NCBI GenBank assembly: GCA_020348345.1
Contig: CP070748.1
Coordinates: 875,196 to 939,195 of the forward strand
Length of the DNA: 64,000 nucleotides
Reading direction: 5' to 3'
From: Methanobacteriota archaeon
GTDB lineage: Archaea; Thermoplasmatota; Thermoplasmata; UBA10834
Shown here: positions 1 to 64,000 of the stretch, piece after piece
How positions within the stretch are numbered: the stretch's first letter is position 1
Layout: every line of letters starts with the position of its first letter
Notes under the pieces: model-generated
Told to the model about the DNA's origin: nothing
The model's input: the letters and a program-made list of their open reading frames with translations, nothing else
Databases searched by the model: none
Made by a program: the position numbers and the translations under genes

Positions 1-33
1 TCAGCTCATCAAGCACATGCGCGACGTCCGCGC

Positions 34-552
34 TCATATGCCCGTCCAAGGTACGCCTTTGTAGGCGCTCATTACTATCTGCGTGTCGGTTTCCTTGATG
101 CCATCCATCTTAAGGAACGAGTCTATAAACTCCTGCAGCTCAGTCATTCCGACGAAGAGCGCAACGACGAGGAGGTCATACTCGCCCGTAACCCTGTACA
201 CGGCGACCACTCTGTTATGATTCGTGATATGTTCCACGACATCATCCAGCTTCTCGCTGAGAGATTTCACATGGACATATGCCTTGACAGTGTTCTCGAT
301 AAGCCGATAATCGAGATGTATGGAGAATCGCAAAATGATACCCTTGTCAATCAGATTCTTGATTCGTCTCCTCACAGTCGCCTCCGTCACGCTCAGCTTC
401 TTGGCTATCTCGGAGTTGCTCATCCTCGAATTCTCCCTCAGCTCACACAATATGTTGATGTCGGTCTTATCGATGGGCAGGAGCTTGAGATCGAGGCCTT
501 TCCATCTTTCGTGAATCTCGCAAGGATGGTCCAATGCAGATGATGAGGTCAT
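34..552 (-). CDS. Lrp/AsnC family transcriptional regulator
   Basis: 172-aa ORF. N-terminal HTH (ENSRMSNSEIAKKLSVTEATVRRRIKNLIDKGII) followed by an AsnC/RAM-type C-terminal domain. Length is typical of the family. Confidence 0.85.
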   Translation of the reverse strand: MTSSSALDHPCEIHERWKGLDLKLLPIDKTDINILCELRENSRMSNSEIAKKLSVTEATVRRRIKNLIDKGIILRFSIHLDYRLIENTVKAYVHVKSLSEKLDDVVEHITNHNRVVAVYRVTGEYDLLVVALFVGMTELQEFIDSFLKMDGIKETDTQIVMSAYKGVPWTGI

Positions 553-603
553 CGATTATACCCGACACGGGAAGGAGGAGCCCAGTACTTCAAACTAACG
601 GAT

Positions 604-666
604 TTCATGCAAACGAAGGCACCTGACGCATGCTTTTCGTACCAATGTGACGCTTATTTGCATGAA
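604..666. promoter_or_regulatory. 10-bp inverted repeat TTCATGCAAA (604-613) / TTTGCATGAA (657-666) between uppS stop and Lrp start
   Basis: The exact reverse-complement arms were read directly. They lie 52-114 nt upstream of the Lrp-family gene start (552, minus strand). Function as operator or hairpin is not established. Confidence 0.4.
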
Positions 667-692
667 TCGCAGGTCATAATGGCTAGAATGCG

Positions 693-1490
693 CTATTCTC
701 CAAATCGCCGCTTCCTCAGCTGATAGGAGCGCACAGCCCTCAGGAAATCCACCTTTCTGAAGCCTGGCCAATAGACGTCGGAGAAGTACAGTTCAGAATA
801 CGCAAGCTGCCACAGGAGGAAGTTGGAGATTCGCTCCTCGCCCGATGTTCGGAGTATAAGGTCGGGATCAGGCAGATCGGAGGTGTAGAGATATCCATAG
901 AAGGTGTCTTCATTGATGTCCTCGAGCCTCATCGTGCCGTCGCGTACGTCTCTGGCAACCTTTCTGACGGCCTGAAGCAACTCCTCTCGGCCACCATATC
1001 CTATGGCGATGTTGAACGAATACTCGCTGTATTCCTTGGTCCGCTCCTCAGCGTACTCGATCGACTCTCTGACGTCTTCGGGGAGCATCTCCCTCTGCCC
1101 GAGAACCCTTACCCGGATTCCATGTTTGTGAACCCGCTCCTCATCGGCAAGGTTTCTGAAGTTCTGGGCGAACATCCTCATCAGGTTATTGATCTCATCG
1201 GTCCCCCGACTGACATTCTCGGTGGAGAACGCGTACACTGTCAGCACGCGTATGCCAAGCTCGAGACACCATTCAATCATCTCCTCGAGCTTCTCTTTGC
1301 CCTTCTCATGCCCTTCGGCAACAAGCAGGCCGAATTCCTTGGCGTACCTTCGATTGCCGTCCATAATCACCGCGACGTGGCCTGGGACAGGCCGCGATGC
1401 GATCTCCTTAAGGAGCCTCTTCTCGTACGTTTGATACGCAGTTGATGCAATCGCTCTCGATATCTCGCCCGTCATTCGAGCAGCTTCCAT
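693..1490 (-). CDS. uppS: cis-prenyltransferase, undecaprenyl-diphosphate synthase family
   Basis: Motifs HVAVIMDGNRRYA and RTSGEERISNFLLWQLAYSELYF are diagnostic of the UPP synthase fold. 265 aa. Confidence 0.9.
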   Translation of the reverse strand: MEAARMTGEISRAIASTAYQTYEKRLLKEIASRPVPGHVAVIMDGNRRYAKEFGLLVAEGHEKGKEKLEEMIEWCLELGIRVLTVYAFSTENVSRGTDEINNLMRMFAQNFRNLADEERVHKHGIRVRVLGQREMLPEDVRESIEYAEERTKEYSEYSFNIAIGYGGREELLQAVRKVARDVRDGTMRLEDINEDTFYGYLYTSDLPDPDLILRTSGEERISNFLLWQLAYSELYFSDVYWPGFRKVDFLRAVRSYQLRKRRFGE

Positions 1491-1517
1491 TTCGCAGATA
1501 TGCTAACCGGATTTAAA

Positions 1518-2480
1518 CTATGCGTGTCTGAAATCCTCCGGAAGTCCCGCGCTATACAGACCGAGATCAGCGCAGCTTATCGCCGCTACTGCACCGATGG
1601 CGCCCCTTGCGCCGGTCACCTCAATGATTCTGACGTCGTTCGCGTCTGCGGCGTGCTCCGCGTCATGGATGGATAGGATTGTCTCCTTCGCCTCCGCTCC
1701 AAACCGCACTAACCTGGTAGGGATTGAGAGGCCTTCGAAGACTGCCATCACGGTCTCTTTCGAATAGGTCTGGTCTGAAACGAAATCTCTGGCCCATGAT
1801 ATGGCCTTCTCTTTCTCATCGGGTCGTACGCCGAGCGACACAGCCGTAGAGGAGCAGTTCGTGGTCTTCTGTGGCGCATGAGGGTTCAACTGGACAATCT
1901 TATGCGACAGGAACACGCCGAACGGTATCTCACGCGCCAGCCTGAGGCCCAGAACCCACGTGGCGCCCTTCTCCCTCGTGTCAGTATCGTCGATCCCCAG
2001 AATGAGTCTGTTGCGCAATGGGGTCGTCAGCTTCAGCTCGACCATTCGTGAGCCGCCGACCTCCTCGTCGCTCAGGAATTCCACCTTCTCGACTCCCTCT
2101 GCCTGGGGCAGGCAAGCTCCCACTCCAACGCTCGCGCCAGCCAGACCCAACCACGTTGTCTCCACCTTTCCGCCCCTGACGACTACCGACTTCAGAGCCT
2201 GGCCTCCTGTATCCTTTGAGACCGGCCCAAACCTGACCTCGCCCTCTCCGAGGCGAGCGTCCATTATGAGCGTGTTGCCCTGAACCTCGACATGGTTGGT
2301 GATTCCTCCCGATCTCAATCTATTGACGGCATCCCACTCGACCGGGCCTTGGGCGCAACATTCCTCGATGATTCTTGCCCTGCCTGCGCTCTCGTCCACG
2401 AGGGTGATGAATCTCTTCGCGAACATGCTTCCGTGGCGTTGTCTGATCTCGTCGGGAGTAGTAATGTTCACCATCGCCAA
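1518..2480 (-). CDS. Hypothetical protein with TiaS-kinase-domain-like C-terminal half
   Basis: Residues around 160-230 (LILGIDDTDTREKGATW...IVQLNPHAPQKTTNCSSTAV) resemble the GIDDTD / RLNPxIPxKTRGNGAV motifs of the N-terminal kinase domain of tRNA(Ile2) agmatidine synthetase. The N-terminal 160 aa were not recognised. No OB or zinc-ribbon domains. Confidence 0.4.
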   Translation of the reverse strand: MAMVNITTPDEIRQRHGSMFAKRFITLVDESAGRARIIEECCAQGPVEWDAVNRLRSGGITNHVEVQGNTLIMDARLGEGEVRFGPVSKDTGGQALKSVVVRGGKVETTWLGLAGASVGVGACLPQAEGVEKVEFLSDEEVGGSRMVELKLTTPLRNRLILGIDDTDTREKGATWVLGLRLAREIPFGVFLSHKIVQLNPHAPQKTTNCSSTAVSLGVRPDEKEKAISWARDFVSDQTYSKETVMAVFEGLSIPTRLVRFGAEAKETILSIHDAEHAADANDVRIIEVTGARGAIGAVAAISCADLGLYSAGLPEDFRHA

Positions 2481-3164
2481 TCATACTTCCAACGATTCGC
2501 CCGGCTCGAGAATGATTACCTTAGTATCAGGCGATGACCCGGCAACAAGGCTTTTGAACTCCGCTGCATCCTGGTCGATAGGCGCCCATGTGCCATAGTG
2601 CATTGGTATCACTGATTCAGGCCTTATCAGAGACGTCGCAAGGGCGGCCTGCCTGGGATCCATCGTGAAGAAGCCTCCAATGGGCAGCAGGGCCACCTTG
2701 GGCTCGTACATATCCCCGATGAGTTTCATGTCCCCGAAGACGCAGGTGTCTCCGGCATGGTACACAACCTTCTCCGTGTCAATCAGTAGGCCGACTGGCA
2801 TGGCGGCTGAGAACTCGAGTCCCGGAGCGCCAATGCTCGATGAATGAAAGGCTGGCACCATTGTTATCGAAGTGTTTTTCACCTTTGCAGTGCCACCCAG
2901 GTTGAACCCTATGCTTTCCACGTCGCACCGCTCTATGTACATTGACATCTCAACGATGCTTGCGACGACCGCTCCTGTGCGCCTCGCTATCTCGACAGCA
3001 TCGCCCAGGTGGTCGGCGTGCCCGTGAGTCACACATATCACATCACAGTCGACCTCGTTCGGCGACACTGACGCTTTTGGGTTGCCGGTCAGAAACGGAT
3101 CGACAAGCACCTTGTCTCTGCCTTCGATAAGGAACGCAGCATGCCCTAGCCATGTTATCTTCAT
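2481..3164 (-). CDS. UPF0173 family metallo-beta-lactamase-fold hydrolase
   Basis: MKITWLGHAAFLIEG...VDPFLTGNP...ICVTHGHADHLGD matches the UPF0173 signature. 227 aa. Confidence 0.85.
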   Translation of the reverse strand: MKITWLGHAAFLIEGRDKVLVDPFLTGNPKASVSPNEVDCDVICVTHGHADHLGDAVEIARRTGAVVASIVEMSMYIERCDVESIGFNLGGTAKVKNTSITMVPAFHSSSIGAPGLEFSAAMPVGLLIDTEKVVYHAGDTCVFGDMKLIGDMYEPKVALLPIGGFFTMDPRQAALATSLIRPESVIPMHYGTWAPIDQDAAEFKSLVAGSSPDTKVIILEPGESLEV

Positions 3165-3227
3165 TGTACCATCCAGGTAGACGAATGCCCCGATGCTATT
3201 TCTTAATTTGTGCTTGCAGCGAGGGTA

Positions 3228-4079
3228 TCACCCGCGTCCTCTTCCGACGTACCGTGCAGGCGCATCAGCCAGGCTGAGCGCGTACACAGCATCTGAACGA
3301 TAGATCAGCCATTTGCCCTTTATGCCCACCAACTCCCCTCTGTGCCTTCCTGGAGTCTCCCTCAGCAGAGGCTTCCGGTCGATCGGCAGCTCGATCGGGT
3401 ATGAATCGAGCCATCGGAGCTTGTCCGGCCTCATATCGAAGTGCTTCTCCAACGATGCCGCAAGCGTCGTGAACTGGTCCTCTATCGACTTCGGGTCAAT
3501 ATGCTTAGTGAAATCGTCCAACAGCGTCCTCTGTCGAAATGCCTGCGGTATCCTGAGCCTCGCGGATATCTCCTTCTCAGCGGTGCGTGTCCTCCTCCTT
3601 GTCGGGAGCGATGCGATCAACGCATACGCGTCTGCTCCCTGCTCGATCAGCCGTTCTTCGAGTCTCCTGGTGGAGCTCATGCCTATCTTCACACGGGTGT
3701 TGTAAAAGGCGAGGTAGAGTACGTGCTCCCTCTTGCAGAAGTCGACGTCACAAAGCTCTCCATCGCATTTTGGCTCGAACACACACTCCTGGTAAGGTAT
3801 GAACGATTCCTCAGCGCAGTTTGCGCACTGGGAGAACCTCGAGACCCGAGCTTCGTCTGGACAGCGCTTGTGACGCCCCTCCTCGAAGAAGCCTGTGCAC
3901 ATCTTCAGCTCACTGAAGATGTAGTCCACATCGTCCAGGTCCATCGTATTAGTGGAGTCATCGGAACGATCTACGCACACTAGATGCGGCTCATAACCGC
4001 CCCAACCGAACTCGACCACGTGATAAGGCAGTGAGGACTGCACCTGAGATAGCCATATCCGGTCCGCCCGCTCAAACAT
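3228..4079 (-). CDS. DUF2797-like Cys-rich protein
   Basis: Cys clusters (CPDE...CANCAEE...CDGELCDVDFC) are followed by HVLYLAFYNTRVKIGMSSTRRLEERLIEQGAD, which resembles DUF2797. Confidence 0.55.
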   Translation of the reverse strand: MFERADRIWLSQVQSSLPYHVVEFGWGGYEPHLVCVDRSDDSTNTMDLDDVDYIFSELKMCTGFFEEGRHKRCPDEARVSRFSQCANCAEESFIPYQECVFEPKCDGELCDVDFCKREHVLYLAFYNTRVKIGMSSTRRLEERLIEQGADAYALIASLPTRRRTRTAEKEISARLRIPQAFRQRTLLDDFTKHIDPKSIEDQFTTLAASLEKHFDMRPDKLRWLDSYPIELPIDRKPLLRETPGRHRGELVGIKGKWLIYRSDAVYALSLADAPARYVGRGRG

Positions 4080-4155
4080 GCGCTCAGTAGTACTTCGCCG
4101 CGGATGTATTTACCGTTTACCTGCTGGTATGCGAAAATGGAATGGCTCCGGTTGC

Positions 4156-4977
4156 CTATTCGGGCTCACCCTTGTCATCCGCTTCGGGTTGGTCCTCTGG
4201 AGTCTCAGCCATATCTGGTTTCTGATCGTCAGGCTGAGGTCGGTCCGGCGGGAATTCACTCAGGTCGACATCTATCTTCTTCAAGTACTTGGGCCCGATC
4301 TCCTCAGCGAGATAGACCGTCTTGCCCGCCTTCTGGACGACTATGCCGTCCTCGACCGCGCTCTTGACGTCCACCTCAAGTATCACAGGGGACTCCGTCC
4401 GGACTCTTCCAGCATTTACAGCGTCCTTCACAGTCTTGCTCAGGTGGACGCGTTTCCGATCGGAAGGCTTGATCCCCGTTTCGATTATTATGTCAACCTC
4501 CTCCTCAGTCGCTGGATAATACAACGAGTCCGGAATGCCGACATTGCTTGTGTCGAGCTCGACTTCGAACGAGTGGGCGTACGTGGCCCTGATCTTGCCA
4601 TCTTTGAATTCATATCGACCCTTGTTGTCAGTCTCGATAATTGCAAGTATGTGGTGAGGTCTCAACCAATGGTACCTTCTCTGTTTCGCCTGGATGGCGT
4701 TGACGAACCTTCGCAGATCGACGAAACCGTAGCTATCTACTTCGAGGTCGAATCTCTCGGGAAAATGCCTGAGCACTCCGGCTAGAGTTCTGCTGAGTCG
4801 GTCCAGTTCCTCTGAATTCATGAGGAATCTTCCCTCTTGTCCACATACCGGACAATAGTCGGCCCTGAAGTAACCGTGTTCTTTGCATTCCCTGAGCAAG
4901 CTATGCCCCCGATTGTCTCGGAATACCAAGAACCACAATATATCTTTTGGCTGCCCGGAGCCATCTCGGGCGCCCAA
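4156..4977 (-). CDS. kptA: RNA 2'-phosphotransferase (Tpt1/KptA) with N-terminal zinc-ribbon and acidic Pro-rich tail
   Basis: LSRTLAGVLRHFPERF, GRYEFKDGKIRATYAHS and RKRVHLS match the Tpt1 R-H-R-R catalytic motifs. Extra CKEHGYFRADYCPVC lies at the N-terminus, and a PDRPQPDDQKPD...EADDKGEPE tail at the C-terminus. Confidence 0.85.
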   Translation of the reverse strand: MGARDGSGQPKDILWFLVFRDNRGHSLLRECKEHGYFRADYCPVCGQEGRFLMNSEELDRLSRTLAGVLRHFPERFDLEVDSYGFVDLRRFVNAIQAKQRRYHWLRPHHILAIIETDNKGRYEFKDGKIRATYAHSFEVELDTSNVGIPDSLYYPATEEEVDIIIETGIKPSDRKRVHLSKTVKDAVNAGRVRTESPVILEVDVKSAVEDGIVVQKAGKTVYLAEEIGPKYLKKIDVDLSEFPPDRPQPDDQKPDMAETPEDQPEADDKGEPE

Positions 4978-5167
4978 TCGATGCTGGCCCCTTCTGCGCC
5001 CTGGCGGGGTTCTCGGAAGGCTTTAACTATGAAGTCGTACTATCGTCCGCCAAGTCGACAGACCCCGTTCGCGGTACGGCCAGACTGACTACCCGTCGAC
5101 AATGGCGGGCCTCAGCCCTGTATTGAATAAGGGACAGGTGCCTGCGAACAGAGCGAGGAGGGATTGA

Positions 5168-6472
5168 TTGGAGAAGAAGCGGGTTGTTGTGATAGGCGGT
5201 GGCATAGCAGGCATTCAGGCATCCCTCGACCTGGCCGATCGGGGCTATGAGGTGCATATTGTCGAGAAGTCACCCTCAATCGGAGGTCACATGGCGCAGC
5301 TGGACAAGACCTTTCCGACAAATGACTGTTCCATGTGCATTCTCTCTCCAAAGATGATATCCTGTGCGGACCACGCCAACGTCGTACTGCATACATACTC
5401 CGAGCTGGAATCGGTCGAGGGTTCCTTCCCCGATTTCAAAGTGACCATTCGCGAGAAGGCGAGATTCATAGACACGGACAGATGCACCGCATGCGGAGAT
5501 TGCATCGCGAAGTGCCCTGTTAAGGTTCCGAGCGAATTCGAAGAGGGGCTCTCTAAGAGGAAGGCGGTCTATCTCCCGTTTCCCCAGGCGGTTCCAAGGA
5601 AGGTCACCATAGACAAGAAGCACTGCCGCATGCTGACCCAGGAGAAATGCGGCGTGTGCAAGAAGGCCTGTCAGGCGGGCGCGGTGGACTTCGAGCAGGA
5701 GGATGCGATTATCGAACTGCGCGCCTCCGTGATCGTTCTGGCCACTGGGTTCGATCTGATGGATGCGGCCGCAATGCCGCAATACGGCTATGGCATTTGC
5801 AAGGATGTCGTAACCTCGCTCCAGCTTGAGCGCCTGCTTTCGGCATCAGGGCCGTCGAACGGACACCTTCGACGCCCTTCGGACGACAAGGAGCCTAGGA
5901 ATCTGGGGTTCATACAATGCGTTGGATCCCGAGACTCCAAGGCACGCAACTACTGCAGCAGCGTCTGCTGCATGTATGCAACGAAGGAATCGATTCTCGC
6001 GCGCGAGCACGCGCCCGACGTGGAGATAGCGATATTCTACATGGACATGAGGGCGACCGGAAAGGGATTTCAGGAATTTGTCTCGAGAGCCAGGGACATC
6101 TACGGTGTAAGGTATGTTCGCTCGAGACCGGCGAAGATCCAACCAGCGAACGGCGATAGCGGAGTTCTGATGAGCTATGAGACAAGAGGCGCAGCTGGAG
6201 AATCCAAAACCGAGGAATTCGATCTGATTGTGCTCTGCCCTGCATTGACGCCTTCAACCAACAACACCGATCTGGCGGAGAAACTCGACGTCGAGCTCGA
6301 CGGTGAGGGTTTCTTCAGAACACCAGACATCGCTCACCCTGTGGACACCACTGGCAAGGGTATTCTTGTATGTGGCTTCGCAAGCGGTCCCATAGACATT
6401 CCAGACTCAGTATCACAGGCATCAGCTGTCGCAGCCCGGGCTGCTGAACTCATAAGTGGAGGTGAGCGCTGA
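5168..6472 (+). CDS. hdrA: HdrA-like flavoprotein, FAD core plus inserted 2x[4Fe-4S] ferredoxin (no N-domain, no C-terminal ferredoxin)
   Basis: TTG start 8 nt after GAGGAGGG. Motifs VVVIGGGIAGIQASLDLA, GGHMAQLDKTFPTNDCSMCILSPKM, CTACGDCIAKCP and CGVCKKACQ. Its stop overlaps the next start (TGATG). Confidence 0.85.
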   Translation: MEKKRVVVIGGGIAGIQASLDLADRGYEVHIVEKSPSIGGHMAQLDKTFPTNDCSMCILSPKMISCADHANVVLHTYSELESVEGSFPDFKVTIREKARFIDTDRCTACGDCIAKCPVKVPSEFEEGLSKRKAVYLPFPQAVPRKVTIDKKHCRMLTQEKCGVCKKACQAGAVDFEQEDAIIELRASVIVLATGFDLMDAAAMPQYGYGICKDVVTSLQLERLLSASGPSNGHLRRPSDDKEPRNLGFIQCVGSRDSKARNYCSSVCCMYATKESILAREHAPDVEIAIFYMDMRATGKGFQEFVSRARDIYGVRYVRSRPAKIQPANGDSGVLMSYETRGAAGESKTEEFDLIVLCPALTPSTNNTDLAEKLDVELDGEGFFRTPDIAHPVDTTGKGILVCGFASGPIDIPDSVSQASAVAARAAELISGGER

Positions 6473-8166
6473 TGCTCAGGATCGGGGTGTTCGTATGTCA
6501 TTGCGGCCACAACATAGCATCGGCGGTCGATGTCGACGAAGTGGTCGAGTTCGCTAGGAAGCTGCCAGGCGTGGTGTACGCAGGACAGAACCTATACTCA
6601 TGCTCTCAGGAAGGACTAGGCTCGATAAAGAAGAGCATCGAGGATAATGATCTCAACAGGGTGGTCGTAGCGGCTTGCACACCGAGAACACACGAGCCGT
6701 TGTTCAGGAGAGCGTGCGAGCAAGCTGGCATAAACAAGTATTTGTTCGAATTCGTGAACATCAGGGAGCACTGCTCCTGGATTCATGCGAAGGAGCCCGA
6801 AGCAGCGACGGGGAAGGCGAAGAAGCTCGTGGCGATGGGAGTGGCAAAGGCGTCATTGCTTGAGCCTCAGGAGGAGGGGGAGTCCGCCGTCATCCCCAGG
6901 GCGGTCGTCATCGGAGCAGGTATTTCCGGGCTGGCTGCGGCGGCATCTCTTCTCGATCAGGGAATAGAGACCCACATCATCGAGTCCAAGAACTGCGTGG
7001 GTGGGCTTCTCAGGGAGGTGGCGGTAATTGGCCCGGAGGATATTGACTCCAGGAACCTCATCAACTCCCTCGAGAAGCGCTTGACTAGCTCTCCGAAGGC
7101 GCACTTGCATCTCAACTCCCGAGTGAAAGAAGTCAAAGGTTTCGTCGGCAACTTCGAGGTTACCATCGCCAAAGGAGATGAGGACATCACGGTCCAAGCT
7201 GGTGCAATAATCGTTGCGACAGGGACACGCGAATTCCAGCCTGCCGGAGAATACGGTTTCGACGAATACCCGGCGGTAATCACGCAGCTTGAGCTGGAGA
7301 GGAGGCTCGCGAAATCCGACTTCGCTGCAAGCAGGATGGCTATCATCAATTGCGCCGGGAGTAGACAGCCCGGGAGAGAGTACTGTTCAAGAGTGTGCTG
7401 CAACGCATCACTGAAGAACGCTCTCCGCATATTGGACAAGAATCCCGATGCCCAGGTAACCATACTTCATAGAGACATCATGAGCTGCGGAGCAGCGGCC
7501 GAAGAGCTTTACAGAAGGGCCTCCGAGAGAGGCGTCCGATTCGTCAGATACGGACTGGAGAAGCGCCCACAGGTTCATGCCAAGGAGAATGGTGTTGTCT
7601 TGGAAGCGTTCGATGAAACCCTGGACGAGACTATCGATCTAGACCTGGATCTCTTGATATTGGCTACTCCGCTCGTTCCCCCCGAAGACTCGGTTGAGAC
7701 AGGCAAACATCTGAAAGTCCCGAGGGACAAGTACGGATTCTTCCTCGAAGCGCATGTCAAGCTGAGGCCAGTGGAATTCGCGACGGATGGCGTATTCGTG
7801 TGCGGCTCTGCACGATGGCCCGTTAGCGCGAGAGAATGCATCTGGCAGGGCCAGGCCGCCGCTGCAAAAGCCTCGATTCCCATAAGCGAAGGCAAGGTTC
7901 GGATAGAAGCAATAACGGCGGAAGTGGACCCGGACAGATGTGCCGCCTGCGGCAACTGCGTTCTCGCCTGTCCCTATGAGGCGATTGAGATCGTCGAGCA
8001 CCTCGACACCATGGCTGCGAAGGTCAATGAAGCTCAGTGCAAGGGCTGCGGCACCTGCGTGGCAGCCTGTCATAACGATGCCATACAACAGAAGGGCTTC
8101 AGCAGCAGACAGCTCGGAGCGATGATAGATGCCCTCATCAGAACAGCAACGGAGGGGACGCAATGA
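6472..8166 (+). CDS. hdrA: HdrA-like protein, N-terminal cluster domain plus Rossmann domain plus C-terminal 2x[4Fe-4S] ferredoxin
   Basis: Canonical HdrA N-domain (IGVFVCHCGHNIA, NRVVVAACTPRTHE, NIREHCSWIH), then VVIGAGISGLAAA, then CAACGNCVLACP and CKGCGTCVAACH. Lacks the inserted ferredoxin and the DKTFPT motif. Confidence 0.8.
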   Translation: MLRIGVFVCHCGHNIASAVDVDEVVEFARKLPGVVYAGQNLYSCSQEGLGSIKKSIEDNDLNRVVVAACTPRTHEPLFRRACEQAGINKYLFEFVNIREHCSWIHAKEPEAATGKAKKLVAMGVAKASLLEPQEEGESAVIPRAVVIGAGISGLAAAASLLDQGIETHIIESKNCVGGLLREVAVIGPEDIDSRNLINSLEKRLTSSPKAHLHLNSRVKEVKGFVGNFEVTIAKGDEDITVQAGAIIVATGTREFQPAGEYGFDEYPAVITQLELERRLAKSDFAASRMAIINCAGSRQPGREYCSRVCCNASLKNALRILDKNPDAQVTILHRDIMSCGAAAEELYRRASERGVRFVRYGLEKRPQVHAKENGVVLEAFDETLDETIDLDLDLLILATPLVPPEDSVETGKHLKVPRDKYGFFLEAHVKLRPVEFATDGVFVCGSARWPVSARECIWQGQAAAAKASIPISEGKVRIEAITAEVDPDRCAACGNCVLACPYEAIEIVEHLDTMAAKVNEAQCKGCGTCVAACHNDAIQQKGFSSRQLGAMIDALIRTATEGTQ

Positions 8167-8582
8167 GCGAGTTCAATCCCAACATTCTGGCGTTCTGCTG
8201 CAACTGGTGCTCGTACGCAGGGGCGGATCTTGCAGGAGTCAATAGACTTCAAATGCCTCCGAACGTGAACGTTGTAAGGGTGATGTGCAGTGCCAGCGTC
8301 AAGCCTGAGTACGTATTCAAGGCAATCTCTCAAGGTATCGATGGTGTTCTGGTTCTGGGGTGTCACATCGGAGACTGTCATTACCTAACTGGCAATCATC
8401 GGACCGCAAAGCGCATACCACTCACCGCGAAGATTCTCGAGAAGGTTGGCATCGACCCCAGACGCGTCCAATTGGACTGGGTTAGCGCGGCTGAGGGTGA
8501 GAAGTTCCAGCAGGTTGTGACGCAGTTCGTCGATGACATCAGGAGCCTGGGACCCAATCCGATGAAGGAGGTGAGATTCTGA
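8163..8582 (+). CDS. mvhD: MvhD/FlpD-type [2Fe-2S] electron-transfer subunit
   Basis: ILAFCCNWCSYAGADLAG...VRVMCSASV...GVLVLGCHIGDCHY is the methyl-viologen-reducing hydrogenase delta subunit signature. ATGA overlap with the upstream gene. Confidence 0.9.
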   Translation: MSEFNPNILAFCCNWCSYAGADLAGVNRLQMPPNVNVVRVMCSASVKPEYVFKAISQGIDGVLVLGCHIGDCHYLTGNHRTAKRIPLTAKILEKVGIDPRRVQLDWVSAAEGEKFQQVVTQFVDDIRSLGPNPMKEVRF

Positions 8583-8599
8583 TCGCTGATGCCGAGAAG

Positions 8600-9379
8600 G
8601 TGATGCGCCTTGCATTCGAAGAACGGGGTGCGGACTACCTGCTCGCCATCAAGGAGGCGCATGGCCAGGCCGCTCCAGTGCTTCTTAGGAAAGGCGACGA
8701 TGCAGGTACCATGCGGTTCGACGTACCCTATCAAATGACGATGATTCTCACCAATATTAGTCGATTCATCAAGGAGGGCAGAATTGCTGTCGTTGCCCGC
8801 AGGTGTGACGAACGGGCAATAGCAGAACTGGTGAAGAGAGACCTCTTGAATCACGACAATCTCGTCGTCATTGGGCTTGCCTGCAGCGAAGAACAGATAC
8901 GCGAATGTCGATGCACTGACCCGTGCCCGAGCAGCGCGGACATCGGGCATTGCGCTGCCCCTGCCAAAGAAGACCAGGCGGCTTCAAGCATACAGAGCAT
9001 GCCTCTTCCGGACAGACTTGACTATTGGATAGATCAGTTCCGAAAATGCAACAAGTGTTTTGGCTGCACGTTGAACTGTCCTGTGTGCTTTTGCGACGAT
9101 TGCCTTCTGGAAGAGAAAACATTCACGCCAGAGAAGGGCATCCCACCAGGGCTTGCGTTCCACCTGATCCGTGCGGTGCACTTGGCCGACAAGTGTGTCG
9201 AGTGTGGGGAATGCGAGCGGTCATGCCCGTCCGACATACCGTTGCTGGCATTGAGAAAGATGGTCAACCAGGACATGAAAAGGATGTTCAATTATACCAG
9301 TGGCGATCCCGAACGAAGGAGTCCGTTGCTTACCACGCTCGAAGGTGACCCGATGGAGGATGATGGCGATGCCTGTTGA
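8600..9379 (+). CDS. 4Fe-4S dicluster electron-transfer protein (AsrA/HydB-beta-like)
   Basis: CNKCFGCTLNCPVCFCDDC and CVECGECERSCP cluster motifs. Sits between mvhD and fdhA. The start is ambiguous (GTG 8600 or ATG 8603, with a strong AAGGAGGTGA at 8565-8574). Confidence 0.6.
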   Translation: MMRLAFEERGADYLLAIKEAHGQAAPVLLRKGDDAGTMRFDVPYQMTMILTNISRFIKEGRIAVVARRCDERAIAELVKRDLLNHDNLVVIGLACSEEQIRECRCTDPCPSSADIGHCAAPAKEDQAASSIQSMPLPDRLDYWIDQFRKCNKCFGCTLNCPVCFCDDCLLEEKTFTPEKGIPPGLAFHLIRAVHLADKCVECGECERSCPSDIPLLALRKMVNQDMKRMFNYTSGDPERRSPLLTTLEGDPMEDDGDAC

Positions 9380-11405
9380 CTACATCCTGACGACGTGTCC
9401 GTACTGCGGTACTGGCTGCAACTTCTTCCTTCAGGTTGCGGACGGGCGGGCGGTTGGTGTAGTGCCATGCAAGACCGATGAAACCAGCGCTGGCAGCCTT
9501 TGCATAAAAGGATACAACGCGCACGCATTCGTCAATCACAGTGACAGGCTGACGCATCCGATGATAAGAGAAGGAGACCAGCTGAGCAAGGCGACCTGGG
9601 AGGAGGCGCTGCAGAGGATAGCATCGGAGATGAAGCGGATATCCGACGAACACGGTCCGGATGCCATCATGGTTCTCGCTTCAGCGAAATGCACGAACGA
9701 GGAGAACTACCTAATCCAGAAGGTTGCACGTGCTGCCATCGGAACGAATAACGTCGATCACTGTGCCCGGCTCTGTCACGCATCCACGGTCGCAGGACTG
9801 CTTCAATCGTTCGGCAGCGGAGCAATGACCAACACGATACCGGAATTCGAGAATGCGGACTGCATACTCGTCACCGGCTCGAACACTCTGGAAGCGCATC
9901 CCCTGATCGGAACCAGAATACTCAAAGCGAGGGACAAGGGGGCGAAGGTAATCGTCGTGGATCCTCGAGATACCCCTCTCTCGCGCGTGGCGACGATCAG
10001 CATGCGACAGGAATCGGGATCGGATGTCGCGTGGATCAATGGCATGATAAACATCATCATATCAGAGAAACTGCACGATGAGGAGTTCATCGCAGCTCGT
10101 ACGACCGGTTTCGACGAGTTGCGAGAAATCGTCAAGAATTACACTCCCGAGAGAGTGAAGAGCCTCACCGGAATTCCCGAGGATGACCTCGTGTCTGCCG
10201 CCAAGATGTATGCATCTGCTGACAAAGCCATGATAGCCTACGCGATGGGAATCACTCAACACAGTAACGGGACAAACCTGGTGCGAGCGCTGGCAAATCT
10301 CGCAATGGTAACCGGGAACGTGGGCAGGGAATCCACGGGCGTCAATCCATTAAGGGGGCAATGCAACGTCCAGGGCGCATGCGACGCAGGCGCGTTACCG
10401 AACCTTTATCCAGGATATCAAAGCGTGGAGGATGCCGAGACGCGCTCCAAATTCGAGCATGCATGGAATCGAAAGCTCAGCGAAAAGAAGGGCATGGCTT
10501 TGACCAACGCATTCGACAAGGCCCTGACTGGTGAGGTGAAGGCGATGCTCATATTCGGCGAGAATCCGATGATGTCGGACCCTGACATCGGGCACGTCGA
10601 AAGGGCAATTTCGAAGCTGGAGTTCATGGCGGTCATCGATATCTTCCCCACCGAGACCGTGAAGCTTGCCGACGTGGTCCTCCCTGCCGCGTGCTATGCG
10701 GAGAAGAACGGAACGTTCACGGCGACTGACCGAGCGGTAAGAGCGGTCAGGAAGGCCGTAGATCCGCCAGGCGACGCAAGGCCCGATTGGCAGATAGCCT
10801 GTGATCTCGGGAGATTGCTTGCAGGCGATGGCTTCGACTTCGCCTCACCCGAGCAAGTGCTGGCTGAGATGGCCGCGGTCGCGCCGATCTACGGCGGGAT
10901 CGATTACGAGCGAATCGAAGAGGAGATGGTCCGCTGGCCTTGTCCGTCTAAAGACCACCCAGGCACGAAGGTTCTGCACACAGAATCGTTCAAGATTGGC
11001 AAGGGTGTATTCGCACCCATCGAGCACACTCCTCCAGCGGAGGAGACTTCGGACGAGTATCCACTAATCCTCACGACCGGCAGAAACCTCTTTCAATTCC
11101 ACACTGGCACGATGACAAGGAGATCCGCCAAGCTTCAGCGGGAAGCTGCAGGACCCTACGTCGAGATCAACACGGAGGATGCGCGGAGGCTCGGCATCAT
11201 CGACGACGCAAGCGTTAGAATCACCTCACGAAGAGGGACCATAACCCTGGCTGCCAGGGTCACACAATGGATCAGACCGGGAACCATCTTCATTCCCTTC
11301 CACTATGCCGAAGCGGCTGCGAACAGACTTACTAACAACGCGTTGGATCCGACCGCCCAGATCCCGGAATACAAGGTGTGTGCGGCGAGATTGGAGAAAG
11401 CCTGA
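9369..11405 (+). CDS. fdhA: Formate dehydrogenase catalytic subunit (molybdo/tungstopterin, Cys-type, cytoplasmic)
   Basis: N-terminal TTCPYCGTGCNF 4Fe-4S motif. HCARLCHASTVAGL aligns with the FdhH ARVUHGPSVAGL active site, with TGT (Cys) at 9774-9776. No Tat signal. Start chosen 9 nt after GGAGG; ATG 9360 and 9363 are also possible. The track ORF start at 9300 is rejected. Confidence 0.85.
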   Translation: MPVDYILTTCPYCGTGCNFFLQVADGRAVGVVPCKTDETSAGSLCIKGYNAHAFVNHSDRLTHPMIREGDQLSKATWEEALQRIASEMKRISDEHGPDAIMVLASAKCTNEENYLIQKVARAAIGTNNVDHCARLCHASTVAGLLQSFGSGAMTNTIPEFENADCILVTGSNTLEAHPLIGTRILKARDKGAKVIVVDPRDTPLSRVATISMRQESGSDVAWINGMINIIISEKLHDEEFIAARTTGFDELREIVKNYTPERVKSLTGIPEDDLVSAAKMYASADKAMIAYAMGITQHSNGTNLVRALANLAMVTGNVGRESTGVNPLRGQCNVQGACDAGALPNLYPGYQSVEDAETRSKFEHAWNRKLSEKKGMALTNAFDKALTGEVKAMLIFGENPMMSDPDIGHVERAISKLEFMAVIDIFPTETVKLADVVLPAACYAEKNGTFTATDRAVRAVRKAVDPPGDARPDWQIACDLGRLLAGDGFDFASPEQVLAEMAAVAPIYGGIDYERIEEEMVRWPCPSKDHPGTKVLHTESFKIGKGVFAPIEHTPPAEETSDEYPLILTTGRNLFQFHTGTMTRRSAKLQREAAGPYVEINTEDARRLGIIDDASVRITSRRGTITLAARVTQWIRPGTIFIPFHYAEAAANRLTNNALDPTAQIPEYKVCAARLEKA

Positions 11406-11435
11406 GGGCGGTTTGGGCGAGTTGTTGAGGTGCCT

Positions 11436-12731
11436 TCATCTCCCAGCGGGTCGCCTCATCGCGAGTGCGATGCCGAAGGCCGCCAGCGAGGCCATGCCGA
11501 CCGCAACGAACACCCAGATGAAGCCGCTCTCCGTTGTCGCCATGAAACCCGGTATCAATCCACCAACCACCCCCGCAGCACCGTAGCCGGTGAAGACCAG
11601 GCCGTAATTGATGCCGATGTTTCTAGTGCCGAAGTACTCCGCAGTAGTCGATGGAAACAGCGAAAAGTTACCTCCGAAAGTGAATCCTACCGCGGCTGCC
11701 AAGGACGTCAGTCCTATGAACTGGATAATCTCCCCTGACGGCCTTGCGGCAAAGAACCATGCAGCGGCGAGCAACAACAAAGCCTGTAGGAGAAACATTA
11801 TTCTCAAAGTGTTCGCTCTTCCCAGAGAGTCTGACACCTTGCCCCAGACTATCCTCCCTGCTCCATTGAACAGCGCGATTATCCCGGCGATCGTTTGGAA
11901 CTGGGCAACGACCAGCGCGCTTCCGGATGGGTCCAGGTACTGGGCAAGGTTCCTGACATTGGCAATCATCATCAGGCCGGCAGTCGCCGACAGAAGGAAC
12001 ATCATGAAGAGCATGGGGAACTGCTTCGTTCTCATCATTTCCCTCCATCCGAACTCGTGGTTCGTCTTGGCAGCGGCATCCGGCGGCACATATCCCCTGG
12101 GCATCCAGCCTTCCGGGGGGTTCCTCAGGAGTTGCGCACCACCTACGACCATCAACAGGAATATCAATCCAAGATAGAGGAATGCGTCACTCAGTCCGTT
12201 CGATGATGAGTCAATAATCCAATTGCCAACCTGAGTGAACAGGAAAGCACCCGCACCAAACCCTGCAACGGCAATGCCCGTCACAAAGCCCCTCTTGTCC
12301 GGGAACCACTTCACCGCCGCGGCAAGGGGGCAGACATAGCCAAGGCCCAAGCCTATTCCGCCGAGGACGCCGTAGGAGAGATACATCATTGGGAGGCTTT
12401 CCGTTGAAAAAGCCGCCGTTATGTATCCGGCGCTGTAGGCAAGGCCACCCGCTGTGGCAACAATCCGGGGTCCTTTTCGGTCTTGCAGCCTCCCTGCAAA
12501 GATCATCGTTAATGCGAAAATCGCAATCGCCGCGGAGAATATGCCGAGGATGGCGAACGACTTCGGATCCGAATCAAGCGCTTCAGACAAAGGGGATGTG
12601 AATATCGAGAAGGCGTACACTGCGCCCAATGCTAACTGGATGAGAAGAGCTCCGAGAACAACTGACCATCGATTCATGACTCGTTCATTCGAGTGTTCAG
12701 GTTTGCTCGCCTCTTCAGATATCGCGTTCAT
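11436..12731 (-). CDS. MFS transporter, oxalate/formate antiporter (OFA) family
   Basis: 431 aa with about 12 TM segments. The N-terminal LGALLIQLALGAVYAFSIF motif is typical of the OFA subfamily. Confidence 0.75.
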   Translation of the reverse strand: MNAISEEASKPEHSNERVMNRWSVVLGALLIQLALGAVYAFSIFTSPLSEALDSDPKSFAILGIFSAAIAIFALTMIFAGRLQDRKGPRIVATAGGLAYSAGYITAAFSTESLPMMYLSYGVLGGIGLGLGYVCPLAAAVKWFPDKRGFVTGIAVAGFGAGAFLFTQVGNWIIDSSSNGLSDAFLYLGLIFLLMVVGGAQLLRNPPEGWMPRGYVPPDAAAKTNHEFGWREMMRTKQFPMLFMMFLLSATAGLMMIANVRNLAQYLDPSGSALVVAQFQTIAGIIALFNGAGRIVWGKVSDSLGRANTLRIMFLLQALLLLAAAWFFAARPSGEIIQFIGLTSLAAAVGFTFGGNFSLFPSTTAEYFGTRNIGINYGLVFTGYGAAGVVGGLIPGFMATTESGFIWVFVAVGMASLAAFGIALAMRRPAGR

Positions 12732-12854
12732 GTGATCTCTTCCATTTTGCTGCGTCTCAGGTCAGGCTCGCCTTGATCGTCCTTCGAGTGGGCAGCCGCG
12801 ACGGTCGCTACAGGTCGGACTTCGATAGGGACGAAGGCTCATCGAACTCTATAC

Positions 12855-14612
12855 TCAGTCCTCCAGAGTTGAAGTGTCTCCGATCGGAAGCCCTAGCTCT
12901 TTTGCCCTCAGAAGCCTTCTCATGATCTTGCCACTCCTGGTCTTGGGAAGTGTCTTGACGACGTCGATCTCCCTTGGGTATGCGTGACCAGCCAGCCGGC
13001 TCTTGACGAACTTCTGAATGTCCTTCTTGAGCTCTTCTGATTCTGCATGGCCAGGAGTGAGGACTATGAACGCCTTGATGATGTTCCCTCTAAGCTGATC
13101 CGGCTTTCCGATAACGCCCGCTTCAGCAACCGCATCATGTTCGATAAGTGCGCTTTCAACCTCGAAAGGGCCGACTCTCTCGCCCGAGGTCTTGATTACG
13201 TCATCCGCCCGACCGACATACCAGAAGTATCCGTCATCGTCGATCATTGCGGTGTCGCCAGTGTAGTACCAGCCGTTTCTCATGTACTCATTGTACTTGG
13301 ATTCGTTCTTCCATATCTCCCTCATCATCGAAGGCCAGCCTGGCCTTATGACCAGGTTCCCTTCCTCGCCTTGAGGGAGGACATTGCCTTCTTCATCGAC
13401 TATCTCAGCCTCTATGCCGGGGAGAGGCTTGCCCATCGACCCGGGCTTTATGGGCATTTCGGGGAAGTTAGTGATGAGAATGCTGCCCGTCTCGGTCTGC
13501 CACCAAGTGTCGTGGAAGGGCTTGTTGTCGAAGACTTCGAGGGCCCACTTGACTCCTTCGGGGTTCAGCGGCTCCCCTACGGAGTACAGGGCCCTCAGTG
13601 AGGAGAGATCGTATTTGGCGGGCAGGTCATCCCCCTTAGCCATGAGCATCCTAACAGCAGTGGGCGCTGTGTACCATACGGTCACTTTGTGATTCTGAAT
13701 CGATCTGTACCAGAGATCGGGGTCGAACCTTCCTCCGAGGCCGACCTGAGTGACGCCACATGACCACGGTCCCAGGCACCCATAGACCACGCCGGTAACC
13801 CATCCGAGATCGGCGGTGCACCAGTAGACATCCTCGTCGTGAAGGTCGAGAACCCACTTCGAAGTGAGCGTCTGCTGCACAATGCCTTTGTGAGCGTGAA
13901 CGACGCCTTTGGGCTTGCCCGTCGTACCCGACGTATACAACATGAATTGGTACTCCTCGGGATCCATCGGCACAGTCTCGAAGTCCTCTGCAGAGGACTC
14001 CATTTCAACCTGGTAACTGACTTCGCCCGCGTTTGCATCAGCATCATCGACAACGATGATGTGCTTGAGGTCCGGAAGCTGCTCCTTGATCGGGTACACC
14101 CGTTTGGCAAGCTCGGAACTGGTGACCAGCGCGACGGCGCCGCTGTCCAGCAACCTATCCCTTATCGCATCAGGTCCGAAAGCAGGGAACATAGGGCTGG
14201 CTATGGCGCCAGCTTTGATGGTGCCAAGGAAGCTGACGTACAGCTCTTTTGACCGCTGCAGGAAGACGAATACTCTATCCTGCCTTTTGATGCCCAGCTT
14301 GACCAGTACGTTCGCGAACTTGTTCGTCTCGCGATACATCTCGAGAAAAGTGATCTTCTGCACATTTCCATTGCCATCGTCATAGATGAGGGCCGCTTTG
14401 TCCTTCCTCTCGCCGAGCGCGTGTCTGTCGATTACATTGTAGACTGAGTTGATCTGTCCATCAGGAAACCAATCGACAAGCTCCTCAGCATCTCCCCATT
14501 TGAATGTCCGTCTCAGCCCATCGTAACCCTGCAGATTTGGTTTCAATCTCAATTGGGCGAGGTTCTTCTCTATCAACTCGCCATCTGACATTTCGCTGCT
14601 CTTCTCGGTCAT
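12855..14612 (-). CDS. AMP-forming acetyl/acyl-CoA synthetase
   Basis: Motifs YTSGTTGKPKGV, YWCTADLGWVTG, YYTGD and the C-terminal KTRSGKIMRR. At 585 aa it is shorter than the classical 650-aa Acs, so substrate is uncertain. Confidence 0.85.
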   Translation of the reverse strand: MTEKSSEMSDGELIEKNLAQLRLKPNLQGYDGLRRTFKWGDAEELVDWFPDGQINSVYNVIDRHALGERKDKAALIYDDGNGNVQKITFLEMYRETNKFANVLVKLGIKRQDRVFVFLQRSKELYVSFLGTIKAGAIASPMFPAFGPDAIRDRLLDSGAVALVTSSELAKRVYPIKEQLPDLKHIIVVDDADANAGEVSYQVEMESSAEDFETVPMDPEEYQFMLYTSGTTGKPKGVVHAHKGIVQQTLTSKWVLDLHDEDVYWCTADLGWVTGVVYGCLGPWSCGVTQVGLGGRFDPDLWYRSIQNHKVTVWYTAPTAVRMLMAKGDDLPAKYDLSSLRALYSVGEPLNPEGVKWALEVFDNKPFHDTWWQTETGSILITNFPEMPIKPGSMGKPLPGIEAEIVDEEGNVLPQGEEGNLVIRPGWPSMMREIWKNESKYNEYMRNGWYYTGDTAMIDDDGYFWYVGRADDVIKTSGERVGPFEVESALIEHDAVAEAGVIGKPDQLRGNIIKAFIVLTPGHAESEELKKDIQKFVKSRLAGHAYPREIDVVKTLPKTRSGKIMRRLLRAKELGLPIGDTSTLED

Positions 14613-15035
14613 CTTGCCTACCTTCCGTCATTCACCCGCACCTTTGGCGCGGCTATATCACGCCTTAGAGATCAGGAACCAATCTCCTCTTACTCACGAT
14701 GCCCTCTAGTCCTGAAGGGTCGCCGCATAGACCGGATTCATATGCCCAATCCGTAGTATATAACGCTAAGGCCATCTCTCCCTCAGCCTTCACACGCCGA
14801 TGACAAGATGGTTCCAATCGGTGTATTCTAGAGCTTCTTCTAAGCCTTTTCGTTGCAACAACGGCGATTTCAGATTGTTCCAGCTCCGTATAGAGATTAC
14901 AATCATTGCAAAGGTCGTCGCATTTCGTAACACAACGACAATATTCGGATTATTATAATAATAATCGCATTGATTGGTGACCGGCCGGAAAGAGAGGGCT
15001 TTCAGCTTCGAAACGGTGCGGCAACTAGCTGCTCT

Positions 15036-15926
15036 TCAGCCCTTGTAGTCGTGATGCACCTTTGCTGCGCGAACCGTGTTCTTCATCAGCATAGTGATGG
15101 TCATCGGGCCAACTCCTCCGGGAACTGGCGTGATGGCTTTCGCCTTATCCTTGACCGCGTCGAAGTCGACATCACCGACCAGTCTCTTGCCACTCTTGGT
15201 CGTCGGGTCATCGATTCGGTTGACTCCAACATCCACCACAACCACGCCATCCTTCACCATATCCGCTTTGACAAACTTGGGCACACCCATCGCAGCGATG
15301 AGAATGTCTGCCTGCCTGGACAGGGCAGGAAGGTCGGCCGTGCGAGAATGACAGACCGTAATGGTGGCGTCCGCTCCGGCCGCCTTCTGTACGAGAATGT
15401 TGGCAATGGGCTTTCCGACAATGTTGCTTCTTCCAAGTATGACGACGTGCTTTCCCTTTGGATCGTTTCCGCTCCTGACTAAGAGGTCCTGAATTCCAGC
15501 AGGAGTACATGGGAGATATGTTTCTGCGCCGACAACCATCTTGCCGACGTTGACAGGGTGGAAACCATCCACATCCTTCCCGGGATCGATTCTCATCAGG
15601 ACCTTCTCTTCGCTGATCTGCTTCGGCAGGGGGAGTTGCACGAGAATTCCATCAAACTCCGGGTCCGCGTTGTATTTGTCGACCAGCTTCAGCATCTCGT
15701 CCTCAGAGGTGGTTGCGGGGAGCCTGATAGTCTCCGATTTGATGCCCAGCTCCTCGCACGCCTCGCCCTTCTTCCGGACGTAGACCTGCGATGCCGGATC
15801 TTCTCCAACAAGAATGACGACCAGCCCTGGCGTCACACCGGAGACCTTCATCTTGGATATCTCCTCCTTAAGCTCGGCCCTTATGGTCTTCGCAACATCG
15901 TTTCCGCTTATGATTTCCGCCGCCAT
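15036..15926 (-). CDS. folD: Bifunctional methylene-THF dehydrogenase / methenyl-THF cyclohydrolase
   Basis: ILVGEDPASQVYVRKK, ILVQLPLP, HPVNVG, GRSNIVGKP and PVPGGVGPMT motifs. Start set at MAAEIISG; the track ORF start at 15980 is rejected. Confidence 0.9.
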   Translation of the reverse strand: MAAEIISGNDVAKTIRAELKEEISKMKVSGVTPGLVVILVGEDPASQVYVRKKGEACEELGIKSETIRLPATTSEDEMLKLVDKYNADPEFDGILVQLPLPKQISEEKVLMRIDPGKDVDGFHPVNVGKMVVGAETYLPCTPAGIQDLLVRSGNDPKGKHVVILGRSNIVGKPIANILVQKAAGADATITVCHSRTADLPALSRQADILIAAMGVPKFVKADMVKDGVVVVDVGVNRIDDPTTKSGKRLVGDVDFDAVKDKAKAITPVPGGVGPMTITMLMKNTVRAAKVHHDYKG

Positions 15927-16013
15927 CGTATCACGTCCAGGGCAAGTTGATGCGGGCGCCTTACTTAAGGTTTCGCGCAAGCTCTAGTCGAGGCTCGAAC
16001 TCCTCCGAAAGGA

Positions 16014-16021
16014 TTTATAAC
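16014..16021 (+). promoter_or_regulatory. TATA-box-like element TTTATAAC upstream of fhs
   Basis: AT-rich octamer about 40 nt upstream of ATG 16060, with AAGGGGG as an SD-like motif in between. Similar GTTATAA cores occur before other genes in the window. Confidence 0.35.
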
Positions 16022-16059
16022 GACTTCCCGATTACGGGGAGCAAAGGGGGTTAACGCAA

Positions 16060-17739
16060 ATGGCAATGAAGCCAGATATCGAGATTGCTCAGAAAGCGAA
16101 AGTCCAGCATATCGAGAAGATCGCCGAGAAGGTCGGTCTTTCTCATGACGACCTTGACTTCTACGGGAAGTATAAGGCCAAGGTGCCGTTGAACGTGCTG
16201 AAGAAGTTTGACAGCAACAAGGACGGGAAGCTGATATTCGTTACTGCCATCACGGCTACCAAGGCGGGAGAGGGAAAGACGGTAACGTCCATCGGTCTCT
16301 GTCAGGCATTCGGACAGCTTGGCAAGAATGTGATGCTGTCCTTGAGAGAGCCATCCTTGGGCCCGACTTTCGGGATTAAGGGAGGCGCGACAGGCGGAGG
16401 CTACTCCCAGGTCTATCCGATGTGGGATATCGATCTGCATTTCACAGGGGACATCCACGCTGTGGGCACAGCCCACAACCTCTTGTCTGCGCTCACGGAG
16501 AATCACGTGACAAAGAAGAACGAGCAGAACATCGATCCAACAAGAATCGTGTTCAGAAAAGCTCTTGACATGAACTGCAGAGAGCTCAGGAACATCGTCG
16601 TCGGCCTCGGTGGACGGAGCAAGGGCGGAGTTCCGAGGGAGAGTGGCTTCGACATAACCGTGGCTAGCGAAATCAACGCGATTCTTGCACTCGCAAGCGA
16701 CATGGCAGACCTCAGGAAGAGACTGTCGCGAATTGTAGTTGCATACACGCGCGATGGAAAGCCTATCACTGCGGACAAATTGAAAGGTATTGGTGCGATG
16801 TGCCTCCTGCTGAAGGACGCCATCAACCCCACCCTGGTCCAGACACTCGAAGGTCAGCCTGCGTTCATTCACGGATCCCCGTTCGCCAACATCGCCCATG
16901 GCAACAGTTCCATCATCGCCACGAAGTATGCCCTCAAGATGGCAGACTATGTGATCACAGAGGGCGGCTTCGCTGCAGACCTCGGTGGAGAGAAGTTCTT
17001 CAACATCGTGTGCAGGGTGGGCAACCTCAAGCCGGACGTCGCCGTTCTGGTGGCAAGCATAAGGGCATTGAAGATGCACGGCGGCATGGATGTGAAGGAG
17101 ATAGGCAACCCGAACACTGACTTCCTCGAGAAGGGCTACATGAACCTTGACAAGCACATTGAGAACATGAAGAAATTCGGCGTCCCCGTTGTCGTGGCCA
17201 TCAATCAGTTCCCTACGGACTCTCCCGAGGAGATCGAGCATATCAAGAAGCACTGCGAGAAGGTAGGAGCCAGGTTCGGCCTTTCGAAGGTCTTCACTGA
17301 CGGAGGCAAGGGCGGTGTGGAACTCGCTGAGGCGGTTCTCGAGTCGATTGAGAAGGAGAAGTCCAACTTCAAGGTCCTTTACGACGAAAAGCTCCCGATA
17401 AGTGACAAGATCAGGACGATTGCGACTGAGATCTACGGAGCGGAGGACGTTGTCTATACTGGCACGGCGCCTGCTGACATGAAGGCGATTGAGGCCGCAG
17501 GAAATGACAAGCTCCCGATTTGCATGGCAAAGACGCAGCTGTCGATAACGGACGATCCAGCCAAGAAGGGCGCTCCAAAGGACTGGGTCCTGACTGTCAG
17601 AGAAGTTAGGTTGTCGGCCGGGGCCGGGTTCATCGTCCCTCTAACTGGAGAAATCATGACGATGCCTGGTCTTCCTACGGTTCCAGCAGCCGAGCGGATA
17701 GACATCGACGACGACGGTCACATAACGGGCTTGAATTGA
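16060..17739 (+). CDS. fhs: Formate--tetrahydrofolate ligase
   Basis: 559 aa. PDIEIAQ, ITPTKAGEGKT-type P-loop (AITATKAGEGKTV), FDITVASE, HGGPFANIAHG-type (HGSPFANIAHGNSS) and LPICMAKTQ motifs. Confidence 0.95.
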   Translation: MAMKPDIEIAQKAKVQHIEKIAEKVGLSHDDLDFYGKYKAKVPLNVLKKFDSNKDGKLIFVTAITATKAGEGKTVTSIGLCQAFGQLGKNVMLSLREPSLGPTFGIKGGATGGGYSQVYPMWDIDLHFTGDIHAVGTAHNLLSALTENHVTKKNEQNIDPTRIVFRKALDMNCRELRNIVVGLGGRSKGGVPRESGFDITVASEINAILALASDMADLRKRLSRIVVAYTRDGKPITADKLKGIGAMCLLLKDAINPTLVQTLEGQPAFIHGSPFANIAHGNSSIIATKYALKMADYVITEGGFAADLGGEKFFNIVCRVGNLKPDVAVLVASIRALKMHGGMDVKEIGNPNTDFLEKGYMNLDKHIENMKKFGVPVVVAINQFPTDSPEEIEHIKKHCEKVGARFGLSKVFTDGGKGGVELAEAVLESIEKEKSNFKVLYDEKLPISDKIRTIATEIYGAEDVVYTGTAPADMKAIEAAGNDKLPICMAKTQLSITDDPAKKGAPKDWVLTVREVRLSAGAGFIVPLTGEIMTMPGLPTVPAAERIDIDDDGHITGLN

Positions 17740-17963
17740 GACAGCGTTGGCTCCGCTCGTTCGGAACGTCAGGGCTGCCCGAGCGCCCGGAGGTTTAAAA
17801 CCCTTTCCTTTTCATTACGCTCTGGGAACGGCTTTCTTGTTCCAGCGCATATCAAACGCGACGCCCTGATGGCGAAGGCCAGCGGCCTTCTGAACCAATA
17901 AGGGCATGTCACCACAGACACCCTTGAAATCGCCAAATCCGCAGAAGAGGGAGGAGAACAACA

Positions 17964-19217
17964 ATGAAGGTCCTCGTGATTGGAGGAGGTCCAGCGGGCC
18001 TAACCGCAGCCGGGACCCTTGCGAGCAACGGTCTGGAAGTAGCATTGGTGGAGAGAGACTACACCCTCGGAGGCATGGCCAAAGAGCTCACATGCAAGGG
18101 CATCACAGAATGCAGGGATTGCGGCGTCTGTTTCGCCATTGACCGCGCCGCAGAGGCAGTCAGGACGCCTGGAATCGAGGTTTTCTTGAGTTCAGAGATT
18201 ACATCCTTGGAAAAGACCAACGAGGGGTTCAAGGCGAAGATCCGCTCTTCAGCGCGGTTCGTCACACACAACTGCATTGGTTGCAACAACTGCGTCGAAG
18301 TCTGCCCTGTTGAAGGCAAGGCGATCTTTGCACCTTCTGGCAGTGGCCAGCCTCGAACATATTGGATTGATCGCAAGCGATGTTTGCACTTCAAGAAGAG
18401 CAAGTGCGAGGAATGCGCGAAGGCCTGTCCGACGAAGGCTATCGATTTCTCTGACAGAGCGAAGAACGTGACGAGAACAGTCTCCAAGGTTGTGCTGGCG
18501 ACTGGCATTGAGCCTTTCGACGCCCAGGAGCTTCCGAGACTGGCCTGCGGAACAACCTCCGATGTTATCTCCAGCGTTGATGCGGAAAGGATAATCAACG
18601 AAGAGGGGCGATTGAAGAGGCCATCAGATGGAGTCGTACCGAAGACGGTAGCGATGATTCAGTGCGTGGGTTCCCGTAACGAAAAGACTGGCATCGGATA
18701 CTGCTCGAAGTTCTGCTGCAAGTACGGAACGAAGATCGCACAGCTGATAATGGAAGGCTCTCCGGAAATGGACCTCGATTTCTACTTCATGGACCTGAGG
18801 ACACTGTATGAACCTCAGGAAGATTTCAAGAAATGGGCAGTGGCGATGAAGAGGAAGGTAGAGAAGAAGAAGGTGCCGCGTGTGAGGCTGATAAGATGCA
18901 TGCCTTCCTTAGCATATCCTGGAGAAGATGGGAAGATATGGCTGCGATCATCGGGAGAGACAGACGCTGAAGTGATGGAAACTCCCTACGACATGGTGAT
19001 ACTCTCTGTGGGAATGCGGCCGCGTGGCGTGCCTGAGGACATCGCTTCTCGACTAGGCCTGGCTTTTGATGATAACGGCTTCGCACGATGCCAGGATGAA
19101 GAAGGCGACCCAGTCGTGATCGTTCTGGGAGCGATGAGTGAACCCATGGATATCGAGGAGACCGTCACCAGGGCGATGGCAGCGGCTGCTACCCCGAGAA
19201 AGGAGGCGGGCGAATGA
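17964..19217 (+). CDS. hdrA: HdrA-like flavoprotein, FAD core plus inserted ferredoxin (paralogue of 5168-6472)
   Basis: VLVIGGGPAGLTAAGTLA, CIGCNNCVEVCP, CEECAKACP, IQCVGSR and YCSKFCC. Same architecture and length class as the first cassette. ATGA overlap with the next gene. Confidence 0.8.
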   Translation: MKVLVIGGGPAGLTAAGTLASNGLEVALVERDYTLGGMAKELTCKGITECRDCGVCFAIDRAAEAVRTPGIEVFLSSEITSLEKTNEGFKAKIRSSARFVTHNCIGCNNCVEVCPVEGKAIFAPSGSGQPRTYWIDRKRCLHFKKSKCEECAKACPTKAIDFSDRAKNVTRTVSKVVLATGIEPFDAQELPRLACGTTSDVISSVDAERIINEEGRLKRPSDGVVPKTVAMIQCVGSRNEKTGIGYCSKFCCKYGTKIAQLIMEGSPEMDLDFYFMDLRTLYEPQEDFKKWAVAMKRKVEKKKVPRVRLIRCMPSLAYPGEDGKIWLRSSGETDAEVMETPYDMVILSVGMRPRGVPEDIASRLGLAFDDNGFARCQDEEGDPVVIVLGAMSEPMDIEETVTRAMAAAATPRKEAGE

Positions 19218-20794
19218 ATCGTGGGACTCAAGTTGTGATATGCCGAGTCTGCTCGGAAGGTGCGGGTCTGCTGGATGTCGACAAGCTCGCTCGAGTGGCC
19301 TCCGATGCACCGGGAGTCTGTTCGACAGTTGTTGTCGAACGCGCGTGTAACAAGAAGACCGTGTTGGAGATAGTCGACGACGCGATGGCAAAGGAAGCCG
19401 ACCGCCTGTTGGTTGCCCCGTGTTCAAAGAAGGAAATCTCGCCTGCCCTGTTCCAAACATATGCGAAGAAGGCCAAGATGAACGAATTCCTGATGGAGGC
19501 AGTGGACATAATCGGAGAGGTCACGCTTCCGCACAGAGATGATCCGACACGCGTTCAACCCAAGGCCGAGGCAAAGCTTCGGTCTGCAATCGTCCGAATC
19601 AACATGCTCGAGCCGTTGCAGAGAACCGAGGAGCGCATGAGGACTTCGAACGTCGTGGTGATTGGAGCAGGCGCCGCCGGAATCGAAGCCGCATCTGTCG
19701 CTTCCGCCTTTGGGCTTCATACAGTCATCATTGAGAAGTCCGAGAAGAAGATTGACGCGCCTGGAGTAGTAATGCCCAAGTCAAGACTCATCTCGGCGAA
19801 AGGTCACGCTGGTAACTACATTCTGACAATAGAAGTAGGAGAGAAGAGAGAGACACTTGAGTGCGCAGCGATTGTCGTAGCATCTGGTGGCGATTGGCGC
19901 GAAGCGAAGGGACCGATTGTGGACGAATTGCAAGTTGCGAAGCCCTTACATCACCTGGAACAAGAAATTGGCGAAGGCAGGCTGCCGGGCGGCGCGATCA
20001 TCATATTGGACACGCCTGACCCAAAAGGTATCAGAACCCCGGCTCAGGATTTCATGTGGGAAGAAGCTCTCCATTGCGCAACGCATATACGCAGGAAATC
20101 CCCCACCACTGAGGTCTATCTGGTCTTCCAAGAGATGCGGGCGATGGGACTCGCCGAATTCGACTACAAGGAGGCATCTGAGCTAGGAGTGAAGTTCATT
20201 CGCTACGATTCCAAGAAGCCTCCGAAGGTCGATACTAAGAACGGAACGCGCCTGATTGTGACAGACATGGCACAGGAAGAGACCCTCTCACTCGCGTTCG
20301 ATACTCTGTATTATGCTTCAGTCGCTCCGAATCCAGACAACGCAGCGATTGCGGTTGCGCTTCGTATTCCGATCTCATCCAGTGGTGGGATAAGAAGAGG
20401 GAGCATCCAGAGAGGACCTGTTGCCACGCCACGTCCAGGCATATTCGTTTGCGGGACAGCAAAGTTTCCAAAGAGCAGAGAAGTCGCGAGACTCGAAGGC
20501 AAGGCTGCGGGACTTATGGCGGCCCAATTTGCGGCGGCTGGCAAGTGGGAGTTTGGAGGCTCGGTTGCGGAGGTCACATCTGACAAGTGCTCTGCGTGTC
20601 TCACTTGCGTTCGAACCTGTCCGTATGAGGCACCCTTCATAGGCATTGCCGGAAAGGCGGAAATCGCAATCCAGATGTGCCAGGGATGTGGAATATGCGC
20701 CGGCATATGTCCCAGCAAGGCGATTGAACTGCACAACTACACTGACGACCAACTCTCGGCAGAGACAGCAGCATATCTCGGAGGTGATTTCTGA
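19214..20794 (+). CDS. hdrA: HdrA-like protein, degenerate N-domain plus Rossmann plus C-terminal ferredoxin (paralogue of 6472-8166)
   Basis: VVICRVCSEGAG...LLVAPCSKKE (Cys-poor N-domain), VVVIGAGAAGIEAAS, CSACLTCVRTCP and CQGCGICAGICP. Its stop overlaps the mvhD start (TGATG). Confidence 0.75.
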   Translation: MNRGTQVVICRVCSEGAGLLDVDKLARVASDAPGVCSTVVVERACNKKTVLEIVDDAMAKEADRLLVAPCSKKEISPALFQTYAKKAKMNEFLMEAVDIIGEVTLPHRDDPTRVQPKAEAKLRSAIVRINMLEPLQRTEERMRTSNVVVIGAGAAGIEAASVASAFGLHTVIIEKSEKKIDAPGVVMPKSRLISAKGHAGNYILTIEVGEKRETLECAAIVVASGGDWREAKGPIVDELQVAKPLHHLEQEIGEGRLPGGAIIILDTPDPKGIRTPAQDFMWEEALHCATHIRRKSPTTEVYLVFQEMRAMGLAEFDYKEASELGVKFIRYDSKKPPKVDTKNGTRLIVTDMAQEETLSLAFDTLYYASVAPNPDNAAIAVALRIPISSSGGIRRGSIQRGPVATPRPGIFVCGTAKFPKSREVARLEGKAAGLMAAQFAAAGKWEFGGSVAEVTSDKCSACLTCVRTCPYEAPFIGIAGKAEIAIQMCQGCGICAGICPSKAIELHNYTDDQLSAETAAYLGGDF

Positions 20795-21213
20795 TGGCCG
20801 ACGCAAAGCCAAAGATTGTTGGCTTCTGCTGCGAGAAACATGGCACGGAGAGCGTTGACCTCGCCATCAGAAGTGGCGAGCAGTATGATGCAAGCGTGAG
20901 GCTTGTCACTGTGCCCTGCACTGGAAGGGTAGACGGACTGCATATTCTCAAGGCGTTGGAAGACGGCGCCGATGCCGTTTTCGTCCTTGGATGCCTTGAG
21001 AAGAACTGCTACTATGACACAGGATCAATCGAGGGTCGGAAGAGGGTTGAGTACGTTAGAACCATGCTTTCAGAGGTGGGTATAGAACCTGAGCGTGTGG
21101 AGATGTTCAACGCAAGCTCCACGATGGTATGGAAGTTCCCCGAAATCGCTTCGACGATGTCACAGACTGCCAGACGTCTTGGTCCAATCGAGCCGAGAGG
21201 TGATACGAAATGA
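20794..21213 (+). CDS. mvhD: MvhD/FlpD-type electron-transfer subunit (second copy)
   Basis: KIVGFCCEKHG...LVTVPCTGRV...AVFVLGCLEKNCYY. 139 aa, the same length as the first copy. Confidence 0.85.
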   Translation: MADAKPKIVGFCCEKHGTESVDLAIRSGEQYDASVRLVTVPCTGRVDGLHILKALEDGADAVFVLGCLEKNCYYDTGSIEGRKRVEYVRTMLSEVGIEPERVEMFNASSTMVWKFPEIASTMSQTARRLGPIEPRGDTK

Positions 21214-21914
21214 TAGTTGCCGAGCGGAAACCCCTCGGTGAGATAGCCGAGATGATTGCCCCATACGAGAAGGTTTGCGTCATAGGGTGCAGGAGCTGCG
21301 TGGCGATATGTCTTGCAGGCGGTGAAAAAGAGGTCAACATGTTGGTTTCTGCAATGGGCCTTCTCAACAGGCGAACGGGACGGACACAGAACCTCGACGG
21401 GCTCGTGCTGGAGAGGCAGTGCGAGAAGGAATGGGTCAAAGAAGTCGAGGACAGGATACTCGAATCGGACGTGATTCTTTCCATGTCATGCTCTCTCGGC
21501 GCACAGACAATAGGAGATATGTATCCCGAGAAGATCGTGGTTCCTGGCCTCAATACGGCCATTTTTGGCGTCCCTGAGGAACAGGGCGTTTGGTCAGAGA
21601 AATGCCTCGGATGCGGAGATTGCATCATTCACACAACAGGGGGGATATGTCCAATCGCCAGATGTGCGAAGAGCATGCTGAACGGACCGTGCGGGGGATC
21701 ATCGGACGGTCATTGCGAGGTCAATCTCGAGCTTGACTGCGCGTGGTATGCAATTCACGAAAGGCTCAAGCTCCAGGGAAGGCTCGAGCTCATGGATATG
21801 GTTAGACCCCCCAAGGAATGGAACACGAGTCATAGCGGAGGACGCAGGGTGATCGTGAGGGAGGAAGCGAGACTGACGTCGCACCAGAAGAGGGCCACGG
21901 AGGAGTCACAATGA
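21210..21914 (+). CDS. metV: MetV, methylene-THF reductase C-terminal-domain (zinc-ribbon) subunit
   Basis: CRSCVAICLAGG, CLGCGDCI and ICPIARCAKSMLNGPCGGSSDGHCEV are typical of the MTHFR_C family. ATGA overlaps on both sides. Confidence 0.85.
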   Translation: MIVAERKPLGEIAEMIAPYEKVCVIGCRSCVAICLAGGEKEVNMLVSAMGLLNRRTGRTQNLDGLVLERQCEKEWVKEVEDRILESDVILSMSCSLGAQTIGDMYPEKIVVPGLNTAIFGVPEEQGVWSEKCLGCGDCIIHTTGGICPIARCAKSMLNGPCGGSSDGHCEVNLELDCAWYAIHERLKLQGRLELMDMVRPPKEWNTSHSGGRRVIVREEARLTSHQKRATEESQ

Positions 21915-22831
21915 AGACCGGCAGCAACTTGGAGAAGGTCTTCGAGGCCGGCAAATTCGCAGTTACGGCGGAGATAGGGCCGCCTCAGTCGGCAAACCCG
22001 GAACCTCTCATACATCACGCGAAGATGTTGAACGGGTCTGCCGACGCCTTCAACCTCACCGACAACCAGACAGCTGTCGTAAGGCTTTCCAGCATCGCCA
22101 GCGCAGCCATAATCATGAAGGAGGGAATTGAGCCCGTCATCCAGATGACATGCAGAGACAGGAACAGAATCGCCCTTCAGAGCGATCTGCTTGGCGCCTG
22201 CGCGATCGGCGTGAAGAACGTCCTTTGCCTGACGGGCGATCACCAGATTTTCGGAAACGAGAAAGCAGCAAAGAGCGTGTTCGATTTCGATTCCGTTTCG
22301 GAACTCTACACGTTCAACAAACTGAGGAATGAAGGACTGCAACCTGGAGGCAACGTCCTCGAGGAGAAGCCAGAAGTGTATCTAGGCTGTGCCGAGAACC
22401 CCTTCGCCACGCCTTACGAATTCAGAGCAACAAGATTGGCGAAGAAGGTAAACGCTGGTGCGGACTTCGTGCAGACGCAGGCAATATTCGACATGGACAT
22501 GTTTGAGCTGTGGATGGATGAGGTGAGGAGCAGAGGCCTGGACAAGAAAACTCACATACTTGCAGGCCTGATCCCCATGAAAACCGCAGGGGCCGCTAGA
22601 TACATGAAGAACAAGGTCCCGGGAATGATAGTGCCCAAGCGAATCATAGACAGGATGAAGAATGCATCAGACGCAGCAGAGGAGGGCATCAAACTGTGCG
22701 TCGAGCAGATTGATACCCTCAAGAGCATGAAGGGCGTCCATGGCGTGCATATCATGGCTGTCAAGTGGGAGGAGATCGTTCCACGCATCGCAGAGATGGC
22801 GGGACTTCTCCCCCGACCCAGCTTCGACTGA
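21911..22831 (+). CDS. metF: Methylenetetrahydrofolate reductase
   Basis: 306 aa. FAVTAEIGPP, NLTDNQTAVVRLS, QMTCRDRNR, NVLCLTGD and ADFVQTQAIFD motifs. Confidence 0.9.
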   Translation: MKTGSNLEKVFEAGKFAVTAEIGPPQSANPEPLIHHAKMLNGSADAFNLTDNQTAVVRLSSIASAAIIMKEGIEPVIQMTCRDRNRIALQSDLLGACAIGVKNVLCLTGDHQIFGNEKAAKSVFDFDSVSELYTFNKLRNEGLQPGGNVLEEKPEVYLGCAENPFATPYEFRATRLAKKVNAGADFVQTQAIFDMDMFELWMDEVRSRGLDKKTHILAGLIPMKTAGAARYMKNKVPGMIVPKRIIDRMKNASDAAEEGIKLCVEQIDTLKSMKGVHGVHIMAVKWEEIVPRIAEMAGLLPRPSFD

Positions 22832-22937
22832 TTTCTGCTCTGAGCGAGTACATAACGGCATTGACAGATGTAACGCCGCTAACACTGACTCAGCCAAAAC
22901 GGTCATATCATACAACATCACTTCACTGTTGAGACCA

Positions 22938-24605
22938 ATGGCATCACCCGAATTTGAGACGCTTAACGAGCGTATGCTCGACAGACTCCTCGAGGTCAAT
23001 CCCGACATGGCTACCCTGATGGGGAGGCATGTGCCGTATGACCACCATTTGCCACATGGTGGAGTCAAGAGGCTGGAAGACAGCCTCTCGATTCTGAGGG
23101 ATTGGATTAGCGAGGCCAATCGAATCGCAGATTGTGGAGAGTTCTCAAGAGACCAAGAGATCTCGTACGAAGTCCTTCGCATGACTCTTGATCTGCATGC
23201 TTTCGCCTTTAGCGATTACCCGATCTGGAAGATGCACCCAGATGCACTGGAGCAGCCTGGTTGGACCATATTCACCATGCTGGCCCGCGACTACGCTCCT
23301 TTTGAGGACAGGATTGCTGGGGTATCATCGCGCATAGATCAGCTACCTAGATATCTTACTCAGTTCAGAGAACGCTTCAGAAATGCCCGGGCTGTGCGCC
23401 CATGGACGGAGGCATCCCTGGAGGGATGTGAGGCATTCCCTGCCTTTCTATCATCTGTAAGACAGATCTCGATTGGAAAAGTCCCCCGAGACCTGCAGAA
23501 AGACCTCGAAGATAAATGCGATGCATGCGTCGATCATATCCAATCCCATCGCGAATGGCTCTCAGGGCTCCTCGAGGAGGCGACGAACGAGTTCGCTTTG
23601 GGAGAGGAGAAGCTGATAAAACTCCTTCAAATCAGAGGCTTCGACCTCACACCGAAGGAGATGCTCGAGATTGGAGAGCGATACCTCTCCAAGATGCGGA
23701 GTATGCGAGATATCATCGCGAGGAAGATCACCCCTGACGGTGACATCAATGTCGTCACGAAAATCATTCGTCACAATTGCGCAGACTCTTTCGAGGGAGT
23801 GCTGAATGAAACCATAGAGGAGACGAACAAGGCGCTACGCTTCATCTCAGAGCACAAGCTTGCCACTCTGGACGACCGGGCTATACTTGACATTCTTGAG
23901 ACTCCGAAATTCTTGCGACACGCGCTGCCGGTCGCAGCACTCATGGCGCCTGCGAAGTTCGAAGAGACCCAGCGAGGCGCTTTCTTGATGACTCGCCCAA
24001 AGGACCTTGAGGAGATCCCCAGTTTGTGGAACAGGGCCATGATCATCAACACGGCCGTTCACGAAGCGTATCCAGGCCATTTCCTCCAAGGTGTGATGTC
24101 TAACAGGATGCCGTGGATGCACCAGCTGCCACACATGCTTACGACTTCCGATATGTTGACCCCGCCATATGAGACAGGAGAAGGCTGGGCACACTATTGC
24201 GAAGAGATGATGTACGAAGAAGGATTCGAGGCAAACGACCAAACCGCGATCGCAATGTTGGATGCAGGGATATGGAGAGCGTGCAGGATCATTTACGACA
24301 TCAAGCTTCACACCGAAAAGGCAACGATCGAAGAGATGGCGGAGCTGCTGGCGAAGGAGTCGAATACGGTGATCTCTGCCGCGATGGACGATGTGATCGG
24401 CTTCTCCCGGACTCCTGCATACCCGCTTTCATATCTCATCGGCAAACATCTCGTGAATGAACTCAGAGATCAGCTTGCGGCAGAACTCGGGCATGCTTTT
24501 GACAAGATGAGATTCCACGACCTCCTGACAGAAAACGGAAACCTACCATTTCACATTGTTAGGCAGGTCATATGGGAAGAAATGACGAGTGAAAGAGAAG
24601 CATAG
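22938..24605 (+). CDS. DUF885 family protein
   Basis: HEAYPGHFLQ motif with the surrounding DUF885-like region. Start set at MASPEFETLNE; the track ORF start at 22740 overlaps metF and is rejected. Confidence 0.75.
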   Translation: MASPEFETLNERMLDRLLEVNPDMATLMGRHVPYDHHLPHGGVKRLEDSLSILRDWISEANRIADCGEFSRDQEISYEVLRMTLDLHAFAFSDYPIWKMHPDALEQPGWTIFTMLARDYAPFEDRIAGVSSRIDQLPRYLTQFRERFRNARAVRPWTEASLEGCEAFPAFLSSVRQISIGKVPRDLQKDLEDKCDACVDHIQSHREWLSGLLEEATNEFALGEEKLIKLLQIRGFDLTPKEMLEIGERYLSKMRSMRDIIARKITPDGDINVVTKIIRHNCADSFEGVLNETIEETNKALRFISEHKLATLDDRAILDILETPKFLRHALPVAALMAPAKFEETQRGAFLMTRPKDLEEIPSLWNRAMIINTAVHEAYPGHFLQGVMSNRMPWMHQLPHMLTTSDMLTPPYETGEGWAHYCEEMMYEEGFEANDQTAIAMLDAGIWRACRIIYDIKLHTEKATIEEMAELLAKESNTVISAAMDDVIGFSRTPAYPLSYLIGKHLVNELRDQLAAELGHAFDKMRFHDLLTENGNLPFHIVRQVIWEEMTSEREA

Positions 24606-24631
24606 CTCAAGAATGCCCAACCGCGAAAACC

Positions 24632-24639
24632 GTTATAAC
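24632..24639 (+). promoter_or_regulatory. TATA-box-like palindromic core GTTATAAC upstream of purH
   Basis: The sequence GAAAACCGTTATAACC lies about 90 nt upstream of ATG 24729 (SD-like GGAGAAGGT at 24717-24725). Confidence 0.3.
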
Positions 24640-24728
24640 CATTCAGGCTATACTCTCGTGGCATACCTTTGCCTTGCAAGGGGAGGGATGCTCTGGACGA
24701 ATGTCACTGGCATAGTGGAGAAGGTAGT

Positions 24729-26285
24729 ATGAGCAAGGTAAGAAGAGCGCTTGTGAGCGTATCGGACAAGACAGGAGTGGCAGAGTTCGCCAAAGGCCTT
24801 TCGGAACTGGGCGTTGTTATACTCTCAACTGGAGGAACCGCGACGATGCTCGAGAAGAATGGCATTCCAGTAATTGGAGTATCTGAGATCACGAAATTCC
24901 CCGAAATGTTGGACGGACGTGTCAAGACCCTCCACCCGGCAATCCATGGAGGGCTTCTAGCAGTGAGAGAGAAGGCAGACCATATGGAGGCAATTGGCAA
25001 GCATGGAATCGAGCCTATTGACATGGTCGTAGTCAACCTGTATCCATTCGAGAACACAGTCTCAAGAGAAGGAGTCGTGTTGGAGGATGCGGTTGAGAAC
25101 ATCGACATTGGCGGCCCATCAATGCTCCGATCGGCCGCGAAGAATCACGCCTCTGTTGCTGTTGTTGTGAACCCCTCCCAGTACTCCGAAGTGCTACGCG
25201 AGTTGAGGGAGAGCGACTGCAGGCTATCATTAGATACGAGGCAGAAGCTGGCTCTCGAGGCATTCAGAGTCACTGCGAGATACGATTCAGCAATTGCCCA
25301 GTTCCTTGGAGAACGGTTTTCGAAGGGAGATCTATTCCCTCAGAATCTGACGCTCTCGTTCGAGAAACTCTACGATCTCAGATATGGTGAGAACCCTCAC
25401 CAGAAGGCGGCCTTCTACAGAGACCTATTTGACCAGACGCCTCTGAGTGCAGCAACTGCGGAGAAACTGCATGGCAAGCAGATATCCTACTGCAACGTGC
25501 TCGACATAGACGCCGCGCTGGCAATCGTATCGGATTTCGAAAAACCGACCGCGGCAGTTATCAAACACACAAATCCTTCAGGCGTCGCAAGCGATGCCAC
25601 ATTGGCGAGCGCATTCAGGGTGGCATACGACGCCGATCCAGTAAGCGCATTCGGCTGTGTCGTTGGACTCAACCGTGAAGTCGATGTTGACACTGCCAAG
25701 GAGATTGCGAGTCATTTCGTCGAGGCGGTCATAGCTCCGGGCTACTCCTCAGATGCTGAGAAGCTCCTCGAGGAGAAGAAGAACATCAGACTGCTCAGCA
25801 CGAAATCCCCAATCAAGCGTGAGAATGGCAGACTTATGATGGCGAAGGTCAAGGGCGGATTGCTGGTTCAGACTGGCCCGTATGCGGAGTTGGATAGGAA
25901 GGAGCTCAAGATTGTGACGAAACGCACCCCAACCGAAGAGGAAATCGACGCAATGATATTCGGGATCAAAGTATGCCGGCACATCAAATCCAATACGATC
26001 CTGCTCGTGAAGGGCGAGAGAACTGTGGGAGTCGGAGCGGGCCAGATGAGCAGAGTGGACTCCGCAAAGATAGCCGGCATGAAAGCTGGCGACGAGGCAA
26101 AGGGAAGCGTCCTCATATCGGATGCGTTCTTCCCATTCAGAGACGGCATCGACGCTGCCGCGAAGGTTGGCGTTGCTGCGATAATTCAACCGGGAGGCTC
26201 CATGAGAGACGAGGAAGCCATAGCTGCTGCGGACGAACACGGGATAGCCATGGTGTTCAGCGGCCTTCGGTTGTTCAGACACTGA
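24729..26285 (+). CDS. purH: Bifunctional AICAR formyltransferase / IMP cyclohydrolase (bacterial-type PurH)
   Basis: ALVSVSDKTG, STGGTA, GRVKTLHP, VVVNLYPF, IDIGGPSMLRSAAKN, KHTNPSG and GAGQMSRVDS motifs. Confidence 0.95.
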   Translation: MSKVRRALVSVSDKTGVAEFAKGLSELGVVILSTGGTATMLEKNGIPVIGVSEITKFPEMLDGRVKTLHPAIHGGLLAVREKADHMEAIGKHGIEPIDMVVVNLYPFENTVSREGVVLEDAVENIDIGGPSMLRSAAKNHASVAVVVNPSQYSEVLRELRESDCRLSLDTRQKLALEAFRVTARYDSAIAQFLGERFSKGDLFPQNLTLSFEKLYDLRYGENPHQKAAFYRDLFDQTPLSAATAEKLHGKQISYCNVLDIDAALAIVSDFEKPTAAVIKHTNPSGVASDATLASAFRVAYDADPVSAFGCVVGLNREVDVDTAKEIASHFVEAVIAPGYSSDAEKLLEEKKNIRLLSTKSPIKRENGRLMMAKVKGGLLVQTGPYAELDRKELKIVTKRTPTEEEIDAMIFGIKVCRHIKSNTILLVKGERTVGVGAGQMSRVDSAKIAGMKAGDEAKGSVLISDAFFPFRDGIDAAAKVGVAAIIQPGGSMRDEEAIAAADEHGIAMVFSGLRLFRH

Positions 26286-26348
26286 GAGAGCTTGAGCCGC
26301 GGCTGAGTGATGTGGTGACGGAGCGGCAGCTCGGTGTGGGAGCAGCGC

Positions 26349-27917
26349 TCACAATATTGGGACGAGTCGGGGCCTGAAGTCGCCCGAGTCTGGGGCTACC
26401 ATTGCATGAGGAGCAGTGAAAGGTTCCTCTCCGCGAATGACAGTCACGCCAGAAGTCTTGTCAATGCGTACGTGCGTGTGGGCGAGATCGGCCAGTCTGT
26501 TAGTCGACCTCACTGACGGCGTCACCGTCCCGACTAGAATGCCATCATTGTTCAACAGCGATGTCATGAAGTCCATCAGCCCGTCAAGAACGTCCTGTCC
26601 GTAGATGGATTCGAGAGAATCGAAGCCTATCGATGCAAGGAATGGCTGTTTGGCATCTCTAAGGGCGTACTGAATGTCCTGCCATTTGATGTCAACCTTG
26701 ACGTCTCCACCTTCTAGAGACAGCGTGTAGTTCCTTGGTGATTCTGACGCCGCATGTGGCTCCAGGATGCGAACGTTCTTGTCGAAAACCTCAGGCGTCA
26801 GGAACCCAAGGAGTTCCTCCCTTGCAGCATCTGCCCCTGTCTTCTTCGTCGGCATCCATGCGACGCCGTGGCCCTGCGCTGCGAAGTTGCATATGATCGC
26901 ATGCTCTATCTGCGCTGAGGAAACAACAGGAACTCCAGGGCTCAGCTCAATCAATGCTATCGTGCCCTTCCTGAGGCCTCCCTCCAGCATACTGTCAAGA
27001 TCCGCGTTTCCGGTGGACATACATCTCTCATTCGATGCAATGACGGGCTCGAACGGCTTCGGTTGTTCAGGTTTGCTGTATCTGCTGTATTCGAATGTCC
27101 TTACGCGGCCTCCAAGAAGCGTATAGACATACTTCGGCTGCCTGATCTCACAGCCCCTCAGCTTCAGCAGGTCCATCTCCCGTATCCTCCGTCCCGTAGT
27201 GCTGTCCAGAGAGAGATACAACACTCCGTCTCCGAGATAGTCGAGCAATGGGTCGGGCGTCTCGAGCACGTAAACGACGTTCGTGCCACAGCCTTCTACA
27301 AGATCCTTCTGTAGAACGTTTATGAGCCTCGAGGGTGGAACGCCGTATTTATCCGCAAGGGCGTCGATGCTGTCGATGATTATGAGCGTCCTCTCGGGTA
27401 ACGCCTTGTCGACGACATCGTACGCCATCTCGATCTCAGGCATCATAGAACCCACCGTGACAGTTATCTCGTCCTCCCCCGTGGTCTCTGCCGGCGCACC
27501 CTCCTCCTCTCCCGATTCTATGTTGCCCTCCAACCTGCGCAATTCGGTCCTGGGAGCCTTCACCTTCTCCCCCTTCATCTCACCTTTGATAGAGGCGAGA
27601 CCAAGGAGTATCTTCTCCACCTGCATTTCAGAATCGGCCTTCTTTCTAAGCTTCTTCCTGGCTTTGAGAATCTCCCCTTCCTTCACTTTGTCCATCAGCC
27701 ATGGGAACTGGCTGAACAGTGAGTGATCGGACACTCTAGTAGACATGTAGTAGCTTTGCTGGAGCTGAGCCAATTCCTCTATCATCTGAAGGGCCAACGT
27801 TGTCTTGCCGGTTCCTGCCATTCCCCTCAGGATAAGGGAATGCCCTCCGGAGCCTGCAAGGAACCTGACTATCTCCTTAGGGAATGTTGTCGATTCTGCT
27901 TCCGTTTCTCCTTCCAT
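26349..27917 (-). CDS. GvpD/KaiC-like double RecA-fold ATPase
   Basis: Walker A is ILRGMAGTGKTTLALQ and Walker B-like is TLIIIDSID. The second RecA-like domain (GGLRKGTIALIELSPG) has no GKT. Start at MEGETEAE is preceded by GGAGGAG. The longer track ORF to 28028 overlaps the upstream gene and is rejected. Confidence 0.7.
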   Translation of the reverse strand: MEGETEAESTTFPKEIVRFLAGSGGHSLILRGMAGTGKTTLALQMIEELAQLQQSYYMSTRVSDHSLFSQFPWLMDKVKEGEILKARKKLRKKADSEMQVEKILLGLASIKGEMKGEKVKAPRTELRRLEGNIESGEEEGAPAETTGEDEITVTVGSMMPEIEMAYDVVDKALPERTLIIIDSIDALADKYGVPPSRLINVLQKDLVEGCGTNVVYVLETPDPLLDYLGDGVLYLSLDSTTGRRIREMDLLKLRGCEIRQPKYVYTLLGGRVRTFEYSRYSKPEQPKPFEPVIASNERCMSTGNADLDSMLEGGLRKGTIALIELSPGVPVVSSAQIEHAIICNFAAQGHGVAWMPTKKTGADAAREELLGFLTPEVFDKNVRILEPHAASESPRNYTLSLEGGDVKVDIKWQDIQYALRDAKQPFLASIGFDSLESIYGQDVLDGLMDFMTSLLNNDGILVGTVTPSVRSTNRLADLAHTHVRIDKTSGVTVIRGEEPFTAPHAMVAPDSGDFRPRLVPIL

Positions 27918-27949
27918 CACAAACCAACTCCTCCAACGACAGTTGCCAA

Positions 27950-28465
27950 CTACCTCTCCCTCGGTTTGAGGAGGCCACCAGGCGTGCGCTCCTCCTCCTC
28001 TTCTTCGATCAACTTGATCTCCTTCCACTCGCCGCCGAAATCCTGCGTGACGCCTGTTACCATCTGAAACCGAACCCTGAGCTTCCCCCCTTCGAAGAAG
28101 ATGTATGCGTTCTTGAGCATAGACTGGTAAAGCACGATCCTCTTGCCCTGCTGCGTCAGTGCCCTATCGACTGCCTTCAATAGACCAGCTTTTTCGAGGA
28201 CATGTATGCGCCTGTAGCATGCCGCAATCGGTATACTCAGTTTCGAGCTGAGCTCAAGCGCATGCTTGGGCTTGCGGGAACATGCGACCAGTATTTTGGC
28301 GGCGTAAGTATCCATTATGAGTCTCGATGCCTCGATGGGGTCCAATGGGATGGCCTCCATTGCGCTGCCGAGCCGCGAAAGGCTGACGCCGATTGGGTTC
28401 GGGGGGATTCGCGGCGAAGCGTCCGACGCCTCAGTTGGCGCGTACAGCGAATAGCTATCTGGCAT
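27950..28465 (-). CDS. Winged-HTH (ArsR/TrmB-like) transcriptional regulator
   Basis: ILVACSRKPKHALELSSKLSIPIAACYRRIHVLEKAGLL is a typical wHTH. 171 aa. Lies directly upstream of, and co-oriented with, the ATPase gene. Confidence 0.6.
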   Translation of the reverse strand: MPDSYSLYAPTEASDASPRIPPNPIGVSLSRLGSAMEAIPLDPIEASRLIMDTYAAKILVACSRKPKHALELSSKLSIPIAACYRRIHVLEKAGLLKAVDRALTQQGKRIVLYQSMLKNAYIFFEGGKLRVRFQMVTGVTQDFGGEWKEIKLIEEEEEERTPGGLLKPRER

Positions 28466-28638
28466 TTAATACTCTTTCGCCAGACGCGCATCAGGACCAG
28501 GTCGTCCGAACTCCCTGGCCGCCGGAGGAGCATCCATGAAATAGTGAGTATGATATTGCGGTTCTCGGGCTGCAGCGAATTCCACAGCAGCACTTCAGGA
28601 GTTTGGCTGCAAGCCAAGGACATCGGAGAGACCTATCC

Positions 28639-29010
28639 ATGAAAGGCCTCAAATGCAAATGTGGCTTCGCGACAACAGCCATCCGGCTCAGGTGTCCGAG
28701 ATGCGAGAAACATATGAGAGTGGCGTATTGGCCCAATCAGGGGCGAGTGCTTGCCTTCATTAAGTTGGACATAATCCCAGACGGTCAGGAGTTTCCAATG
28801 GACCTTCTCATGCTAGAGGTGAAGGATGGGCCCAAATTCATCTGCTGGACAGACACTCCGTTCTCTAAAGGAGACGTAGTCACTTTCGTACAACTTGGCA
28901 GCTCCTACATATGTAGCCCCGCACAGGACGTGGAGGACATCACCCGCGGAATCGACTCTTCAGAAGGAGATGGGAGTGACTCCGACAAGAGAGAACTGCG
29001 GGCCCAATGA
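28639..29010 (+). CDS. Zn-ribbon plus OB-fold protein (DUF35-like)
   Basis: CKCG...CPRC rubredoxin-like ribbon followed by a beta-rich segment (GRVLAFIKLD...LLMLEVKDGP...GDVVTFV). Acidic tail. Its 3' end overlaps the convergent ACT gene by about 50 nt. Confidence 0.45.
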   Translation: MKGLKCKCGFATTAIRLRCPRCEKHMRVAYWPNQGRVLAFIKLDIIPDGQEFPMDLLMLEVKDGPKFICWTDTPFSKGDVVTFVQLGSSYICSPAQDVEDITRGIDSSEGDGSDSDKRELRAQ

Positions 29011-29889
29011 TGCTATGCGACTCGACAATGATTTCTGAAGCTCGTCACAGTTCCGAGCCTCTGACTTCCTCATATCAACCACAAGATCGCTGGTCATGCA
29101 TTCGTAGTACACAAGGACGTTGGTGTATCCGGCGATGACGTTGATCGACTGCTCGCCAAACACCTTCATTATTTCGTGCAGGGAGCCCGGTTTGTCGGGA
29201 AGGTCTACCTTCAACTTGCACAGATTGGAATCCTCATCGAGAAAGACGACTGACAGCACCCAAGTATCAGGATCTCCGATGAGCATTATCGGCGCGGTGT
29301 CCTTCCCAAGGAAGTTTATATACGCTTGCGGCAGCTCGAATGAGCCGTCCTCGATGATGCTTGCCTTCTTCTCGGTCTTCCGCAACGCCTTCGTCTTGAC
29401 AGTATCTTGATCAAGAGATGCACCCAGGGTATATCGCGTAGCCAAGTCCGAACCCTCGATAGCCAAGCAATCGACAAGGCTCAATGAGGGATCCTTCGCA
29501 GCTTTTGCGTCGTCAAAGGCCCGCTTCAACGAAGGCGAATCGCCATAGAATGACAGGTCAACGAGCATCTCCCAGATCATAACAGCGTTGGGTATCGAGC
29601 TGACCGTTTCTGAGTTCAGGATATCGATGTTGAGCGACTTCAGGAACTGAGCGGCCTGGGCAAGCGCGCCTGGCTCGTCCTTGACCTGCATGGTGACATA
29701 GGCTATCTCCCTATAGTTCTCCGGCCCAAACGGAGAGAGGACTATCTCGAACGCCTCTTTTCCGCCGACCTCATACTTGAACATGGAACTGAACACTTCG
29801 CTTCCATTCACAAGGCCGAGCGGCTCGCCCACCTTCGGGCTTATCCTGATCCTTCTCGACGTCATCCGGCCGAAGTCCCAGAGCTTCAT
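28960..29889 (-). CDS. ACT-domain-containing protein
   Basis: Two clear ACT-like units (YVTMQVKDEPGALAQAAQFLKSLNIDIL and KLKVDLPDKPGSLHEIMKVFGEQSINVI). Start set at MKLWDF; the track ORF to 30102 overlaps the upstream gene and is rejected. Confidence 0.6.
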   Translation of the reverse strand: MKLWDFGRMTSRRIRISPKVGEPLGLVNGSEVFSSMFKYEVGGKEAFEIVLSPFGPENYREIAYVTMQVKDEPGALAQAAQFLKSLNIDILNSETVSSIPNAVMIWEMLVDLSFYGDSPSLKRAFDDAKAAKDPSLSLVDCLAIEGSDLATRYTLGASLDQDTVKTKALRKTEKKASIIEDGSFELPQAYINFLGKDTAPIMLIGDPDTWVLSVVFLDEDSNLCKLKVDLPDKPGSLHEIMKVFGEQSINVIAGYTNVLVYYECMTSDLVVDMRKSEARNCDELQKSLSSRIASLGPQFSLVGVTPISF

Positions 29890-29948
29890 TTGCCTCTCCT
29901 CTGTGTGTTCGGTAAGCTGAACCACGACATAAAGGTGTTGAGGTGCGT

Positions 29949-30341
29949 TCAAGCCTTTGGAGAGAATATGTAGAGGGTTGGAACTCTGCTCTTCAGCCCG
30001 GTCCAGTAGCCGCAGGTTCTGCATCTGTATCCCATGGTGACCGATCCGCCGTAGACGGTGAGATTCTTTATCCTCTGTGTCTTGCCATCGCACACTGGGC
30101 ACGCTCCCGCCGAAGTCTTGTCCTTTGTATCTCTACAGCGTATCTCTATTGTCGCGATATCGTTGCTGATGGCTAGTTTCCTCACTCTCTCCTCACTCAC
30201 GGTGTAGTCAGAATCATGCCTTCTGAGTGATCTTAGAACCAAGTCGGTGAGTTTGCGCTGAGAATTGATGACTCCATGTCTATCCAGAGCATCCTTGATA
30301 GCCTTCACGACCTCGGTATCAGAAGGTATTCTGTAGGCCAT
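29949..30341 (-). CDS. Hypothetical zinc-ribbon protein
   Basis: 130 aa. Helical N-terminal part plus CPVCDG...CRTCG ribbon. No family recognised. Confidence 0.45.
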   Translation of the reverse strand: MAYRIPSDTEVVKAIKDALDRHGVINSQRKLTDLVLRSLRRHDSDYTVSEERVRKLAISNDIATIEIRCRDTKDKTSAGACPVCDGKTQRIKNLTVYGGSVTMGYRCRTCGYWTGLKSRVPTLYIFSPKA

Positions 30342-30454
30342 CGCAGGGTGATTGCGATTCGCTTACGAATACCTTTCCACCCGGTCTATAGTCCTATGGC
30401 TGTCCTCATAAGTCACGTGTTGGCATAGAGAACCGCGATGTTGCTTGGCAAAAG

Positions 30455-30462
30455 TTATAAGA
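30455..30462 (+). promoter_or_regulatory. TATA-box-like element (AAAAGTTATAAGAC) upstream of 30497 gene
   Basis: AT-rich GTTATAAG core about 38 nt upstream of the ATG. Confidence 0.35.
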
Positions 30463-30496
30463 CAGCGAGAGATACTCGCCAGACTGTGATGAGGGC

Positions 30497-31807
30497 ATGC
30501 GAGCGAAAGTGATAATCATGGGGGCCGCGGGAAGAGACTTCCACAACTTCAATGTCTATTTTCGCGACAACGCCAATTACGAGGTAGTGGCGTTCACTGC
30601 CACACAGATACCGAACATCGAGGGCAGGAAGTATCCGGCAAGCCTTGCCGGACGACTATATCCGAACGGAATCGGCATTCATCCTGAGTCCGAGCTTCCG
30701 GAGCTCATCTCAAAGCATGGAGTAGAACAGGTGGTGTTTGCTTATTCGGACATACCTCATATAGAAGTCATGCACAAGGCTTCGCTTGTGAACGCCAACG
30801 GCGCAGATTTCAGATTGATGGGTTCCAATCAGACCGCGCTCAAGGCAAAGGTCCCAGTGATAGCAATATGCGCTGTCAGAACTGGATCCGGCAAGTCGCA
30901 GACGACTCGTGCTGTGGCATCCACCTTGAGAAGCAAGGGCAGGCGAGTGGTGGCAATACGGCATCCCATGCCGTACGGGGATCTCGAAAAGCAGGCCGTT
31001 CAGCGATTCGCTACCTATGAGGACCTCGACAGCCACGATTGCACCATTGAGGAAAGAGAGGAGTACGAGCCGCATATTGACAAGGGCATTGTCGTATATG
31101 CCGGAGTGGACTACGAGAAGATCCTCAGACAGGCCGAGCAGGAAGCGGATGTTATTCTCTGGGATGGAGGCAACAATGACACTCCGTTCTACATTCCAGA
31201 CTTGCACATCGTGGTGGCGGACCCGCACAGAGCTGGACATGGAAAGGTATATCATCCAGGAGAGTCGAACATACGAATGGCCGACGCAGTTGTCATCAAC
31301 AAGGTCGACACCGCTGAGCCCGACAAGGTTGAAGCGGTGAAGAAGGTCATTTCGGAACTCAACCACAATGCGACAATCGTAACCGCCGCCTCCCCTCTGA
31401 CCGTCGAGGATTCCACAGCAATCAACGGCAAAAGGGTGCTTGTAATCGAAGACGGTCCCACGGTAACCCACGGTGAGATGACTTTTGGAGCTGGCATGAT
31501 AGCCGCCAAGAACGCCGGTGCCAAGGACATTATCGACCCAAGACCTTTCGCTGTCGGCTCCATCAAGGCTACCTTTGACAAGTACAGCCATCTGGAGAAG
31601 GTCCTTCCGGCGATGGGTTACGGCAGCCGTCAGGTTGAGGAACTCGAACAGACCATCAACGCATCGGATTCAGAAGTGGTTGTTTCAGGGACACCCATCG
31701 ATTTGACCAGAGTTCTGAAGAATGTGAACAAGCCCATTGTGAGAGTTAGATACGATCTTCAGGTCAAAGGCGAGCCTACGCTGGACCGGCTTCTGGAGAA
31801 GTTCTAA
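30497..31807 (+). CDS. COG2403-type P-loop protein (predicted GTPase / cyclic 2,3-diphosphoglycerate synthetase-like)
   Basis: The N-terminus KVIIMGAAGRDFHNFNVYFRDN is characteristic of this family. P-loop is AVRTGSGKSQTT. 436 aa. Confidence 0.7.
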   Translation: MRAKVIIMGAAGRDFHNFNVYFRDNANYEVVAFTATQIPNIEGRKYPASLAGRLYPNGIGIHPESELPELISKHGVEQVVFAYSDIPHIEVMHKASLVNANGADFRLMGSNQTALKAKVPVIAICAVRTGSGKSQTTRAVASTLRSKGRRVVAIRHPMPYGDLEKQAVQRFATYEDLDSHDCTIEEREEYEPHIDKGIVVYAGVDYEKILRQAEQEADVILWDGGNNDTPFYIPDLHIVVADPHRAGHGKVYHPGESNIRMADAVVINKVDTAEPDKVEAVKKVISELNHNATIVTAASPLTVEDSTAINGKRVLVIEDGPTVTHGEMTFGAGMIAAKNAGAKDIIDPRPFAVGSIKATFDKYSHLEKVLPAMGYGSRQVEELEQTINASDSEVVVSGTPIDLTRVLKNVNKPIVRVRYDLQVKGEPTLDRLLEKF

Positions 31808-31818
31808 TCCCTCACATC

Positions 31819-31833
31819 GAAAAGTGTTAAGCC
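31819..31833 (+). promoter_or_regulatory. Putative tRNA-Leu promoter (GAAAAGTGTTAAGCC)
   Basis: Centred about 28 nt upstream of the tRNA 5' end. Shares AAAGTGTTA with the element upstream of tRNA-Val. Confidence 0.4.
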
Positions 31834-31855
31834 TGATTGGGGAGATTCGGGGGCC

Positions 31856-31963
31856 GCGGGAGTAGCTAAGCCTGGCCAAAGGCGCAGGACTTAAGATTTG
31901 CTCGAACGCGGATTGGATATTCTGTCTCACAGGAGTCCAGGGGTTCAAATCCCCTCTCCCGCA
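31856..31963 (+). tRNA. tRNA-Leu (anticodon UAA) with a ~23-nt intron at the canonical 37/38 position
   Basis: Acceptor stem GCGGGAG/CTCCCGC with discriminator A. D-arm GCT-AAGCCTGGCCAAA-GGC. T-arm AGGGG-TTCAAAT-CCCCT. 14-nt variable arm. The anticodon stem CAGGA/TTCTG pairs only if 31896-31918 is removed, which gives loop CTTAAGA. Confidence 0.8.
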
Positions 31964-32047
31964 CAATCAATTCGGCCATTGCAGTCTCAATTATGCCTGG
32001 ATCTCATAGTTGAATGCAAATTCGCCAATCGCATCACTACATATCTC

Positions 32048-33502
32048 TCAGGCGTCGGGCAGCCGTGTAGCAGCTTTCAGAATATCATCTATTTCCTTTC
32101 TCTGCTCCCTGTCCAATGGTTTGACAGTGTGCTTATGTAGTATGTGCTGGACCCTTTCTCTGGCCTTCGCACGCATGTCTTTCGCTCCAAGGCCGATCCA
32201 CCTCTCTGCGATGTTGCGGTCAGCTAGCTCAGGCAACCAAACGTCGCGCTTCAAGTGTTCGAGGGTATGCATTGTACCAATGAAATCTCCCCCAGGTCCG
32301 ATTCTATCAATGAGCTCCAAGGCGAGAGTCTCTCCGTCGACAGCCATGCCATCCTTGATCCTGGACAACGCACCTGCGATTTCATCGTCCATTACGAGCT
32401 GTTCGACGCTGTATGTGGTAGCCGAGGACAGCATGGCGGGTCCGAAGATCACATCTGCTCCGGCGAGAACAGGAGGCAGGCCAGTCATTGCCTTCTCAAA
32501 CATCGCCTGGTCGCCGGGCAGCTTCCCATCAGTGCTGATAGCCCCGACAAGCGAAGGGAGGCCGTAACTATTTGCCATCTGGACTGCCGCCGCGTTGAGC
32601 ACAGCTCGCTCAGGCGCCCCCAACGCAAGAACTCCGGTTCTCATATCCATCGTTGAGGCGACGCTTCCGTAGATGACCGGGCTGCCCGCATTCACCAGCT
32701 GACACAGCACAACGCCAGTCAGCACTTCAGCGTTGGTCAACGCGAGCTGTCCAGCAAGCGTGATTGGAGAGGTCCCTCCGCCCATAGCCATGCTGAGAAC
32801 ATCATATGGCATTCCAGCTCCTGCAAACTCCAGCATCGCCTCGGTGTTCTCAACATCAAACTGAAGAGGGCTAACAGGGCAGCCGCCAGCGGATACGACA
32901 GGGCTCTTGCGAAGCTCATCCTCTCCTCCAGCCACGACCTGCGCCATTCTGACCAAGAGCCTGGTGAGATTCGTCCCGTGGGCTTCGTGAGTGACGTGCT
33001 TGGTCGTGTTCTCCAGAGCTGCCGCGGTCTCTGCCAGAAAGTGGGAGCCGCCTTTGACATCATGCGCCACCACGGTGGGACCATAGTAATGGACGTTATC
33101 CAGGGCATCAGCAACCTTGGCGAACACCTGAATATCCGATAGAACCGACCCCCTTACTTCGCCAGTAAGATGGTCAAGAACCTTTATCCCGGTAGCGGAG
33201 TTTGTGTAGAATGTCTTGCCAGAGCCAAGCTCGATTGAATTCGAAGGATCGCGAGCCGCTAGTCGGATGCGAGAAGGTGCGCTTTCGAGAGCCTCTCTCA
33301 CAACTCTCTCTGGAATCCTCACCCTTGAATTGGCCTTGTCTATTCGGACGCCCTCTCTGCCCAGAAGCTCCTGACTCTGTCGCTCATATATGGTCACGCC
33401 TGTGGTGCTGAGAATCCTCATAGTAGCATCGTCTATGAGAGCTATCTCGTCCTCCGCAAGAACCTCATATCTCACTTGACTACCTCTTCGTCCACCCGAC
33501 AT
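32048..33502 (-). CDS. MttB-superfamily methyltransferase, non-pyrrolysine type
   Basis: About 484 aa with the family-typical N-terminus (LAEDEIALIDDATMRILSTTGV) and TIM-barrel-length body. Uninterrupted ORF with no in-frame TAG. Start is ATG 33502 or 33523; the track start at 33598 is unlikely. Confidence 0.8.
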   Translation of the reverse strand: MSGGRRGSQVRYEVLAEDEIALIDDATMRILSTTGVTIYERQSQELLGREGVRIDKANSRVRIPERVVREALESAPSRIRLAARDPSNSIELGSGKTFYTNSATGIKVLDHLTGEVRGSVLSDIQVFAKVADALDNVHYYGPTVVAHDVKGGSHFLAETAAALENTTKHVTHEAHGTNLTRLLVRMAQVVAGGEDELRKSPVVSAGGCPVSPLQFDVENTEAMLEFAGAGMPYDVLSMAMGGGTSPITLAGQLALTNAEVLTGVVLCQLVNAGSPVIYGSVASTMDMRTGVLALGAPERAVLNAAAVQMANSYGLPSLVGAISTDGKLPGDQAMFEKAMTGLPPVLAGADVIFGPAMLSSATTYSVEQLVMDDEIAGALSRIKDGMAVDGETLALELIDRIGPGGDFIGTMHTLEHLKRDVWLPELADRNIAERWIGLGAKDMRAKARERVQHILHKHTVKPLDREQRKEIDDILKAATRLPDA

Positions 33503-33716
33503 CGGCGCTCGTCCTAATCTCATTTCCTGAGAATTCGACGGTTTAGGCCAATGGTAAGGGCGTGGTGGGAAGACGACATTTGCGATGGCAAGCCTCAAGC
33601 GTTTATGCTTCGCTCAAGCGTGAGCTAAGTGAAGCTTCTATGACCGTGGCTGTGATGAAAACTACAAGCTAAAGGGTTTGCGCGTCGAAAACATAGATCA
33701 GAAGGGCCGGGTGACG

Positions 33717-33908
33717 TTAGAATCGTCTGGGTGGCCTGTGCTTCTGATAACATTCCCTGCAATAGACAGGCCTTCCTTCCGTCGGCTTGAACGGGACCTG
33801 TGTCTCAGCACCGCAGTCGGAACATGTCGCGGAATGCATCTCCCTAGGTCTGGAGCCGAAACCACGATCGTTCCTGCGGGGTCTGTCGTTAATGAGGACT
33901 ACCTCCAA
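33717..33908 (-). CDS. CxxC-x17-CxxC zinc-finger small protein
   Basis: CSDCGAETQVPFKPTEGRPVYCRECY with a basic RPRRNDRGFGSRPR leader and KHRPPRRF tail. Start is uncertain (TTG 33908 or ATG 33839). Confidence 0.6.
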   Translation of the reverse strand: MEVVLINDRPRRNDRGFGSRPREMHSATCSDCGAETQVPFKPTEGRPVYCRECYQKHRPPRRF

Positions 33909-34003
33909 TACTTCTCTTCAGGCCCCGTGGGGGCCAAAGGCACTCCTGGAGTTGGTTTCGCATGTATATTAAACCTCTGACCAAACAAGCATCGGAGACG
34001 GCA

Positions 34004-36613
34004 TCATTGAGGCGCGCGCTCAGCCTCGCCGTTCCGTCTCTCAGGAACCATGGTGGCCGCTCCTTTGCGTAACCTGTACCTTCCTTCTGGAACGACTATC
34101 TCGAATCGAGCACCCTTCCCGTGTTCGCCATTCTCCGTTATCGCGTAATCGGTGATGCCAAGGACTTCCCGAATCAGGAACAGTCCCAAACCCGTATTCT
34201 TGCCGTGTCCTCTATCGAAGATCCTGTCCTTCTCATCAGGAGGAACGCCCACGCCGTCGTCCTCGACAATTATGACAGCCTTATTGTTCCTGGATGCGTA
34301 AGAGATCTCAATTCGGGTTACATGCTCTCCATGACGCTTTGAGTTCTCCACGAGGTTGAGGAACACCTTCTCAAGCATCGCATCAGCCCATAGCTCCAGG
34401 CCGTTCAGATGCGACTCCACTCTGATGTCCTCTAGATCGACGCTCGCGAGCGCACTGTCCAATGTGAGTTGTGCATTGATCCATTCTGGCTCCTTGCTCC
34501 CCAGGCTCTGATAATCCCCGGCGAATTCAAGATGGTCCTGAATGGTATGAACGGCTTCTCTGGCTCTTTCAAGATGGTTTCTTGATTTCTCGTCCTCGGG
34601 TGAGCGAACAGCCATTCCCAGGTAGCCGGAGAGCACGACGAGCTGGTTAATGATGTCATGCCTTGTGATTGCGTCGAGCAGTTGCAGCTTCTCGTTCGCT
34701 TTTCTCAACGCCGATTCTATCTCCCTTCGCTTCGTTAGGTCAGAGAGAGTTGCGAGAGAACCGACATGGTCTCCCGTTTCGTCCAGCAGAGCAGATGCGC
34801 CTATGCTAACCGTCACCTTCTTTCCATCGCGACGGATGACTTCCACTTCGTAGTGACCTCGGACCCCCGTCGCACGAGACTCCATCTCTTTGCGGACTCT
34901 CTCTGCATTACGCCCGTCTAAGAAATCGAACACAGCCCTGCCAATGATCTCCTCGGCGCTGTAACCTGTAATCTCGTTTATTCTGGGATTCGCGAATGTT
35001 ATTCTACCTTCTTTGTCTATGGTGAGTATCCCCTCGCTGGACAGCTCGGCCAACATCCTATACTTCTCCTCGCTCTCGCGTAAAGCCTCTTGAGCGACAA
35101 CCCTTTCGGTAGCGTCCCGCAAGTACTCAATAACGCCCTGCGTTCTGCCGGTCTTCTCGTCCACAAGTGGGAAGGCGTGGACATCGTACCACCCGATCAA
35201 CTCGCCGTTCTGTCCCTTCCTCGAGACGAGTCCGGTTTCAGCCTTGCCACTGGCAAGGGTTCGCTGCACAGGACAGTTCTCGCAAGGCGAATCTTTGAGC
35301 TGATACACTCGGTAGCATTTCTTCCCGACTATCGGCATAGCATGATCGTACCATGCTTCCATTGAGGAATTGACTCTCAGTACGTTGAGATCGCTGTCAA
35401 TTATACTTATTCCGTCCTGAATGCTGGAGAAGATATTCGCGAGAAACTCCTCAGAGCGGCTCAACGCATCCTCGATTTTCTTCCTCTCACTGACATCTCT
35501 GGCAATCGTCATGAAAGTCGGTTTGCTGCGGTGTCTAAGTGCGCGGACGCTCAATTCGACCGGAAAAGTAGTGCCATCCTTTCTGACATGAATAGCATCG
35601 AAGAAGGCTGATCCCTTTTCGATAACTTCCTGCATCCTATCAGATACCTTTGAAGCGGACTCCTCATCATCGATGTCTTTCGGAGTCATGGTGAGCAGCT
35701 CCTCCCTCGAATATCCTAGGGTGGAGCTTGCCTTGTCGTTCACTTCAATGAACCTCCCGTCAAGCGAATGAATGAATATTGCATCGCCAGCGCCGTCGAA
35801 GAGCGCTCTGTAGTCTTCCCTGGAATCGCTGAGAGCGCTCTCAAATAATTTCTCCTCGGAGGTGTCTACGAGCGCCACGAAACCGCCTGAAATCATGCCC
35901 TCATCATCAGTGATCGGCGATGCGAAGGCCTTGATGTGCCCGCTGCGCTCAGTTTCTGGTATTCTGAAGGGTAAATCGCCTATACTCACCTGCTTCCCAG
36001 ATAGAACTTCATCGATCCATTCCTGAACTTCTTCTGTCTCCACAAATGGGATCAGGTCGCTCAAGGGCTTTCCAATCATGTTCTTCCGCAGCAGGCCTGT
36101 AACTCTCTCGGCTCCCTCGTTCCACGTCGTTATGTTAAGATCGGCGTCGACTGCAATGAGGCCGATTAGATCGCTATCAGCTATCGTTCGGCCGAGGTCC
36201 CTTGAGTTCTTGGCTCTTAGTTCAGCTCTGTGGTGTTGGGCGAGTTTCAGTATCATCATGGTGAGCTCTGCAAACTGTGCGCGGACGTCGGTACCCTTCT
36301 GGATGTACAGGTCAGCGCCGGAGTTCAACGCCTCCATGGCCACATCCTCTCTCCCCTTGCCTGTGAACATTATGAAGGGGGTCGAGTCATTCTGTGCCCT
36401 CAGAGTCTTCAGAAGCTCTATGCCATTCATTCCAGGCATGCTGTAGTCCGAGACGACAACCTCGTATTCAGTGCGCTTCAAAGCTGCCAGAGCTTCCTCT
36501 CCGGACTCAGCGACGTCGATGTATATCTTGCCGCTTCTCTCAATCATGAGCTTGGCCAACTCGAGGAAGCGCTCTTCATCGTCAACACAGAGTACCTTGA
36601 TGGGAGGATTCAT
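34004..36613 (-). CDS. Hybrid sensor: receiver (REC) - multiple PAS/PAC - histidine kinase
   Basis: REC domain (VLCVDDEE...VVVSDYSMPGMNG...FTGKGRE...YIQKG), several PAS-like repeats, H-box ITRHDIINQL, and HATPase motifs (NLVENSKRHG, DDGVGV, GLGLFLIRE). Confidence 0.85.
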   Translation of the reverse strand: MNPPIKVLCVDDEERFLELAKLMIERSGKIYIDVAESGEEALAALKRTEYEVVVSDYSMPGMNGIELLKTLRAQNDSTPFIMFTGKGREDVAMEALNSGADLYIQKGTDVRAQFAELTMMILKLAQHHRAELRAKNSRDLGRTIADSDLIGLIAVDADLNITTWNEGAERVTGLLRKNMIGKPLSDLIPFVETEEVQEWIDEVLSGKQVSIGDLPFRIPETERSGHIKAFASPITDDEGMISGGFVALVDTSEEKLFESALSDSREDYRALFDGAGDAIFIHSLDGRFIEVNDKASSTLGYSREELLTMTPKDIDDEESASKVSDRMQEVIEKGSAFFDAIHVRKDGTTFPVELSVRALRHRSKPTFMTIARDVSERKKIEDALSRSEEFLANIFSSIQDGISIIDSDLNVLRVNSSMEAWYDHAMPIVGKKCYRVYQLKDSPCENCPVQRTLASGKAETGLVSRKGQNGELIGWYDVHAFPLVDEKTGRTQGVIEYLRDATERVVAQEALRESEEKYRMLAELSSEGILTIDKEGRITFANPRINEITGYSAEEIIGRAVFDFLDGRNAERVRKEMESRATGVRGHYEVEVIRRDGKKVTVSIGASALLDETGDHVGSLATLSDLTKRREIESALRKANEKLQLLDAITRHDIINQLVVLSGYLGMAVRSPEDEKSRNHLERAREAVHTIQDHLEFAGDYQSLGSKEPEWINAQLTLDSALASVDLEDIRVESHLNGLELWADAMLEKVFLNLVENSKRHGEHVTRIEISYASRNNKAVIIVEDDGVGVPPDEKDRIFDRGHGKNTGLGLFLIREVLGITDYAITENGEHGKGARFEIVVPEGRYRLRKGAATMVPERRNGEAERAPQ

Positions 36614-36658
36614 GATGCACCTTTCAATACGATTCTCTAAACAGCCGACAAGAGGGAG

Positions 36659-36666
36659 GTTATAAC
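36659..36666 (-). promoter_or_regulatory. TATA-box-like palindromic core GTTATAAC upstream of the 34004-36613 kinase gene
   Basis: Lies 46-53 nt upstream of ATG 36613, in the 114-nt spacer between the two kinase genes. Confidence 0.3.
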
Positions 36667-36727
36667 GACTGTAAGAATACGTCCGGGCCGGACAATTAAC
36701 CTTTTCCCGACTTTATTCACTGACTAA

Positions 36728-39358
36728 TCATGAAGGGCGCTCCTGCGAACGCCCTGCGAATCTATATCCTCCTTCAGGGACGACCATCTCGAAGGCAGCC
36801 CCCTCTCCAGGCGTTCCCACCTCTTCTATCCTGATGCCTGTTATTGCGAGTATCTCCCGTATCAGAAACAAGCCCAGACCATTCCCTTCTCCATATCCTG
36901 CCTCGAATACCTTCTTCTTGTCATTCGTCGGTATGCCAATGCCATCGTCGCTGTACTTGAGAACGAGATTATTGCCCCTTCTGAAATGGCATATCAAGAC
37001 CTTTGTGACCTTCTGACCATGCCTTCGAGAGTTCATTAGCAGGTTCGGGAACACCTTCTCGAACATCGGATCGACAAGCACTTCGAGGTCATCAGAGGAG
37101 TCGACCACTTCGATCTTTCCGAGGTCCAATGACGAGACAGCTCCTGCCAGCTCGAGCTTCACCCTCGTCCATTCCGGTGATCTAGTGCCCGCCTCCTGGT
37201 AGCTGCCTGCGAACTGAAGCTGTTCCATTATGGCAAAGCATGCTTTCTTGGCGGCATTGATATGCTTAGATCTGGTGACGGTGTCAGGATCGTCCTCAAG
37301 GAGGGAGAAGTATCCCATTATGATGCTGGCCTGGTTGACGACGTCATGTCTTGTCAATGACCCGAGAAGTCCGAGCTTCTCGTTCGCCTGCCTGAGAGCC
37401 TCCTCAGTCCGCTTCTTCGCAGTGATATCCTTCGCTATAGCTGAGGCTCCGATGATCTTCCCGTTGCTATTTCTGACCGGCGATATCGTGAGCGAGACGT
37501 CGATTCTAGCCCCGTCCTTTCTGACTCGAACGGTTTCGAACCAAGGCACGCGCTTACCCCGCTTGACTTGCTTGAAGGCTCTGCGATGCTCCTCATGGAG
37601 TTCAGGAGGCACTATGAATGTCACGGATTGGCCAATCGCCTCCTCGGCGGTATAACCGTAGAGCTCCTCGGCCGCACGATTCCAGCTGAGCACTGTGCCA
37701 TCCAGGCTCTTGCTGATGATTGCGTCCAGAGAGGAATCAACGATGAGCGCCAGCCTCTCTATCTCTTCCTGGTATTTCCTGCGGTCGGTGATGTCCAGAA
37801 CGATTCCCTGATAGTCCAATATGTTTCCATCAGAATCCCTTCTTATCAAGACCCTTGAATCAATCCAACGAATCTCTCCGCCTTTGGTCATTATTCTGCA
37901 TTCCAGCTCAATTACGGAGTCCCCTGCCGCAATGCGCTCACTGGCTTCGCTCTCAAGGACGGATAGATCTTCGGGATACACAACCTCGTCGAATCTGAGG
38001 CTTCCAGACTCGAATTCGTTCGGGGTGTAGCCGAATTGAGTCACATTCTTCGACACAAAGGCCACAGACCACAGAGGCTCCGTCCGCATGAGGAAGACAA
38101 CGACAGGGCTTGCATTCACAATGCGCTCGAAGTGCTCGCGGCTTTCGAGCGGCTCAACCTGCTCAATCTGGGCGAGTCTTCTGACGCGGGTGTCGCGAAT
38201 GATGCTGACTGCGGCAGGCTGATCATAATGCTGGATGAACCGGGTGTTGATCTCGACTGGCAGAGACCTGCCCGTCTCTGAAAGCATCGTCGATTCGAAC
38301 AACGCCTGACCAGACTCCATTGCCTTCCTGAGAGCCCTCGCGAACTCTTGGCGTCGCCCTTCGCTGATGAAATCCGCTAGGAAACGGCCTTTTACACTGT
38401 CCGCCGAGCATTCAAGCCGCTGACATAGTTCTCTGTTGACGCTTATGATAGTGCCCTCGACGTCATGAATGGCAATGCCGTCCCCTGCATTCTCGAAGAG
38501 AAATCTCAATCTAGACTCAGAATCAACGAGAGATTGTTTTATCCTATTACGTTCTGATGATTCTGCGACAATCACCGCACCCCCGACGACAGAGTCTTGA
38601 CTGCTTGTGATGGGAAAGTAGCTGACATCCAGCATAGCCTCCACGCCTGTGGCATAGACTGTCCCGCTCCTCTCGTTCATTATGCTACTTGAGCCGGCCA
38701 AAGTGCCCTTCATCTTATCGTCGTCTATGAAACGGCTCAACCGTGGCACGCCTTTCGATGTCAACCGCTTGCCCACGATTCTCTCCTTTGGAACACCTGT
38801 CAGCCGTTCCATTCCGGGGTTCCATATCACCACAGCACAATTCGAGTCAAACGCTGCAATGCCGATGAAGTTCATGTCAACAATGTGAGTGTAGAACTCC
38901 ATCTCCTTCAGCAGTCGATCGACATCACGGCTCCTCTCGGTCAGTGCCGCGATCATACTGGATAGCTCCGAGAATAAAAGTCTCAAGTCCGAACCCTTCT
39001 GAACATAGAGATCCGCTCCGTTGTTCAGCGCTTCGACCGCAACGTCTTCTCTTCCTTTCCCTGTGACAATCACGAACGGCAGATCGATCCCAGTTCTTCG
39101 CATCTCCTTCAGAAAATCCAAGCCATTCATGCCAGGCATCTGATAATCGCTGACGACAACATCGAAGTCGGCTTCGGCCAGTCTTTGCAGGGCTTCTTCA
39201 GCGGATTTGACACCCTCCACGTGGATGGATCCTCCCGGACCGAGCATCCTTATCGCTAAGTCGAGGAATGCCTGTTCGTCATCTACATACAAGACTCTGG
39301 GAGGGGTGCGGCTGTCTTGGGAGGCCTCGCTCGGGCGAGGTTTAGGGGGAATCTCCAT
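36728..39358 (-). CDS. Hybrid sensor: REC - multiple PAS/PAC - histidine kinase (tandem paralogue)
   Basis: Same architecture as the downstream kinase: VLYVDDEQ...VVVSDYQMPGMNG...VTGKGRE...YVQKG, H-box LTRHDVVNQA, and NLLMNSRRHG, DDGIGI, GLGLFLIRE. Start is ambiguous (ATG 39358 or TTG 39418). Confidence 0.85.
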   Translation of the reverse strand: MEIPPKPRPSEASQDSRTPPRVLYVDDEQAFLDLAIRMLGPGGSIHVEGVKSAEEALQRLAEADFDVVVSDYQMPGMNGLDFLKEMRRTGIDLPFVIVTGKGREDVAVEALNNGADLYVQKGSDLRLLFSELSSMIAALTERSRDVDRLLKEMEFYTHIVDMNFIGIAAFDSNCAVVIWNPGMERLTGVPKERIVGKRLTSKGVPRLSRFIDDDKMKGTLAGSSSIMNERSGTVYATGVEAMLDVSYFPITSSQDSVVGGAVIVAESSERNRIKQSLVDSESRLRFLFENAGDGIAIHDVEGTIISVNRELCQRLECSADSVKGRFLADFISEGRRQEFARALRKAMESGQALFESTMLSETGRSLPVEINTRFIQHYDQPAAVSIIRDTRVRRLAQIEQVEPLESREHFERIVNASPVVVFLMRTEPLWSVAFVSKNVTQFGYTPNEFESGSLRFDEVVYPEDLSVLESEASERIAAGDSVIELECRIMTKGGEIRWIDSRVLIRRDSDGNILDYQGIVLDITDRRKYQEEIERLALIVDSSLDAIISKSLDGTVLSWNRAAEELYGYTAEEAIGQSVTFIVPPELHEEHRRAFKQVKRGKRVPWFETVRVRKDGARIDVSLTISPVRNSNGKIIGASAIAKDITAKKRTEEALRQANEKLGLLGSLTRHDVVNQASIIMGYFSLLEDDPDTVTRSKHINAAKKACFAIMEQLQFAGSYQEAGTRSPEWTRVKLELAGAVSSLDLGKIEVVDSSDDLEVLVDPMFEKVFPNLLMNSRRHGQKVTKVLICHFRRGNNLVLKYSDDGIGIPTNDKKKVFEAGYGEGNGLGLFLIREILAITGIRIEEVGTPGEGAAFEMVVPEGGYRFAGRSQERPS

Positions 39359-39558
39359 AGGCTTCACATGTTCATGTGCGCAATTGGACAAAAAGCCTTC
39401 CGTCGGCCTGTCAAACAACGCGCTCGGCAGGCGACCTACCTACCGCGCAGCTCGCTCCTCTCGCAGGTTCTAATGGATGCTTCGCGAGCGAGGATTCGGC
39501 CGCACAGCTGGCTATGAGAATGCGCTGGCGGAGAGGCTCGCCTTCGTCCAATGCCTCA

Positions 39559-39708
39559 TCATCTGCGAGCGAGATGTATATAATGGCACTCCGGGCATTC
39601 GTATATCTGTCCCTTTGTCTCGACGAGCTTCACATGCTTCCTGTGCTTCTCGCATTCGGGACAGTTGACGTCCTTACCCACATGCTTGCTGTAATCCACA
39701 GTATCCAT
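39559..39708 (-). CDS. Small zinc-ribbon protein (49 aa), absent from the ORF track
   Basis: Translation by eye gives MDTVDYSKHVGKDVNCPECEKHRKHVKLVETKGQIYECPECHYIHLARR. Two CPEC knuckles. GGAGGAATAGGC precedes the ATG. Confidence 0.45.
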   Translation of the reverse strand: MDTVDYSKHVGKDVNCPECEKHRKHVKLVETKGQIYECPECHYIHLARR

Positions 39709-39765
39709 GCCTATTCCTCCAGAGGGTTATTCGCTTGGCACGGAAAAATCTTGTCACGTCCATGT

Positions 39766-40515
39766 TCAGCTTCGAGTCTTGGTGCCATGCACAGTTTCGA
39801 CTATTTCCCTCAATGGGGTCTCAAAATCGCCGTCCTCCACCAGAGTGCCAGTTACGACGATGTCGGCTCCTGCCCGGCAAAGGACCTTTGCGTGCTCAGG
39901 GCTCGTGATTCCTCCACCCGCGATCACTGGGATGCTTACGCTCTTGCTGACCTCCTGAACCATCTCCTCCGGCACCGGCTGAGGGGCGCCGGAGCCCGCT
40001 TCAAGGTACACAAGGGCCATGCCAAAGAACTCGGCGGCGATGGCATACCCCACAGCTCTGGAAAGATCGTTTCTCGCCACGACATCCGCCTCTCCAATCT
40101 CGCCAACCTTCATTCCCGGTTCGATGACTATGTAGCCCATAGAAATCGGCTCAAGGCCAAGGCTCTTGATTATTGGCGCGCCCTTCCATTGCTCCCCTGT
40201 CAGGTTGCGAACGTTGCGCGAGTTGAGCATGCTCATGAAATAGACTGCATCGCACCTCTTAGCAATCGCGTTTGCCCCAGACGGGAAGTAGATGACGGGC
40301 AATGGACACCGATCCTTGATCTCGTCGACCGTCCGGTCGAGGTTCTCTTGGGTGACCCCCGTCGATCCGCCAACCATAATCGCATCCGTGCCGGCAGCAA
40401 AGGCCCTCTCCGATATGTCGCCCGCAGTCGGTATCGGCTGCTTCGCGGGATCGAGCAGAGTCATATGCATCTTCCTCCGCTTGAGAGTGTCCAGAATTAG
40501 AGCCTTGACCTTCAT
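39766..40515 (-). CDS. Geranylgeranylglyceryl phosphate synthase (PcrB/GGGPS family)
   Basis: HMTLLDPAKQ, DAIMVGGSTGV, YFPSG, PMGYIVIEPG and IAGGGITSPEHA motifs. 4-nt overlap with the upstream ubiA-family gene. Confidence 0.9.
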   Translation of the reverse strand: MKVKALILDTLKRRKMHMTLLDPAKQPIPTAGDISERAFAAGTDAIMVGGSTGVTQENLDRTVDEIKDRCPLPVIYFPSGANAIAKRCDAVYFMSMLNSRNVRNLTGEQWKGAPIIKSLGLEPISMGYIVIEPGMKVGEIGEADVVARNDLSRAVGYAIAAEFFGMALVYLEAGSGAPQPVPEEMVQEVSKSVSIPVIAGGGITSPEHAKVLCRAGADIVVTGTLVEDGDFETPLREIVETVHGTKTRS

Positions 40516-41381
40516 GTTATTCCACCGAAGAGAAACGCTATCAGTGCGACGATCATTGCCAGTTTGATGGCCTTCTGACCCTGCTCAGGATCTGCGAAGT
40601 GAATCATAGCGCTATATATAAAGAGTGTATCGGCGACCGCCAGAAAAGGCACATACCATGCTGAAACGAGTGATAGGAGATAGGGAGCGGGACTCAACAC
40701 CACGGCGGCCGCAATAGCGACAGACGCCACAGCGCCAGCGTTGCGAGGTCCAACTCGCATAGGGAGTGTTATGCGTGTTTCGGTGTCTCCACCGATATCC
40801 TGGACGTCCTTGACGATCTCCCTGCCCAGAGACACGAGGAATGCGAGTGCCGCGAGTATCCAAGCGAGCTGCATTCCATCAACCGCCGCACCCCCGAACA
40901 GAAAGAGCGCAGCAGTCAACCAGCTTATCGCCATGTTGCCGACGAGGCCCTCAGGCTTCAATAGGAGCTCGTATGACAGCATTATCGCCAACGAGCTCCC
41001 TACTATCGCAAACGACAGCATTCCGACGAGCCAACCCATCGCGGTTGCCACTCCGAGCATAGCTACGGCGAGCGCCAGTGCGGACCTGGCTCTGACCACT
41101 CCATTGGGTATCGGTCTTGACGGGTGAGCGGCCCTATCCAGGTCTCGGTCGAAGTAGTCGTTCAAGGAGTTACCACCTGCAATGAACACAAACACAATCA
41201 CCATGGACAGCGCCACATCTGAGGCTCGGTCGAAGACCACCTCCGGGTCAGAGCATATGACTGCTGAGAGTAGAGTGGCAACTGCCGCCATTACGCAATT
41301 GCCAAGACGGAACATCGAAAGATATCCTCTCAGAAGGCTGGAGCCGCCAATCGACGCCATCAAAGCTGGCACAGCCTGCAC
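40512..41381 (-). CDS. UbiA-family prenyltransferase, digeranylgeranylglyceryl phosphate synthase-like
   Basis: NSLNDYFDRDLDRAAHPSRPIPNG and a second Asp-rich motif KDVQDIGGD. About 8 TM segments. Confidence 0.85.
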   Translation of the reverse strand: MQAVPALMASIGGSSLLRGYLSMFRLGNCVMAAVATLLSAVICSDPEVVFDRASDVALSMVIVFVFIAGGNSLNDYFDRDLDRAAHPSRPIPNGVVRARSALALAVAMLGVATAMGWLVGMLSFAIVGSSLAIMLSYELLLKPEGLVGNMAISWLTAALFLFGGAAVDGMQLAWILAALAFLVSLGREIVKDVQDIGGDTETRITLPMRVGPRNAGAVASVAIAAAVVLSPAPYLLSLVSAWYVPFLAVADTLFIYSAMIHFADPEQGQKAIKLAMIVALIAFLFGGIT

Positions 41382-41432
41382 GGATATAAGGGTTTTGAGA
41401 TAGACTCAGGAAAAGGATTATGTAGTGTCGCC

Positions 41433-43271
41433 ATGTTGGTCGACTCTGCAATGCAAACTACCTTGCCGCCAGAAGCTGCCAAAGAGATAGATTATGTCAA
41501 GAGCTTGGTGGCACGGCATTTTCCGGTCTACGATGTCAATGTGAGCTACGACATAATCGAATTCTTCTGTCGTATCGACGAATCCACTCTCGAGGAGTCC
41601 TTTGACGAACTCCGGAAGGAGATGCTGTCGCGGGGATATGTGCCGATGATCACCTACCAGAAGGGCGAACACGTGATCATTGTGGGGAAGAGGGGAAGGC
41701 TGAAGCACCGAAGCCCGTATGTCAGCTTGACTCTGTTCGCAGTCACATTGCTGATGATGATCTACTTTGGCGCCGCGCTCTGGTCCAGCTACATCGATCC
41801 TTCTGGCGCCGATGTATTCAGCCTCAATAACATAGGCATGGGAATACTGACCTTCGTTCTTCCATTGATGGTCATACTCGGCGCTCACGAGCTCGGCCAT
41901 TATTGGATGGCCAGGAGGAAGGGGGTTGCGGTATCCTTCCCTCTCTTCCTTCCGCTGTTTCCTCTGATCGGCACTCTTGGAGCAATAGTATCGCTCAGGG
42001 ACCCGGTCCCGGACAGGAAGAGCCTGCTTGAAATTGGAATAGCGGGTCCAATCGTCGGCTTGCTCGTCGCCATTCCTATCGGTGTGCTTGGCATCTTGCT
42101 CACGAATGCGGACGGGAAGCCAATTCCGGATGAGTTCACCACGGAAGCCAGCACTGCCTTCTATCTGCCGTTGCTGTACGGATGGATTGCGGAGCTTGTA
42201 CCGATCGCCGGAGACTACGCGACCCATCCGTTGATCTTCGCCGCGTGGGCGGGATTCCTGTTGACGGCGATCAATCTCCTTCCCGCAGGACAGCTGGATG
42301 GAGGACTCATTGCCAGATCCTTGCTCGGACGCAACGCGAGATTTGTCAGTTGGGCGACGGTTGGGGCACTCTTCGTGATGACATTTCTGTGGTTGTTTTG
42401 GATCATCCTATTGTTGGTGATCCTACTGCTCGGCCTGACTCGCCCGCCGCCTCTGAACGACATAATCAAGCTGGATTTCAGGAGAAAGGTCGCGAGCCTG
42501 TGCGCGCTCGCGATATTCATCTTCACGTTCTTGCCAATGCCAACCGCGACCATCATACCAGACCATTCAATTGACATCGAACCGGCAGATGGGATGAGCG
42601 CCTCCATATCGCCGTGGGATTCAGCAGAATCTACCTTATATGTCATAAACACAGGAAGCGTCAAGAACAACATAACGGTCTTCGCTGAAAATCAATCAAC
42701 AGCGTGGACGATAGAGTTCAAGCCGATCGGTGCAAGCGACGAAATGTACGCAGACAGCGTGAATATTGCGCTCGACGTGTCGCAGAACATAACGTATAGC
42801 ATGCGAGTGACTTGCGGCTCGGCCCCACCGGGGGAGCGACAGCTGACTGTAGTCGCTCGGTCAGAATCCGCTCCGAAAGATGAGCCAGTTGAGGAACGGC
42901 TAGTCTATACGCTCACAGTGGAGCCTCCCTACGTGCAATTCTGGATCATCGAAGGTAACGTTTCTGCGCCCACTGGCGGCAACGCGACCGCGCTCGTGCA
43001 GGTGAACAACACGAGACCCGGGATTCTGCCTTTAGCTTTCACGACTAACGCCCCTCCAGATTACGTCAATGTAACACTGTATGAACATCATCCTGATGAG
43101 AACTCGACCGATAGGCTCGAGATGACAGTTCCTGCGGACGATTCCGTGACTCTGTCTGTGCTTATCTCAGTCAACAGCTCCGCCTCTTCTGGAGACTGGG
43201 TCATTACTATTCAAGCATCCTACTTCGACTTCGTCCTAGAGACGATAGAAGTCGGCTTGGCGGTTGTCTGA
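41433..43271 (+). CDS. Site-2 protease family (M50) membrane metalloprotease with large extracytoplasmic C-terminal domain
   Basis: HELGHYWMARRKG (HExxH) and NLLPAGQLDGG motifs. The C-terminal roughly 250 aa are beta-rich with many N-x-S/T sites. Confidence 0.85.
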   Translation: MLVDSAMQTTLPPEAAKEIDYVKSLVARHFPVYDVNVSYDIIEFFCRIDESTLEESFDELRKEMLSRGYVPMITYQKGEHVIIVGKRGRLKHRSPYVSLTLFAVTLLMMIYFGAALWSSYIDPSGADVFSLNNIGMGILTFVLPLMVILGAHELGHYWMARRKGVAVSFPLFLPLFPLIGTLGAIVSLRDPVPDRKSLLEIGIAGPIVGLLVAIPIGVLGILLTNADGKPIPDEFTTEASTAFYLPLLYGWIAELVPIAGDYATHPLIFAAWAGFLLTAINLLPAGQLDGGLIARSLLGRNARFVSWATVGALFVMTFLWLFWIILLLVILLLGLTRPPPLNDIIKLDFRRKVASLCALAIFIFTFLPMPTATIIPDHSIDIEPADGMSASISPWDSAESTLYVINTGSVKNNITVFAENQSTAWTIEFKPIGASDEMYADSVNIALDVSQNITYSMRVTCGSAPPGERQLTVVARSESAPKDEPVEERLVYTLTVEPPYVQFWIIEGNVSAPTGGNATALVQVNNTRPGILPLAFTTNAPPDYVNVTLYEHHPDENSTDRLEMTVPADDSVTLSVLISVNSSASSGDWVITIQASYFDFVLETIEVGLAVV

Positions 43272-43286
43272 ACTGGCAGATTGAAA

Positions 43287-44276
43287 TCAACGTCTCCTGA
43301 GAATCTGGAAATGTCGAGTCAGAGAGCGATGAACCCAGAGCTCGTGGCTTTCAAGAAGCTCGAAACCGTCGTAGTCGGCGATAAGCGATGAATCGTGCAC
43401 GACGATAGCCATCTTCGACCCGCGGTCTAGAACCTGAGACACAGACCTCATTGCCCGTAGAAGTAGGTCCGACACGGGCTCTCCATTGGTGCTGGAAGAA
43501 CGGCCGTATGGAGGGTCTGTCGCGACGCCGTCAACGCGAGGAACCAGCTTGCCGATCGAACCGACGTCGCAGAGATGCAGTATGCCTTTTGCGCCAACCG
43601 AGGCCATATTCGACCTTGCCCCTTCGATCATCCTCTCCGACACATCGGACCCTATCGCCTCGTTACCTGCAAGCGCCGCCTCTGTGACGATAGCCCCCGT
43701 GCCGCAGAACGGATCGAGCACGCGCGTTCCAGGGCGCGCCTCGGTCAGATTGACCAGGCATCTGGCGAACTTCGGGTGAATCGAGACAGGGTGATCGAAT
43801 GGCATGTTCCTCGTCTTCCGCCTTTCGTATCCCGCCCTGTTGACGAGTCCTATCAAACGCCCCAAGTGCGCCCCTTCTGAATACACGACGCGCAATTCGG
43901 AAGTTGGCCGATGTATGTTTACGCCGACTGACTGCCCGAATATAGCGCCCACTGAGCGATTGACCTGATCCAGATCGACGCCTTCGTGAGATGTGCCAAT
44001 CCTCGTCGAGTGCACGCACACCGGTCCTGGGATGTCAATCGATGAGGACATCGCCTCGACGTCTTCAGGCTGGCAGGAGCACAGATGCTCCGACACCGAA
44101 TGACACAGAGCCATTCTGTCGGCGAACGCCACAGGGTCGGCATCAGTGTCGAGAACAAGGATCCCCCTCTCATGGGCGACGACGTCCGATCTCGATCCCA
44201 GGAGTCGTCCGACCGACACTGCCTCGGAGCGCGCCAGCGACTCGCATTCCATCGATAGCTCAAGCAGCAGCTTCAC
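43287..44276 (-). CDS. THUMP-domain tRNA (guanine-N2)-methyltransferase, Trm11/TrmG10 family
   Basis: SAM motif VLDPFCGTGAIVTEAALAG and catalytic DPPYGRSS. 329 aa with an N-terminal THUMP-like half. Confidence 0.8.
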   Translation of the reverse strand: MKLLLELSMECESLARSEAVSVGRLLGSRSDVVAHERGILVLDTDADPVAFADRMALCHSVSEHLCSCQPEDVEAMSSSIDIPGPVCVHSTRIGTSHEGVDLDQVNRSVGAIFGQSVGVNIHRPTSELRVVYSEGAHLGRLIGLVNRAGYERRKTRNMPFDHPVSIHPKFARCLVNLTEARPGTRVLDPFCGTGAIVTEAALAGNEAIGSDVSERMIEGARSNMASVGAKGILHLCDVGSIGKLVPRVDGVATDPPYGRSSSTNGEPVSDLLLRAMRSVSQVLDRGSKMAIVVHDSSLIADYDGFELLESHELWVHRSLTRHFQILRRR

Positions 44277-44315
44277 AAATGAGGCAGATACGGCCGCTCA
44301 AGATAATCCTTCGCA

Positions 44316-45773
44316 TCAATCTGTTATACCCGCCTCGGACACCTGGAAGACGGCTTCGGCCTCCGGGAGGTTCGGCGAATCGATGAGTCTAGCGATCCTC
44401 TTGCCGCCCTTGCTCTTCCTGAAATAGATGCGGAACGTCGCTGTATGGCCCACAATATGTCCGCCGATGGGGCGCGTCGGGTCCCCAAAGAATGCGTCGG
44501 GCTTGGCAGCGACCTGATTTGTGACTGCGATGACCGCGTTGTGCACATCGCCGAACCGCAGCATATCGTGCATATGCTTGTTCAACATCTGCTGACGCTC
44601 TGCCAGCGCCCCTCGGCCAATGTACTCCGCTCTGAAGTGGGCAGTCAGCGAATCGACGACAAGAAGCCGCACAGGAATCTCGCGAGCCACCTCGAATGCT
44701 TTCTCCAGCAATAGCATCTGGTGATGGCTGTTGAAGGCGCGCGCGACGTGTATCCTCTTAAGCACCTCGTCCGGATCCATCTCCGCGGCTTCGGCCATCT
44801 GTGTGATTCGCTCGGGTCTGAAGGTCTGCTCCGTGTCTATCATGATGGTATGAGCATCGAGTCCTCCATCTTCGACGGATTTGGCGCAGTTGACTGCCAG
44901 CTGGTGACAGATCTGAGTGTTGTGAAGCACGGTCGGAAGGTTGCCTCCGACGAACGAATGCGTCCTCGGAACCACGAGGTCGTACACGAAATCATCATGC
45001 GTGAACGGGAGTATTGAGCGGACTTCGTCCCACATGATCGGGCCACAAGTGAAGCCCGTGCCGTCGTAGCATGACTCGGAGCTGGGAACGGCTATGAGGT
45101 CGCCGACCCGGACGCTCCAGGACGGCGTCCATGATATGCTTTGACCGCGCATAACCAGCAGCTTGTGGGGGCCCGTCAACTCCAACGTACGTCCGCCGTT
45201 CGTGGAGACCTCGAACATAAGCCTGACGCGCTCGCGATAGATCGCGGCAGCCGTGGTCGGCTCGAGCCGCCCCTGTGAAAGGCTGGGTACGACGACGTCA
45301 TTCAAAGGAACGATATGACCCGAGTCGAAAGGAACAGCCATGCCCCTGCCGAGCCTCGAGTACATCCTCGATATCTCGTCGACCTTGATCTCTCCGCTCG
45401 AGGAATACAGCACTTCGGTGCGAGGCGATACGCATTTGCCGGAGCCATATTCGCCAAAGAATTCGACTATCGCCTGACTTTCGAAGCCGCCTCCCATGAG
45501 ATCATCCAGGGCTTTGGAGCCGGACGGTATCTTTGAGACGTTCTTCCTGCGCTCGAGAATGAGGTCGCCCGTCTCGAAGTTGCCGACGTCCGCGACCTTC
45601 TTCGCGGCGGCGATTATCTTGACCGCGGTGGCCTCGCCGATCTCCGCCATCTCAGCTAGGTTCCTTGGCGAATCCACTGCAATCATCATGATATCGTTGT
45701 ACCCGGCTTCCTTGAGCTTCTCATAGATAGCCGGTCCCACTCCTGGGAGCTTGGAGATCTCCTCCTCGGACAT
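44316..45773 (-). CDS. radA: DNA repair and recombination protein RadA, interrupted by a mini-intein
   Basis: HhH N-domain ([17 protein letters not shown]). Walker A is split as GEYGSGK / intein / TQICHQLAV. Downstream [12 protein letters not shown] and [17 protein letters not shown]. The extein is 313 aa. Confidence 0.95.
44919..45434 (-). mobile_element. 172-aa mini-intein in the RadA P-loop (no homing endonuclease domain)
   Basis: Begins CVSPRTEV (block A). TGPHKL matches the TxxH block B. Ends [12 protein letters not shown] followed by Thr+1 of the GKT motif. Boundaries restore GEYGSGKTQ. Confidence 0.85.
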
Positions 45774-45960
45774 CCGGATTCATCACCTACAGCCTCCTGG
45801 ACAAGTCGGGCGCAATATAAGCATATTGATTGGAGGTACGCGAAAATGTTCGGCGATGTCCATCTCGGACTTTCGAGCACAATGCCGGTATTTCATGCGA
45901 TGAATGCACTGGCTGGCACCAAAAGATATTAAATAGACCTTGCTCTTCGAGGGGAACAGA

Positions 45961-46725
45961 ATGGCGAAGAAGAGAAAGAAGGACAAGGCCAAGAAGGAAG
46001 AGGAGTACGAGTTCAAACCTCCCGAATTCGATGAGAAGGAGTTTCTGAGGAAGGAGCTCCGGGACACGAAGACGGTCCTGCTGACGGTTGGCTACGCCGC
46101 CTGCCTCGGTCTCATCGCTGCAGTTTTGTCCAGCGTGTCCAGCAAGCTGATAGGCATCTCCTTCCTGCTGGTGTTCGCGGGGCTCTATTCGCTGAAGTAC
46201 TTCTACCCGTTCATACGGGTCGACACCAGTGAGTTCCAGAAGAAGAACTGGGCGGGCAATGTGGCATGGTTTTTCTTCACATTCCTGGCGGTGTGGGTGC
46301 TCACTTTCAACTATCCGGTGGCAGATCACGCGAGCCCAACTGTGGAAGACGTGGCTGTTTGGATCACCGACAACGGTACTGGTGATATCACGACGCTGGA
46401 CTACAAGTACCTGCCGAGCACTGGGAGCTATACATGGGTTCCAAGGGTCGGAGACTCATACTCCCTCCAGGCCGGCGTCAGCTATACTTTGAACGTCAGT
46501 GCAAGAATCTCCGACAATGGCGTTCTCGTCCTTGCTGAGATCGCCTTGGGCTCAGTGACGAGCGAGTACTCGGACATGATCGACGAGGGCGAGAACCGAT
46601 ATGGCTACGTGGTGGACGAGCTGATCATGACATCTGGTCAGTCGTTCCTGTTCTTCATCCATGCCGAGGACGACCGCGGCAACGAATTCACCTTCATACC
46701 CGTCACGGGCATATCAGCAGCCTGA
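45961..46725 (+). CDS. Hypothetical membrane protein (Lys-rich N-terminus, 3 TM, beta-rich C-terminal domain)
   Basis: MAKKRKKDKAKKEEEYEF..., then hydrophobic segments, then an Ig-like beta-rich tail. TATA-like GATATTAAATA lies about 30 nt upstream. Confidence 0.5.
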   Translation: MAKKRKKDKAKKEEEYEFKPPEFDEKEFLRKELRDTKTVLLTVGYAACLGLIAAVLSSVSSKLIGISFLLVFAGLYSLKYFYPFIRVDTSEFQKKNWAGNVAWFFFTFLAVWVLTFNYPVADHASPTVEDVAVWITDNGTGDITTLDYKYLPSTGSYTWVPRVGDSYSLQAGVSYTLNVSARISDNGVLVLAEIALGSVTSEYSDMIDEGENRYGYVVDELIMTSGQSFLFFIHAEDDRGNEFTFIPVTGISAA

Positions 46726-46756
46726 GCATATCATGTGGCTTGGGCGCGTACCTGAT

Positions 46757-48085
46757 CTACCTCTCCCAGGGCATTCTATCATCCAAGTGCTTAGTCAGAA
46801 CCCGGGCATAGCGCTTCGAAAGCAGTTTCTTGCCTGAGGCTACATCAAATGATCTTATCCTCCTCACGTCCTTCCCGAGTGTGAGTGAAGGAATGCGTTC
46901 CTTCAGGAGTTTGTCAGCACGTCGGTGCTGTCTCTCGACTACAACGTACCATCTTCCTCGCTCCTTGTAGGGCTTCGAGAGTCCCGACTCGTCCCATTTG
47001 GCCAGGAATTCGCGTGCGCTCGGAGAACTCGCAGGCGGCCCTCGGTGAATCCGTTCCTTTGGAAGCGTCATCGATTCGACCTCGATCAGGATGTTCACTT
47101 CTCGATCGACGTCGATTGTGCTCCCGACCACTTCGAAGTCGTTCCTCCTGAGTAGAGAAGCCATCGAAGCGGCGGACTTCCTAAGCTGCGGGTACAGAAC
47201 ATCGTCTATGAGGTCGAGCTTCTCGAATGACACCGCGACGAATGCTTCCCGCCGTTTCCCCGCACGCTGCTCGACCTGCTTAATGCCCCAGCTCCGCTGC
47301 GCCCGGGGATAGAAGAATCTCATATCCGGCTTCTGAAGATACGCTCGTGATGCCTTGATGAAGGTAACGAGGGAGTCGACTGACACCGCAGAGGCGACAT
47401 TCCTGCTGCTGTCTACGGGGTCGATGAAGGTCAGTGGATCAGAGAATTCCGCCCCGGGATGGCCAGGGAGCGCAAGCGACTCACCCTTGCTCCAGCCGGA
47501 GACCGCCTTCAACACGCTGTCGAATTCGCCGAACCTGAGGATGAGCAGCTCGCACAGATAGCCTGAGAAGCCCTGGACCTTGGCTTCCGCTCCGTAGCAG
47601 CCGATGCCTTTCATAAAGCGCTTGAGAAGCCTGACTTGATCGCGCCGTGCGGGAGGGAGGTTTGCGACCACGAACTCGGTGTGGAACGGCGTTCTATCCA
47701 CCGCGCTCATTCTCTTCAATGGATCCTTCACCATGAAGCACGGTACGAGATCTACCTGATAGCCGTCGTGCACGCCCCTGACATACGGGTGCTGGGCGAA
47801 ATGCTCCCTCCCTCTCACCACCCTTCTGCCGATCTCGAGGCCTTTGTCTCTGAGCTCTTCGAGCGGCGTGCTCTCAGGAAACATGAGGAATAGGTCGATG
47901 TCGGGATCCTTCATGTGAGTGCCCTTTGCGACGGAGCCGACGAGCTTTGGCTCGATGTGTGCTTCCAAATCAGCCGCAGCGGCGCGAACGGATTCCACGA
48001 GGTGCTTCACTGCAGCTGAAATATTGCGGTTCTCCGCGGCGGACGGTGTTACCTTCGACAACACTTCCTGCTCGACCGATCGCAT
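46757..48085 (-). CDS. cca: CCA-adding enzyme, archaeal class I tRNA nucleotidyltransferase
   Basis: LVGSVAKGTHMKDPDIDLFLMFP nucleotidyltransferase motif. 442 aa. SD-like GGAGGTGA lies before the ATG. Confidence 0.9.
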   Translation of the reverse strand: MRSVEQEVLSKVTPSAAENRNISAAVKHLVESVRAAAADLEAHIEPKLVGSVAKGTHMKDPDIDLFLMFPESTPLEELRDKGLEIGRRVVRGREHFAQHPYVRGVHDGYQVDLVPCFMVKDPLKRMSAVDRTPFHTEFVVANLPPARRDQVRLLKRFMKGIGCYGAEAKVQGFSGYLCELLILRFGEFDSVLKAVSGWSKGESLALPGHPGAEFSDPLTFIDPVDSSRNVASAVSVDSLVTFIKASRAYLQKPDMRFFYPRAQRSWGIKQVEQRAGKRREAFVAVSFEKLDLIDDVLYPQLRKSAASMASLLRRNDFEVVGSTIDVDREVNILIEVESMTLPKERIHRGPPASSPSAREFLAKWDESGLSKPYKERGRWYVVVERQHRRADKLLKERIPSLTLGKDVRRIRSFDVASGKKLLSKRYARVLTKHLDDRMPWER

Positions 48086-48396
48086 CTCACCTCCTGGATG
48101 AATGCACGAGCTATTAAACCAGGCGATTGGAGGCTGTTGTAAGACATTCGAAACACCCCCGCTTCATGTGTGGAGGCGGCTCGGAACCCGCTATTTGGGA
48201 CCAGAGATGAGTTGCGACAAGGGAAGGTGTCCTTCGGTCGGTGTGGTGGGGATTGTAAGAATTGTATTGCCTAGGAGGAAAGTTGAAACACCAACCTAGG
48301 ACACCGACTCCGGCCTAATCTGCAGGTTCTATATGATGGTTTCTGGGATACGCGCCAGGCATGTCGGGGCGTCGTCCGCCAGTGCGACACGACCCG

Positions 48397-48756
48397 CTAC
48401 GTGCCGTGGCGGATCACGAACGATTGGAAATTCGAAGAGGACACGGAATCCTCAAGATCCTGCAGCGTCGCCTCATCCGTCTCAGAGACACTTACGAGTT
48501 CCGTACGTTCGCCTCCGATAAACAGCATCACCAGCGTCCTTCCGTTCGAACCGAATTCGGCGAACCCGAAGTCGGATAGGGGTGAGGCGATCACCCTCAC
48601 GAGAGAGAGGGAGCATTCCGTTGACACTTGTTCGAAAAGCGGACGCATCTGCTGGGGGGAGTCCGGGCTGCGCACCACCGACAACGTCATGCGCGATTCT
48701 CGCACGTGCTGACGCACGCGTGCGATGTCGGAAGGAGAGAGCGTCGAGCTAGACAT
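48397..48756 (-). CDS. Hypothetical protein (119 aa), weakly supported
   Basis: The only protein-like ORF in a 960-nt gap. AAAAATCATAAC lies about 35 nt upstream of the ATG, compatible with a near-leaderless transcript. No family recognised. Confidence 0.3.
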   Translation of the reverse strand: MSSSTLSPSDIARVRQHVRESRMTLSVVRSPDSPQQMRPLFEQVSTECSLSLVRVIASPLSDFGFAEFGSNGRTLVMLFIGGERTELVSVSETDEATLQDLEDSVSSSNFQSFVIRHGT

Positions 48757-48905
48757 CGGACGCGATTATCCGCAATGCACTAGTTATGATTTTTGCCATC
48801 GATGTTCATGCGCGTTGGAGACTTCGCCTGTGATGCTATCGCATGCGCGCTGCGCGCGCACAAACGATTTATCCCGTGAACGCGATACACCTCCAACGGG
48901 ATGGG

Positions 48906-49049
48906 ATGGGAATGTGTTCAGAGAGAGACTGTAGACTTTTCAAGGGCATGATCAGGGTTTGCGACGAATGCAGGATGTATGTGGCGCTCAACGAAGACGG
49001 TCTGGATGGCAGACAACCGCACTTCACGTCCCGAAGGGCGGCCGAGTGA
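48906..49049 (+). CDS. Possible small Cys-rich protein (about 47 aa)
   Basis: MGMCSERDCRLFKGMIRVCDECRMYVALNEDG... has a CxxxxC-x9-CxxC pattern. GATTTATCC lies about 35-45 nt upstream. Speculative. Confidence 0.25.
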   Translation: MGMCSERDCRLFKGMIRVCDECRMYVALNEDGLDGRQPHFTSRRAAE

Positions 49050-49862
49050 TCATGGCGGCGCGTTGTTCAATATCCTGTCGCTGACTGCGATCTCGTCCTT
49101 CCGCATATCCAGCATCATGAAATCTCGAGCTGCAACGGTTCTAATGCCGGTCTTATCCTCGATCCATTTCGCCTGTGTCTCGGGGTTCTCCTGCACTACG
49201 CGCATCCCGAAATGGGTTATGACGGCCATCTCCGGCTTGATCTTGTCTATCAGATACCCGGCATCCTCTGTGCTCAGGTGATGCGGTATTCTCTGGCCGA
49301 GCGGGCGTGTCACGCAGGCTATCATGAGCCTGCACTTCCTGTGGGCCTTGATAACAGGTTCCACCAGCTGCGTGTCCGACACATAGGAGATGGTACCGGC
49401 GGAGGTGATCATGCGAAAACCGATCGAGCTGGTGTCACTATGAGCCGACCAGGTGGCTGTGACATCGACTGGCTTGATGCTCACCTTCGACGAGGGGGTC
49501 ATCACCTTCACGGTCTTCGGTTTCGAGAGATGGTACTTCGATATCGCGGGGCCGAACTCACCGTCTCCTTCGATGACGCTTCTGCTGCCGGCAAGGATAC
49601 CCTGCTTGCGCGTGCCACCTTCGGTCATCGCTTCGATGAGGACCTCCGCGTCGAGGTAGTGGTCAGGATGGCAGTGCGATATGAGTATCGCATGCGTAGC
49701 CATGGGATCCAGGCCAACGGAGCGCATGCGAACAAGGGCTCCAGGCCCTGGATCGACGTGGACGTTCCTTCCGTCCTCCACGTAGAAACCCCCTGTCGCA
49801 CGCGCCTGATATATCGTGGCGAAGCGTCCTCCGCCAGTTCCGAGGAAGGTTATTCGGACCAT
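49050..49862 (-). CDS. Metallo-beta-lactamase fold hydrolase
   Basis: ITFLGTGGG and ILISHCHPDHY motifs. Start set at MVRITF, with TATTAAA about 30 nt upstream. The track ORF to 49949 is rejected. Confidence 0.75.
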   Translation of the reverse strand: MVRITFLGTGGGRFATIYQARATGGFYVEDGRNVHVDPGPGALVRMRSVGLDPMATHAILISHCHPDHYLDAEVLIEAMTEGGTRKQGILAGSRSVIEGDGEFGPAISKYHLSKPKTVKVMTPSSKVSIKPVDVTATWSAHSDTSSIGFRMITSAGTISYVSDTQLVEPVIKAHRKCRLMIACVTRPLGQRIPHHLSTEDAGYLIDKIKPEMAVITHFGMRVVQENPETQAKWIEDKTGIRTVAARDFMMLDMRKDEIAVSDRILNNAPP

Positions 49863-49878
49863 GAGTTTCCAAACCTTA

Positions 49879-51210
49879 ATGCCTGATTCCTTTAATACCC
49901 TTTCACATCCAGGGGGACGACGCCTGAAGCTGGCGATAGTAAATGGCATATTGGTGACTCAGAACCGGAACAGGCAGATCCTGAGAGATAACCTACTAGT
50001 CGAGGATGGCGTCATAACGAAGGTCGGCAAGTTCCGCGACAGGGTGGATGACACCCTCGACGCCACAGACTGCATCGTCATGCCTGGATTGATCAACTGT
50101 CACACGCACGTGTCGATGGCGTTGATGCGTGGCATGGCTGACGACCTCAAGCTGGAGCAGTTCCTAGAGAAGACCTTTTCCATCGATGCGCTAAGAACTC
50201 CAGAGGACATCGAGATCGGAGCGGAGCTCGGCTGTATAGAGATGGCACGCTCGGGCACCACATGCTTCCTGGACCTTTACTACTCTCAGGATGTCATTGC
50301 CAGGGCGGTCGAGAGGGTCGGTCTTAGAGGGTATCTGGGATGGGCCGTTCTCGACGAGGAGCACACAACACAGAAGGGCAAGCCCCTCGCCAATTGCGAG
50401 AGGTTCGTGAAGGAGTATGCGGACAGCACTTTGGTCAACCCCGTCGTGGCGCCTCAGGGAGTGTATGTGTGCTCCGACGATACGCTGATGGCGGCGAAGG
50501 ACATCGCCTCAAGAGCGGGCACTTTCTGTCATTACCACCTGTCCGAGACGAGGCGTGAGGTTTATGATTACGTCAGACAGAAGGGCCTGAGACCCGTCGA
50601 GCACCTTGAGAAGATCGGGTTCTTGTCGAAGGGCGATGTCGCGGCCCACTGCGTCTGGCTCACCGTGAACGAGTTGAAGGCGCTCGCCAGGGGAGGGGTC
50701 TCCGCGGCACACTGCCCGACCTCTAACATGAAGCTTGCGAGCGGAGGAGTCGCTCCGCTCCCGGAGATGTTCGACGAGGGTATCTGCGTGTGCCTCGGCA
50801 CCGACGGATGCTCCTCGAATAACTCGCTGGACATGTTTCAGGAGATGAAGACTGCAGCTTTGCTGCAGAAGTCGAGCAGATGGGACGCCTCGGTGATGCC
50901 TGCTCAGAAGACGCTTGACATCGCGACAATCGGCGCTGCGCGCGCGCTCGGAGCGGAGCGTGAGATAGGCTCCTTGGAGCCGGGAAAGCGGGCGGACATA
51001 GTGGTCGTTGACGGCAGGAACCCTGCGATGACGCCGACCAGGCTGGACAACATCGTGGCGAACCTCGTATACGCTGGTCCGTCGAAGGCTGTAAGAGACA
51101 CAATCATCGACGGAAGATTCGTTCTGAGAGACCGCCAGATCGTATGCGTCGACGAGGAGAGAATCGTCGACGGCGCCGCCTCGGCGGTGAACAGACTGCT
51201 TTCCGTATAG
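49879..51210 (+). CDS. mtaD: Amidohydrolase, 5'-methylthioadenosine/S-adenosylhomocysteine (5'-deoxyadenosine) deaminase family
   Basis: PGLINCHTHVSMALMRG, HLSETRRE, AAHCVWL and LGTDGCSSNNSLDM motifs. The start is uncertain (ATG 49861 or 49879, or later). Confidence 0.8.
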   Translation: MPDSFNTLSHPGGRRLKLAIVNGILVTQNRNRQILRDNLLVEDGVITKVGKFRDRVDDTLDATDCIVMPGLINCHTHVSMALMRGMADDLKLEQFLEKTFSIDALRTPEDIEIGAELGCIEMARSGTTCFLDLYYSQDVIARAVERVGLRGYLGWAVLDEEHTTQKGKPLANCERFVKEYADSTLVNPVVAPQGVYVCSDDTLMAAKDIASRAGTFCHYHLSETRREVYDYVRQKGLRPVEHLEKIGFLSKGDVAAHCVWLTVNELKALARGGVSAAHCPTSNMKLASGGVAPLPEMFDEGICVCLGTDGCSSNNSLDMFQEMKTAALLQKSSRWDASVMPAQKTLDIATIGAARALGAEREIGSLEPGKRADIVVVDGRNPAMTPTRLDNIVANLVYAGPSKAVRDTIIDGRFVLRDRQIVCVDEERIVDGAASAVNRLLSV

Positions 51211-51293
51211 CTTCATCCCGTCCCGCAGATGACCTTTGCGTGATAGGGAAGAATGAAAATGCGTAAGGGGTTTCGCGCGGTGGCAGAGAACGG

Positions 51294-52394
51294 CTACTCT
51301 GATCCGACTATCTTGTCCTTCTTGGCGATCTCGACAATCTTCTCGGCCTCACGCTTCTCCTTGGCCAGGACCTCTTCGACTGCCTTCATCTCACGCCGGA
51401 GCTCCTCCGGCTTCGGTATCGGTCCCAGGACGTCGTCCGCCTTGCCGACGGCAGCCTCGATATCCCCCATCCGCGTAACCTCTCTCTGCGGCGTCAGCCT
51501 ACCGACGCCGAGGTACTCGGATGCGCCCTCTATGAGCTTGGTCAGTTCGAACGGGAATATGATCTTCGTCGCTTGACCGTCGCCGATTGACTTCATCGTG
51601 TCGAGGGAGAGCACTGTCAGCGCCTTCGAGTCGAGCGGGCCCGCGCCCACCGCAAGCACGCGCAGCTTCTGCGCCTCGCCCTGCGCCTCGAGTATGATTG
51701 CGAGCCTCTGTCCTTCAGCCTCAAGTATCTTCGACTGTCTTAGGCCCTCGGCCTGTAGAATTCTCGCTTGCTTGTCGCCCTCTGCGTTGAGGATGGCAGC
51801 GCGCTTCTGCCCGTCCGCCCTTAGGATAGCAGCTCTCCTGAGCCTCTCGGCCGAGGTCTGCTCCTCCATGGAGTCCTTGACCTTGCCCGCGGGGTCGACC
51901 TCCCTTATCTCGACGGCCTCGACCTTGACGCCCCACTTGTCGGTCGCCTCGTCGAGCACGTCCCTGAGGTGCAGGTTGATCTTCTCTCTGTTCGACAGCA
52001 CCTCATCGAGCTCCATGTCTCCGATAATCGACCTGAGCGTCGTCTGCGCGAGGTATATGGTCGCGGTGCGGTAGTTCGTGACCTCGAAGAACGCCTTCTT
52101 AGGATCGATGACTTTGATGTAGATGATCGCGTCAACGTTCGTGGGCGAGTTGTCCTTGGTTATGACTTCTTGCCGGGGGACGTCGAGAACCTGCGTCCTG
52201 AGGTCGATCTTGATGACCTCGTTTATCAGCGGCCGGACCATGTTGAAACCCTGGTCCAAGACGCGCATGAACCTGCCAAGGCTCATGTAGATGCCCTGCT
52301 CGTACGGCCTGATGATCTTTATTCCCGTGGTGATTATCGCGATCGCCGCGATAATCAGCAGTATCGTTAACGCCAGAATCGATCCTTCATCCAT
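51294..52394 (-). CDS. SPFH/band-7 stomatin-like protein
   Basis: IIRPYEQGIYMSLGRF...DLRTQVLDVPRQEVITKDN SPFH core, then 11-residue AEG repeats. Start chosen at MDEGSIL, 6 nt after GGGAGGA. Confidence 0.9.
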   Translation of the reverse strand: MDEGSILALTILLIIAAIAIITTGIKIIRPYEQGIYMSLGRFMRVLDQGFNMVRPLINEVIKIDLRTQVLDVPRQEVITKDNSPTNVDAIIYIKVIDPKKAFFEVTNYRTATIYLAQTTLRSIIGDMELDEVLSNREKINLHLRDVLDEATDKWGVKVEAVEIREVDPAGKVKDSMEEQTSAERLRRAAILRADGQKRAAILNAEGDKQARILQAEGLRQSKILEAEGQRLAIILEAQGEAQKLRVLAVGAGPLDSKALTVLSLDTMKSIGDGQATKIIFPFELTKLIEGASEYLGVGRLTPQREVTRMGDIEAAVGKADDVLGPIPKPEELRREMKAVEEVLAKEKREAEKIVEIAKKDKIVGSE

Positions 52395-52437
52395 TCCCAT
52401 TCCTCCCAATATTATCCGAGTGCCCGCCAAACTCAGC

Positions 52438-52908
52438 TCAGGCCGCCTTCGGCGCCTCTTCTATCAGCTCCTCGACCTTCACGTGTACGCCCTCGCTTCC
52501 TACCACCACGACCTTCGTACCCACCGGCAGCGGGTCCGAGGTGGTCGTGGCGCTCCAGCTGTCGTGAGCGATCCTCACCTTTCCTCTTAGGTTGTTGGGC
52601 GAAACCTCGCTTATGACGACCCCCTTGAGGCCCACGAGCGAGGTTGCCACTGTCGTCTCCGGCGGAGCGGGTGGCGCGAGATTCTGATAGAGCTTGATCG
52701 TCACCAACGTCATTGGCACAAGGATCACAACGGCCGCGAGCGGAGCCCACCACGTGAACAGCCAATCGGGGTAGAGCAATCCAATGCCTCCGAGGACTAT
52801 GAGAACGCTAGCCGGTACGATTATGAACGATCCAGGCGACGCCGCTTCAGCTAGCAGCATGAGTATGCCGATTATCACGAATGCCAGTGCAAGCTCCACT
52901 CCCGCCAT
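52438..52908 (-). CDS. NfeD-family membrane protein (short form)
   Basis: Three TM segments plus a C-terminal OB-fold (LVGLKGVVISEV...GKVRIAHDSWSATT...GTKVVVVGSEGVHVKV). Shows the classical nfeD-stomatin gene pairing. Confidence 0.85.
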   Translation of the reverse strand: MAGVELALAFVIIGILMLLAEAASPGSFIIVPASVLIVLGGIGLLYPDWLFTWWAPLAAVVILVPMTLVTIKLYQNLAPPAPPETTVATSLVGLKGVVISEVSPNNLRGKVRIAHDSWSATTTSDPLPVGTKVVVVGSEGVHVKVEELIEEAPKAA

Positions 52909-53018
52909 GTTTGAGAGTAGCGGAGAGTGCGTATATATTGTTTATGTCGGATTGCCAATGGCGTCGCTCTTCGCTGGACACGCCGAAAAAGGGGTGTTCG
53001 GGCTGCAATCGAAACCGT

Positions 53019-53393
53019 TCACCGCAGCCTCATCCTAGCTATGTGATAGCACCAAAGCCCATGTTCTCTCAGAGCTGCGTTCGTGTTCTCGACGGTGACT
53101 CTCCGAGGCTCCGTCCTGTGCCTCAGCACCTCCTCCATTGGATATCCGACGAAGTCCGACATCTTCAGGAGGCGTTCGTACGGGAAAGGCTGTTCGCCCA
53201 CTAGGATCTGTCTTACGCTCCAGCCGGGATGTATGCGGGAGCGGTATCCTAGCTCCCTTGCCAACCTGTTGATGCTTCCCGCCTTCTCGATCCCTAGCTT
53301 AATGAACTCCACCCTAAAGGAGGAGGTCAGCCAAACCCGCCTCTCGTCGATGTTCCTGCGTCTCCAGGGAACATAGGCGTTCTCCGAGTTCAT
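53019..53393 (-). CDS. Hypothetical HTH-containing protein
   Basis: 124 aa. GSINRLARELGYRSR resembles an HTH recognition segment. No family recognised. Confidence 0.4.
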   Translation of the reverse strand: MNSENAYVPWRRRNIDERRVWLTSSFRVEFIKLGIEKAGSINRLARELGYRSRIHPGWSVRQILVGEQPFPYERLLKMSDFVGYPMEEVLRHRTEPRRVTVENTNAALREHGLWCYHIARMRLR

Positions 53394-53451
53394 CGCAGGA
53401 GAATATTACCAAAGCCACATATATATGGTTTCTTGAAAAACAACCCCTGGC

Positions 53452-53469
53452 GAATGGTACGTACCATTC
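53452..53469. promoter_or_regulatory. Perfect 18-bp palindrome GAATGGTACGTACCATTC in a divergent promoter region
   Basis: Read directly from the sequence. Flanked by an extra CTGG/CCAG pairing. Lies 59 nt upstream of the HTH gene (minus strand) and about 105 nt upstream of the yjbQ-like gene (plus strand). CATATATATGG lies at 53418-53428. Confidence 0.5.
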
Positions 53470-53573
53470 CCAGCCCTCTTTGGTGAGATGGCTTTTCGTC
53501 CTCATCTCGCGCCTGACAAACAACCTTTTATCCCTCGATATTCCGTTTGTGCAGCGTGAGGAACGGAACCAGC

Positions 53574-53996
53574 ATGACCGCGAAGATGGATAGTCTCCGC
53601 TTGAGCACAAGGGCCAAGGACGAGATAACGGACATAACCAACGGTGTCCAGGGCATCGTGACGGCGTCTGGCGTCAGCAGCGGCATCGCCTGTGTATTCG
53701 TCGCTGGCTCGACCGCGGCGATAACGACCGTGGAGCACGAGCCTGGACTGATAGCCGACCTGAAGGATGCTATGGACAGGCTGTATCCGAAGGGCATCGA
53801 GTACGAGCATCATCGTCGATGGGGCGACGGCAACGGCCACTCGCACGTCAGGGCCTCGTTTCTGGGACCGTCGCTGACGGTTCCTGTTGTGGACGGCAGG
53901 CTGCTCCTGGGCACATGGCAGCAGATAGTGTTCATGGAGTTCGACAACAAGCCGAGGACCAGGGAGATCTTCGTCCAGGTCGTCGGAGATGCCTGA
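53574..53996 (+). CDS. YjbQ/UPF0047 family protein (secondary thiamine-phosphate synthase-like)
   Basis: ITDITNGV, TAAITTVEHEPGL, DGNGHSHVRASFLGPS and GTWQQIVFMEFD motifs. Confidence 0.85.
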   Translation: MTAKMDSLRLSTRAKDEITDITNGVQGIVTASGVSSGIACVFVAGSTAAITTVEHEPGLIADLKDAMDRLYPKGIEYEHHRRWGDGNGHSHVRASFLGPSLTVPVVDGRLLLGTWQQIVFMEFDNKPRTREIFVQVVGDA

Positions 53997-54062
53997 TCCC
54001 GTCGCTTGAACGGGCCATCCCAGGGGCAAAGATAATATACATTAGCCCATTGGGCAGGCAGG

Positions 54063-55298
54063 ATGAAGATCGAAGGAGAGTTCCTCGGAGGAGGACACGA
54101 AGTCGGTAGGCTGGGCATCTACCTGAAATGCGACGGTGCCCGATTGCTGTTCGATTACGGCATGACCGCCACAGCTCCGCCCTTGTATCCGAAGGAAGCG
54201 CCTCCCATCGACAGGATGTTTCTGACTCATTCGCACCTCGACCACTGTGGGATGATACCGTGGCTTACGGCAAGATACGACATCGACGTCGTCGCAACGG
54301 CGATGGCCCGAGAGGTCGCCATCCTGCTCATGGAAGACAGCATCAAGGTGGGTCAGTCGGAAGGATATCCCGAGCCCTATGATGTTAACGATGTTAAGAT
54401 AGCCAAGAGACGGTTCAGGGAGATCGACTTCGGAGAGACCATGGACATAGGCCGATACCAGATAATGGCACACCCGGCGGGACACATACCGGGCGCCACG
54501 ATGTTCGAGCTGCGAGGGAGGGAAACGACGCTCGTCACCGGAGATATTCACACGATCGACACGCGCCTGGTGAAGGGCGCGAAACCCGTTCGATGCGACA
54601 ACCTGATCATGGAAGCGACATACTCCGGAAGAAATCACGCGGACCGAAAGGACACGGAACGAGCGTTTCTGCACAAGATAGACGAGGTGCTCGACAGGGA
54701 CGGCAGGGTCATCATCGCGGCTTTCGCCGTCGGAAGGACCCAGGAGATCCTTCTGCTTCTGAAGAACCACAGACGAGAGTTCTGGCTCGACGGCATGGGG
54801 AGAAAGGTGAGCAAGATCTATTCATCGATGCCCGAGTTTCTACTGTCAGGCAAGAGCTTCCGCCAGGCGGCCAACAGGGCGAAGGTCGTCAGGAGCGCCC
54901 ACGGCAGGACCAGGGCGGCCAGGTCGGACATCGTCGTCACGACCAGCGGGATGCTTGATGGAGGGCCCGTGATAGATTACATCGACCAGCTGAAGGAGGA
55001 TCCAAAGAGCGCCATCCTGCTCACAGGCTATCAGGTCGAAGGCAGCAACGGACGAATGCTTCTGGACCAGGGCGTGATAGACGTCAAAGGCGCCACCATA
55101 AAAGTCAACTGCGACGTCAAGATATTCGATTTCTCAGCTCATGCAGGCCACGACCAGCTCCTCGATTTCGCCAAGGGGTGCTCTCCGGAGAGGATAGTGT
55201 TATGCCACGGAGACCAGAGGGAGCTGCTCGCAGACGACCTGAGAAAGGAAGGCTTCGAGGTGTTGTTGCCCAGGAATGGCGAGAAATTCGGCCTCTGA
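54063..55298 (+). CDS. beta-CASP metallo-beta-lactamase RNase, aCPSF2-like (no KH domains)
   Basis: LLFDYGM, LTHSHLDHCGMIPWL, PAGHIPGA, EATYSGRNH, FSAHAGHDQL and VLCHGD motifs. 411 aa. Confidence 0.8.
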   Translation: MKIEGEFLGGGHEVGRLGIYLKCDGARLLFDYGMTATAPPLYPKEAPPIDRMFLTHSHLDHCGMIPWLTARYDIDVVATAMAREVAILLMEDSIKVGQSEGYPEPYDVNDVKIAKRRFREIDFGETMDIGRYQIMAHPAGHIPGATMFELRGRETTLVTGDIHTIDTRLVKGAKPVRCDNLIMEATYSGRNHADRKDTERAFLHKIDEVLDRDGRVIIAAFAVGRTQEILLLLKNHRREFWLDGMGRKVSKIYSSMPEFLLSGKSFRQAANRAKVVRSAHGRTRAARSDIVVTTSGMLDGGPVIDYIDQLKEDPKSAILLTGYQVEGSNGRMLLDQGVIDVKGATIKVNCDVKIFDFSAHAGHDQLLDFAKGCSPERIVLCHGDQRELLADDLRKEGFEVLLPRNGEKFGL

Positions 55299-55339
55299 TG
55301 CCCGAGAGGAAAACCTAGTTAAGGAAGTGGGCTTCTCAT

Positions 55340-56176
55340 ATGCATGAAATGAGGTCGAGGTACACGGATTACATTCGCGAAGACATAGGCTCCGGAGACG
55401 TCACATCTGAGCTGCTGGTGCCGCCGCGCAGGAGGGCGAGCGGGAGGATAATCGCGGAGGAGCAGTGCGTTCTGGCGGGAGCTGTGGAGGCGTTCTCCGT
55501 GTTCGAGGAGCTCGGAGCTGAGGCGACAGAGGTTGTGAAGGAGGGAACGAGGGCCGAAAAGGGCGACGTCGTCATGACAGTCAAGGGGTCGGCAAGGGCG
55601 CTTCTGTCAGGAGAGAGGCTGGCCTTGAACTTCCTTATGCGGATGAGCGGCATCGCCACACTCACCAACGACCTCCTGCACCGATGCAGGAAGATCAACC
55701 CAAAAGTCAGGATAGCGGCCACCAGGAAGACGACACCCGGGTTCAGGCAGTTCGAGAAGAGGGCCGTATCGATCGGCGGGGGAGACACTCACAGGTTCGG
55801 ACTGGACGACGCCATCCTCATCAAGGACAACCACATCGCGATAGCGGGAGGCATCCGGGAAGCGCTCAGGAGCGCCCGACAGGCCGCTAGTTTCACGAAG
55901 AAGATAGAGATCGAGGTAGGAACGGTGGACGACGCGCTGACCGCGGTTGAGGAAGGAGCCGACATCATAATGCTAGACAACCTCGCCCCGGAGGAGGGCG
56001 AGAAGGTTGCGCGCGAGGTTCGGTCCGCGAATCCAATGACGGTGATAGAGGTCTCGGGCGGCATAAGACCGGACAACATCGAAGCGTATGCGTCCTTCGC
56101 GGATATCATATCGCTCGGCTGGCTGACGCATTCGGTACGATCCATTGACTTCTCCATGGACATCGTGCCAGAATGA
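55340..56176 (+). CDS. nadC: Nicotinate-nucleotide pyrophosphorylase (quinolinate phosphoribosyltransferase)
   Basis: EDIGSGDVTSELL, ERLALNFLMRMSGIAT, ATRKTTPGFR, GGGDTHRFGLDDAILIKDNHI, IMLDN and EVSGGI motifs. Confidence 0.9.
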   Translation: MHEMRSRYTDYIREDIGSGDVTSELLVPPRRRASGRIIAEEQCVLAGAVEAFSVFEELGAEATEVVKEGTRAEKGDVVMTVKGSARALLSGERLALNFLMRMSGIATLTNDLLHRCRKINPKVRIAATRKTTPGFRQFEKRAVSIGGGDTHRFGLDDAILIKDNHIAIAGGIREALRSARQAASFTKKIEIEVGTVDDALTAVEEGADIIMLDNLAPEEGEKVAREVRSANPMTVIEVSGGIRPDNIEAYASFADIISLGWLTHSVRSIDFSMDIVPE

Positions 56177-56231
56177 CTTTGGCCGCGCAAGCACCTTTTT
56201 CTATAGTGTAACCCCTGCCTCGAGGGATAGG

Positions 56232-56906
56232 ATGCGCGCACAAGACGCATGGAGGGTGTTCACGATCCTTTTCATCCTGGGGCTAGCGGTCGCTGCCTCG
56301 TGGATGACGAACCAAGGCCAGAACGTCGCATTGGTTGCGTTCATGGCCGTTGTATCCATCGCGGTCTACTTCTACATCATCTACAAACGATACCATGTTG
56401 AACGCCTTCCAGAGAGCGATCTCCGGCTGTTCGATGATCCCGAGGATCTGCGGATACTGTGCAGGATCTACGGCATTCCTGACACGGGCTCTCCGACCTG
56501 GCTGAGGCATCGCCTCGCCCAGTTCATCCGGCAGAACGAGAGTAGGAGCTTCGTATGGGTCGCTCCGATATTCATGAAGAAGCTCGTCTCGAACCTGGAG
56601 CTGTCTCCCAACTCTGAGGATTACCAGGAGTTTCCCGAGAGCCAGTCGGAGCTGCTGGAGCGGATGGTCTCATCGTACCCTTCCGCGGCGGCTGAGGGCA
56701 GACCGCTGGTATGGGGCGTGCGCAGGTCGACATCCAGGCGACACGCAATCACCTCATGTCCTATTTGCGACGAGGAAGTGGATCGCAAGAGCCTTGTTTG
56801 CGACGTCTGTGGCGCAGATCTCGAGTTCTACGAGGTGTTGTCCGAGTCGAAGGTCGGCAGAAAGCTCGTTGCACAACGCGCGGAGAGGCATCTGCAGGAG
56901 ACTTAG
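56232..56906 (+). CDS. Hypothetical membrane protein with SAP-like segment and C-terminal zinc-ribbon
   Basis: Two TM segments, then DLRILCRIYGIPDTGSPTWLRHRLAQF and CPICDEEV...CDVCG. Start set at MRAQDAW; the track start at 56145 overlaps nadC. Confidence 0.45.
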   Translation: MRAQDAWRVFTILFILGLAVAASWMTNQGQNVALVAFMAVVSIAVYFYIIYKRYHVERLPESDLRLFDDPEDLRILCRIYGIPDTGSPTWLRHRLAQFIRQNESRSFVWVAPIFMKKLVSNLELSPNSEDYQEFPESQSELLERMVSSYPSAAAEGRPLVWGVRRSTSRRHAITSCPICDEEVDRKSLVCDVCGADLEFYEVLSESKVGRKLVAQRAERHLQET

Positions 56907-56934
56907 ATAGCGCGAGCGGCATAGGGGTAACTGC

Positions 56935-57102
56935 ATGAAGATGGATGAGAAGTGTCAGATATGCGGGAAACCCGCTAAGAGATTCCTCTTCGCAACATTC
57001 GTCTGCGATGATGAAGAGTGCATCGAGAAGGCCCGGGCAGAGCGAGGAGGGCCAGGAGGGCACAAGAAGAGGGAAATCTCGGAGATACTCCGGAATCGAT
57101 GA
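56935..57102 (+). CDS. Small Cys-rich protein (55 aa), absent from the ORF track
   Basis: Translation by eye gives MKMDEKCQICGKPAKRFLFATFVCDDEECIEKARAERGGPGGHKKREISEILRNR. It occupies a region the track assigns to an N-terminal extension of the MFS ORF. Confidence 0.35.
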   Translation: MKMDEKCQICGKPAKRFLFATFVCDDEECIEKARAERGGPGGHKKREISEILRNR

Positions 57103-57160
57103 AGATGCCGCTCCCACGCTCCAGCAACGTTTAAGGCTGACGTTTCATTCCACGGTGCAG

Positions 57161-58327
57161 ATGAATCGACGCGCTTTCTTCGGATTGATGCTGATAGAGA
57201 CGATGCTGGCCTTCGGCAGCACGTTCGCCGCGTCGTTCAACATCATATACATGTTCAACGAGCTTGAGATGCCGCTCTGGTACGGACCGATGTACCTGCT
57301 CCTCGGCTTCGGCATCGCCTCTCTGGGAAGCCTCTGGATGTCCTGGCGGCCATCTATAGATCCGAGGAACGCGTTGGTGTTCGGCCTCTTCTGGCTGTGC
57401 ATCGAATACTCGTTGTTCCTGATAGTGCATGACGGATGGATCCTGGGGATCATAGTAGGAGTTGCGTTCGGCCTCTACTATCCGTTCTTCTGGATACCCG
57501 TCAACGTGCTGATGGCGAGAATGACTGAGAAGGGTGACAGAGGGGTCACATATGGTGCGTTCTTCTTCGTGTGGCCTCTCGCAGCGTTCGTCGCTCCCTT
57601 CCTCGGGGGACTCGTCATCGGCTTTGCGAATTACTCCGTCTTGTTCGCACTGGGCATATTGATCATCGCCTCAACAATAGGAGTCGTCTTCGCATACAGA
57701 AGGTACATTCCAAAGGGCCAGGTCATGCGCATTCGAATCGACTCGCTCGGAAAGAGAAACGTGGTCGCACTGCTGGGCGAAGGAGGGTTCGAGGGCGTCT
57801 TCTGGGTCGATCTCATGCTCGTCACATATGTGTTCACCCAGGACGAGGTGGCGATAGGCGCCCTCTTCTCCCTTTTCGGACTATGCGCTGGCGTCATGGG
57901 CATCATATTGGGGAAGGTTTCTGACCGGATCCAGAACAGGGTTTTCTTCCTCAGAGTCAGCGCGCTGACGTCGATCCCGTGCGTGCTGGCGGTGTCATAT
58001 GCGACATCAGTCGAGGAGTTCGCTCTTGCGAACGGGCTCCTCGAAGTCGCGTGCTTCGTCCTGCCTGTGTTCCTGTTCGCTATCTTGACGGACAAGCTGG
58101 AGGATGCAAAGAACGACTCGGTGGTAGGCAGGGAATTCTTCCTCGACGTCGGCAGGGTTCTGACGATAGGCTTGATGATGGCGCTCCTCTACTTCGACTT
58201 CACCCCGCAGCAATGCTTCCTTCTCTGCATACCCCTCCTGGTGCTGAGCCTTCTGGCGTATGAGGAGCGGAAGATCAAGCCCGGTGTCGAGATGGTGCCG
58301 GTGACAGAGCATCACCGTGGAGCATGA
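57161..58327 (+). CDS. MFS-type transporter
   Basis: About 389 aa and about 11-12 TM segments starting at MNRRAFFGLMLIE. The upstream 72 codons of the track ORF are hydrophilic and overlap the small ORF. Confidence 0.7.
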   Translation: MNRRAFFGLMLIETMLAFGSTFAASFNIIYMFNELEMPLWYGPMYLLLGFGIASLGSLWMSWRPSIDPRNALVFGLFWLCIEYSLFLIVHDGWILGIIVGVAFGLYYPFFWIPVNVLMARMTEKGDRGVTYGAFFFVWPLAAFVAPFLGGLVIGFANYSVLFALGILIIASTIGVVFAYRRYIPKGQVMRIRIDSLGKRNVVALLGEGGFEGVFWVDLMLVTYVFTQDEVAIGALFSLFGLCAGVMGIILGKVSDRIQNRVFFLRVSALTSIPCVLAVSYATSVEEFALANGLLEVACFVLPVFLFAILTDKLEDAKNDSVVGREFFLDVGRVLTIGLMMALLYFDFTPQQCFLLCIPLLVLSLLAYEERKIKPGVEMVPVTEHHRGA

Positions 58328-59541
58328 ACGGAATTCCAGAGGAATTCCATCAGGTCCACCATCTCCATATTCGAGCCTCGCGCTGAAACCGCAGACTTGA
58401 GGCTCTGGTAGCAGAACGGGCATGATGTGGTTAGAACCTCGCAGCCCACGGACTCCGCATCCGCAACCCTCAGCTCAGATATGCCCGTTGCCAGCTCGGG
58501 GAAAGCCGTCTTGACGCCGCCGCCCGCGCCGCAGCATCGCGCGTCCTCGCGGTTCCTGTGCATCTCCACGAGCTTCACTCCCGGGATCGATTGCAGTATG
58601 CTCCTGGGCTGTTCGTACAGCCCAGCATGTCTCCCCAGGTGACAGGGGTCATGGAACGACACCGTCTTGTCCACTCTGCCGATTGGCGAGATGTGTCCTG
58701 AATTCATGAGGTCCAAGGCGAACTCAGTCACATGGACTATCGGGGCGGGGAGCTTGCCGTACTTCGGATAATCCTGCCTTATCGTCTTGTAGCACCCAGC
58801 ACAACTGGTCACGATGATCGATGGCGAGGCGCGCTCGAACCTCTCGATGTTCCTCAAAACCATAGCCTTCGCCGACTCGGAGAGCCCTGTGCGCATCATC
58901 GTCGACCCGCAACATCCTTCCTCGTTGCCCAGAGTCCCGAAATCAACCTTCGCATGAGTCAGCACACGGGCGGTGTTCTCAGCCATCGGCCGTATGTTGG
59001 GGTCATATGCTGCGGTGCAGCCCACGAAGTAGAGAATCTCGTGATCGTCCTTCAATGAGTCGCCAATGCGGGCTTCCTCCCCGAGCCTCTTTGACCATCT
59101 CGAACGTTGCGTTCGAGGCTGCATCCAGGGATTATCGTAGTTCTCGATGCTCTTCACGATCGGCTCATGAGCGGAGAGAGGGCCGAGGCTGTTTGCCACT
59201 AGGAACTCTCTCATGTTCTCCCACATTTCTATAGTGTCCAAATGGGAAGGGCAGACGGTCCTGCACTGACCGCAGATAGTGCACTCGTAAGCTCTCGCGG
59301 CGAACTCCTTGAGTTCGGCGTCGGAGATCTTCTTCGGCCCCAATATACGCGCCCTCAGCCCGTACTGAGCCTTGTACAACTCCCTCAGGCGCAGTATCTT
59401 GCCCCGTGGCGTCACCATCTCCACATCCTGCGCCTCACCGCCGGTGGGGCAGGTCTCGGTGCACTCGCCGCAACGGGTGCATGCGTCATAGGACATGAGA
59501 GCGCGAACATCCAGGCTCGATATGTCCAGGCGGCGAATCAT
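58312..59541 (-). CDS. HdrD/DsrK/GlpC-type Fe-S oxidoreductase (two 4Fe-4S motifs plus two CCG domains)
   Basis: CTRCGECTETCP and CTICGQCRTVCP. CCG domains are FVGCTAAY...CCGST...SCAGC and HDPCHLGR...CCGAGGG...SCPFC. Confidence 0.85.
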   Translation of the reverse strand: MIRRLDISSLDVRALMSYDACTRCGECTETCPTGGEAQDVEMVTPRGKILRLRELYKAQYGLRARILGPKKISDAELKEFAARAYECTICGQCRTVCPSHLDTIEMWENMREFLVANSLGPLSAHEPIVKSIENYDNPWMQPRTQRSRWSKRLGEEARIGDSLKDDHEILYFVGCTAAYDPNIRPMAENTARVLTHAKVDFGTLGNEEGCCGSTMMRTGLSESAKAMVLRNIERFERASPSIIVTSCAGCYKTIRQDYPKYGKLPAPIVHVTEFALDLMNSGHISPIGRVDKTVSFHDPCHLGRHAGLYEQPRSILQSIPGVKLVEMHRNREDARCCGAGGGVKTAFPELATGISELRVADAESVGCEVLTTSCPFCYQSLKSAVSARGSNMEMVDLMEFLWNSVHAPR

Positions 59542-60512
59542 GACAGCGCCTCCTTTCCCGCCATGATGCCATCAAGTTCTATGGCGATCGGCGAGGCGAT
59601 CATATGGAACATCTTGCTGAACGGTATGTATGCGATGAGAAGCGCGCTCATGATTCCATGAACCAACCAGGCGGCGTCGTAGAATTCGCCCGATGATGCT
59701 GGCAACATCACGGAGACGGCGTAACCCAGGAACGAGTACTCGACATTCTCCTGATGCCCTGGGATGGTTCCTGCGATGCCGATGCCTTCAAGGACGAAAC
59801 CGCCGGCAACTACCGCTAGCAGGAAGATTATGGACGCTGCGTCCGGTAATTCAGTCCTCACGATGCTCGGTTTGAGGATGAATCTTCGGATAGCGGCGAT
59901 GCTCAGTCCTATCAACATCATCAGGCCTGCCACCTCAAAGCCGACGTCCCTGAGCCACAGCTTTGCCCAACCCGACTCTTCGATCATCGGTTGATACTGA
60001 AGCACGTCGAGAGAAAGAGTGACGACGAGGTCGAGTACGAACATCAGAACGAACCCGCCCAGTATCATGATGTGCATGAACCATCTCGACCAGCTTCGAC
60101 CCTTAAGCCTGGAGAGGTATAGCGCGTCCCTCACGAATACGCCCAAGGCTCTTGCCAGCATCCTGCTGAAGAGCAGTCTCAGCGCCCTTCCTGCGAAGCA
60201 TAGGAGCCTCTTCTCAGGAGTCGATACCAGGCCCTTACCACGCATCCACAACAGAACGTTATGCAGCGTTCCAAGGAGGAACACCGCGGTGCACACAACG
60301 ACCGTAACCAAGAACATCTGCAGGTAGGCTTGATCGCGCACATACACCGTGTCGTAGGGAAGCAGCAATATGATTGCGGACGCGAACACAATCATGGCGA
60401 AGAACGGCACATAGAGCAATGCCCTCTCGCTCAAGTATCTGCCGTCGGGCATGTCTGGTTTAATGAGAATCGACGAGTATAAACCCATCCCTCGCGGCTC
60501 GAAAACGGCCAT
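59538..60512 (-). CDS. NarI/HdrE/DsrM-like integral membrane (putative di-haem b) subunit
   Basis: 5-6 TM segments. Conserved His in TM helices (WFMHIMILGG, WLVHGIMSAL) and the C-terminal PFSKMFH motif typical of NarI-like proteins. 4-nt overlap with the HdrD-like gene. Start is ambiguous (60512, 60488 or 60452). Confidence 0.65.
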   Translation of the reverse strand: MAVFEPRGMGLYSSILIKPDMPDGRYLSERALLYVPFFAMIVFASAIILLLPYDTVYVRDQAYLQMFLVTVVVCTAVFLLGTLHNVLLWMRGKGLVSTPEKRLLCFAGRALRLLFSRMLARALGVFVRDALYLSRLKGRSWSRWFMHIMILGGFVLMFVLDLVVTLSLDVLQYQPMIEESGWAKLWLRDVGFEVAGLMMLIGLSIAAIRRFILKPSIVRTELPDAASIIFLLAVVAGGFVLEGIGIAGTIPGHQENVEYSFLGYAVSVMLPASSGEFYDAAWLVHGIMSALLIAYIPFSKMFHMIASPIAIELDGIMAGKEALS

Positions 60513-61593
60513 CTACGGCAAGGCGTGCGGCCTCCACCAACAATCCCGGAGCGGAGTCGGCGTTCGAATCGTGGTCGAAGCTTGCTGACAGTAGACTTTC
60601 GCGCGATCTGTCGAGAAGTATCGCCACAGCCTGAGCGGTGTCGTTGTCGAGATAGCTTTTCCGACTTTCAATAGCAGTCGTGAGTTCCAGCATCCTGCTG
60701 CCGTCCCACTGCTTCGCCCCCAAGATGAATGATTCACGTTCCGCGCCGAGTATCGCAACCTTCAGATCAGCCAGGGATCTCCCGAGAAAAGTGGCATTCC
60801 GAGCTTCGCATATACTGGAGATCCTGCAACGACGGATGTGATCGAGCTTTGCGAGACGCATAAAGACATCGTTCGCTGCGGGGTAGCCGGGATGTTCAAG
60901 GTGTGGACCCGCAAGGACGAGCTGCCCTTCGCCGCAACGACATCTTAGAACAGCAGGCCAGCCAATCATCGTTTCTTCGGCCGTCCGTCGATTGACCTGA
61001 AATGCCGTATGAGATGTGAACGAAGCATATCGCAAAACGGGCTCATCGATCACGGGTTCGCTGAAGACGGGGCCACCGTATATCGGCGCTACAAACGTGC
61101 CGCCGTCTTCTCCCAGAACGACTTCGCCCCTCACAGGGTGGAAGATTCTGCACGAGCCGTATCGCACCGCCAACCTGGGAGAAATCGATCCAGCGTCTTC
61201 TGATCCGTTTCTGACGTTTCGAACCCGCGTCTCCGAGAGCTTAAGGGCCGAGAACGGCTCTACTCTGGCGGGCAGAGGGAGGTAGGCACCTGCGCATATG
61301 CCGAGATACATGCCACCTTCGTTGATGTATTCAGTGAGTGCGCTGAACCCGGCGCCTGAGAGCGACTCTGCAATCTCGAATCCGTCGCCCCCCGATATCA
61401 ACACAAGAGAGGGGGATGATTCAAGCCCTCCAGCGAAATCAGCAGCATCGACGAAACTGGCATCGAATATCCCATTCGCCTCGAGCAGGTCTGCCAGCCA
61501 GACCCACGAATGTGAAGAGCCCTTCCCGGCATAGATGAGAACCGATTCTGGGAATATCACAGACCGAAATTGTTGCCCAAAGGGAAAAAGCAT
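60460..61593 (-). CDS. BPL_N-like / class I glutamine-amidotransferase-fold protein
   Basis: VLIYAGKGSSHSWVWLADLL...LVLISGGDG...GGMYLGICAGAYLP resembles the biotin-protein-ligase N-terminal (GATase1-like) domain. 377 aa. Confidence 0.5.
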   Translation of the reverse strand: MLFPFGQQFRSVIFPESVLIYAGKGSSHSWVWLADLLEANGIFDASFVDAADFAGGLESSPSLVLISGGDGFEIAESLSGAGFSALTEYINEGGMYLGICAGAYLPLPARVEPFSALKLSETRVRNVRNGSEDAGSISPRLAVRYGSCRIFHPVRGEVVLGEDGGTFVAPIYGGPVFSEPVIDEPVLRYASFTSHTAFQVNRRTAEETMIGWPAVLRCRCGEGQLVLAGPHLEHPGYPAANDVFMRLAKLDHIRRCRISSICEARNATFLGRSLADLKVAILGAERESFILGAKQWDGSRMLELTTAIESRKSYLDNDTAQAVAILLDRSRESLLSASFDHDSNADSAPGLLVEAARLAVDGRFRAARDGFILVDSH

Positions 61594-61626
61594 ACGCTAG
61601 CCTACCGGCCTCTCGGAGGCTGACAG

Positions 61627-61640
61627 AAAGTGTTATAGAA
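61627..61640 (+). promoter_or_regulatory. Putative tRNA-Val promoter (GAAAGTGTTATAGAA)
   Basis: TTATAGAA at 61633-61640, 28-35 nt upstream of the tRNA 5' end. Shares AAAGTGTTA with the tRNA-Leu upstream element. Confidence 0.4.
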
Positions 61641-61667
61641 CTCTTCGTCTTATCTCGCCGCTGGCAA

Positions 61668-61740
61668 GGGCCCATGGTCTAGTGGTTATGACATCTGCTT
61701 GACACGCAGAAGATCACCGGTTCGAGTCCGGTTGGGCCCA
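61668..61740 (+). tRNA. tRNA-Val (anticodon GAC)
   Basis: Acceptor stem GGGCCCA/TGGGCCC with discriminator A. Anticodon stem TCTGC/GCAGA with loop TTGACAC. T-arm CCGGTTCGAGTCCGG. CCA is not encoded. Confidence 0.9.
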
Positions 61741-61795
61741 CCTATCTCGCCGGTCCTATATGAGTTCGTTCATTGCGGTGAATAGGGCTCGGAAG

Positions 61796-61820
61796 GAAAG
61801 GCCATAGGGGCGGAATGCCA
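61796..61820 (+). repeat. Intergenic motif copy 1: GAAAGGCCATAGGGGCGGAATGCCA
   Basis: Read directly. Lies 56 nt after tRNA-Val and overlaps the first possible ATG (61815) of the next ORF. Confidence 0.7.
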
Positions 61821-62111
61821 GGACAACTATTAAGATTCGCAGCTTTGATGTTCGTCATAATGAAGAATCGCAAACTTGGCTGGCACAGAGGCGCACCGCC
61901 GCCAATTCGCTATCCAATGCCTTCCAGAACGGAAGCTATGAGGCATGACCCTTCAGTGGCGATAGGGCTAGCTGGTTTCACAATGATTATGATGGCAATG
62001 CTTGGCTCAACGCATATAATCTATGGAAACTGGCCGCTCGGTGTCATCGAGATCTCAATCGGCGTGCTGATTACAGCGTTGGTGTTGAGGAGATTCCGCG
62101 ACACTTATTAG
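61815..62111 (+). CDS. Hypothetical small membrane protein
   Basis: 98-aa ORF with two hydrophobic segments. Start is uncertain (ATG 61815, 61848 or 61860). Confidence 0.3.
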   Translation: MPGQLLRFAALMFVIMKNRKLGWHRGAPPPIRYPMPSRTEAMRHDPSVAIGLAGFTMIMMAMLGSTHIIYGNWPLGVIEISIGVLITALVLRRFRDTY

Positions 62112-62120
62112 TCTTTCAGA

Positions 62121-62145
62121 GAAAAGGCCATAGGGGCGGGGAAAT
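62121..62145 (+). repeat. Intergenic motif copy 2: GAAAAGGCCATAGGGGCGGGGAAAT
   Basis: Read directly. Starts 10 nt after the stop at 62111 and ends about 38 nt before ATG 62183. Confidence 0.7.
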
Positions 62146-62182
62146 CCCTTAAGGCCCATGAGGCGATTCTCAGTCGAGAGGA

Positions 62183-62722
62183 ATGGCGATGAAATGCATG
62201 GGTTGCGGCAGGCAAATTGCGGAAGAGGTGAAGTTCTGCCAATACTGCGGACACAGCATTCCCGGACCAGAAGAGCTGCCACAACGCCAACCAGCGCAAT
62301 CAGCAAGCAAGGGCGGCATGAGCTCAGCCCTGGTCGTAGTGTTGGTTGTTGTTGCTGCAGTGGTGGTTGTTGGAGCAGTCATTGGCGTGCTATGGTTGTC
62401 ATCAACGACTCATGGAGAGCCGGACCTTCGGGAGAACCTGACTCTCTACTATGTCGAAGGCTGGGACTATTGGGATGATGGCTATGTGTCCGTAGAAGGC
62501 ACTGTCTACAACTACGGAGATACGGGATGCTTCGCGGCCCTTCATTGCACGATAAGCGATGATAGAGGCTGGTCTATCAGCCCGACCATCTACCTAGGCT
62601 GGATTGGGCCAAATGGAGATTCTGTCTATGTGGAACAAGAGTACAATTGGCCCGACAACTACAACGATATGTACGCAGATGGCGATTCTCTCCATTGGAC
62701 GTGCTATTTCACACATACGTAG
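62183..62722 (+). CDS. Zinc-ribbon / single-TM / extracytoplasmic-domain protein
   Basis: CMGCGRQIAEEVKFCQYCG ribbon, a hydrophobic VVVLVVVAAVVVVGAVIGVLWL helix, and an aromatic-rich C-terminal domain. SD-like GAGAGGA lies before the ATG. Confidence 0.5.
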   Translation: MAMKCMGCGRQIAEEVKFCQYCGHSIPGPEELPQRQPAQSASKGGMSSALVVVLVVVAAVVVVGAVIGVLWLSSTTHGEPDLRENLTLYYVEGWDYWDDGYVSVEGTVYNYGDTGCFAALHCTISDDRGWSISPTIYLGWIGPNGDSVYVEQEYNWPDNYNDMYADGDSLHWTCYFTHT

Positions 62723-62766
62723 AAGGCGTCCTCGCCTCAGAATAGCCTTGGTTTCGCCTTCGCGGA

Positions 62767-62794
62767 GAAAAGGCCAATTAGGAGCGGAATGCCA
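62767..62794 (+). repeat. Intergenic motif copy 3: GAAAAGGCCAATTAGGAGCGGAATGCCA
   Basis: Read directly. Lies 45 nt after the stop at 62722 and about 15 nt before TTG 62809. It has one 1-nt insertion and one substitution relative to copy 1. Confidence 0.7.
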
Positions 62795-62808
62795 ACGACA
62801 ATGGCTTA

Positions 62809-63213
62809 TTGGTGAACCAAGCATACAACGGGCAAGGGGATGACTTGGCGAAGAAGCTCAGCGTTCAGAAGACCTTCTGCCCGAACTGCGACAGGGAGTT
62901 CACGAACGTTACAGGATATTGCCAAAGCTGCAGAACAGAGGTACGTGTAGCAGGCGAGGGACTGGCTTCAGAATCAAACATCCGCTCTCGCAATGGATAC
63001 GATCTGCCGATGCGGGCGTCTTATTTCTTCTGGTTCGACCGACTCATCTTCACACGATTCTGGTACGTTCCGGTCCTTCTCATCTTGTCGACGGCGTCCG
63101 CTGTGCTCCTCGTGAGCCCTGATGTTGACCTCAACCCGGTTTTGATCCTCATTGTGACTGCCATCATTGCCCTCGTTGTTCTACTGACAGCGTGGAAGAC
63201 GCACAATGACTGA
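62809..63213 (+). CDS. Zinc-ribbon membrane protein
   Basis: CPNCDREFTNVTGYCQSCR ribbon plus two C-terminal TM helices. Non-ATG start (TTG 62809, GTG 62812 or TTG 62845). Confidence 0.45.
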   Translation: MVNQAYNGQGDDLAKKLSVQKTFCPNCDREFTNVTGYCQSCRTEVRVAGEGLASESNIRSRNGYDLPMRASYFFWFDRLIFTRFWYVPVLLILSTASAVLLVSPDVDLNPVLILIVTAIIALVVLLTAWKTHND

Positions 63214-63267
63214 CAGATTGGCCGAGACGCACGATCAAGCGTGGAATCCGGCAATGAGGAGTTTCCT

Positions 63268-63774
63268 TCATGACAGCCTGTCACCGATGTCTTTCAGAGT
63301 AACCGTATCGCAGATGTCCTCTGCGAATCGCACATGCTCCTCGTTTGCGGATGCTACGCATCCTCTCAACAGGTATGGGATGACGCCGAAATCAAAGGCG
63401 CTGAAATACGTAGCCAACACGCACCCGCTCGCGCTAAGCCCCACAATGACGATGGCGTCGCATCCCTCGCTCCGGAGCTTCTTCCCCAACTCCGGGTCGG
63501 CGAAGGCGTTCGCATGGCGCTTCGTGACTCTGAAGTCGCCCTCTTCGACGGCAATCGTATCCGGAACCTCGTAGCCCTCGGTGCCGCGCAGCACCCCCTC
63601 CTCCTCGTTCTCAGTGTAGCCAACGATAACGGGAAGGTTCTTGCTCCTGAACCATGCGATTGCACCGTTGATGGCATCTACGCGCTTCTCAACGGATCTT
63701 CGCAGGTCCTGGTTGCTATCAGGCTCATACAGCCATACATTCTGAATATCCTGAATGAACAGAGCCGGCTTCAT
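63268..63774 (-). CDS. Isochorismatase-family cysteine hydrolase
   Basis: ALFIQDIQN, LPVIVGYTE, KRHANAF and IVIVGLSASGCVLATY (nucleophile Cys). Start set at MKPALF; the track ORF to 63942 is rejected. Confidence 0.8.
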   Translation of the reverse strand: MKPALFIQDIQNVWLYEPDSNQDLRRSVEKRVDAINGAIAWFRSKNLPVIVGYTENEEEGVLRGTEGYEVPDTIAVEEGDFRVTKRHANAFADPELGKKLRSEGCDAIVIVGLSASGCVLATYFSAFDFGVIPYLLRGCVASANEEHVRFAEDICDTVTLKDIGDRLS

Positions 63775-64000
63775 CCCGATCAACCGCCTCAACGCATATG
63801 TCGCATATATTCGTTCCTGAGATGGCAACCGGCATTGGATGCGCGATTGACACCGTGAGCCAGTGATGGGCCGGAGCTCTATGTGACTAGTTCCCGTCAT
63901 ACAGGCCGCCCGGGCAAAAGATGCCAAGCACAACCAACCCATCTGAATATCAAAGGATATGTTATCACTTTTGATACAATCAGTGCAAATTTGTGAGCCA

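Follow-up and report, generated by a model that had tools for sequence, protein, structure and literature searches.

Gene content of the formate dehydrogenase operon

Analysis of a 64,000-nucleotide stretch of DNA from an uncultured Thermoplasmata archaeon (the window) confirmed a real and conserved operon on the forward strand at positions 5168-11405. All five co-oriented, overlapping open reading frames (ORFs) were present as first described, and they were annotated as a HdrA core paralogue (Acore1, 434 aa, 5168-6472), a HdrA N+C paralogue (ANC1, 564 aa, 6472-8166), a MvhD/FlpD [2Fe-2S] adaptor (139 aa, 8163-8582), a truncated FdhB (FdhB', 258 aa, 8603-9379), and FdhA, the cytoplasmic Cys-type Mo/W-bisPGD formate dehydrogenase alpha subunit (681 aa, 9360-11405). 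The overlapping stop/start codons TGATG at 6470-6474 and ATGA at 8163-8166 were both found to be real, and the fdhA start was confirmed to lie inside the 3' end of the Fe-S gene. This start is most likely ATG 9360 and not GTG 9300, because most Thermoplasmata orthologues are 678-681 aa long and the TIGR01591 match opens at residue 31 of the longer ORF. The FdhB' gene probably starts at ATG 8603, since its orthologues are 258 aa long. The full five-gene order was kept in 12 Thermoplasmata species-level genomes, with partial copies in three further loci (L006 and L028, both truncated at a contig end, and L010, with a 100-N gap).

The MvhD product matched PF02662 (5e-54). FdhA scored 844.8 bits on TIGR01591 (cut-off 666.25) and aligned with solved methanogen Fdh-Hdr complexes at E values of 2e-218 (9t1s_L) to 1.8e-195. 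Its CPYCGTGC, CARLCHAS and NPLRGQ motifs align with 9t1s_L, the LRGQ Arg is present, and a Tat signal was not visible in the protein. The proposed Cys-type active site held up, with CARLCHAS standing against CARLXHSA in 9t1s_L, the closest solved homologue, so that Cys faces an X that is presumably selenocysteine.

The best homologues of FdhB' were FdhB chains (9t1s_M, 1.5e-27; 7bkb_E, 2.6e-26; 8rvu_E, 6.8e-25), aligned in two blocks. The protein keeps the N-terminal segment and the C-terminal 2x[4Fe-4S] domain of FdhB and is short by about 107 residues, FdhB residues 126-275 being represented by just 43 aa. From FrhB/FdhB proteins, we take this segment to be the FAD/F420 domain; FdhB' gave no PF04432 or PF04422 match, even at E values up to 10. 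Judged from these alignments, the Fe-S subunit is a truncated FdhB without the F420/FAD domain, and therefore only an Fe-S wire role would be possible for it. Its earlier description as AsrA/HydB-like was not borne out: ORF 8600-9379 matched Fer4_22 (PF17179) at E 3.8, compared with 4e-34 for the true AsrA-like neighbour in another locus (L019). The nearest counterparts of both FdhA and FdhB' are the Fdh subunits in structurally solved Fdh-Hdr complexes of methanogens, and the solved Fdh-MvhD-Hdr complexes agree with the suggested wiring of the HdrA pair to FdhA by way of MvhD.

Complementarity of the two HdrA paralogues

The assignments of both HdrA paralogues rest on alignment to solved chains, the HdrA2 profile and ligand conservation. 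ORF 5168-6472 had been described as the HdrA flavin core with the inserted 2x[4Fe-4S] ferredoxin, and this was supported by alignment to a solved HdrA of 654 aa (5odc_A), of which Acore1 matched residues 144-569 (E 6e-135). The DKTFPTNDCSMC motif and the inserted 2x[4Fe-4S] domain both fall within this alignment, in which Acore1 showed no match to the HdrA N-terminal domain or the C-terminal ferredoxin. The FAD domain of Acore1 is thioredoxin-reductase-like, with Cys54/Cys57 corresponding to Cys194/197 and Lys273 to Lys409 of 5odc, and the HA4-type cluster ligands are C251, C263, C267 and C268. The hallmarks of bifurcation (Lys273, Cys54/57 and Asp410, the KDIP Asp) are all retained, and the four HA4 Cys and the N5 Lys were invariant in 13/13 Acore1 orthologues.

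ORF 6472-8166 proved, as proposed, to carry an N-domain, a second Rossmann fold and a C-terminal ferredoxin and to lack the inserted ferredoxin. Against HdrA 8rvu_a, ANC1 aligned in two blocks (13-244 and 322-654) that skip the inserted ferredoxin, and other residues stand in place of the Cys194/Cys197 motif. The N-terminal cluster domain has the ligands C9, C11, C44 and C69; the Cys of 'REHCSW' was rejected as a cluster ligand because it is not conserved in canonical HdrA. The second FAD-type Rossmann domain has GxGxxG, E171 and Lys315, the HA4-type cluster has C294, C305, C309 and C310, and the C-terminus is a 2x[4Fe-4S] ferredoxin. HA4 was kept in 15/15 and the N5 Lys (Lys315) in 14/15 ANC1 orthologues, and the canonical KD(I)P Asp is missing from ANC1.

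Canonical HdrA (5odc; NCBIfam NF041778, NF040770 and NF041891) served as the reference for completeness. Bit scores against the curated cut-offs were 514 for Acore1 and 508 for ANC1 on HdrA2 (cut-off 1100), and 403 and 360, respectively, on HdrA (cut-off 1400). Neither ORF alone contained the canonical four-domain set, which is complete in the two together. The loss is complementary, as Acore1 has Cys54/Cys57 and no N-domain, while ANC1 has the N-domain and no DCxxC motif. Each half retains cofactor ligands missing from the other, and every ligand set was conserved within its own family (13+46 core-type and 15+69 N+C-type sequences). The DCxxC motif occurred in 0/78 N+C-type homologues. Of these 78, 38 had the core-type partner next to them, about 22 were fused to it and 5-6 had it at another place in the cluster, the only covered case without a core partner being one locus with a 100-N gap; MvhD came next in nearly all of these loci. 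The synteny survey of relatives therefore placed the pair outside the source genome as well, almost always adjacent or fused and in the same order, across archaea and bacteria. A neighbour-joining tree splits the core and N+C families at a bootstrap of only 45-57%.

The putative replacement of the usual HdrA homodimer by a heterodimer of complementary paralogues, as put forward in the original prediction, is well supported at the sequence level, the Cys197 motif and the N-domain being complementary; adjacency or fusion of the halves and the fused homologue BamE point the same way. Cys57 of Acore1 would complete the [4Fe-4S] cluster of the ANC1 N-domain, and the predicted heterodimer of Acore1 and ANC1 would therefore be obligate.

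A second module of this kind lies on the same strand, comprising Acore2 (417 aa, 17964-19217, 32% identical to Acore1), ANC2 (526 aa, 19214-20794, 28% identical to ANC1) and a second MvhD (139 aa, 20794-21213; PF02662, 1.5e-37). ANC2 is more degenerate than ANC1, the HA4 Cys and the Lys being gone. Two paralogous sets 10 kb apart in one genome could suggest that Acore1 and ANC1 are not paired with each other and form homodimers or cross-module pairs (Acore1-ANC2 and Acore2-ANC1), or that one of them stands outside the Fdh complex. The L010/L081 locus, with ANC, MvhD, FdhB' and FdhA and no core gene detected upstream, agrees with this, but it is uninformative because the 100-N gap lies directly upstream. 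Against separate proteins, natural fusions join core-type and N+C-type halves in the gene order seen here, the TGATG stop/start overlap couples the Acore1 and ANC1 genes, either homodimer would be without a ligand or a whole domain required for the N-domain cluster, and proteins of module 1 and module 2 are just 28-32% identical. Such an arrangement is very unlikely.

Neighbouring genes and proposed electron flow

Downstream of the operon, a MFS transporter of the oxalate/formate-antiporter or lactate-transporter family (11436-12731), whose position is kept in relatives, an AMP-forming acetate-CoA ligase in conserved synteny (12855-14612), and FolD, the methylene-THF dehydrogenase/cyclohydrolase (15036-15980), are coded on the reverse strand. 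Fhs, the formate-THF ligase (16060-17739), is on the forward strand, as are MetV (21210-21914) and MetF (21911-22831), the methylene-THF reductase, which are translationally coupled to the second core/N+C/MvhD module (17964-22831). With Fhs, FolD and the second module on MetVF clustered here, the region resembles an island for tetrahydrofolate-dependent C1 metabolism (the Wood-Ljungdahl methyl branch).

The original prediction that no hdrB or hdrC gene lies within or beside the operon was confirmed for the operon and its flanks, and hdrBC was likewise absent from operon and flanks in all of the approximately 14 Thermoplasmata loci, so that a third partner is an assumption. The further step, that the partner is something other than HdrBC, does not follow from this. 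HA4, which leads to HdrC canonically, keeps its four Cys in both halves. A HdrD/DsrK-like protein with a Fer4 dicluster and two CCG domains (58312-59541), the sole CCG-domain protein in the window, is coded on the reverse strand together with a HdrE/NarI-like membrane protein (59538-60512), and in relatives a further HdrD-like gene lies about 5.8 kb upstream. A HdrB-like gene also adjoins most non-Thermoplasmata homologues of the pair. HdrB-D has been reported from these Thermoplasmata lineages, and related lineages are without MCR (PMC11264602). The HdrD-like/HdrE-like pair as the high-potential partner is a speculative assignment.

NAD(P) had also been named as a substrate, and no NAD(P)-binding module was found in the operon to support it. 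Formate:NAD(P)+ (con)furcation would place NAD(P) as second substrate on the second Rossmann domain of ANC1, which retains a dinucleotide-binding GxGxxG and Glu171. In Myxococcota and Desulfobacula, the gene after the homologous pair encodes an AsrB-like FAD/NAD(P)-binding subunit, and NAD(P)H coupling therefore occurs in the wider family. In ANC1, however, GxGxxG is the motif by which the TrxR-like fold binds FAD, and where the second (NADPH) Rossmann motif would lie, ANC1 has the HA4 Cys cluster, like canonical HdrA. Users of NAD(P)H carry a dedicated module, either the AsrB-like subunit or a GltD-like insertion (NfnB-type, PMC9012536). This coupling is scarcely credible for the operon.

On balance, the operon probably codes for a soluble formate dehydrogenase/CO2 reductase complex that has an asymmetric, single-armed HdrA unit as its base and a HdrBC- or HdrD-like partner encoded outside the operon. 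[quoted passage not shown] Acore1 would be the catalytic side, its FAD site having Cys54/Cys57, Lys273 and the KDIP Asp, with the HA4-type cluster as high-potential exit and the inserted ferredoxin domain as low-potential exit to ferredoxin. The FAD site of ANC1 would be structural or non-bifurcating, as in BamE. The high-potential acceptor would probably be served by the partner encoded elsewhere. The neighbouring genes (the formate-family MFS transporter, Fhs, FolD and the sibling HdrA-pair/MvhD on MetVF) suggest that the complex serves a C1 pathway on tetrahydrofolate by coupling formate/CO2 with ferredoxin, and either direction is possible.

The formate/CO2 couple is nearly isopotential with ferredoxin, and bifurcation is therefore not thermodynamically required. 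The five subunits might thus make up the whole of a reversible formate:ferredoxin oxidoreductase that would supply the THF pathway as a ferredoxin-dependent CO2 reductase. In such an enzyme the HdrA FAD would do no more than convert between 2e- and 1e- transfer, the HA4 clusters would be structural or lead nowhere, and no HdrBC-type partner would exist. The absence of hdrBC from every Thermoplasmata operon, whereas most other lineages keep the adjacent HdrB-like gene, fits such an enzyme, as does the lack of the F420/FAD branch in FdhB, by which the complex is reduced to a single wire. The full conservation of the HA4 Cys and N5 Lys in Acore1 and of HA4 in ANC1 is hard to explain if the branch is unused, every characterised HdrA-type enzyme bifurcates, and HdrD-like proteins occur in the window and near the operon in relatives. 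A non-bifurcating complex is considered unlikely.

Comparison with known systems

The methanogen FdhAB-MvhD-HdrABC(-Fmd) complexes (7bkb of Methanospirillum hungatei; 9t1s/9sfi; 8rvu) share with the operon homologous FdhA, FdhB core, MvhD and all HdrA domains. The docking site for Vhu or FdhAB in M. maripaludis consists of both terminal regions of HdrA together with VhuD. Methanogen HdrA is one four-domain polypeptide forming a symmetric homodimer, whereas the operon has two half-proteins; methanogen FdhB keeps the central segment (presumably the F420/FAD domain) missing from FdhB'; and HdrBC and CoM-S-S-CoB are integral to the methanogen complexes, whereas the operon has no HdrBC.

Clusters of the type hdrA/hdrL-mvhD-fdhB-fdhA or HdrBCA-MvhD-FdhBA are found in Desulfobacterium autotrophicum HRM2, Desulfobacula toluolica and marine Chloroflexi and, compared by description, have the same order of HdrA(-like), MvhD, Fe-S 'FdhB' and FdhA. 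In HRM2, the domain set of some HdrA proteins is divided among two or three co-linear genes. These clusters are bacterial, often with Sec, and several have HdrBC; heterodimer logic was not analysed there. The QmoA/QmoB pair of sulfate reducers, likened to the window by description, is another case in which two different HdrA-like flavoproteins cooperate, one a short core-type protein and the other with ferredoxin and MvhD-like domains, but Qmo is membrane-anchored via QmoC and serves APS reductase.

Obligate HdrA heterodimers in which the N-domain and Cys197 are complementary had already been put forward in 2022 for ANME archaea (PMC9012536), where asymmetric HdrA was proposed for ANME HdrA5/6, 12/13 and fused HdrA3/4 and for the MetFV-HdrABC-MvhD of Moorella thermoacetica (Chadwick et al. 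2022, PMC9012536). As in the window, one half carries the N-domain without Cys197 and the other Cys197 without the N-domain, and complementarity extends to the C-terminal ferredoxin. The halves are encoded side by side or as a fusion, in clusters that include MvhD and in some cases FdhA-like partners. The fused ANME forms have the N-domain half first, whereas the core half comes first in the window. ANME clusters usually contain HdrBC or HdrD and an F420-type FdhB, in contrast to an operon without HdrBC and with a FdhB lacking the flavin domain, and the host here differs from ANME in being of a non-methanogenic Thermoplasmata lineage with a THF pathway.

Cryo-EM of BamE from the class II benzoyl-CoA reductase of Geobacter metallireducens showed a fused, asymmetric intramolecular HdrA dimer, in which the N-terminal TrxR1 has a bifurcating FAD with Lys at N5 and Cys59-Cys62 as well as the inserted ferredoxin, and TrxR2 a non-bifurcating FAD (preprint 10.64898/2026.04.10.717634). 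Its C-terminal ferredoxin is the entry, its inserted ferredoxin the low-potential exit, and its E4 cluster leads to the HdrBC-like BamD (10.64898/2026.04.10.717634). Compared by this published description, Cys54/Cys57 and the domain order of the window match BamE, and the BamE C-terminal ferredoxin takes electrons from a MvhD-like adaptor, MvhD being also in the operon. BamE is a single polypeptide with selenocysteine and the operon has two proteins; BamE is fed by a HydABC-like NADH/Fd module, delivers its low-potential electrons to BamBC, and has its high-potential exit through the adjacent BamD to ETF. At N5 of the second FAD, BamE TrxR2 has Gln, whereas ANC1 keeps Lys315, so the ANC1 flavin may have a catalytic role. 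The split-HdrA design is therefore one already proposed and structurally seen in other microbes, and Hdr-linked Fdh clusters are known.

The five-gene formate dehydrogenase operon

Reading of the open reading frames (ORFs) bore out the five co-oriented genes originally predicted on the forward strand at 5168-11405. Stop and start codons overlapped as TGATG at 6470-6474 and as ATGA at 8163-8166, and fdhA (9360-11405) began within the 3' end of the preceding Fe-S gene. The ATG at 9360 fitted better as the fdhA start than the GTG at 9300, since orthologues had 678-681 aa, and the start of the Fe-S gene was most likely the ATG at 8603.

Domain mapping against solved HdrA structures gave complementary domain sets for the first two products, as had been proposed. 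The product of 5168-6472 (Acore1, the core half) aligned with Methanothermococcus HdrA 5odc_A in a single block, residues 144-569 (E 6e-135), inside which fell DKTFPTNDCSMC and the inserted two-cluster ferredoxin; the alignment contained no counterpart of the HdrA N-terminal domain or C-terminal ferredoxin. The product of 6472-8166 (ANC1, the N+C half) aligned with HdrA 8rvu_a in two blocks, 13-244 and 322-654, with the inserted ferredoxin skipped and the Cys194/Cys197 motif (5odc numbering) substituted. Together, the products of the first three genes tiled the NCBIfam HdrA2 profile (777 positions, MvhD fused), Acore1 covering 139-564, ANC1 two stretches (the best being 310-644) and MvhD 647-774, all at scores far under the whole-protein cut-offs. 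MvhD also matched PF02662 (5e-54), and FdhA passed the curated TIGR01591 cut-off (845 bits against 666). These alignments establish the domain assignments of the operon products at the level of sequence; the functional roles given below are assigned by homology.

The Fe-S subunit, ORF 8600-9379, had been labelled AsrA/HydB-like, and this identity was dropped in favour of a truncated FdhB. The best solved homologues of 8603-9379 were 9t1s_M (1.5e-27), 7bkb_E (2.6e-26) and 8rvu_E (6.8e-25), all beta subunits of F420-type formate dehydrogenases of methanogens. Residues 23-96 corresponded to FdhB 52-125 and residues 140-243 to FdhB 276-379, and the approximately 150 FdhB residues between these blocks were reduced to 43. 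In FrhB/FdhB proteins, the segment reduced here is presumably the FAD/F420 domain. Neither an FrhB/FdhB Pfam domain nor Fer4_22 was found in the subunit at E up to 10; a true AsrA-like neighbour in a Myxococcota locus gave Fer4_22 at 4e-34. The match to FdhB, the reduced central segment and the lack of Fer4_22 identify the product, on sequence grounds, as a truncated FdhB (FdhB'), the sole role of which would be to wire FdhA to MvhD. The closest solved relatives of FdhA were likewise from methanogen Fdh-Hdr complexes (9t1s_L, 2e-218; 7bkb_D, 1.8e-195), together with the HDCR subunit FdhF (7qv7_S). FdhA had a Cys at the position where 9t1s_L has X, presumably selenocysteine, and retained the following His and the arginine of LRGQ, and direct reading of its N-terminus showed no Tat motif.

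Probable pairing of the two HdrA halves

Four lines of evidence, namely ligand conservation, co-occurrence, phylogeny and structural precedent, argue that Acore1 and ANC1 form a pair. Ligands were compared in a core family (13 Thermoplasmata and 46 other sequences) and an N+C family (15 and 69). The core family kept Cys54/Cys57, the 8 Cys of the inserted ferredoxin, the 4 Cys of HA4 (the [4Fe-4S] cluster leading to HdrC in canonical HdrA enzymes), Lys273 (Lys409 of 5odc) and the Asp of KDIP. The N+C family kept the 4 N-domain Cys, GxGxxG with Glu171, 4 HA4-type Cys and the 8 Cys of the C-terminal ferredoxin; the DCxxC motif was present in 0 of 78 N+C-type proteins, and the Asp of the canonical KD(I)P was not conserved. 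ANC1 retained the Lys of its FAD site but neither the Cys pair nor the Asp, and the role of this site is likely, though not certainly, structural. Four core and N+C fusions from Desulfobacula/Desulfobacterales (L021 at about 590-760, L025, L031 and L032) carried an in-frame TGA exactly at the position of Cys57, which equals Cys197 (DKTFPTNDCAM*I). This codon implies selenocysteine in the Desulfobacula fusions, and selenocysteine at the same site has been reported as U197 of M. maripaludis HdrA.

A core-type gene lay immediately upstream of 38 of the 78 N+C-type genes, approximately 22 were fused to a core type in the same order, and 5-6 had a core-type gene in the same cluster behind an HdrB-like gene; 10 had no upstream coverage and 1 had a 100-N gap. 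The phylogenetic check was run as a neighbour-joining tree of 140 sequences over 336 shared TrxR-domain columns with 40 bootstraps, under a strict definition of the N+C group that left out canonical-like HdrA with N-domains. The two halves separated into a core clan and an N+C clan, running across archaea and bacteria, as expected for separate clades, but bootstrap values were just 45% and 57%, so that this simple tree lends the split modest support. Canonical HdrA was nearer to the core type (48% identity) than to the N+C type (37%).

For fused forms, the dimer question is already answered by BamE of class II benzoyl-CoA reductase, a fused HdrA dimer by cryo-EM, in which TrxR1 holds the bifurcating FAD with a Lys at N5 and the Cys59-Cys62 pair and TrxR2 holds a non-bifurcating FAD (preprint 10.64898/2026.04.10.717634). 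In the same structure, electrons enter the C-terminal ferredoxin from the MvhD-like adaptor and leave at low potential by the inserted ferredoxin; cluster E4 forms the link to an HdrBC-like subunit.

The electron path through the complex encoded in the window can be proposed from the solved homologues. Formate would be oxidised, or CO2 reduced, at FdhA, and electrons would arrive at the FAD of Acore1, the Cys57 of which would complete the cluster of the mobile ANC1 N-domain. From this flavin, a low-potential route would lead through the N-domain cluster and the inserted ferredoxin of Acore1 to ferredoxin, and a high-potential route would reach a partner by way of the Acore1 HA4 cluster. A serious rival is a non-bifurcating formate:ferredoxin oxidoreductase, because the formate/CO2 couple is nearly isopotential with ferredoxin. 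The bifurcating scheme involves a high-potential partner, and the evidence on that partner is considered with the genomic setting.

Other lineages showed further variants of the pair. Core-type HdrA proteins of approximately 915-925 aa (or fusions of 1480-1740 aa) carried an insertion of approximately 480 aa in or beside the inserted ferredoxin, in Thorarchaeota (L027, L036, L045-L049, L057, L060 and L074-L078) and at L022, L034, L037-L039 and L042. The translated insertion at L034 and L056 (VIGGGNVAIDAARSA...) reads as a GltD/NfnB-type NAD(P)H domain.

Conservation, putative C1 island and possible partners

The nearest relatives of ANC1, 559-566 aa long, came from MAGs of uncultured Thermoplasmata, and more than 120 clusters were at least 65% identical to it, annotated merely as HdrA family or FAD-dependent oxidoreductase. 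The synteny survey scanned one genome per species, giving 79 loci, followed by tblastn and ORF-level blastp. The complete five-gene order was found in 12 Thermoplasmata species-level genomes (L001-L005, L007-L009, L011-L013 and L020), with partial copies at 3 further loci, two ended by a contig edge (L006 and L028) and one with an assembly gap (L010). A convergent acetate-CoA ligase lay downstream in 10/10 complete loci with enough sequence, and an MFS transporter in 9/10. Genes of the related MAG CP070736.1, called independently and labelled with Pfam, gave the same operon order and, downstream, FolD, Fhs and a second HdrA of the core type, matching the layout of the window.

In the related MAG CP070732.1, a beta-class carbonic anhydrase (PF00484; L081 16342-16902, reverse strand) lay between the MFS transporter and the acetate-CoA ligase beside the fdh operon. 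This locus (L010/L081) was dropped as a counter-example without a core gene, being uninformative on that point because a 100-N run lies directly upstream of its N+C-type gene (L010 7758-7858; L081 9880-10001), in a chromosome labelled 'complete'. The gap is followed by 39 aa from an HdrA-type C-terminal ferredoxin, which share 53% identity with the C-terminus of ANC2 (the second N+C-type protein of the window) and terminate in TGATG at the N+C start, with no core gene visible. Either the assembly is at fault here or the genes are arranged differently.

A second paralogous set began approximately 6.5 kb downstream of fdhA with gene starts overlapping likewise: Acore2 (core-type, 417 aa; 17964-19217) and ANC2 (N+C-type, 526 aa; 19214-20794), MvhD2 (139 aa; 20794-21213; PF02662, 1.5e-37), and MetV and MetF (21210-22831, overlapping stops and starts), all on the forward strand. 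This module (17964-22831) was 28-34% identical to the fdh-linked one, and ANC2 was more degenerate than ANC1, with both the HA4 Cys and the N5 Lys lost. With the MFS transporter, acetate-CoA ligase, FolD and Fhs sitting between the two modules, the region of 5-23 kb looks like a tetrahydrofolate (THF) C1 island of the Wood-Ljungdahl methyl branch with two HdrA-pair modules. An MttB-family methyltransferase at 32048-33598 (reverse strand) was one uninterrupted ORF of 516 aa. Its score with the model for pyrrolysine-type trimethylamine methyltransferases was 523.8 bits (cut-off 525), and it appears to be an MttB homologue of the non-Pyl kind, which would fit the use of methylated amines to supply the THF pathway. 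The non-methanogenic lineages that are sister to Methanomassiliicoccales, and which the host resembles, are reported to have Fhs, FolD, MTHFR, mttB and 'HdrA-D, MvhAGD' but no MCR (PMC11264602).

No CCG-domain gene was found in or beside the fdh operon, in the window or in the Thermoplasmata relatives. Elsewhere the core/N+C pair was usually preceded by an HdrB-like gene (approximately 288 aa), and the Thermoplasmata version stands out by its lack of adjacent HdrB/C. The input module after the pair was MvhG/MvhA in Thorarchaeota and MetVF in Dehalococcoidales and others. In Myxococcota and Desulfobacula (L019 10961-13857; L032 4575-7402 and 11025-13901), a QmoC-like protein (NarI domain and Fer4 diclusters) and an HdrB-like CCG protein preceded the fused pair. 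The genes after the pair encoded MvhD and then, as an NAD(P)H module, an FdhB'-like Fe-S protein together with AsrA-like (Fer4_22) and AsrB-like (FAD/NAD(P)-binding) proteins. Given this variety of input modules, the core/N+C/MvhD unit amounts to a modular platform, and the truncated-FdhB-type subunit acts as an adaptor for modules other than Fdh as well.

The only CCG-domain protein in the 64-kb window was an HdrD/DsrK-like protein (Fer4 dicluster and two CCG domains), encoded with a NarI-like membrane protein of 324 aa by overlapping genes at 58312-60512 (reverse strand); its best NCBIfam match was TfrB-like (219 bits, under the cut-off). By sequence, the two genes look like an HdrDE/DsrMK-like membrane pair. 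Relatives had an HdrD-like gene approximately 5.8 kb upstream of the operon, as in CP070736.1 (L080 1-2890), where a B12-binding protein (568 aa), a protein with MobB and PF04060 'FeS' domains (240 aa) and an HdrD-like protein (385 aa, Fer4 and CCG) lie together. This set may be corrinoid-related and redox-active, and by synteny it would lie just beyond the left edge of the window. Its HdrD-like gene was not counted as an operon member; six unrelated minus-strand genes intervene. The predicted absence of HdrBC thus holds in and beside the operon, but it does not show that the partner is absent, because HA4 is conserved in both halves, HdrD-like genes occur in the window and relatives, and HdrB-D have been reported in these Thermoplasmata lineages (PMC11264602).

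A bolder reading is that, in these non-methanogenic Thermoplasmata, paralogous HdrA heterodimers of the single-armed kind carry out both redox steps of an archaeal THF C1 pathway (CO2/formate and methylene-/methyl-THF) without HdrBC, high-potential electrons passing to methylene-THF via the sibling MetVF module or to a non-thiol acceptor. This appears improbable; if true, it would be a new energy coupling, formate-driven bifurcation with a C1 carrier in place of the heterodisulfide.

Comparison with known systems

In methanogens, as in many other anaerobes, energy metabolism centres on flavin-based electron bifurcation of the HdrA type. QmoA/QmoB may be the nearest classical analogue of the HdrA pair. 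The locus offers a clean natural split of the asymmetric HdrA unit, in which the docking half and the catalytic half would be separate small proteins, attached to a simplified formate dehydrogenase (FdhB without the F420 branch) and duplicated beside MetVF in the same C1 island. It could be used as a minimal natural system in studies of HdrA asymmetry, including the bifurcating flavin, the role of the second flavin and the substitute for the heterodisulfide. It also refines the metabolic models of abundant uncultured sediment Thermoplasmata related to Methanomassiliicoccales, correcting MAG models in which these split genes are now annotated simply as 'HdrA'.

The literature searched contained no description of the Thermoplasmata arrangement, in which the core half is a protein of its own and comes first, of an FdhB stripped of its flavin domain, or of an HdrBC-less operon with a sibling module on MetVF, and nothing on accessions CP070736 and CP070732. 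A 2025 paper on HdrA diversity did not mention heterodimers, and a 2024 preprint on HdrA evolution contained nothing specific. Several elements have precedents. For tandem and fused HdrA of ANME, obligate heterodimers in which N-domain and Cys197 are complementary have been proposed, and they were noted for Moorella HdrA (PMC9012536); in addition, the asymmetric fused form has now been observed by cryo-EM (preprint 10.64898/2026.04.10.717634). Clusters of hdrA-mvhD-fdhB-fdhA were previously described in Desulfobacterium autotrophicum and marine Chloroflexi, and structures of methanogen Fdh-MvhD-Hdr complexes have been solved. The second module parallels the Moorella MetFV-HdrABC-MvhD cluster, differing from it in being without HdrBC. 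In M. maripaludis, Vhu or FdhAB docks on VhuD and on both terminal regions of HdrA, the N- and the C-terminal one, and in the window these two HdrA regions lie on ANC1.

Follow-up and report, generated by a model that had tools for sequence, protein, structure and literature searches.

The locus described here raises the question of how a MetVF-type methylene-tetrahydrofolate (methylene-H4F) reductase exchanges electrons with an HdrA-like/MvhD cassette that has no hdrB or hdrC beside it. The analysed stretch of 64,000 nucleotides (the window) belongs to an uncultured archaeon of the Thermoplasmata, near Ca. Gimiplasmatales and Methanomassiliicoccales; an earlier, sequence-only reading had framed it by comparison with acetogenic bacteria, and the host is archaeal. 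Five genes encoding two HdrA-like subunits (a and b), MvhD, MetV and MetF are joined by four overlaps (ATGA 19214-19217, TGATG 20792-20796, ATGA 21210-21213, ATGA 21911-21914), and a Shine-Dalgarno sequence, GGAGG or GGAGGTGAT, stands 6-10 nt before every ATG (Table 1). ORF, Pfam and NCBIfam checks bore out the five ORFs, their lengths, domains and overlapping junctions as first read, and the overlaps together with matches to PF02662, PF12225 and PF02219 uphold the operonic joining of the cassette to metV-metF. The window has metF, metV and mvhD adjoining hdrA, the arrangement of the acetogen type.

Table 1. Coordinates of the operon, its neighbours and the upstream cassette, counted from the first nucleotide of the window.
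Feature	Position	Strand	Description
hdrA-like subunit a (A2a)	17964..19217	+	417 aa; FAD-binding TrxR core with inserted 2x[4Fe-4S] ferredoxin domain
hdrA-like subunit b (A2b)	19214..20794	+	526 aa; N-domain, TrxR fold and C-terminal 2x[4Fe-4S] ferredoxin
mvhD	20794..21213	+	139 aa; [2Fe-2S] adaptor subunit; PF02662 1.5e-37, NF045873 VhuD 4e-32
metV	21210..21914	+	234 aa; iron-sulfur subunit of MetVF-type methylene-H4F reductase; PF12225 2.8e-34
metF	21911..22831	+	306 aa; flavin-binding methylene-tetrahydrofolate reductase catalytic subunit; PF02219 2.2e-40
folD, methylene-H4F dehydrogenase/cyclohydrolase	15036..15980	-	divergent neighbour; synteny kept
fhs, formate-H4F ligase	16060..17739	+	directly upstream of operon, conserved; PF01268 5e-257
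DUF885 protein	22938..24605	+	555 aa; start probably ATG 22938 rather than 22740; downstream in most Thermoplasmata loci
purH, AICAR formyltransferase/IMP cyclohydrolase	24669..26285	+	downstream neighbour conserved in Thermoplasmata and Methanomassiliicoccales
cassette 1	5168..11405	+	hdrA-a, hdrA-b, mvhD, then short FdhB-like gene and FdhA
cassette 1 hdrA-a (A1a)	5168-6472	+	
cassette 1 hdrA-b (A1b)	6472-8166	+	
cassette 1 mvhD	8163-8582	+	
cassette 1 short FdhB-like Fe-S protein	8600-9379	+	
cassette 1 FdhA, Cys-type	about 9360-11405	+	

The operon is conserved in about 55 related archaeal genomes. The order a-b-mvhD-metV-metF was found in 31 of 42 Thermoplasmata loci, where the exceptions are contigs ending inside the cluster, and in 11 of 14 Methanomassiliicoccales loci, where several clusters are fragmented; the wider order folD/fhs/a/b/mvhD/metV/metF/purH is conserved in both groups, again in 31 and 11 genomes. 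A phmmer search with the window's HdrD-like CCG protein as query detected no hdrB or hdrC (CCG-domain) gene within 10 kb on either side in any of about 56 archaeal loci, the sole match lying in the bacterial locus L052, and the local absence of HdrB and HdrC first noted in the window is thereby borne out.

Subunit a corresponds to the TrxR/FAD core of HdrA, aligning to residues 145-559 of 5odc_A (E = 3.6e-59). It carries an FAD-binding GxGxxG motif (G7/G9/G12) with E30 as the acidic residue ending β2, Cys53/Cys56 as the equivalents of C194/C197 of HdrA, two ligand sets in the inserted ferredoxin domain (C104, C107, C110, C114 and C140, C148, C151, C155), the TrxR-domain [4Fe-4S] site HA4 (C234, C247, C251, C252, equivalent to C386, C399, C403, C404 of 5odc), and the bifurcation markers E208 and K257 (E356 and K409 of HdrA). 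All of these are invariant in 34 of 34 Thermoplasmata orthologues, and dN/dS is 0.09-0.11. Domain searches and alignment to HdrA found neither an N-domain nor a C-terminal ferredoxin in this subunit, and the NCBIfam HdrA model covers it at model positions 141-555 only (268 bits, against cut-offs of 1100-1400).

Subunit b was originally thought to have lost most canonical cysteines of its N-domain. This proved wrong, as the N-terminal cluster domain has C10, C13, C45 and C70, kept in 35-36 of 36 orthologues, with three in register with the canonical CxC...C...C pattern and the fourth off by one residue (CxxC for CxC). The TrxR fold retains its GxGxxG motif (G151/G153/G156) and E174 in all 36 orthologues, and the C-terminal 2x[4Fe-4S] ferredoxin (C459, C462, C465, C469 and C489, C492, C495, C499) is also kept. 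The real losses are the HA4 site and the bifurcation-marking lysine: the four-cysteine motif (CxGSR...YCSxxCC) is missing from 36/36 orthologues, with DTPDP at positions 266-270 in the window, the K409 equivalent is never Lys (0/36; His287 in the window, E, D or Q in orthologues), and the Glu column of the E356/K409 pair is not conserved among the 36. Alignment to HdrA further places the TrxR fold of b without an inserted ferredoxin and without equivalents of C194/C197. The NCBIfam HdrA models give subunit b 179 bits in two stretches, against the same cut-offs of 1100-1400; neither a nor b combines the four domains in one polypeptide with a score above the HdrA/HdrA2 cut-off. An AlphaFold2 model of subunit b (pLDDT 84, pTM 0.73) has as its best Foldseek matches the HdrA chains 8rvy_A, 5odc_A and 7bkb_A (E = 3e-36 to 1e-32). 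With a dN/dS of about 0.08, subunit b is under purifying selection.

HdrA is therefore not split in two, as had been supposed, since a and b each carry a complete TrxR-type fold and together comprise 943 aa, versus about 650 aa for one HdrA. The criterion proposed for heterodimeric HdrAs is a pair of adjacent genes of which one product bears the N-domain and its partner Cys197 (Chadwick et al., 2022, PMC9012536). Here the N-domain lies in subunit b, which lacks C194/C197, and C53/C56 lie in subunit a, which lacks the N-domain, and the adjoining genes overlap by 4 nt; because the N-domain and C197 are divided complementarily between them, a and b match this class. Judged by their sequences, they are paralogues of HdrA that have each lost domains kept by the other, and a physical a/b heterodimer with a shared cluster is predicted. 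Tandem and fused HdrAs of ANME (HdrA5/6, 12/13, 3 and 4; PMC9012536) likewise have the N-domain and Cys197 in different copies and the C-terminal ferredoxin in just one. Unlike the window operon, the ANME clusters are not tied to MetVF, metF occurring beside hdrA in no ANME-1 genome and only in Ca. Syntrophoarchaeum (PMC9012536), and subunit b of the window family additionally lacks HA4 and the lysine.

The cluster cysteines of MvhD and MetV are conserved. PF02662 (FlpD) spans the full length of its model in MvhD (1-123/123), with C13, C42, C67 and C72 invariant in 44/44 orthologues and C12 present in 41/44. MetV keeps 13 cysteines (C27, C30, C34, C71, C94; C132, C135, C138, C147, C152, C161, C169, C177) in 44-45 of 45 orthologues, and a PDB search returned no sequence homologue for it; MetF (dN/dS 0.04-0.065) has distant matches to solved MTHFRs. 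With a TIM-barrel MTHFR domain and a DUF5981 domain bearing Fe-S cysteines, the two have the features of a MetVF-type MTHFR, whose activity they are predicted to possess. The adjacency and overlap of mvhD and metV are kept from bacteria to archaea.

From the observed gene content, synteny, fold, conserved ligands and purifying selection we infer that the proteins form a complex, how it is wired, which way its electrons flow and what its third partner is, as follows. We lean, by a modest preference, toward one soluble MetF-MetV-MvhD-HdrA(b)-HdrA(a) complex that would couple methylene/methyl-H4F to ferredoxin and a third couple; it would most likely act as a methylene-H4F reductase that is coupled to ferredoxin by flavin-based bifurcation or confurcation and has its third redox partner encoded elsewhere. 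An asymmetric HdrA pseudo-dimer would handle the electrons of the methylene-H4F/methyl-H4F oxidoreductase. Subunit a would hold the sole flavin with the bifurcation signature as well as the [4Fe-4S] cluster HA4; its inserted ferredoxin domain would exchange electrons with ferredoxin, its C56 would complete the cluster held by the N-domain of b, and the TrxR domain of b would act as a scaffold. [quoted passage not shown] No candidate third-partner gene was found within 10 kb in about 56 archaeal loci, and the HA4 branch would therefore end outside the known loci. Given this putative three-branch wiring, flavin-based bifurcation or confurcation would tie the -200 mV methylene/methyl-H4F couple to ferredoxin and to a third redox couple. 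The complex would work in the H4F C1 pathway (fhs, folD, metVF), in a member of the Thermoplasmata living by methylotrophy or acetogenesis; the neighbours purH, fhs and folD would equally fit a purely anabolic C1 role, and naming a thermodynamically sensible reaction hinges on the third redox couple.

A natural variation bears on this wiring. In Methanomassiliicoccaceae subunit a has lost its inserted ferredoxin domain and subunit b its N-domain, both together, and HA4, the E/K pair, the C-terminal ferredoxin, MvhD and MetVF are retained. The joint loss indicates that the ferredoxin branch behaves as a single unit and that the MvhD and HA4 branches are the conserved core. It also weighs on an unlikely alternative, that the complex is a plain, non-bifurcating reduced-ferredoxin:methylene-H4F oxidoreductase in which HA4 is partnerless and structural. 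Electrons would then run from ferredoxin through the inserted ferredoxin domain, the N-domain cluster, FAD, the C-terminal ferredoxin, MvhD and MetV to MetF. Such a scheme is consistent with the archaeal loci, none of which has a third-partner gene inside the operon or close to it, and clostridial stand-alone MetVF takes reduced ferredoxin in vitro (PMC8515935, PMC8760232). However, the HA4 cysteines and E/K pair are invariant in all 34 orthologues of a, and since Methanomassiliicoccaceae dropped the whole ferredoxin branch and kept HA4 with MvhD and MetVF, HA4 appears to be a working entry or exit; an uncoupled drop of about 250 mV would also be wasteful for an energy-limited anaerobe.

Still harder to sustain is the proposal that MetVF replaces HdrBC at the HA4 face while MvhD recruits a separate donor module, either MvhAG hydrogenase or cassette 1's FdhA/FdhB-like pair. 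Methylene-H4F and ferredoxin would then be reduced together by H2 or formate, in direct analogy to MvhAGD-HdrABC, a version of the earlier idea of coupling formate to methylene-H4F. HdrBC is missing locally, the solved structures 5odc, 7bkb and 8rvu have MvhD as adaptor to MvhG or FdhB, mvhAGD is reported in these archaeal orders by MAG surveys (PMC11264602), 14 of 21 fully flanked Thermoplasmata loci have FdhA no more than 10 kb away, and the energetics would be favourable. Several observations argue against it. First, cassette 1 has its own MvhD and HdrA pair. Second, bacterial clusters such as L052 hold HdrCB, MvhD and MetVF together, so MetVF cannot occupy the HdrC site there, and mvhD and metV stay adjacent and overlapping from bacteria to archaea. 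Finally, Methanomassiliicoccales retain the cassette with FdhA within 10 kb in none of six loci, and are reported to be without any Fdh (PMC6147122). For the same reasons, a separate MvhD and HdrA pair per cassette and an FdhA not consistently nearby, the joint Fdh-Hdr-MetVF supercomplex once suggested is unsupported, and nothing supports an obligate Fdh–MetVF supercomplex.

The upstream cassette (5168-8582) does have the same three-gene architecture, as first reported. Pairwise alignments give 32%, 29% and 34% identity between counterparts. Fused double HdrAs of ~1000 aa share 48-50% identity with A1a, which is also nearer to canonical methanogen HdrA than to A2a, and A2a ranks 106th of 150 for A1a; A1a and A1b alike are nearer to the fused double and canonical HdrAs than to A2a and A2b, and the MetVF-linked a-clade leaves out A1a in 95/100 bootstraps. 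The HA4 cysteines and E/K pair are kept in both HdrA subunits of cassette 1 and in a alone of cassette 2. Identity, homologue ranking and tree agree with the initial view of old, diverged paralogues and no recent duplication, and the closest-homologue test proposed for a shared cassette came out against it, the subunits not being each other's closest homologues. That both cassettes are interchangeable copies of a mobile "bifurcation core" that two enzymes acquired recently, which their common architecture and overlap style and the HdrA/MvhD units beside many different enzymes in Desulfobacterium autotrophicum (PMC2702500) might suggest, is highly improbable and already contradicted by these identities, affinities and bootstraps and by cofactor sets that differ (HA4 and E/K in b of cassette 1, neither in b of cassette 2).

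We return to the three-branch complex. Its boldest form, a true ferredoxin-reducing or -consuming bifurcating methylene-H4F reductase without HdrBC in its own operon, built on a minimal single-path HdrA pseudo-dimer and a third couple, is doubtful. If correct, it would be the first MTHFR whose flavin-based bifurcation coupling to ferredoxin could be demonstrated, and it would close the energetic gap in the H4F pathway of non-methanogenic Thermoplasmata.

The window proteins share their folds with MvhAGD-HdrABC and FdhAB-MvhD-HdrABC of methanogens (5odc, 7bkb, 8rvu), along with the ligand sets of FAD, HA4, the N-domain cluster, the two ferredoxin domains and MvhD. Methanogen HdrA forms a symmetric homodimer that binds HdrBC and has two complete electron paths, whereas one path is left in the window pair, and MetVF occupies the place of the hydrogenase or Fdh. 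Stand-alone MetVF of Clostridium ljungdahlii and Thermoanaerobacter kivui is likewise a MetV and MetF pair with conserved Fe-S cysteines but, unlike the window operon, has no HdrA/MvhD partners. In QmoAB of sulfate reducers, a possible parallel, two HdrA paralogues act together with an MvhD-like module; unlike the window operon, Qmo includes the membrane subunit QmoC and supplies APS reductase.

The operon varies a system that was known before from acetogens, the HdrCBA-MvhD-MetVF of Moorella thermoacetica and Sporomusa ovata (Mock, 2014; Kremp, 2022, PMC9430772). Pull-downs in S. ovata connect HdrA, HdrB, MvhD, MetV and MetF (PMC9430772), although these counterparts form no stable complex and a non-bifurcating, membrane-linked role has been proposed. 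The acetogen systems are bacterial, their clusters have hdrB/hdrC, absent from the archaeal operons and their 10-kb surroundings, and their HdrA modules are fused where those of the window are separate polypeptides. The inserted ferredoxin domain of module a is missing in S. ovata, and Pfam and NCBIfam searches found none of the GltD/NAD(P)H insertion of Moorella HdrA in window a or b; the Syntrophorhabdus locus L052 has a cluster of the Moorella type, in which HdrA is 1480 aa long and an HdrB-like gene is present. In the acetogens, as here, mvhD-metV-metF directly follow hdrA, HdrA comprises two TrxR-type modules, a then b, and module b has an N-domain, a TrxR fold without inserted ferredoxin and a C-terminal ferredoxin. 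The 942-aa S. ovata HdrA carries the E/K bifurcation pair in just one module (PMC9430772), and the window pair, at 417+526 aa, is its unfused equivalent.

The five reading frames of cassette 2, the operon under study, match in coordinates and size those of the sequence-only reading exactly, and all four junctions overlap as it described (ATGA at 19214, TGATG at 20792, ATGA at 21210 and ATGA at 21911). A Shine-Dalgarno-like GGAGG or GGAGGTGAT stands 6-10 nt before each ATG, and together with the overlapping junctions this makes the five genes look like one translationally coupled unit. The sequence TTTAAA at 17794-17799, inside the 224-bp gap between fhs and subunit a, could be an archaeal TATA box, and an Rfam scan of the window returned no regulatory RNA near the operon. 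No sequence homologue of MetV was found in the PDB. Because orthologues of the DUF885 protein measure 550-555 aa, its true start is probably the ATG at 22938 rather than 22740.

Coordinates of cassette 2, cassette 1 formate dehydrogenase genes and other features of the window
Feature	Position	Strand	Description
FdhB-like Fe-S protein	8600-9379	+	259 aa; shortened FdhB homologue in the mvhD-fdhA gap of cassette 1
FdhA	9300-11405	+	listed start GTG 9300; 80-nt overlap with FdhB-like gene
Subunit a	17964-19217	+	417 aa; FAD Rossmann and 4Fe-4S dicluster; HdrA2 model positions 141-555 of 777 (Pfam, NCBIfam)
Subunit b	19214-20794	+	526 aa; Rossmann and C-terminal dicluster; HdrA2 model matched in two stretches
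mvhD	20794-21213	+	139 aa; MvhD/FlpD 1.5e-37
metV	21210-21914	+	234 aa; MetV/DUF5981 2.8e-34
metF	21911-22831	+	306 aa; MTHFR 2.2e-40
DUF885 protein	22740-24605	+	listed ORF 621 aa; 92-nt overlap with metF
tRNA match	31856-31963	+	108 nt; 40.2 bits (Rfam); not reported by ARAGORN; may be an intron-containing archaeal tRNA
MttB-family methyltransferase	32048-33598	-	516-aa uninterrupted ORF; 9 kb downstream of the operon
Two adjacent hybrid sensor kinases	34004-39418	-	869 and 896 aa; receiver, multiple PAS and HATPase domains in both
RadA/Rad51 recombinase	44316-45773	-	intein splicing domain inserted
HdrD-like protein	58312-60512	-	409 aa; 4Fe-4S dicluster and two CCG domains; the interval also spans the overlapping NarI-like gene (324 aa)

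Subunits a and b had been read as the halves of a split HdrA, an interpretation that does not survive comparison with solved complexes. HdrA references (5odc_A 145-559 and 8rvu_a 13-654) were rebuilt from HMMER alignments, with exact lengths, and aligned with the four window proteins. Subunit a spans the entire TrxR/FAD domain, including the inserted ferredoxin domain, and the AlphaFold2 model of b (pLDDT 84, pTM 0.73) finds its best PDB matches in HdrA chains (E 3e-36 to 1e-32, TMq 0.58-0.64). Together the two subunits measure 943 aa, compared with approximately 650 aa for a single HdrA.

The ligand map divides the pair unequally. In all 34 Thermoplasmata orthologues, a keeps GxGxxG, E30, C53/C56 (equivalent to HdrA C194/C197), the bifurcation pair E208 and K257 (E356 and K409), the four cysteines of the TrxR-domain [4Fe-4S] site HA4 (C234, C247, C251 and C252) and the complete set of eight inserted-ferredoxin cysteines. 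Among 36 orthologues of b, GxGxxG and E174 are kept, as are the eight cysteines of the C-terminal ferredoxin (34-36 of 36), while the HA4 cysteines and a lysine in the K409 column occur in none. The claim that the N-domain of b had lost most canonical cysteines is therefore wrong: C10, C45 and C70 are in register with canonical HdrA, C13 lies one residue off, and all four are kept in 35-36 of the 36. On this map the degenerate part of b is its TrxR domain, not its N-domain. Four cysteines of MvhD are invariant, and thirteen of MetV are conserved. At 0.08 in two independent close pairs, the dN/dS of b is similar to that of a (0.09-0.11) and near that of MetF (0.04-0.065), which indicates that b is a constrained, functional gene.

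Comparison with cassette 1, the operon that ends in FdhA, bore out the proposal that the two are diverged paralogues and not a recent duplication, with counterparts sharing only 32% identity for a, 29% for b and 34% for MvhD. The further notion of a shared cassette fails, since the a subunits of cassettes 1 and 2 (A1a and A2a) are not mutual closest homologues. When 1.84 billion cluster representatives were searched exhaustively with A2a, 666 proteins reached E<=1e-30; outside its own family A2a is nearest to short stand-alone a-type proteins (41-38% identity), and the ~1000-aa fused a+b and ~1500-aa Moorella-type proteins are much nearer A1a/A1b (up to 50% and 44-48% identity to A1a and A1b) than A2a/A2b. 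The distance of A1a to canonical 5odc HdrA is 0.48 versus 0.69 to A2a, which ranks 106th of 150 for A1a. In neighbor-joining trees the MetVF-linked a subunits of Thermoplasmata and Methanomassiliicoccales form a clade without A1a and canonical HdrA in 95 of 100 bootstraps; deeper branches, rooted with the b-type TrxR domain, reach 48-56% only. Identities, distances and tree together indicate that the two cassettes are deeply diverged paralogues within a single architectural class, rather than a common module or a recent copy.

Cassette 1 has HA4 and the E/K pair in both HdrA subunits, unlike cassette 2. Its FdhB-like protein matches 7bkb_E, 8rvu_E and 9t1s_M (E 1e-25 to 1e-27), especially in the C-terminal FdhB part, which makes cassette 1 similar to the FdhAB-MvhD-Hdr complex of methanogens. 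The true FdhA start is likely an ATG near 9360, and the motif SAKCTNEE suggests a cysteine-type rather than selenocysteine-type enzyme. Among 21 Thermoplasmata loci with full flanks, 14 have FdhA no more than 10 kb from cassette 2, compared with 0 of 6 from Methanomassiliicoccales, an order reported to lack any Fdh (PMC6147122). Each cassette has its own MvhD. A joint Fdh-Hdr-MetVF supercomplex, as had been suggested, is neither required nor specifically supported by any of the findings.

The host of the window is an archaeon. The best homologues of b (45-94% identity, all 523-527 aa) come, where the source is named, from Thermoplasmata or 'Methanobacteriota' MAGs, and further genes of the window code for TiaS, GGGP synthase (PcrB), UbiA prenyltransferase, intein-bearing RadA and KaiC/GvpD-type ATPases. 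A scan for the b family across one genome per GTDB species gave 42 distinct Thermoplasmata loci, including UBA10834 (Ca. Gimiplasmatales), RBG_19FT_COMBO_56_21 and the closed CP070736.1 and CP070732.1, and remoter versions at 14 Methanomassiliicoccales loci. Searching all loci with the window proteins (tblastn) revealed the order folD (minus strand), fhs, a, b, mvhD, metV, metF, (DUF885), purH. The a-b-mvhD-metV-metF core is unbroken in 31 of the 42 Thermoplasmata loci, contig ends cutting the others, and in 11 of the 14 from Methanomassiliicoccales; DUF885 followed by purH is kept 3' of metF in most Thermoplasmata loci.

Two conserved opposite-strand genes (~200-227 aa and 270-285 aa), missing from Thermoplasmata loci, lie between fhs and a in Methanomassiliicoccales (L044, L051, L055, L059 and L064); they were dropped as redox partners given their strand and, judged by eye, their lack of cysteine-rich motifs. 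At five bacterial loci (L062, L065-L067 and L070, from Brocadiaceae, Actinomycetes, Eubacteriales and Planctomycetota), proteins of ~670-700 aa that have only the C-terminal ferredoxin domain in common with b are encoded just upstream of metV-metF, with an mvhD-like gene between them detected in L065 only. These may represent a further MetVF-partner architecture.

The window's CCG-domain HdrD-like protein was used as a phmmer query for hdrB/hdrC against all ORFs of 67 loci, and no archaeal locus had a match within 10 kb. The sole match lies at a bacterial locus (L052, Syntrophorhabdus), upstream of a 1480-aa Moorella-type HdrA. HdrB and HdrC are accordingly missing from the neighborhood, as first noted, within 10 kb only; genome-wide absence does not follow. 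MAG surveys of these orders list hdrA-D and mvhAGD (mvhAGD: PMC11264602), and hdrA is commonly unlinked from hdrBC.

A reduced form of the operon occurs in four Methanomassiliicoccaceae loci (L055, L059, L060 and L064), where a has no inserted ferredoxin domain and b no N-domain, and where HA4, the E/K pair, the C-terminal ferredoxin, MvhD and MetVF are retained. The two parts of the ferredoxin branch appear to have been lost together, and the conserved core would consist of the MvhD-side and HA4-side branches. Their persistence where the ferredoxin branch is lost argues that HA4 has a partner. In Methanomassiliicoccales b the FAD motif is eroded (GxGxxA, acidic residue gone), which fits a scaffold role for the b TrxR domain. 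Fragmented a, b, metV or metF in several MAGs of this order (L054, L056 and L057 from Methanomassiliicoccaceae, and also L053) suggests cluster decay.

On balance, we hypothesize that cassette 2 encodes a methylene-H4F reductase coupled to ferredoxin through flavin-based bifurcation or confurcation, with the genes for its third couple located elsewhere. With electron paths taken from a published summary of the solved HdrA structure, the a/b pair would keep just one path where the canonical HdrA dimer has two. Electrons could pass from the FAD of a through HA4 of a to an outside partner, and from the same FAD through a composite N-domain cluster, made up by b together with C56 of a, and on through the inserted ferredoxin of a to ferredoxin. 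A plain ferredoxin:methylene-H4F reductase would need no such outside partner and seems less likely. In bacteria MvhD-MetVF is present together with HdrCB, which sits on the HA4 side, and pull-downs tie MvhD and MetV to HdrA and MetF (PMC9430772). Because of homology to this bacterial complex and the conserved gene order, MetVF would best be placed on the MvhD arm; that MetVF instead replaces HdrBC, with MvhD recruiting a hydrogenase or Fdh, is more doubtful still. For the bifurcating or confurcating reductase we infer complex formation, wiring and direction of electron flow, and the architecture is compatible with either reaction direction. The HdrD-like gene immediately follows, with an overlap, a gene for a 324-aa NarI/nitrate-reductase-gamma-like membrane protein, and the two form an HdrED/DsrMK-type membrane module some 36 kb away from the operon. 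It is conceivable that such a module partners the HA4 branch.

The genes fhs, folD, metVF and purH make up a block of H4F C1 functions, and H4F C1 metabolism is the likely physiological setting. Methylotrophy or acetogenesis has been proposed from MAGs for Ca. Gimiplasmatales, and published work proposes an oxidative, anabolic use of the H4F C1 pathway in Methanomassiliicoccales. The MttB-family ORF contains an Rfam PYLIS_3 match (54.6 bits, 32437-32536), but a pyrrolysine reading was rejected, there being no in-frame stop (UAG); the gene appears to encode an MttB-superfamily methyltransferase of the non-pyrrolysine kind, with the match probably due to coding-sequence similarity.

Full-text searches of the openly searchable literature turned up no account of the operon for Thermoplasmata. 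In Poudel 2018 the sole 'Met' candidate from archaea is M. intestinalis, and MAG papers list HdrA-D, MvhAGD and MTHFR as separate items. MAG-based reconstructions published for these Thermoplasmata orders, which assume NAD(P)H linkage for the C1-H4F pathway or assign 'HdrA' genes to a heterodisulfide reductase, may misjudge C1 electron flow. Earlier publications cover the components, the idea of a heterodimer and the link between MetVF, HdrA and MvhD. Within the searchable literature, there appears to be no description of an unfused form whose ferredoxin branch is complete, of a b subunit without HA4, of the consistent lack of hdrBC at the locus, of the conservation over ~55 archaeal species genomes or of the coordinated ferredoxin-branch loss in Methanomassiliicoccaceae.

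A long-standing question in Wood-Ljungdahl bioenergetics is whether MetVF-type reductases use bifurcation to conserve energy and which partners they would work with. The a/b pair is like the tandem HdrA genes proposed to form heterodimers, in which one copy carries an N-domain and no Cys197 and the other shows the reverse (Chadwick et al., PMC9012536). At 943 aa unfused, it corresponds to the 942-aa HdrA of Sporomusa ovata, a fusion in which an extra TrxR module precedes one built from an N-domain, a TrxR part without insert and a C-terminal ferredoxin; the E/K pair is present in just one of these modules (PMC9430772). Of the studied bacterial complexes, that of S. ovata lacks the ferredoxin-binding domain and the second acceptor of that of M. 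thermoacetica is unknown; the archaeal operon retains the ferredoxin branch in full on a pared-down HdrA pair with a single path, and is strongly conserved. With Methanomassiliicoccaceae as natural 'deletion variants' in which that branch is gone, a family that includes cultured members such as Methanomassiliicoccus luminyensis, it offers a small and relatively tractable system in which to test bifurcation.
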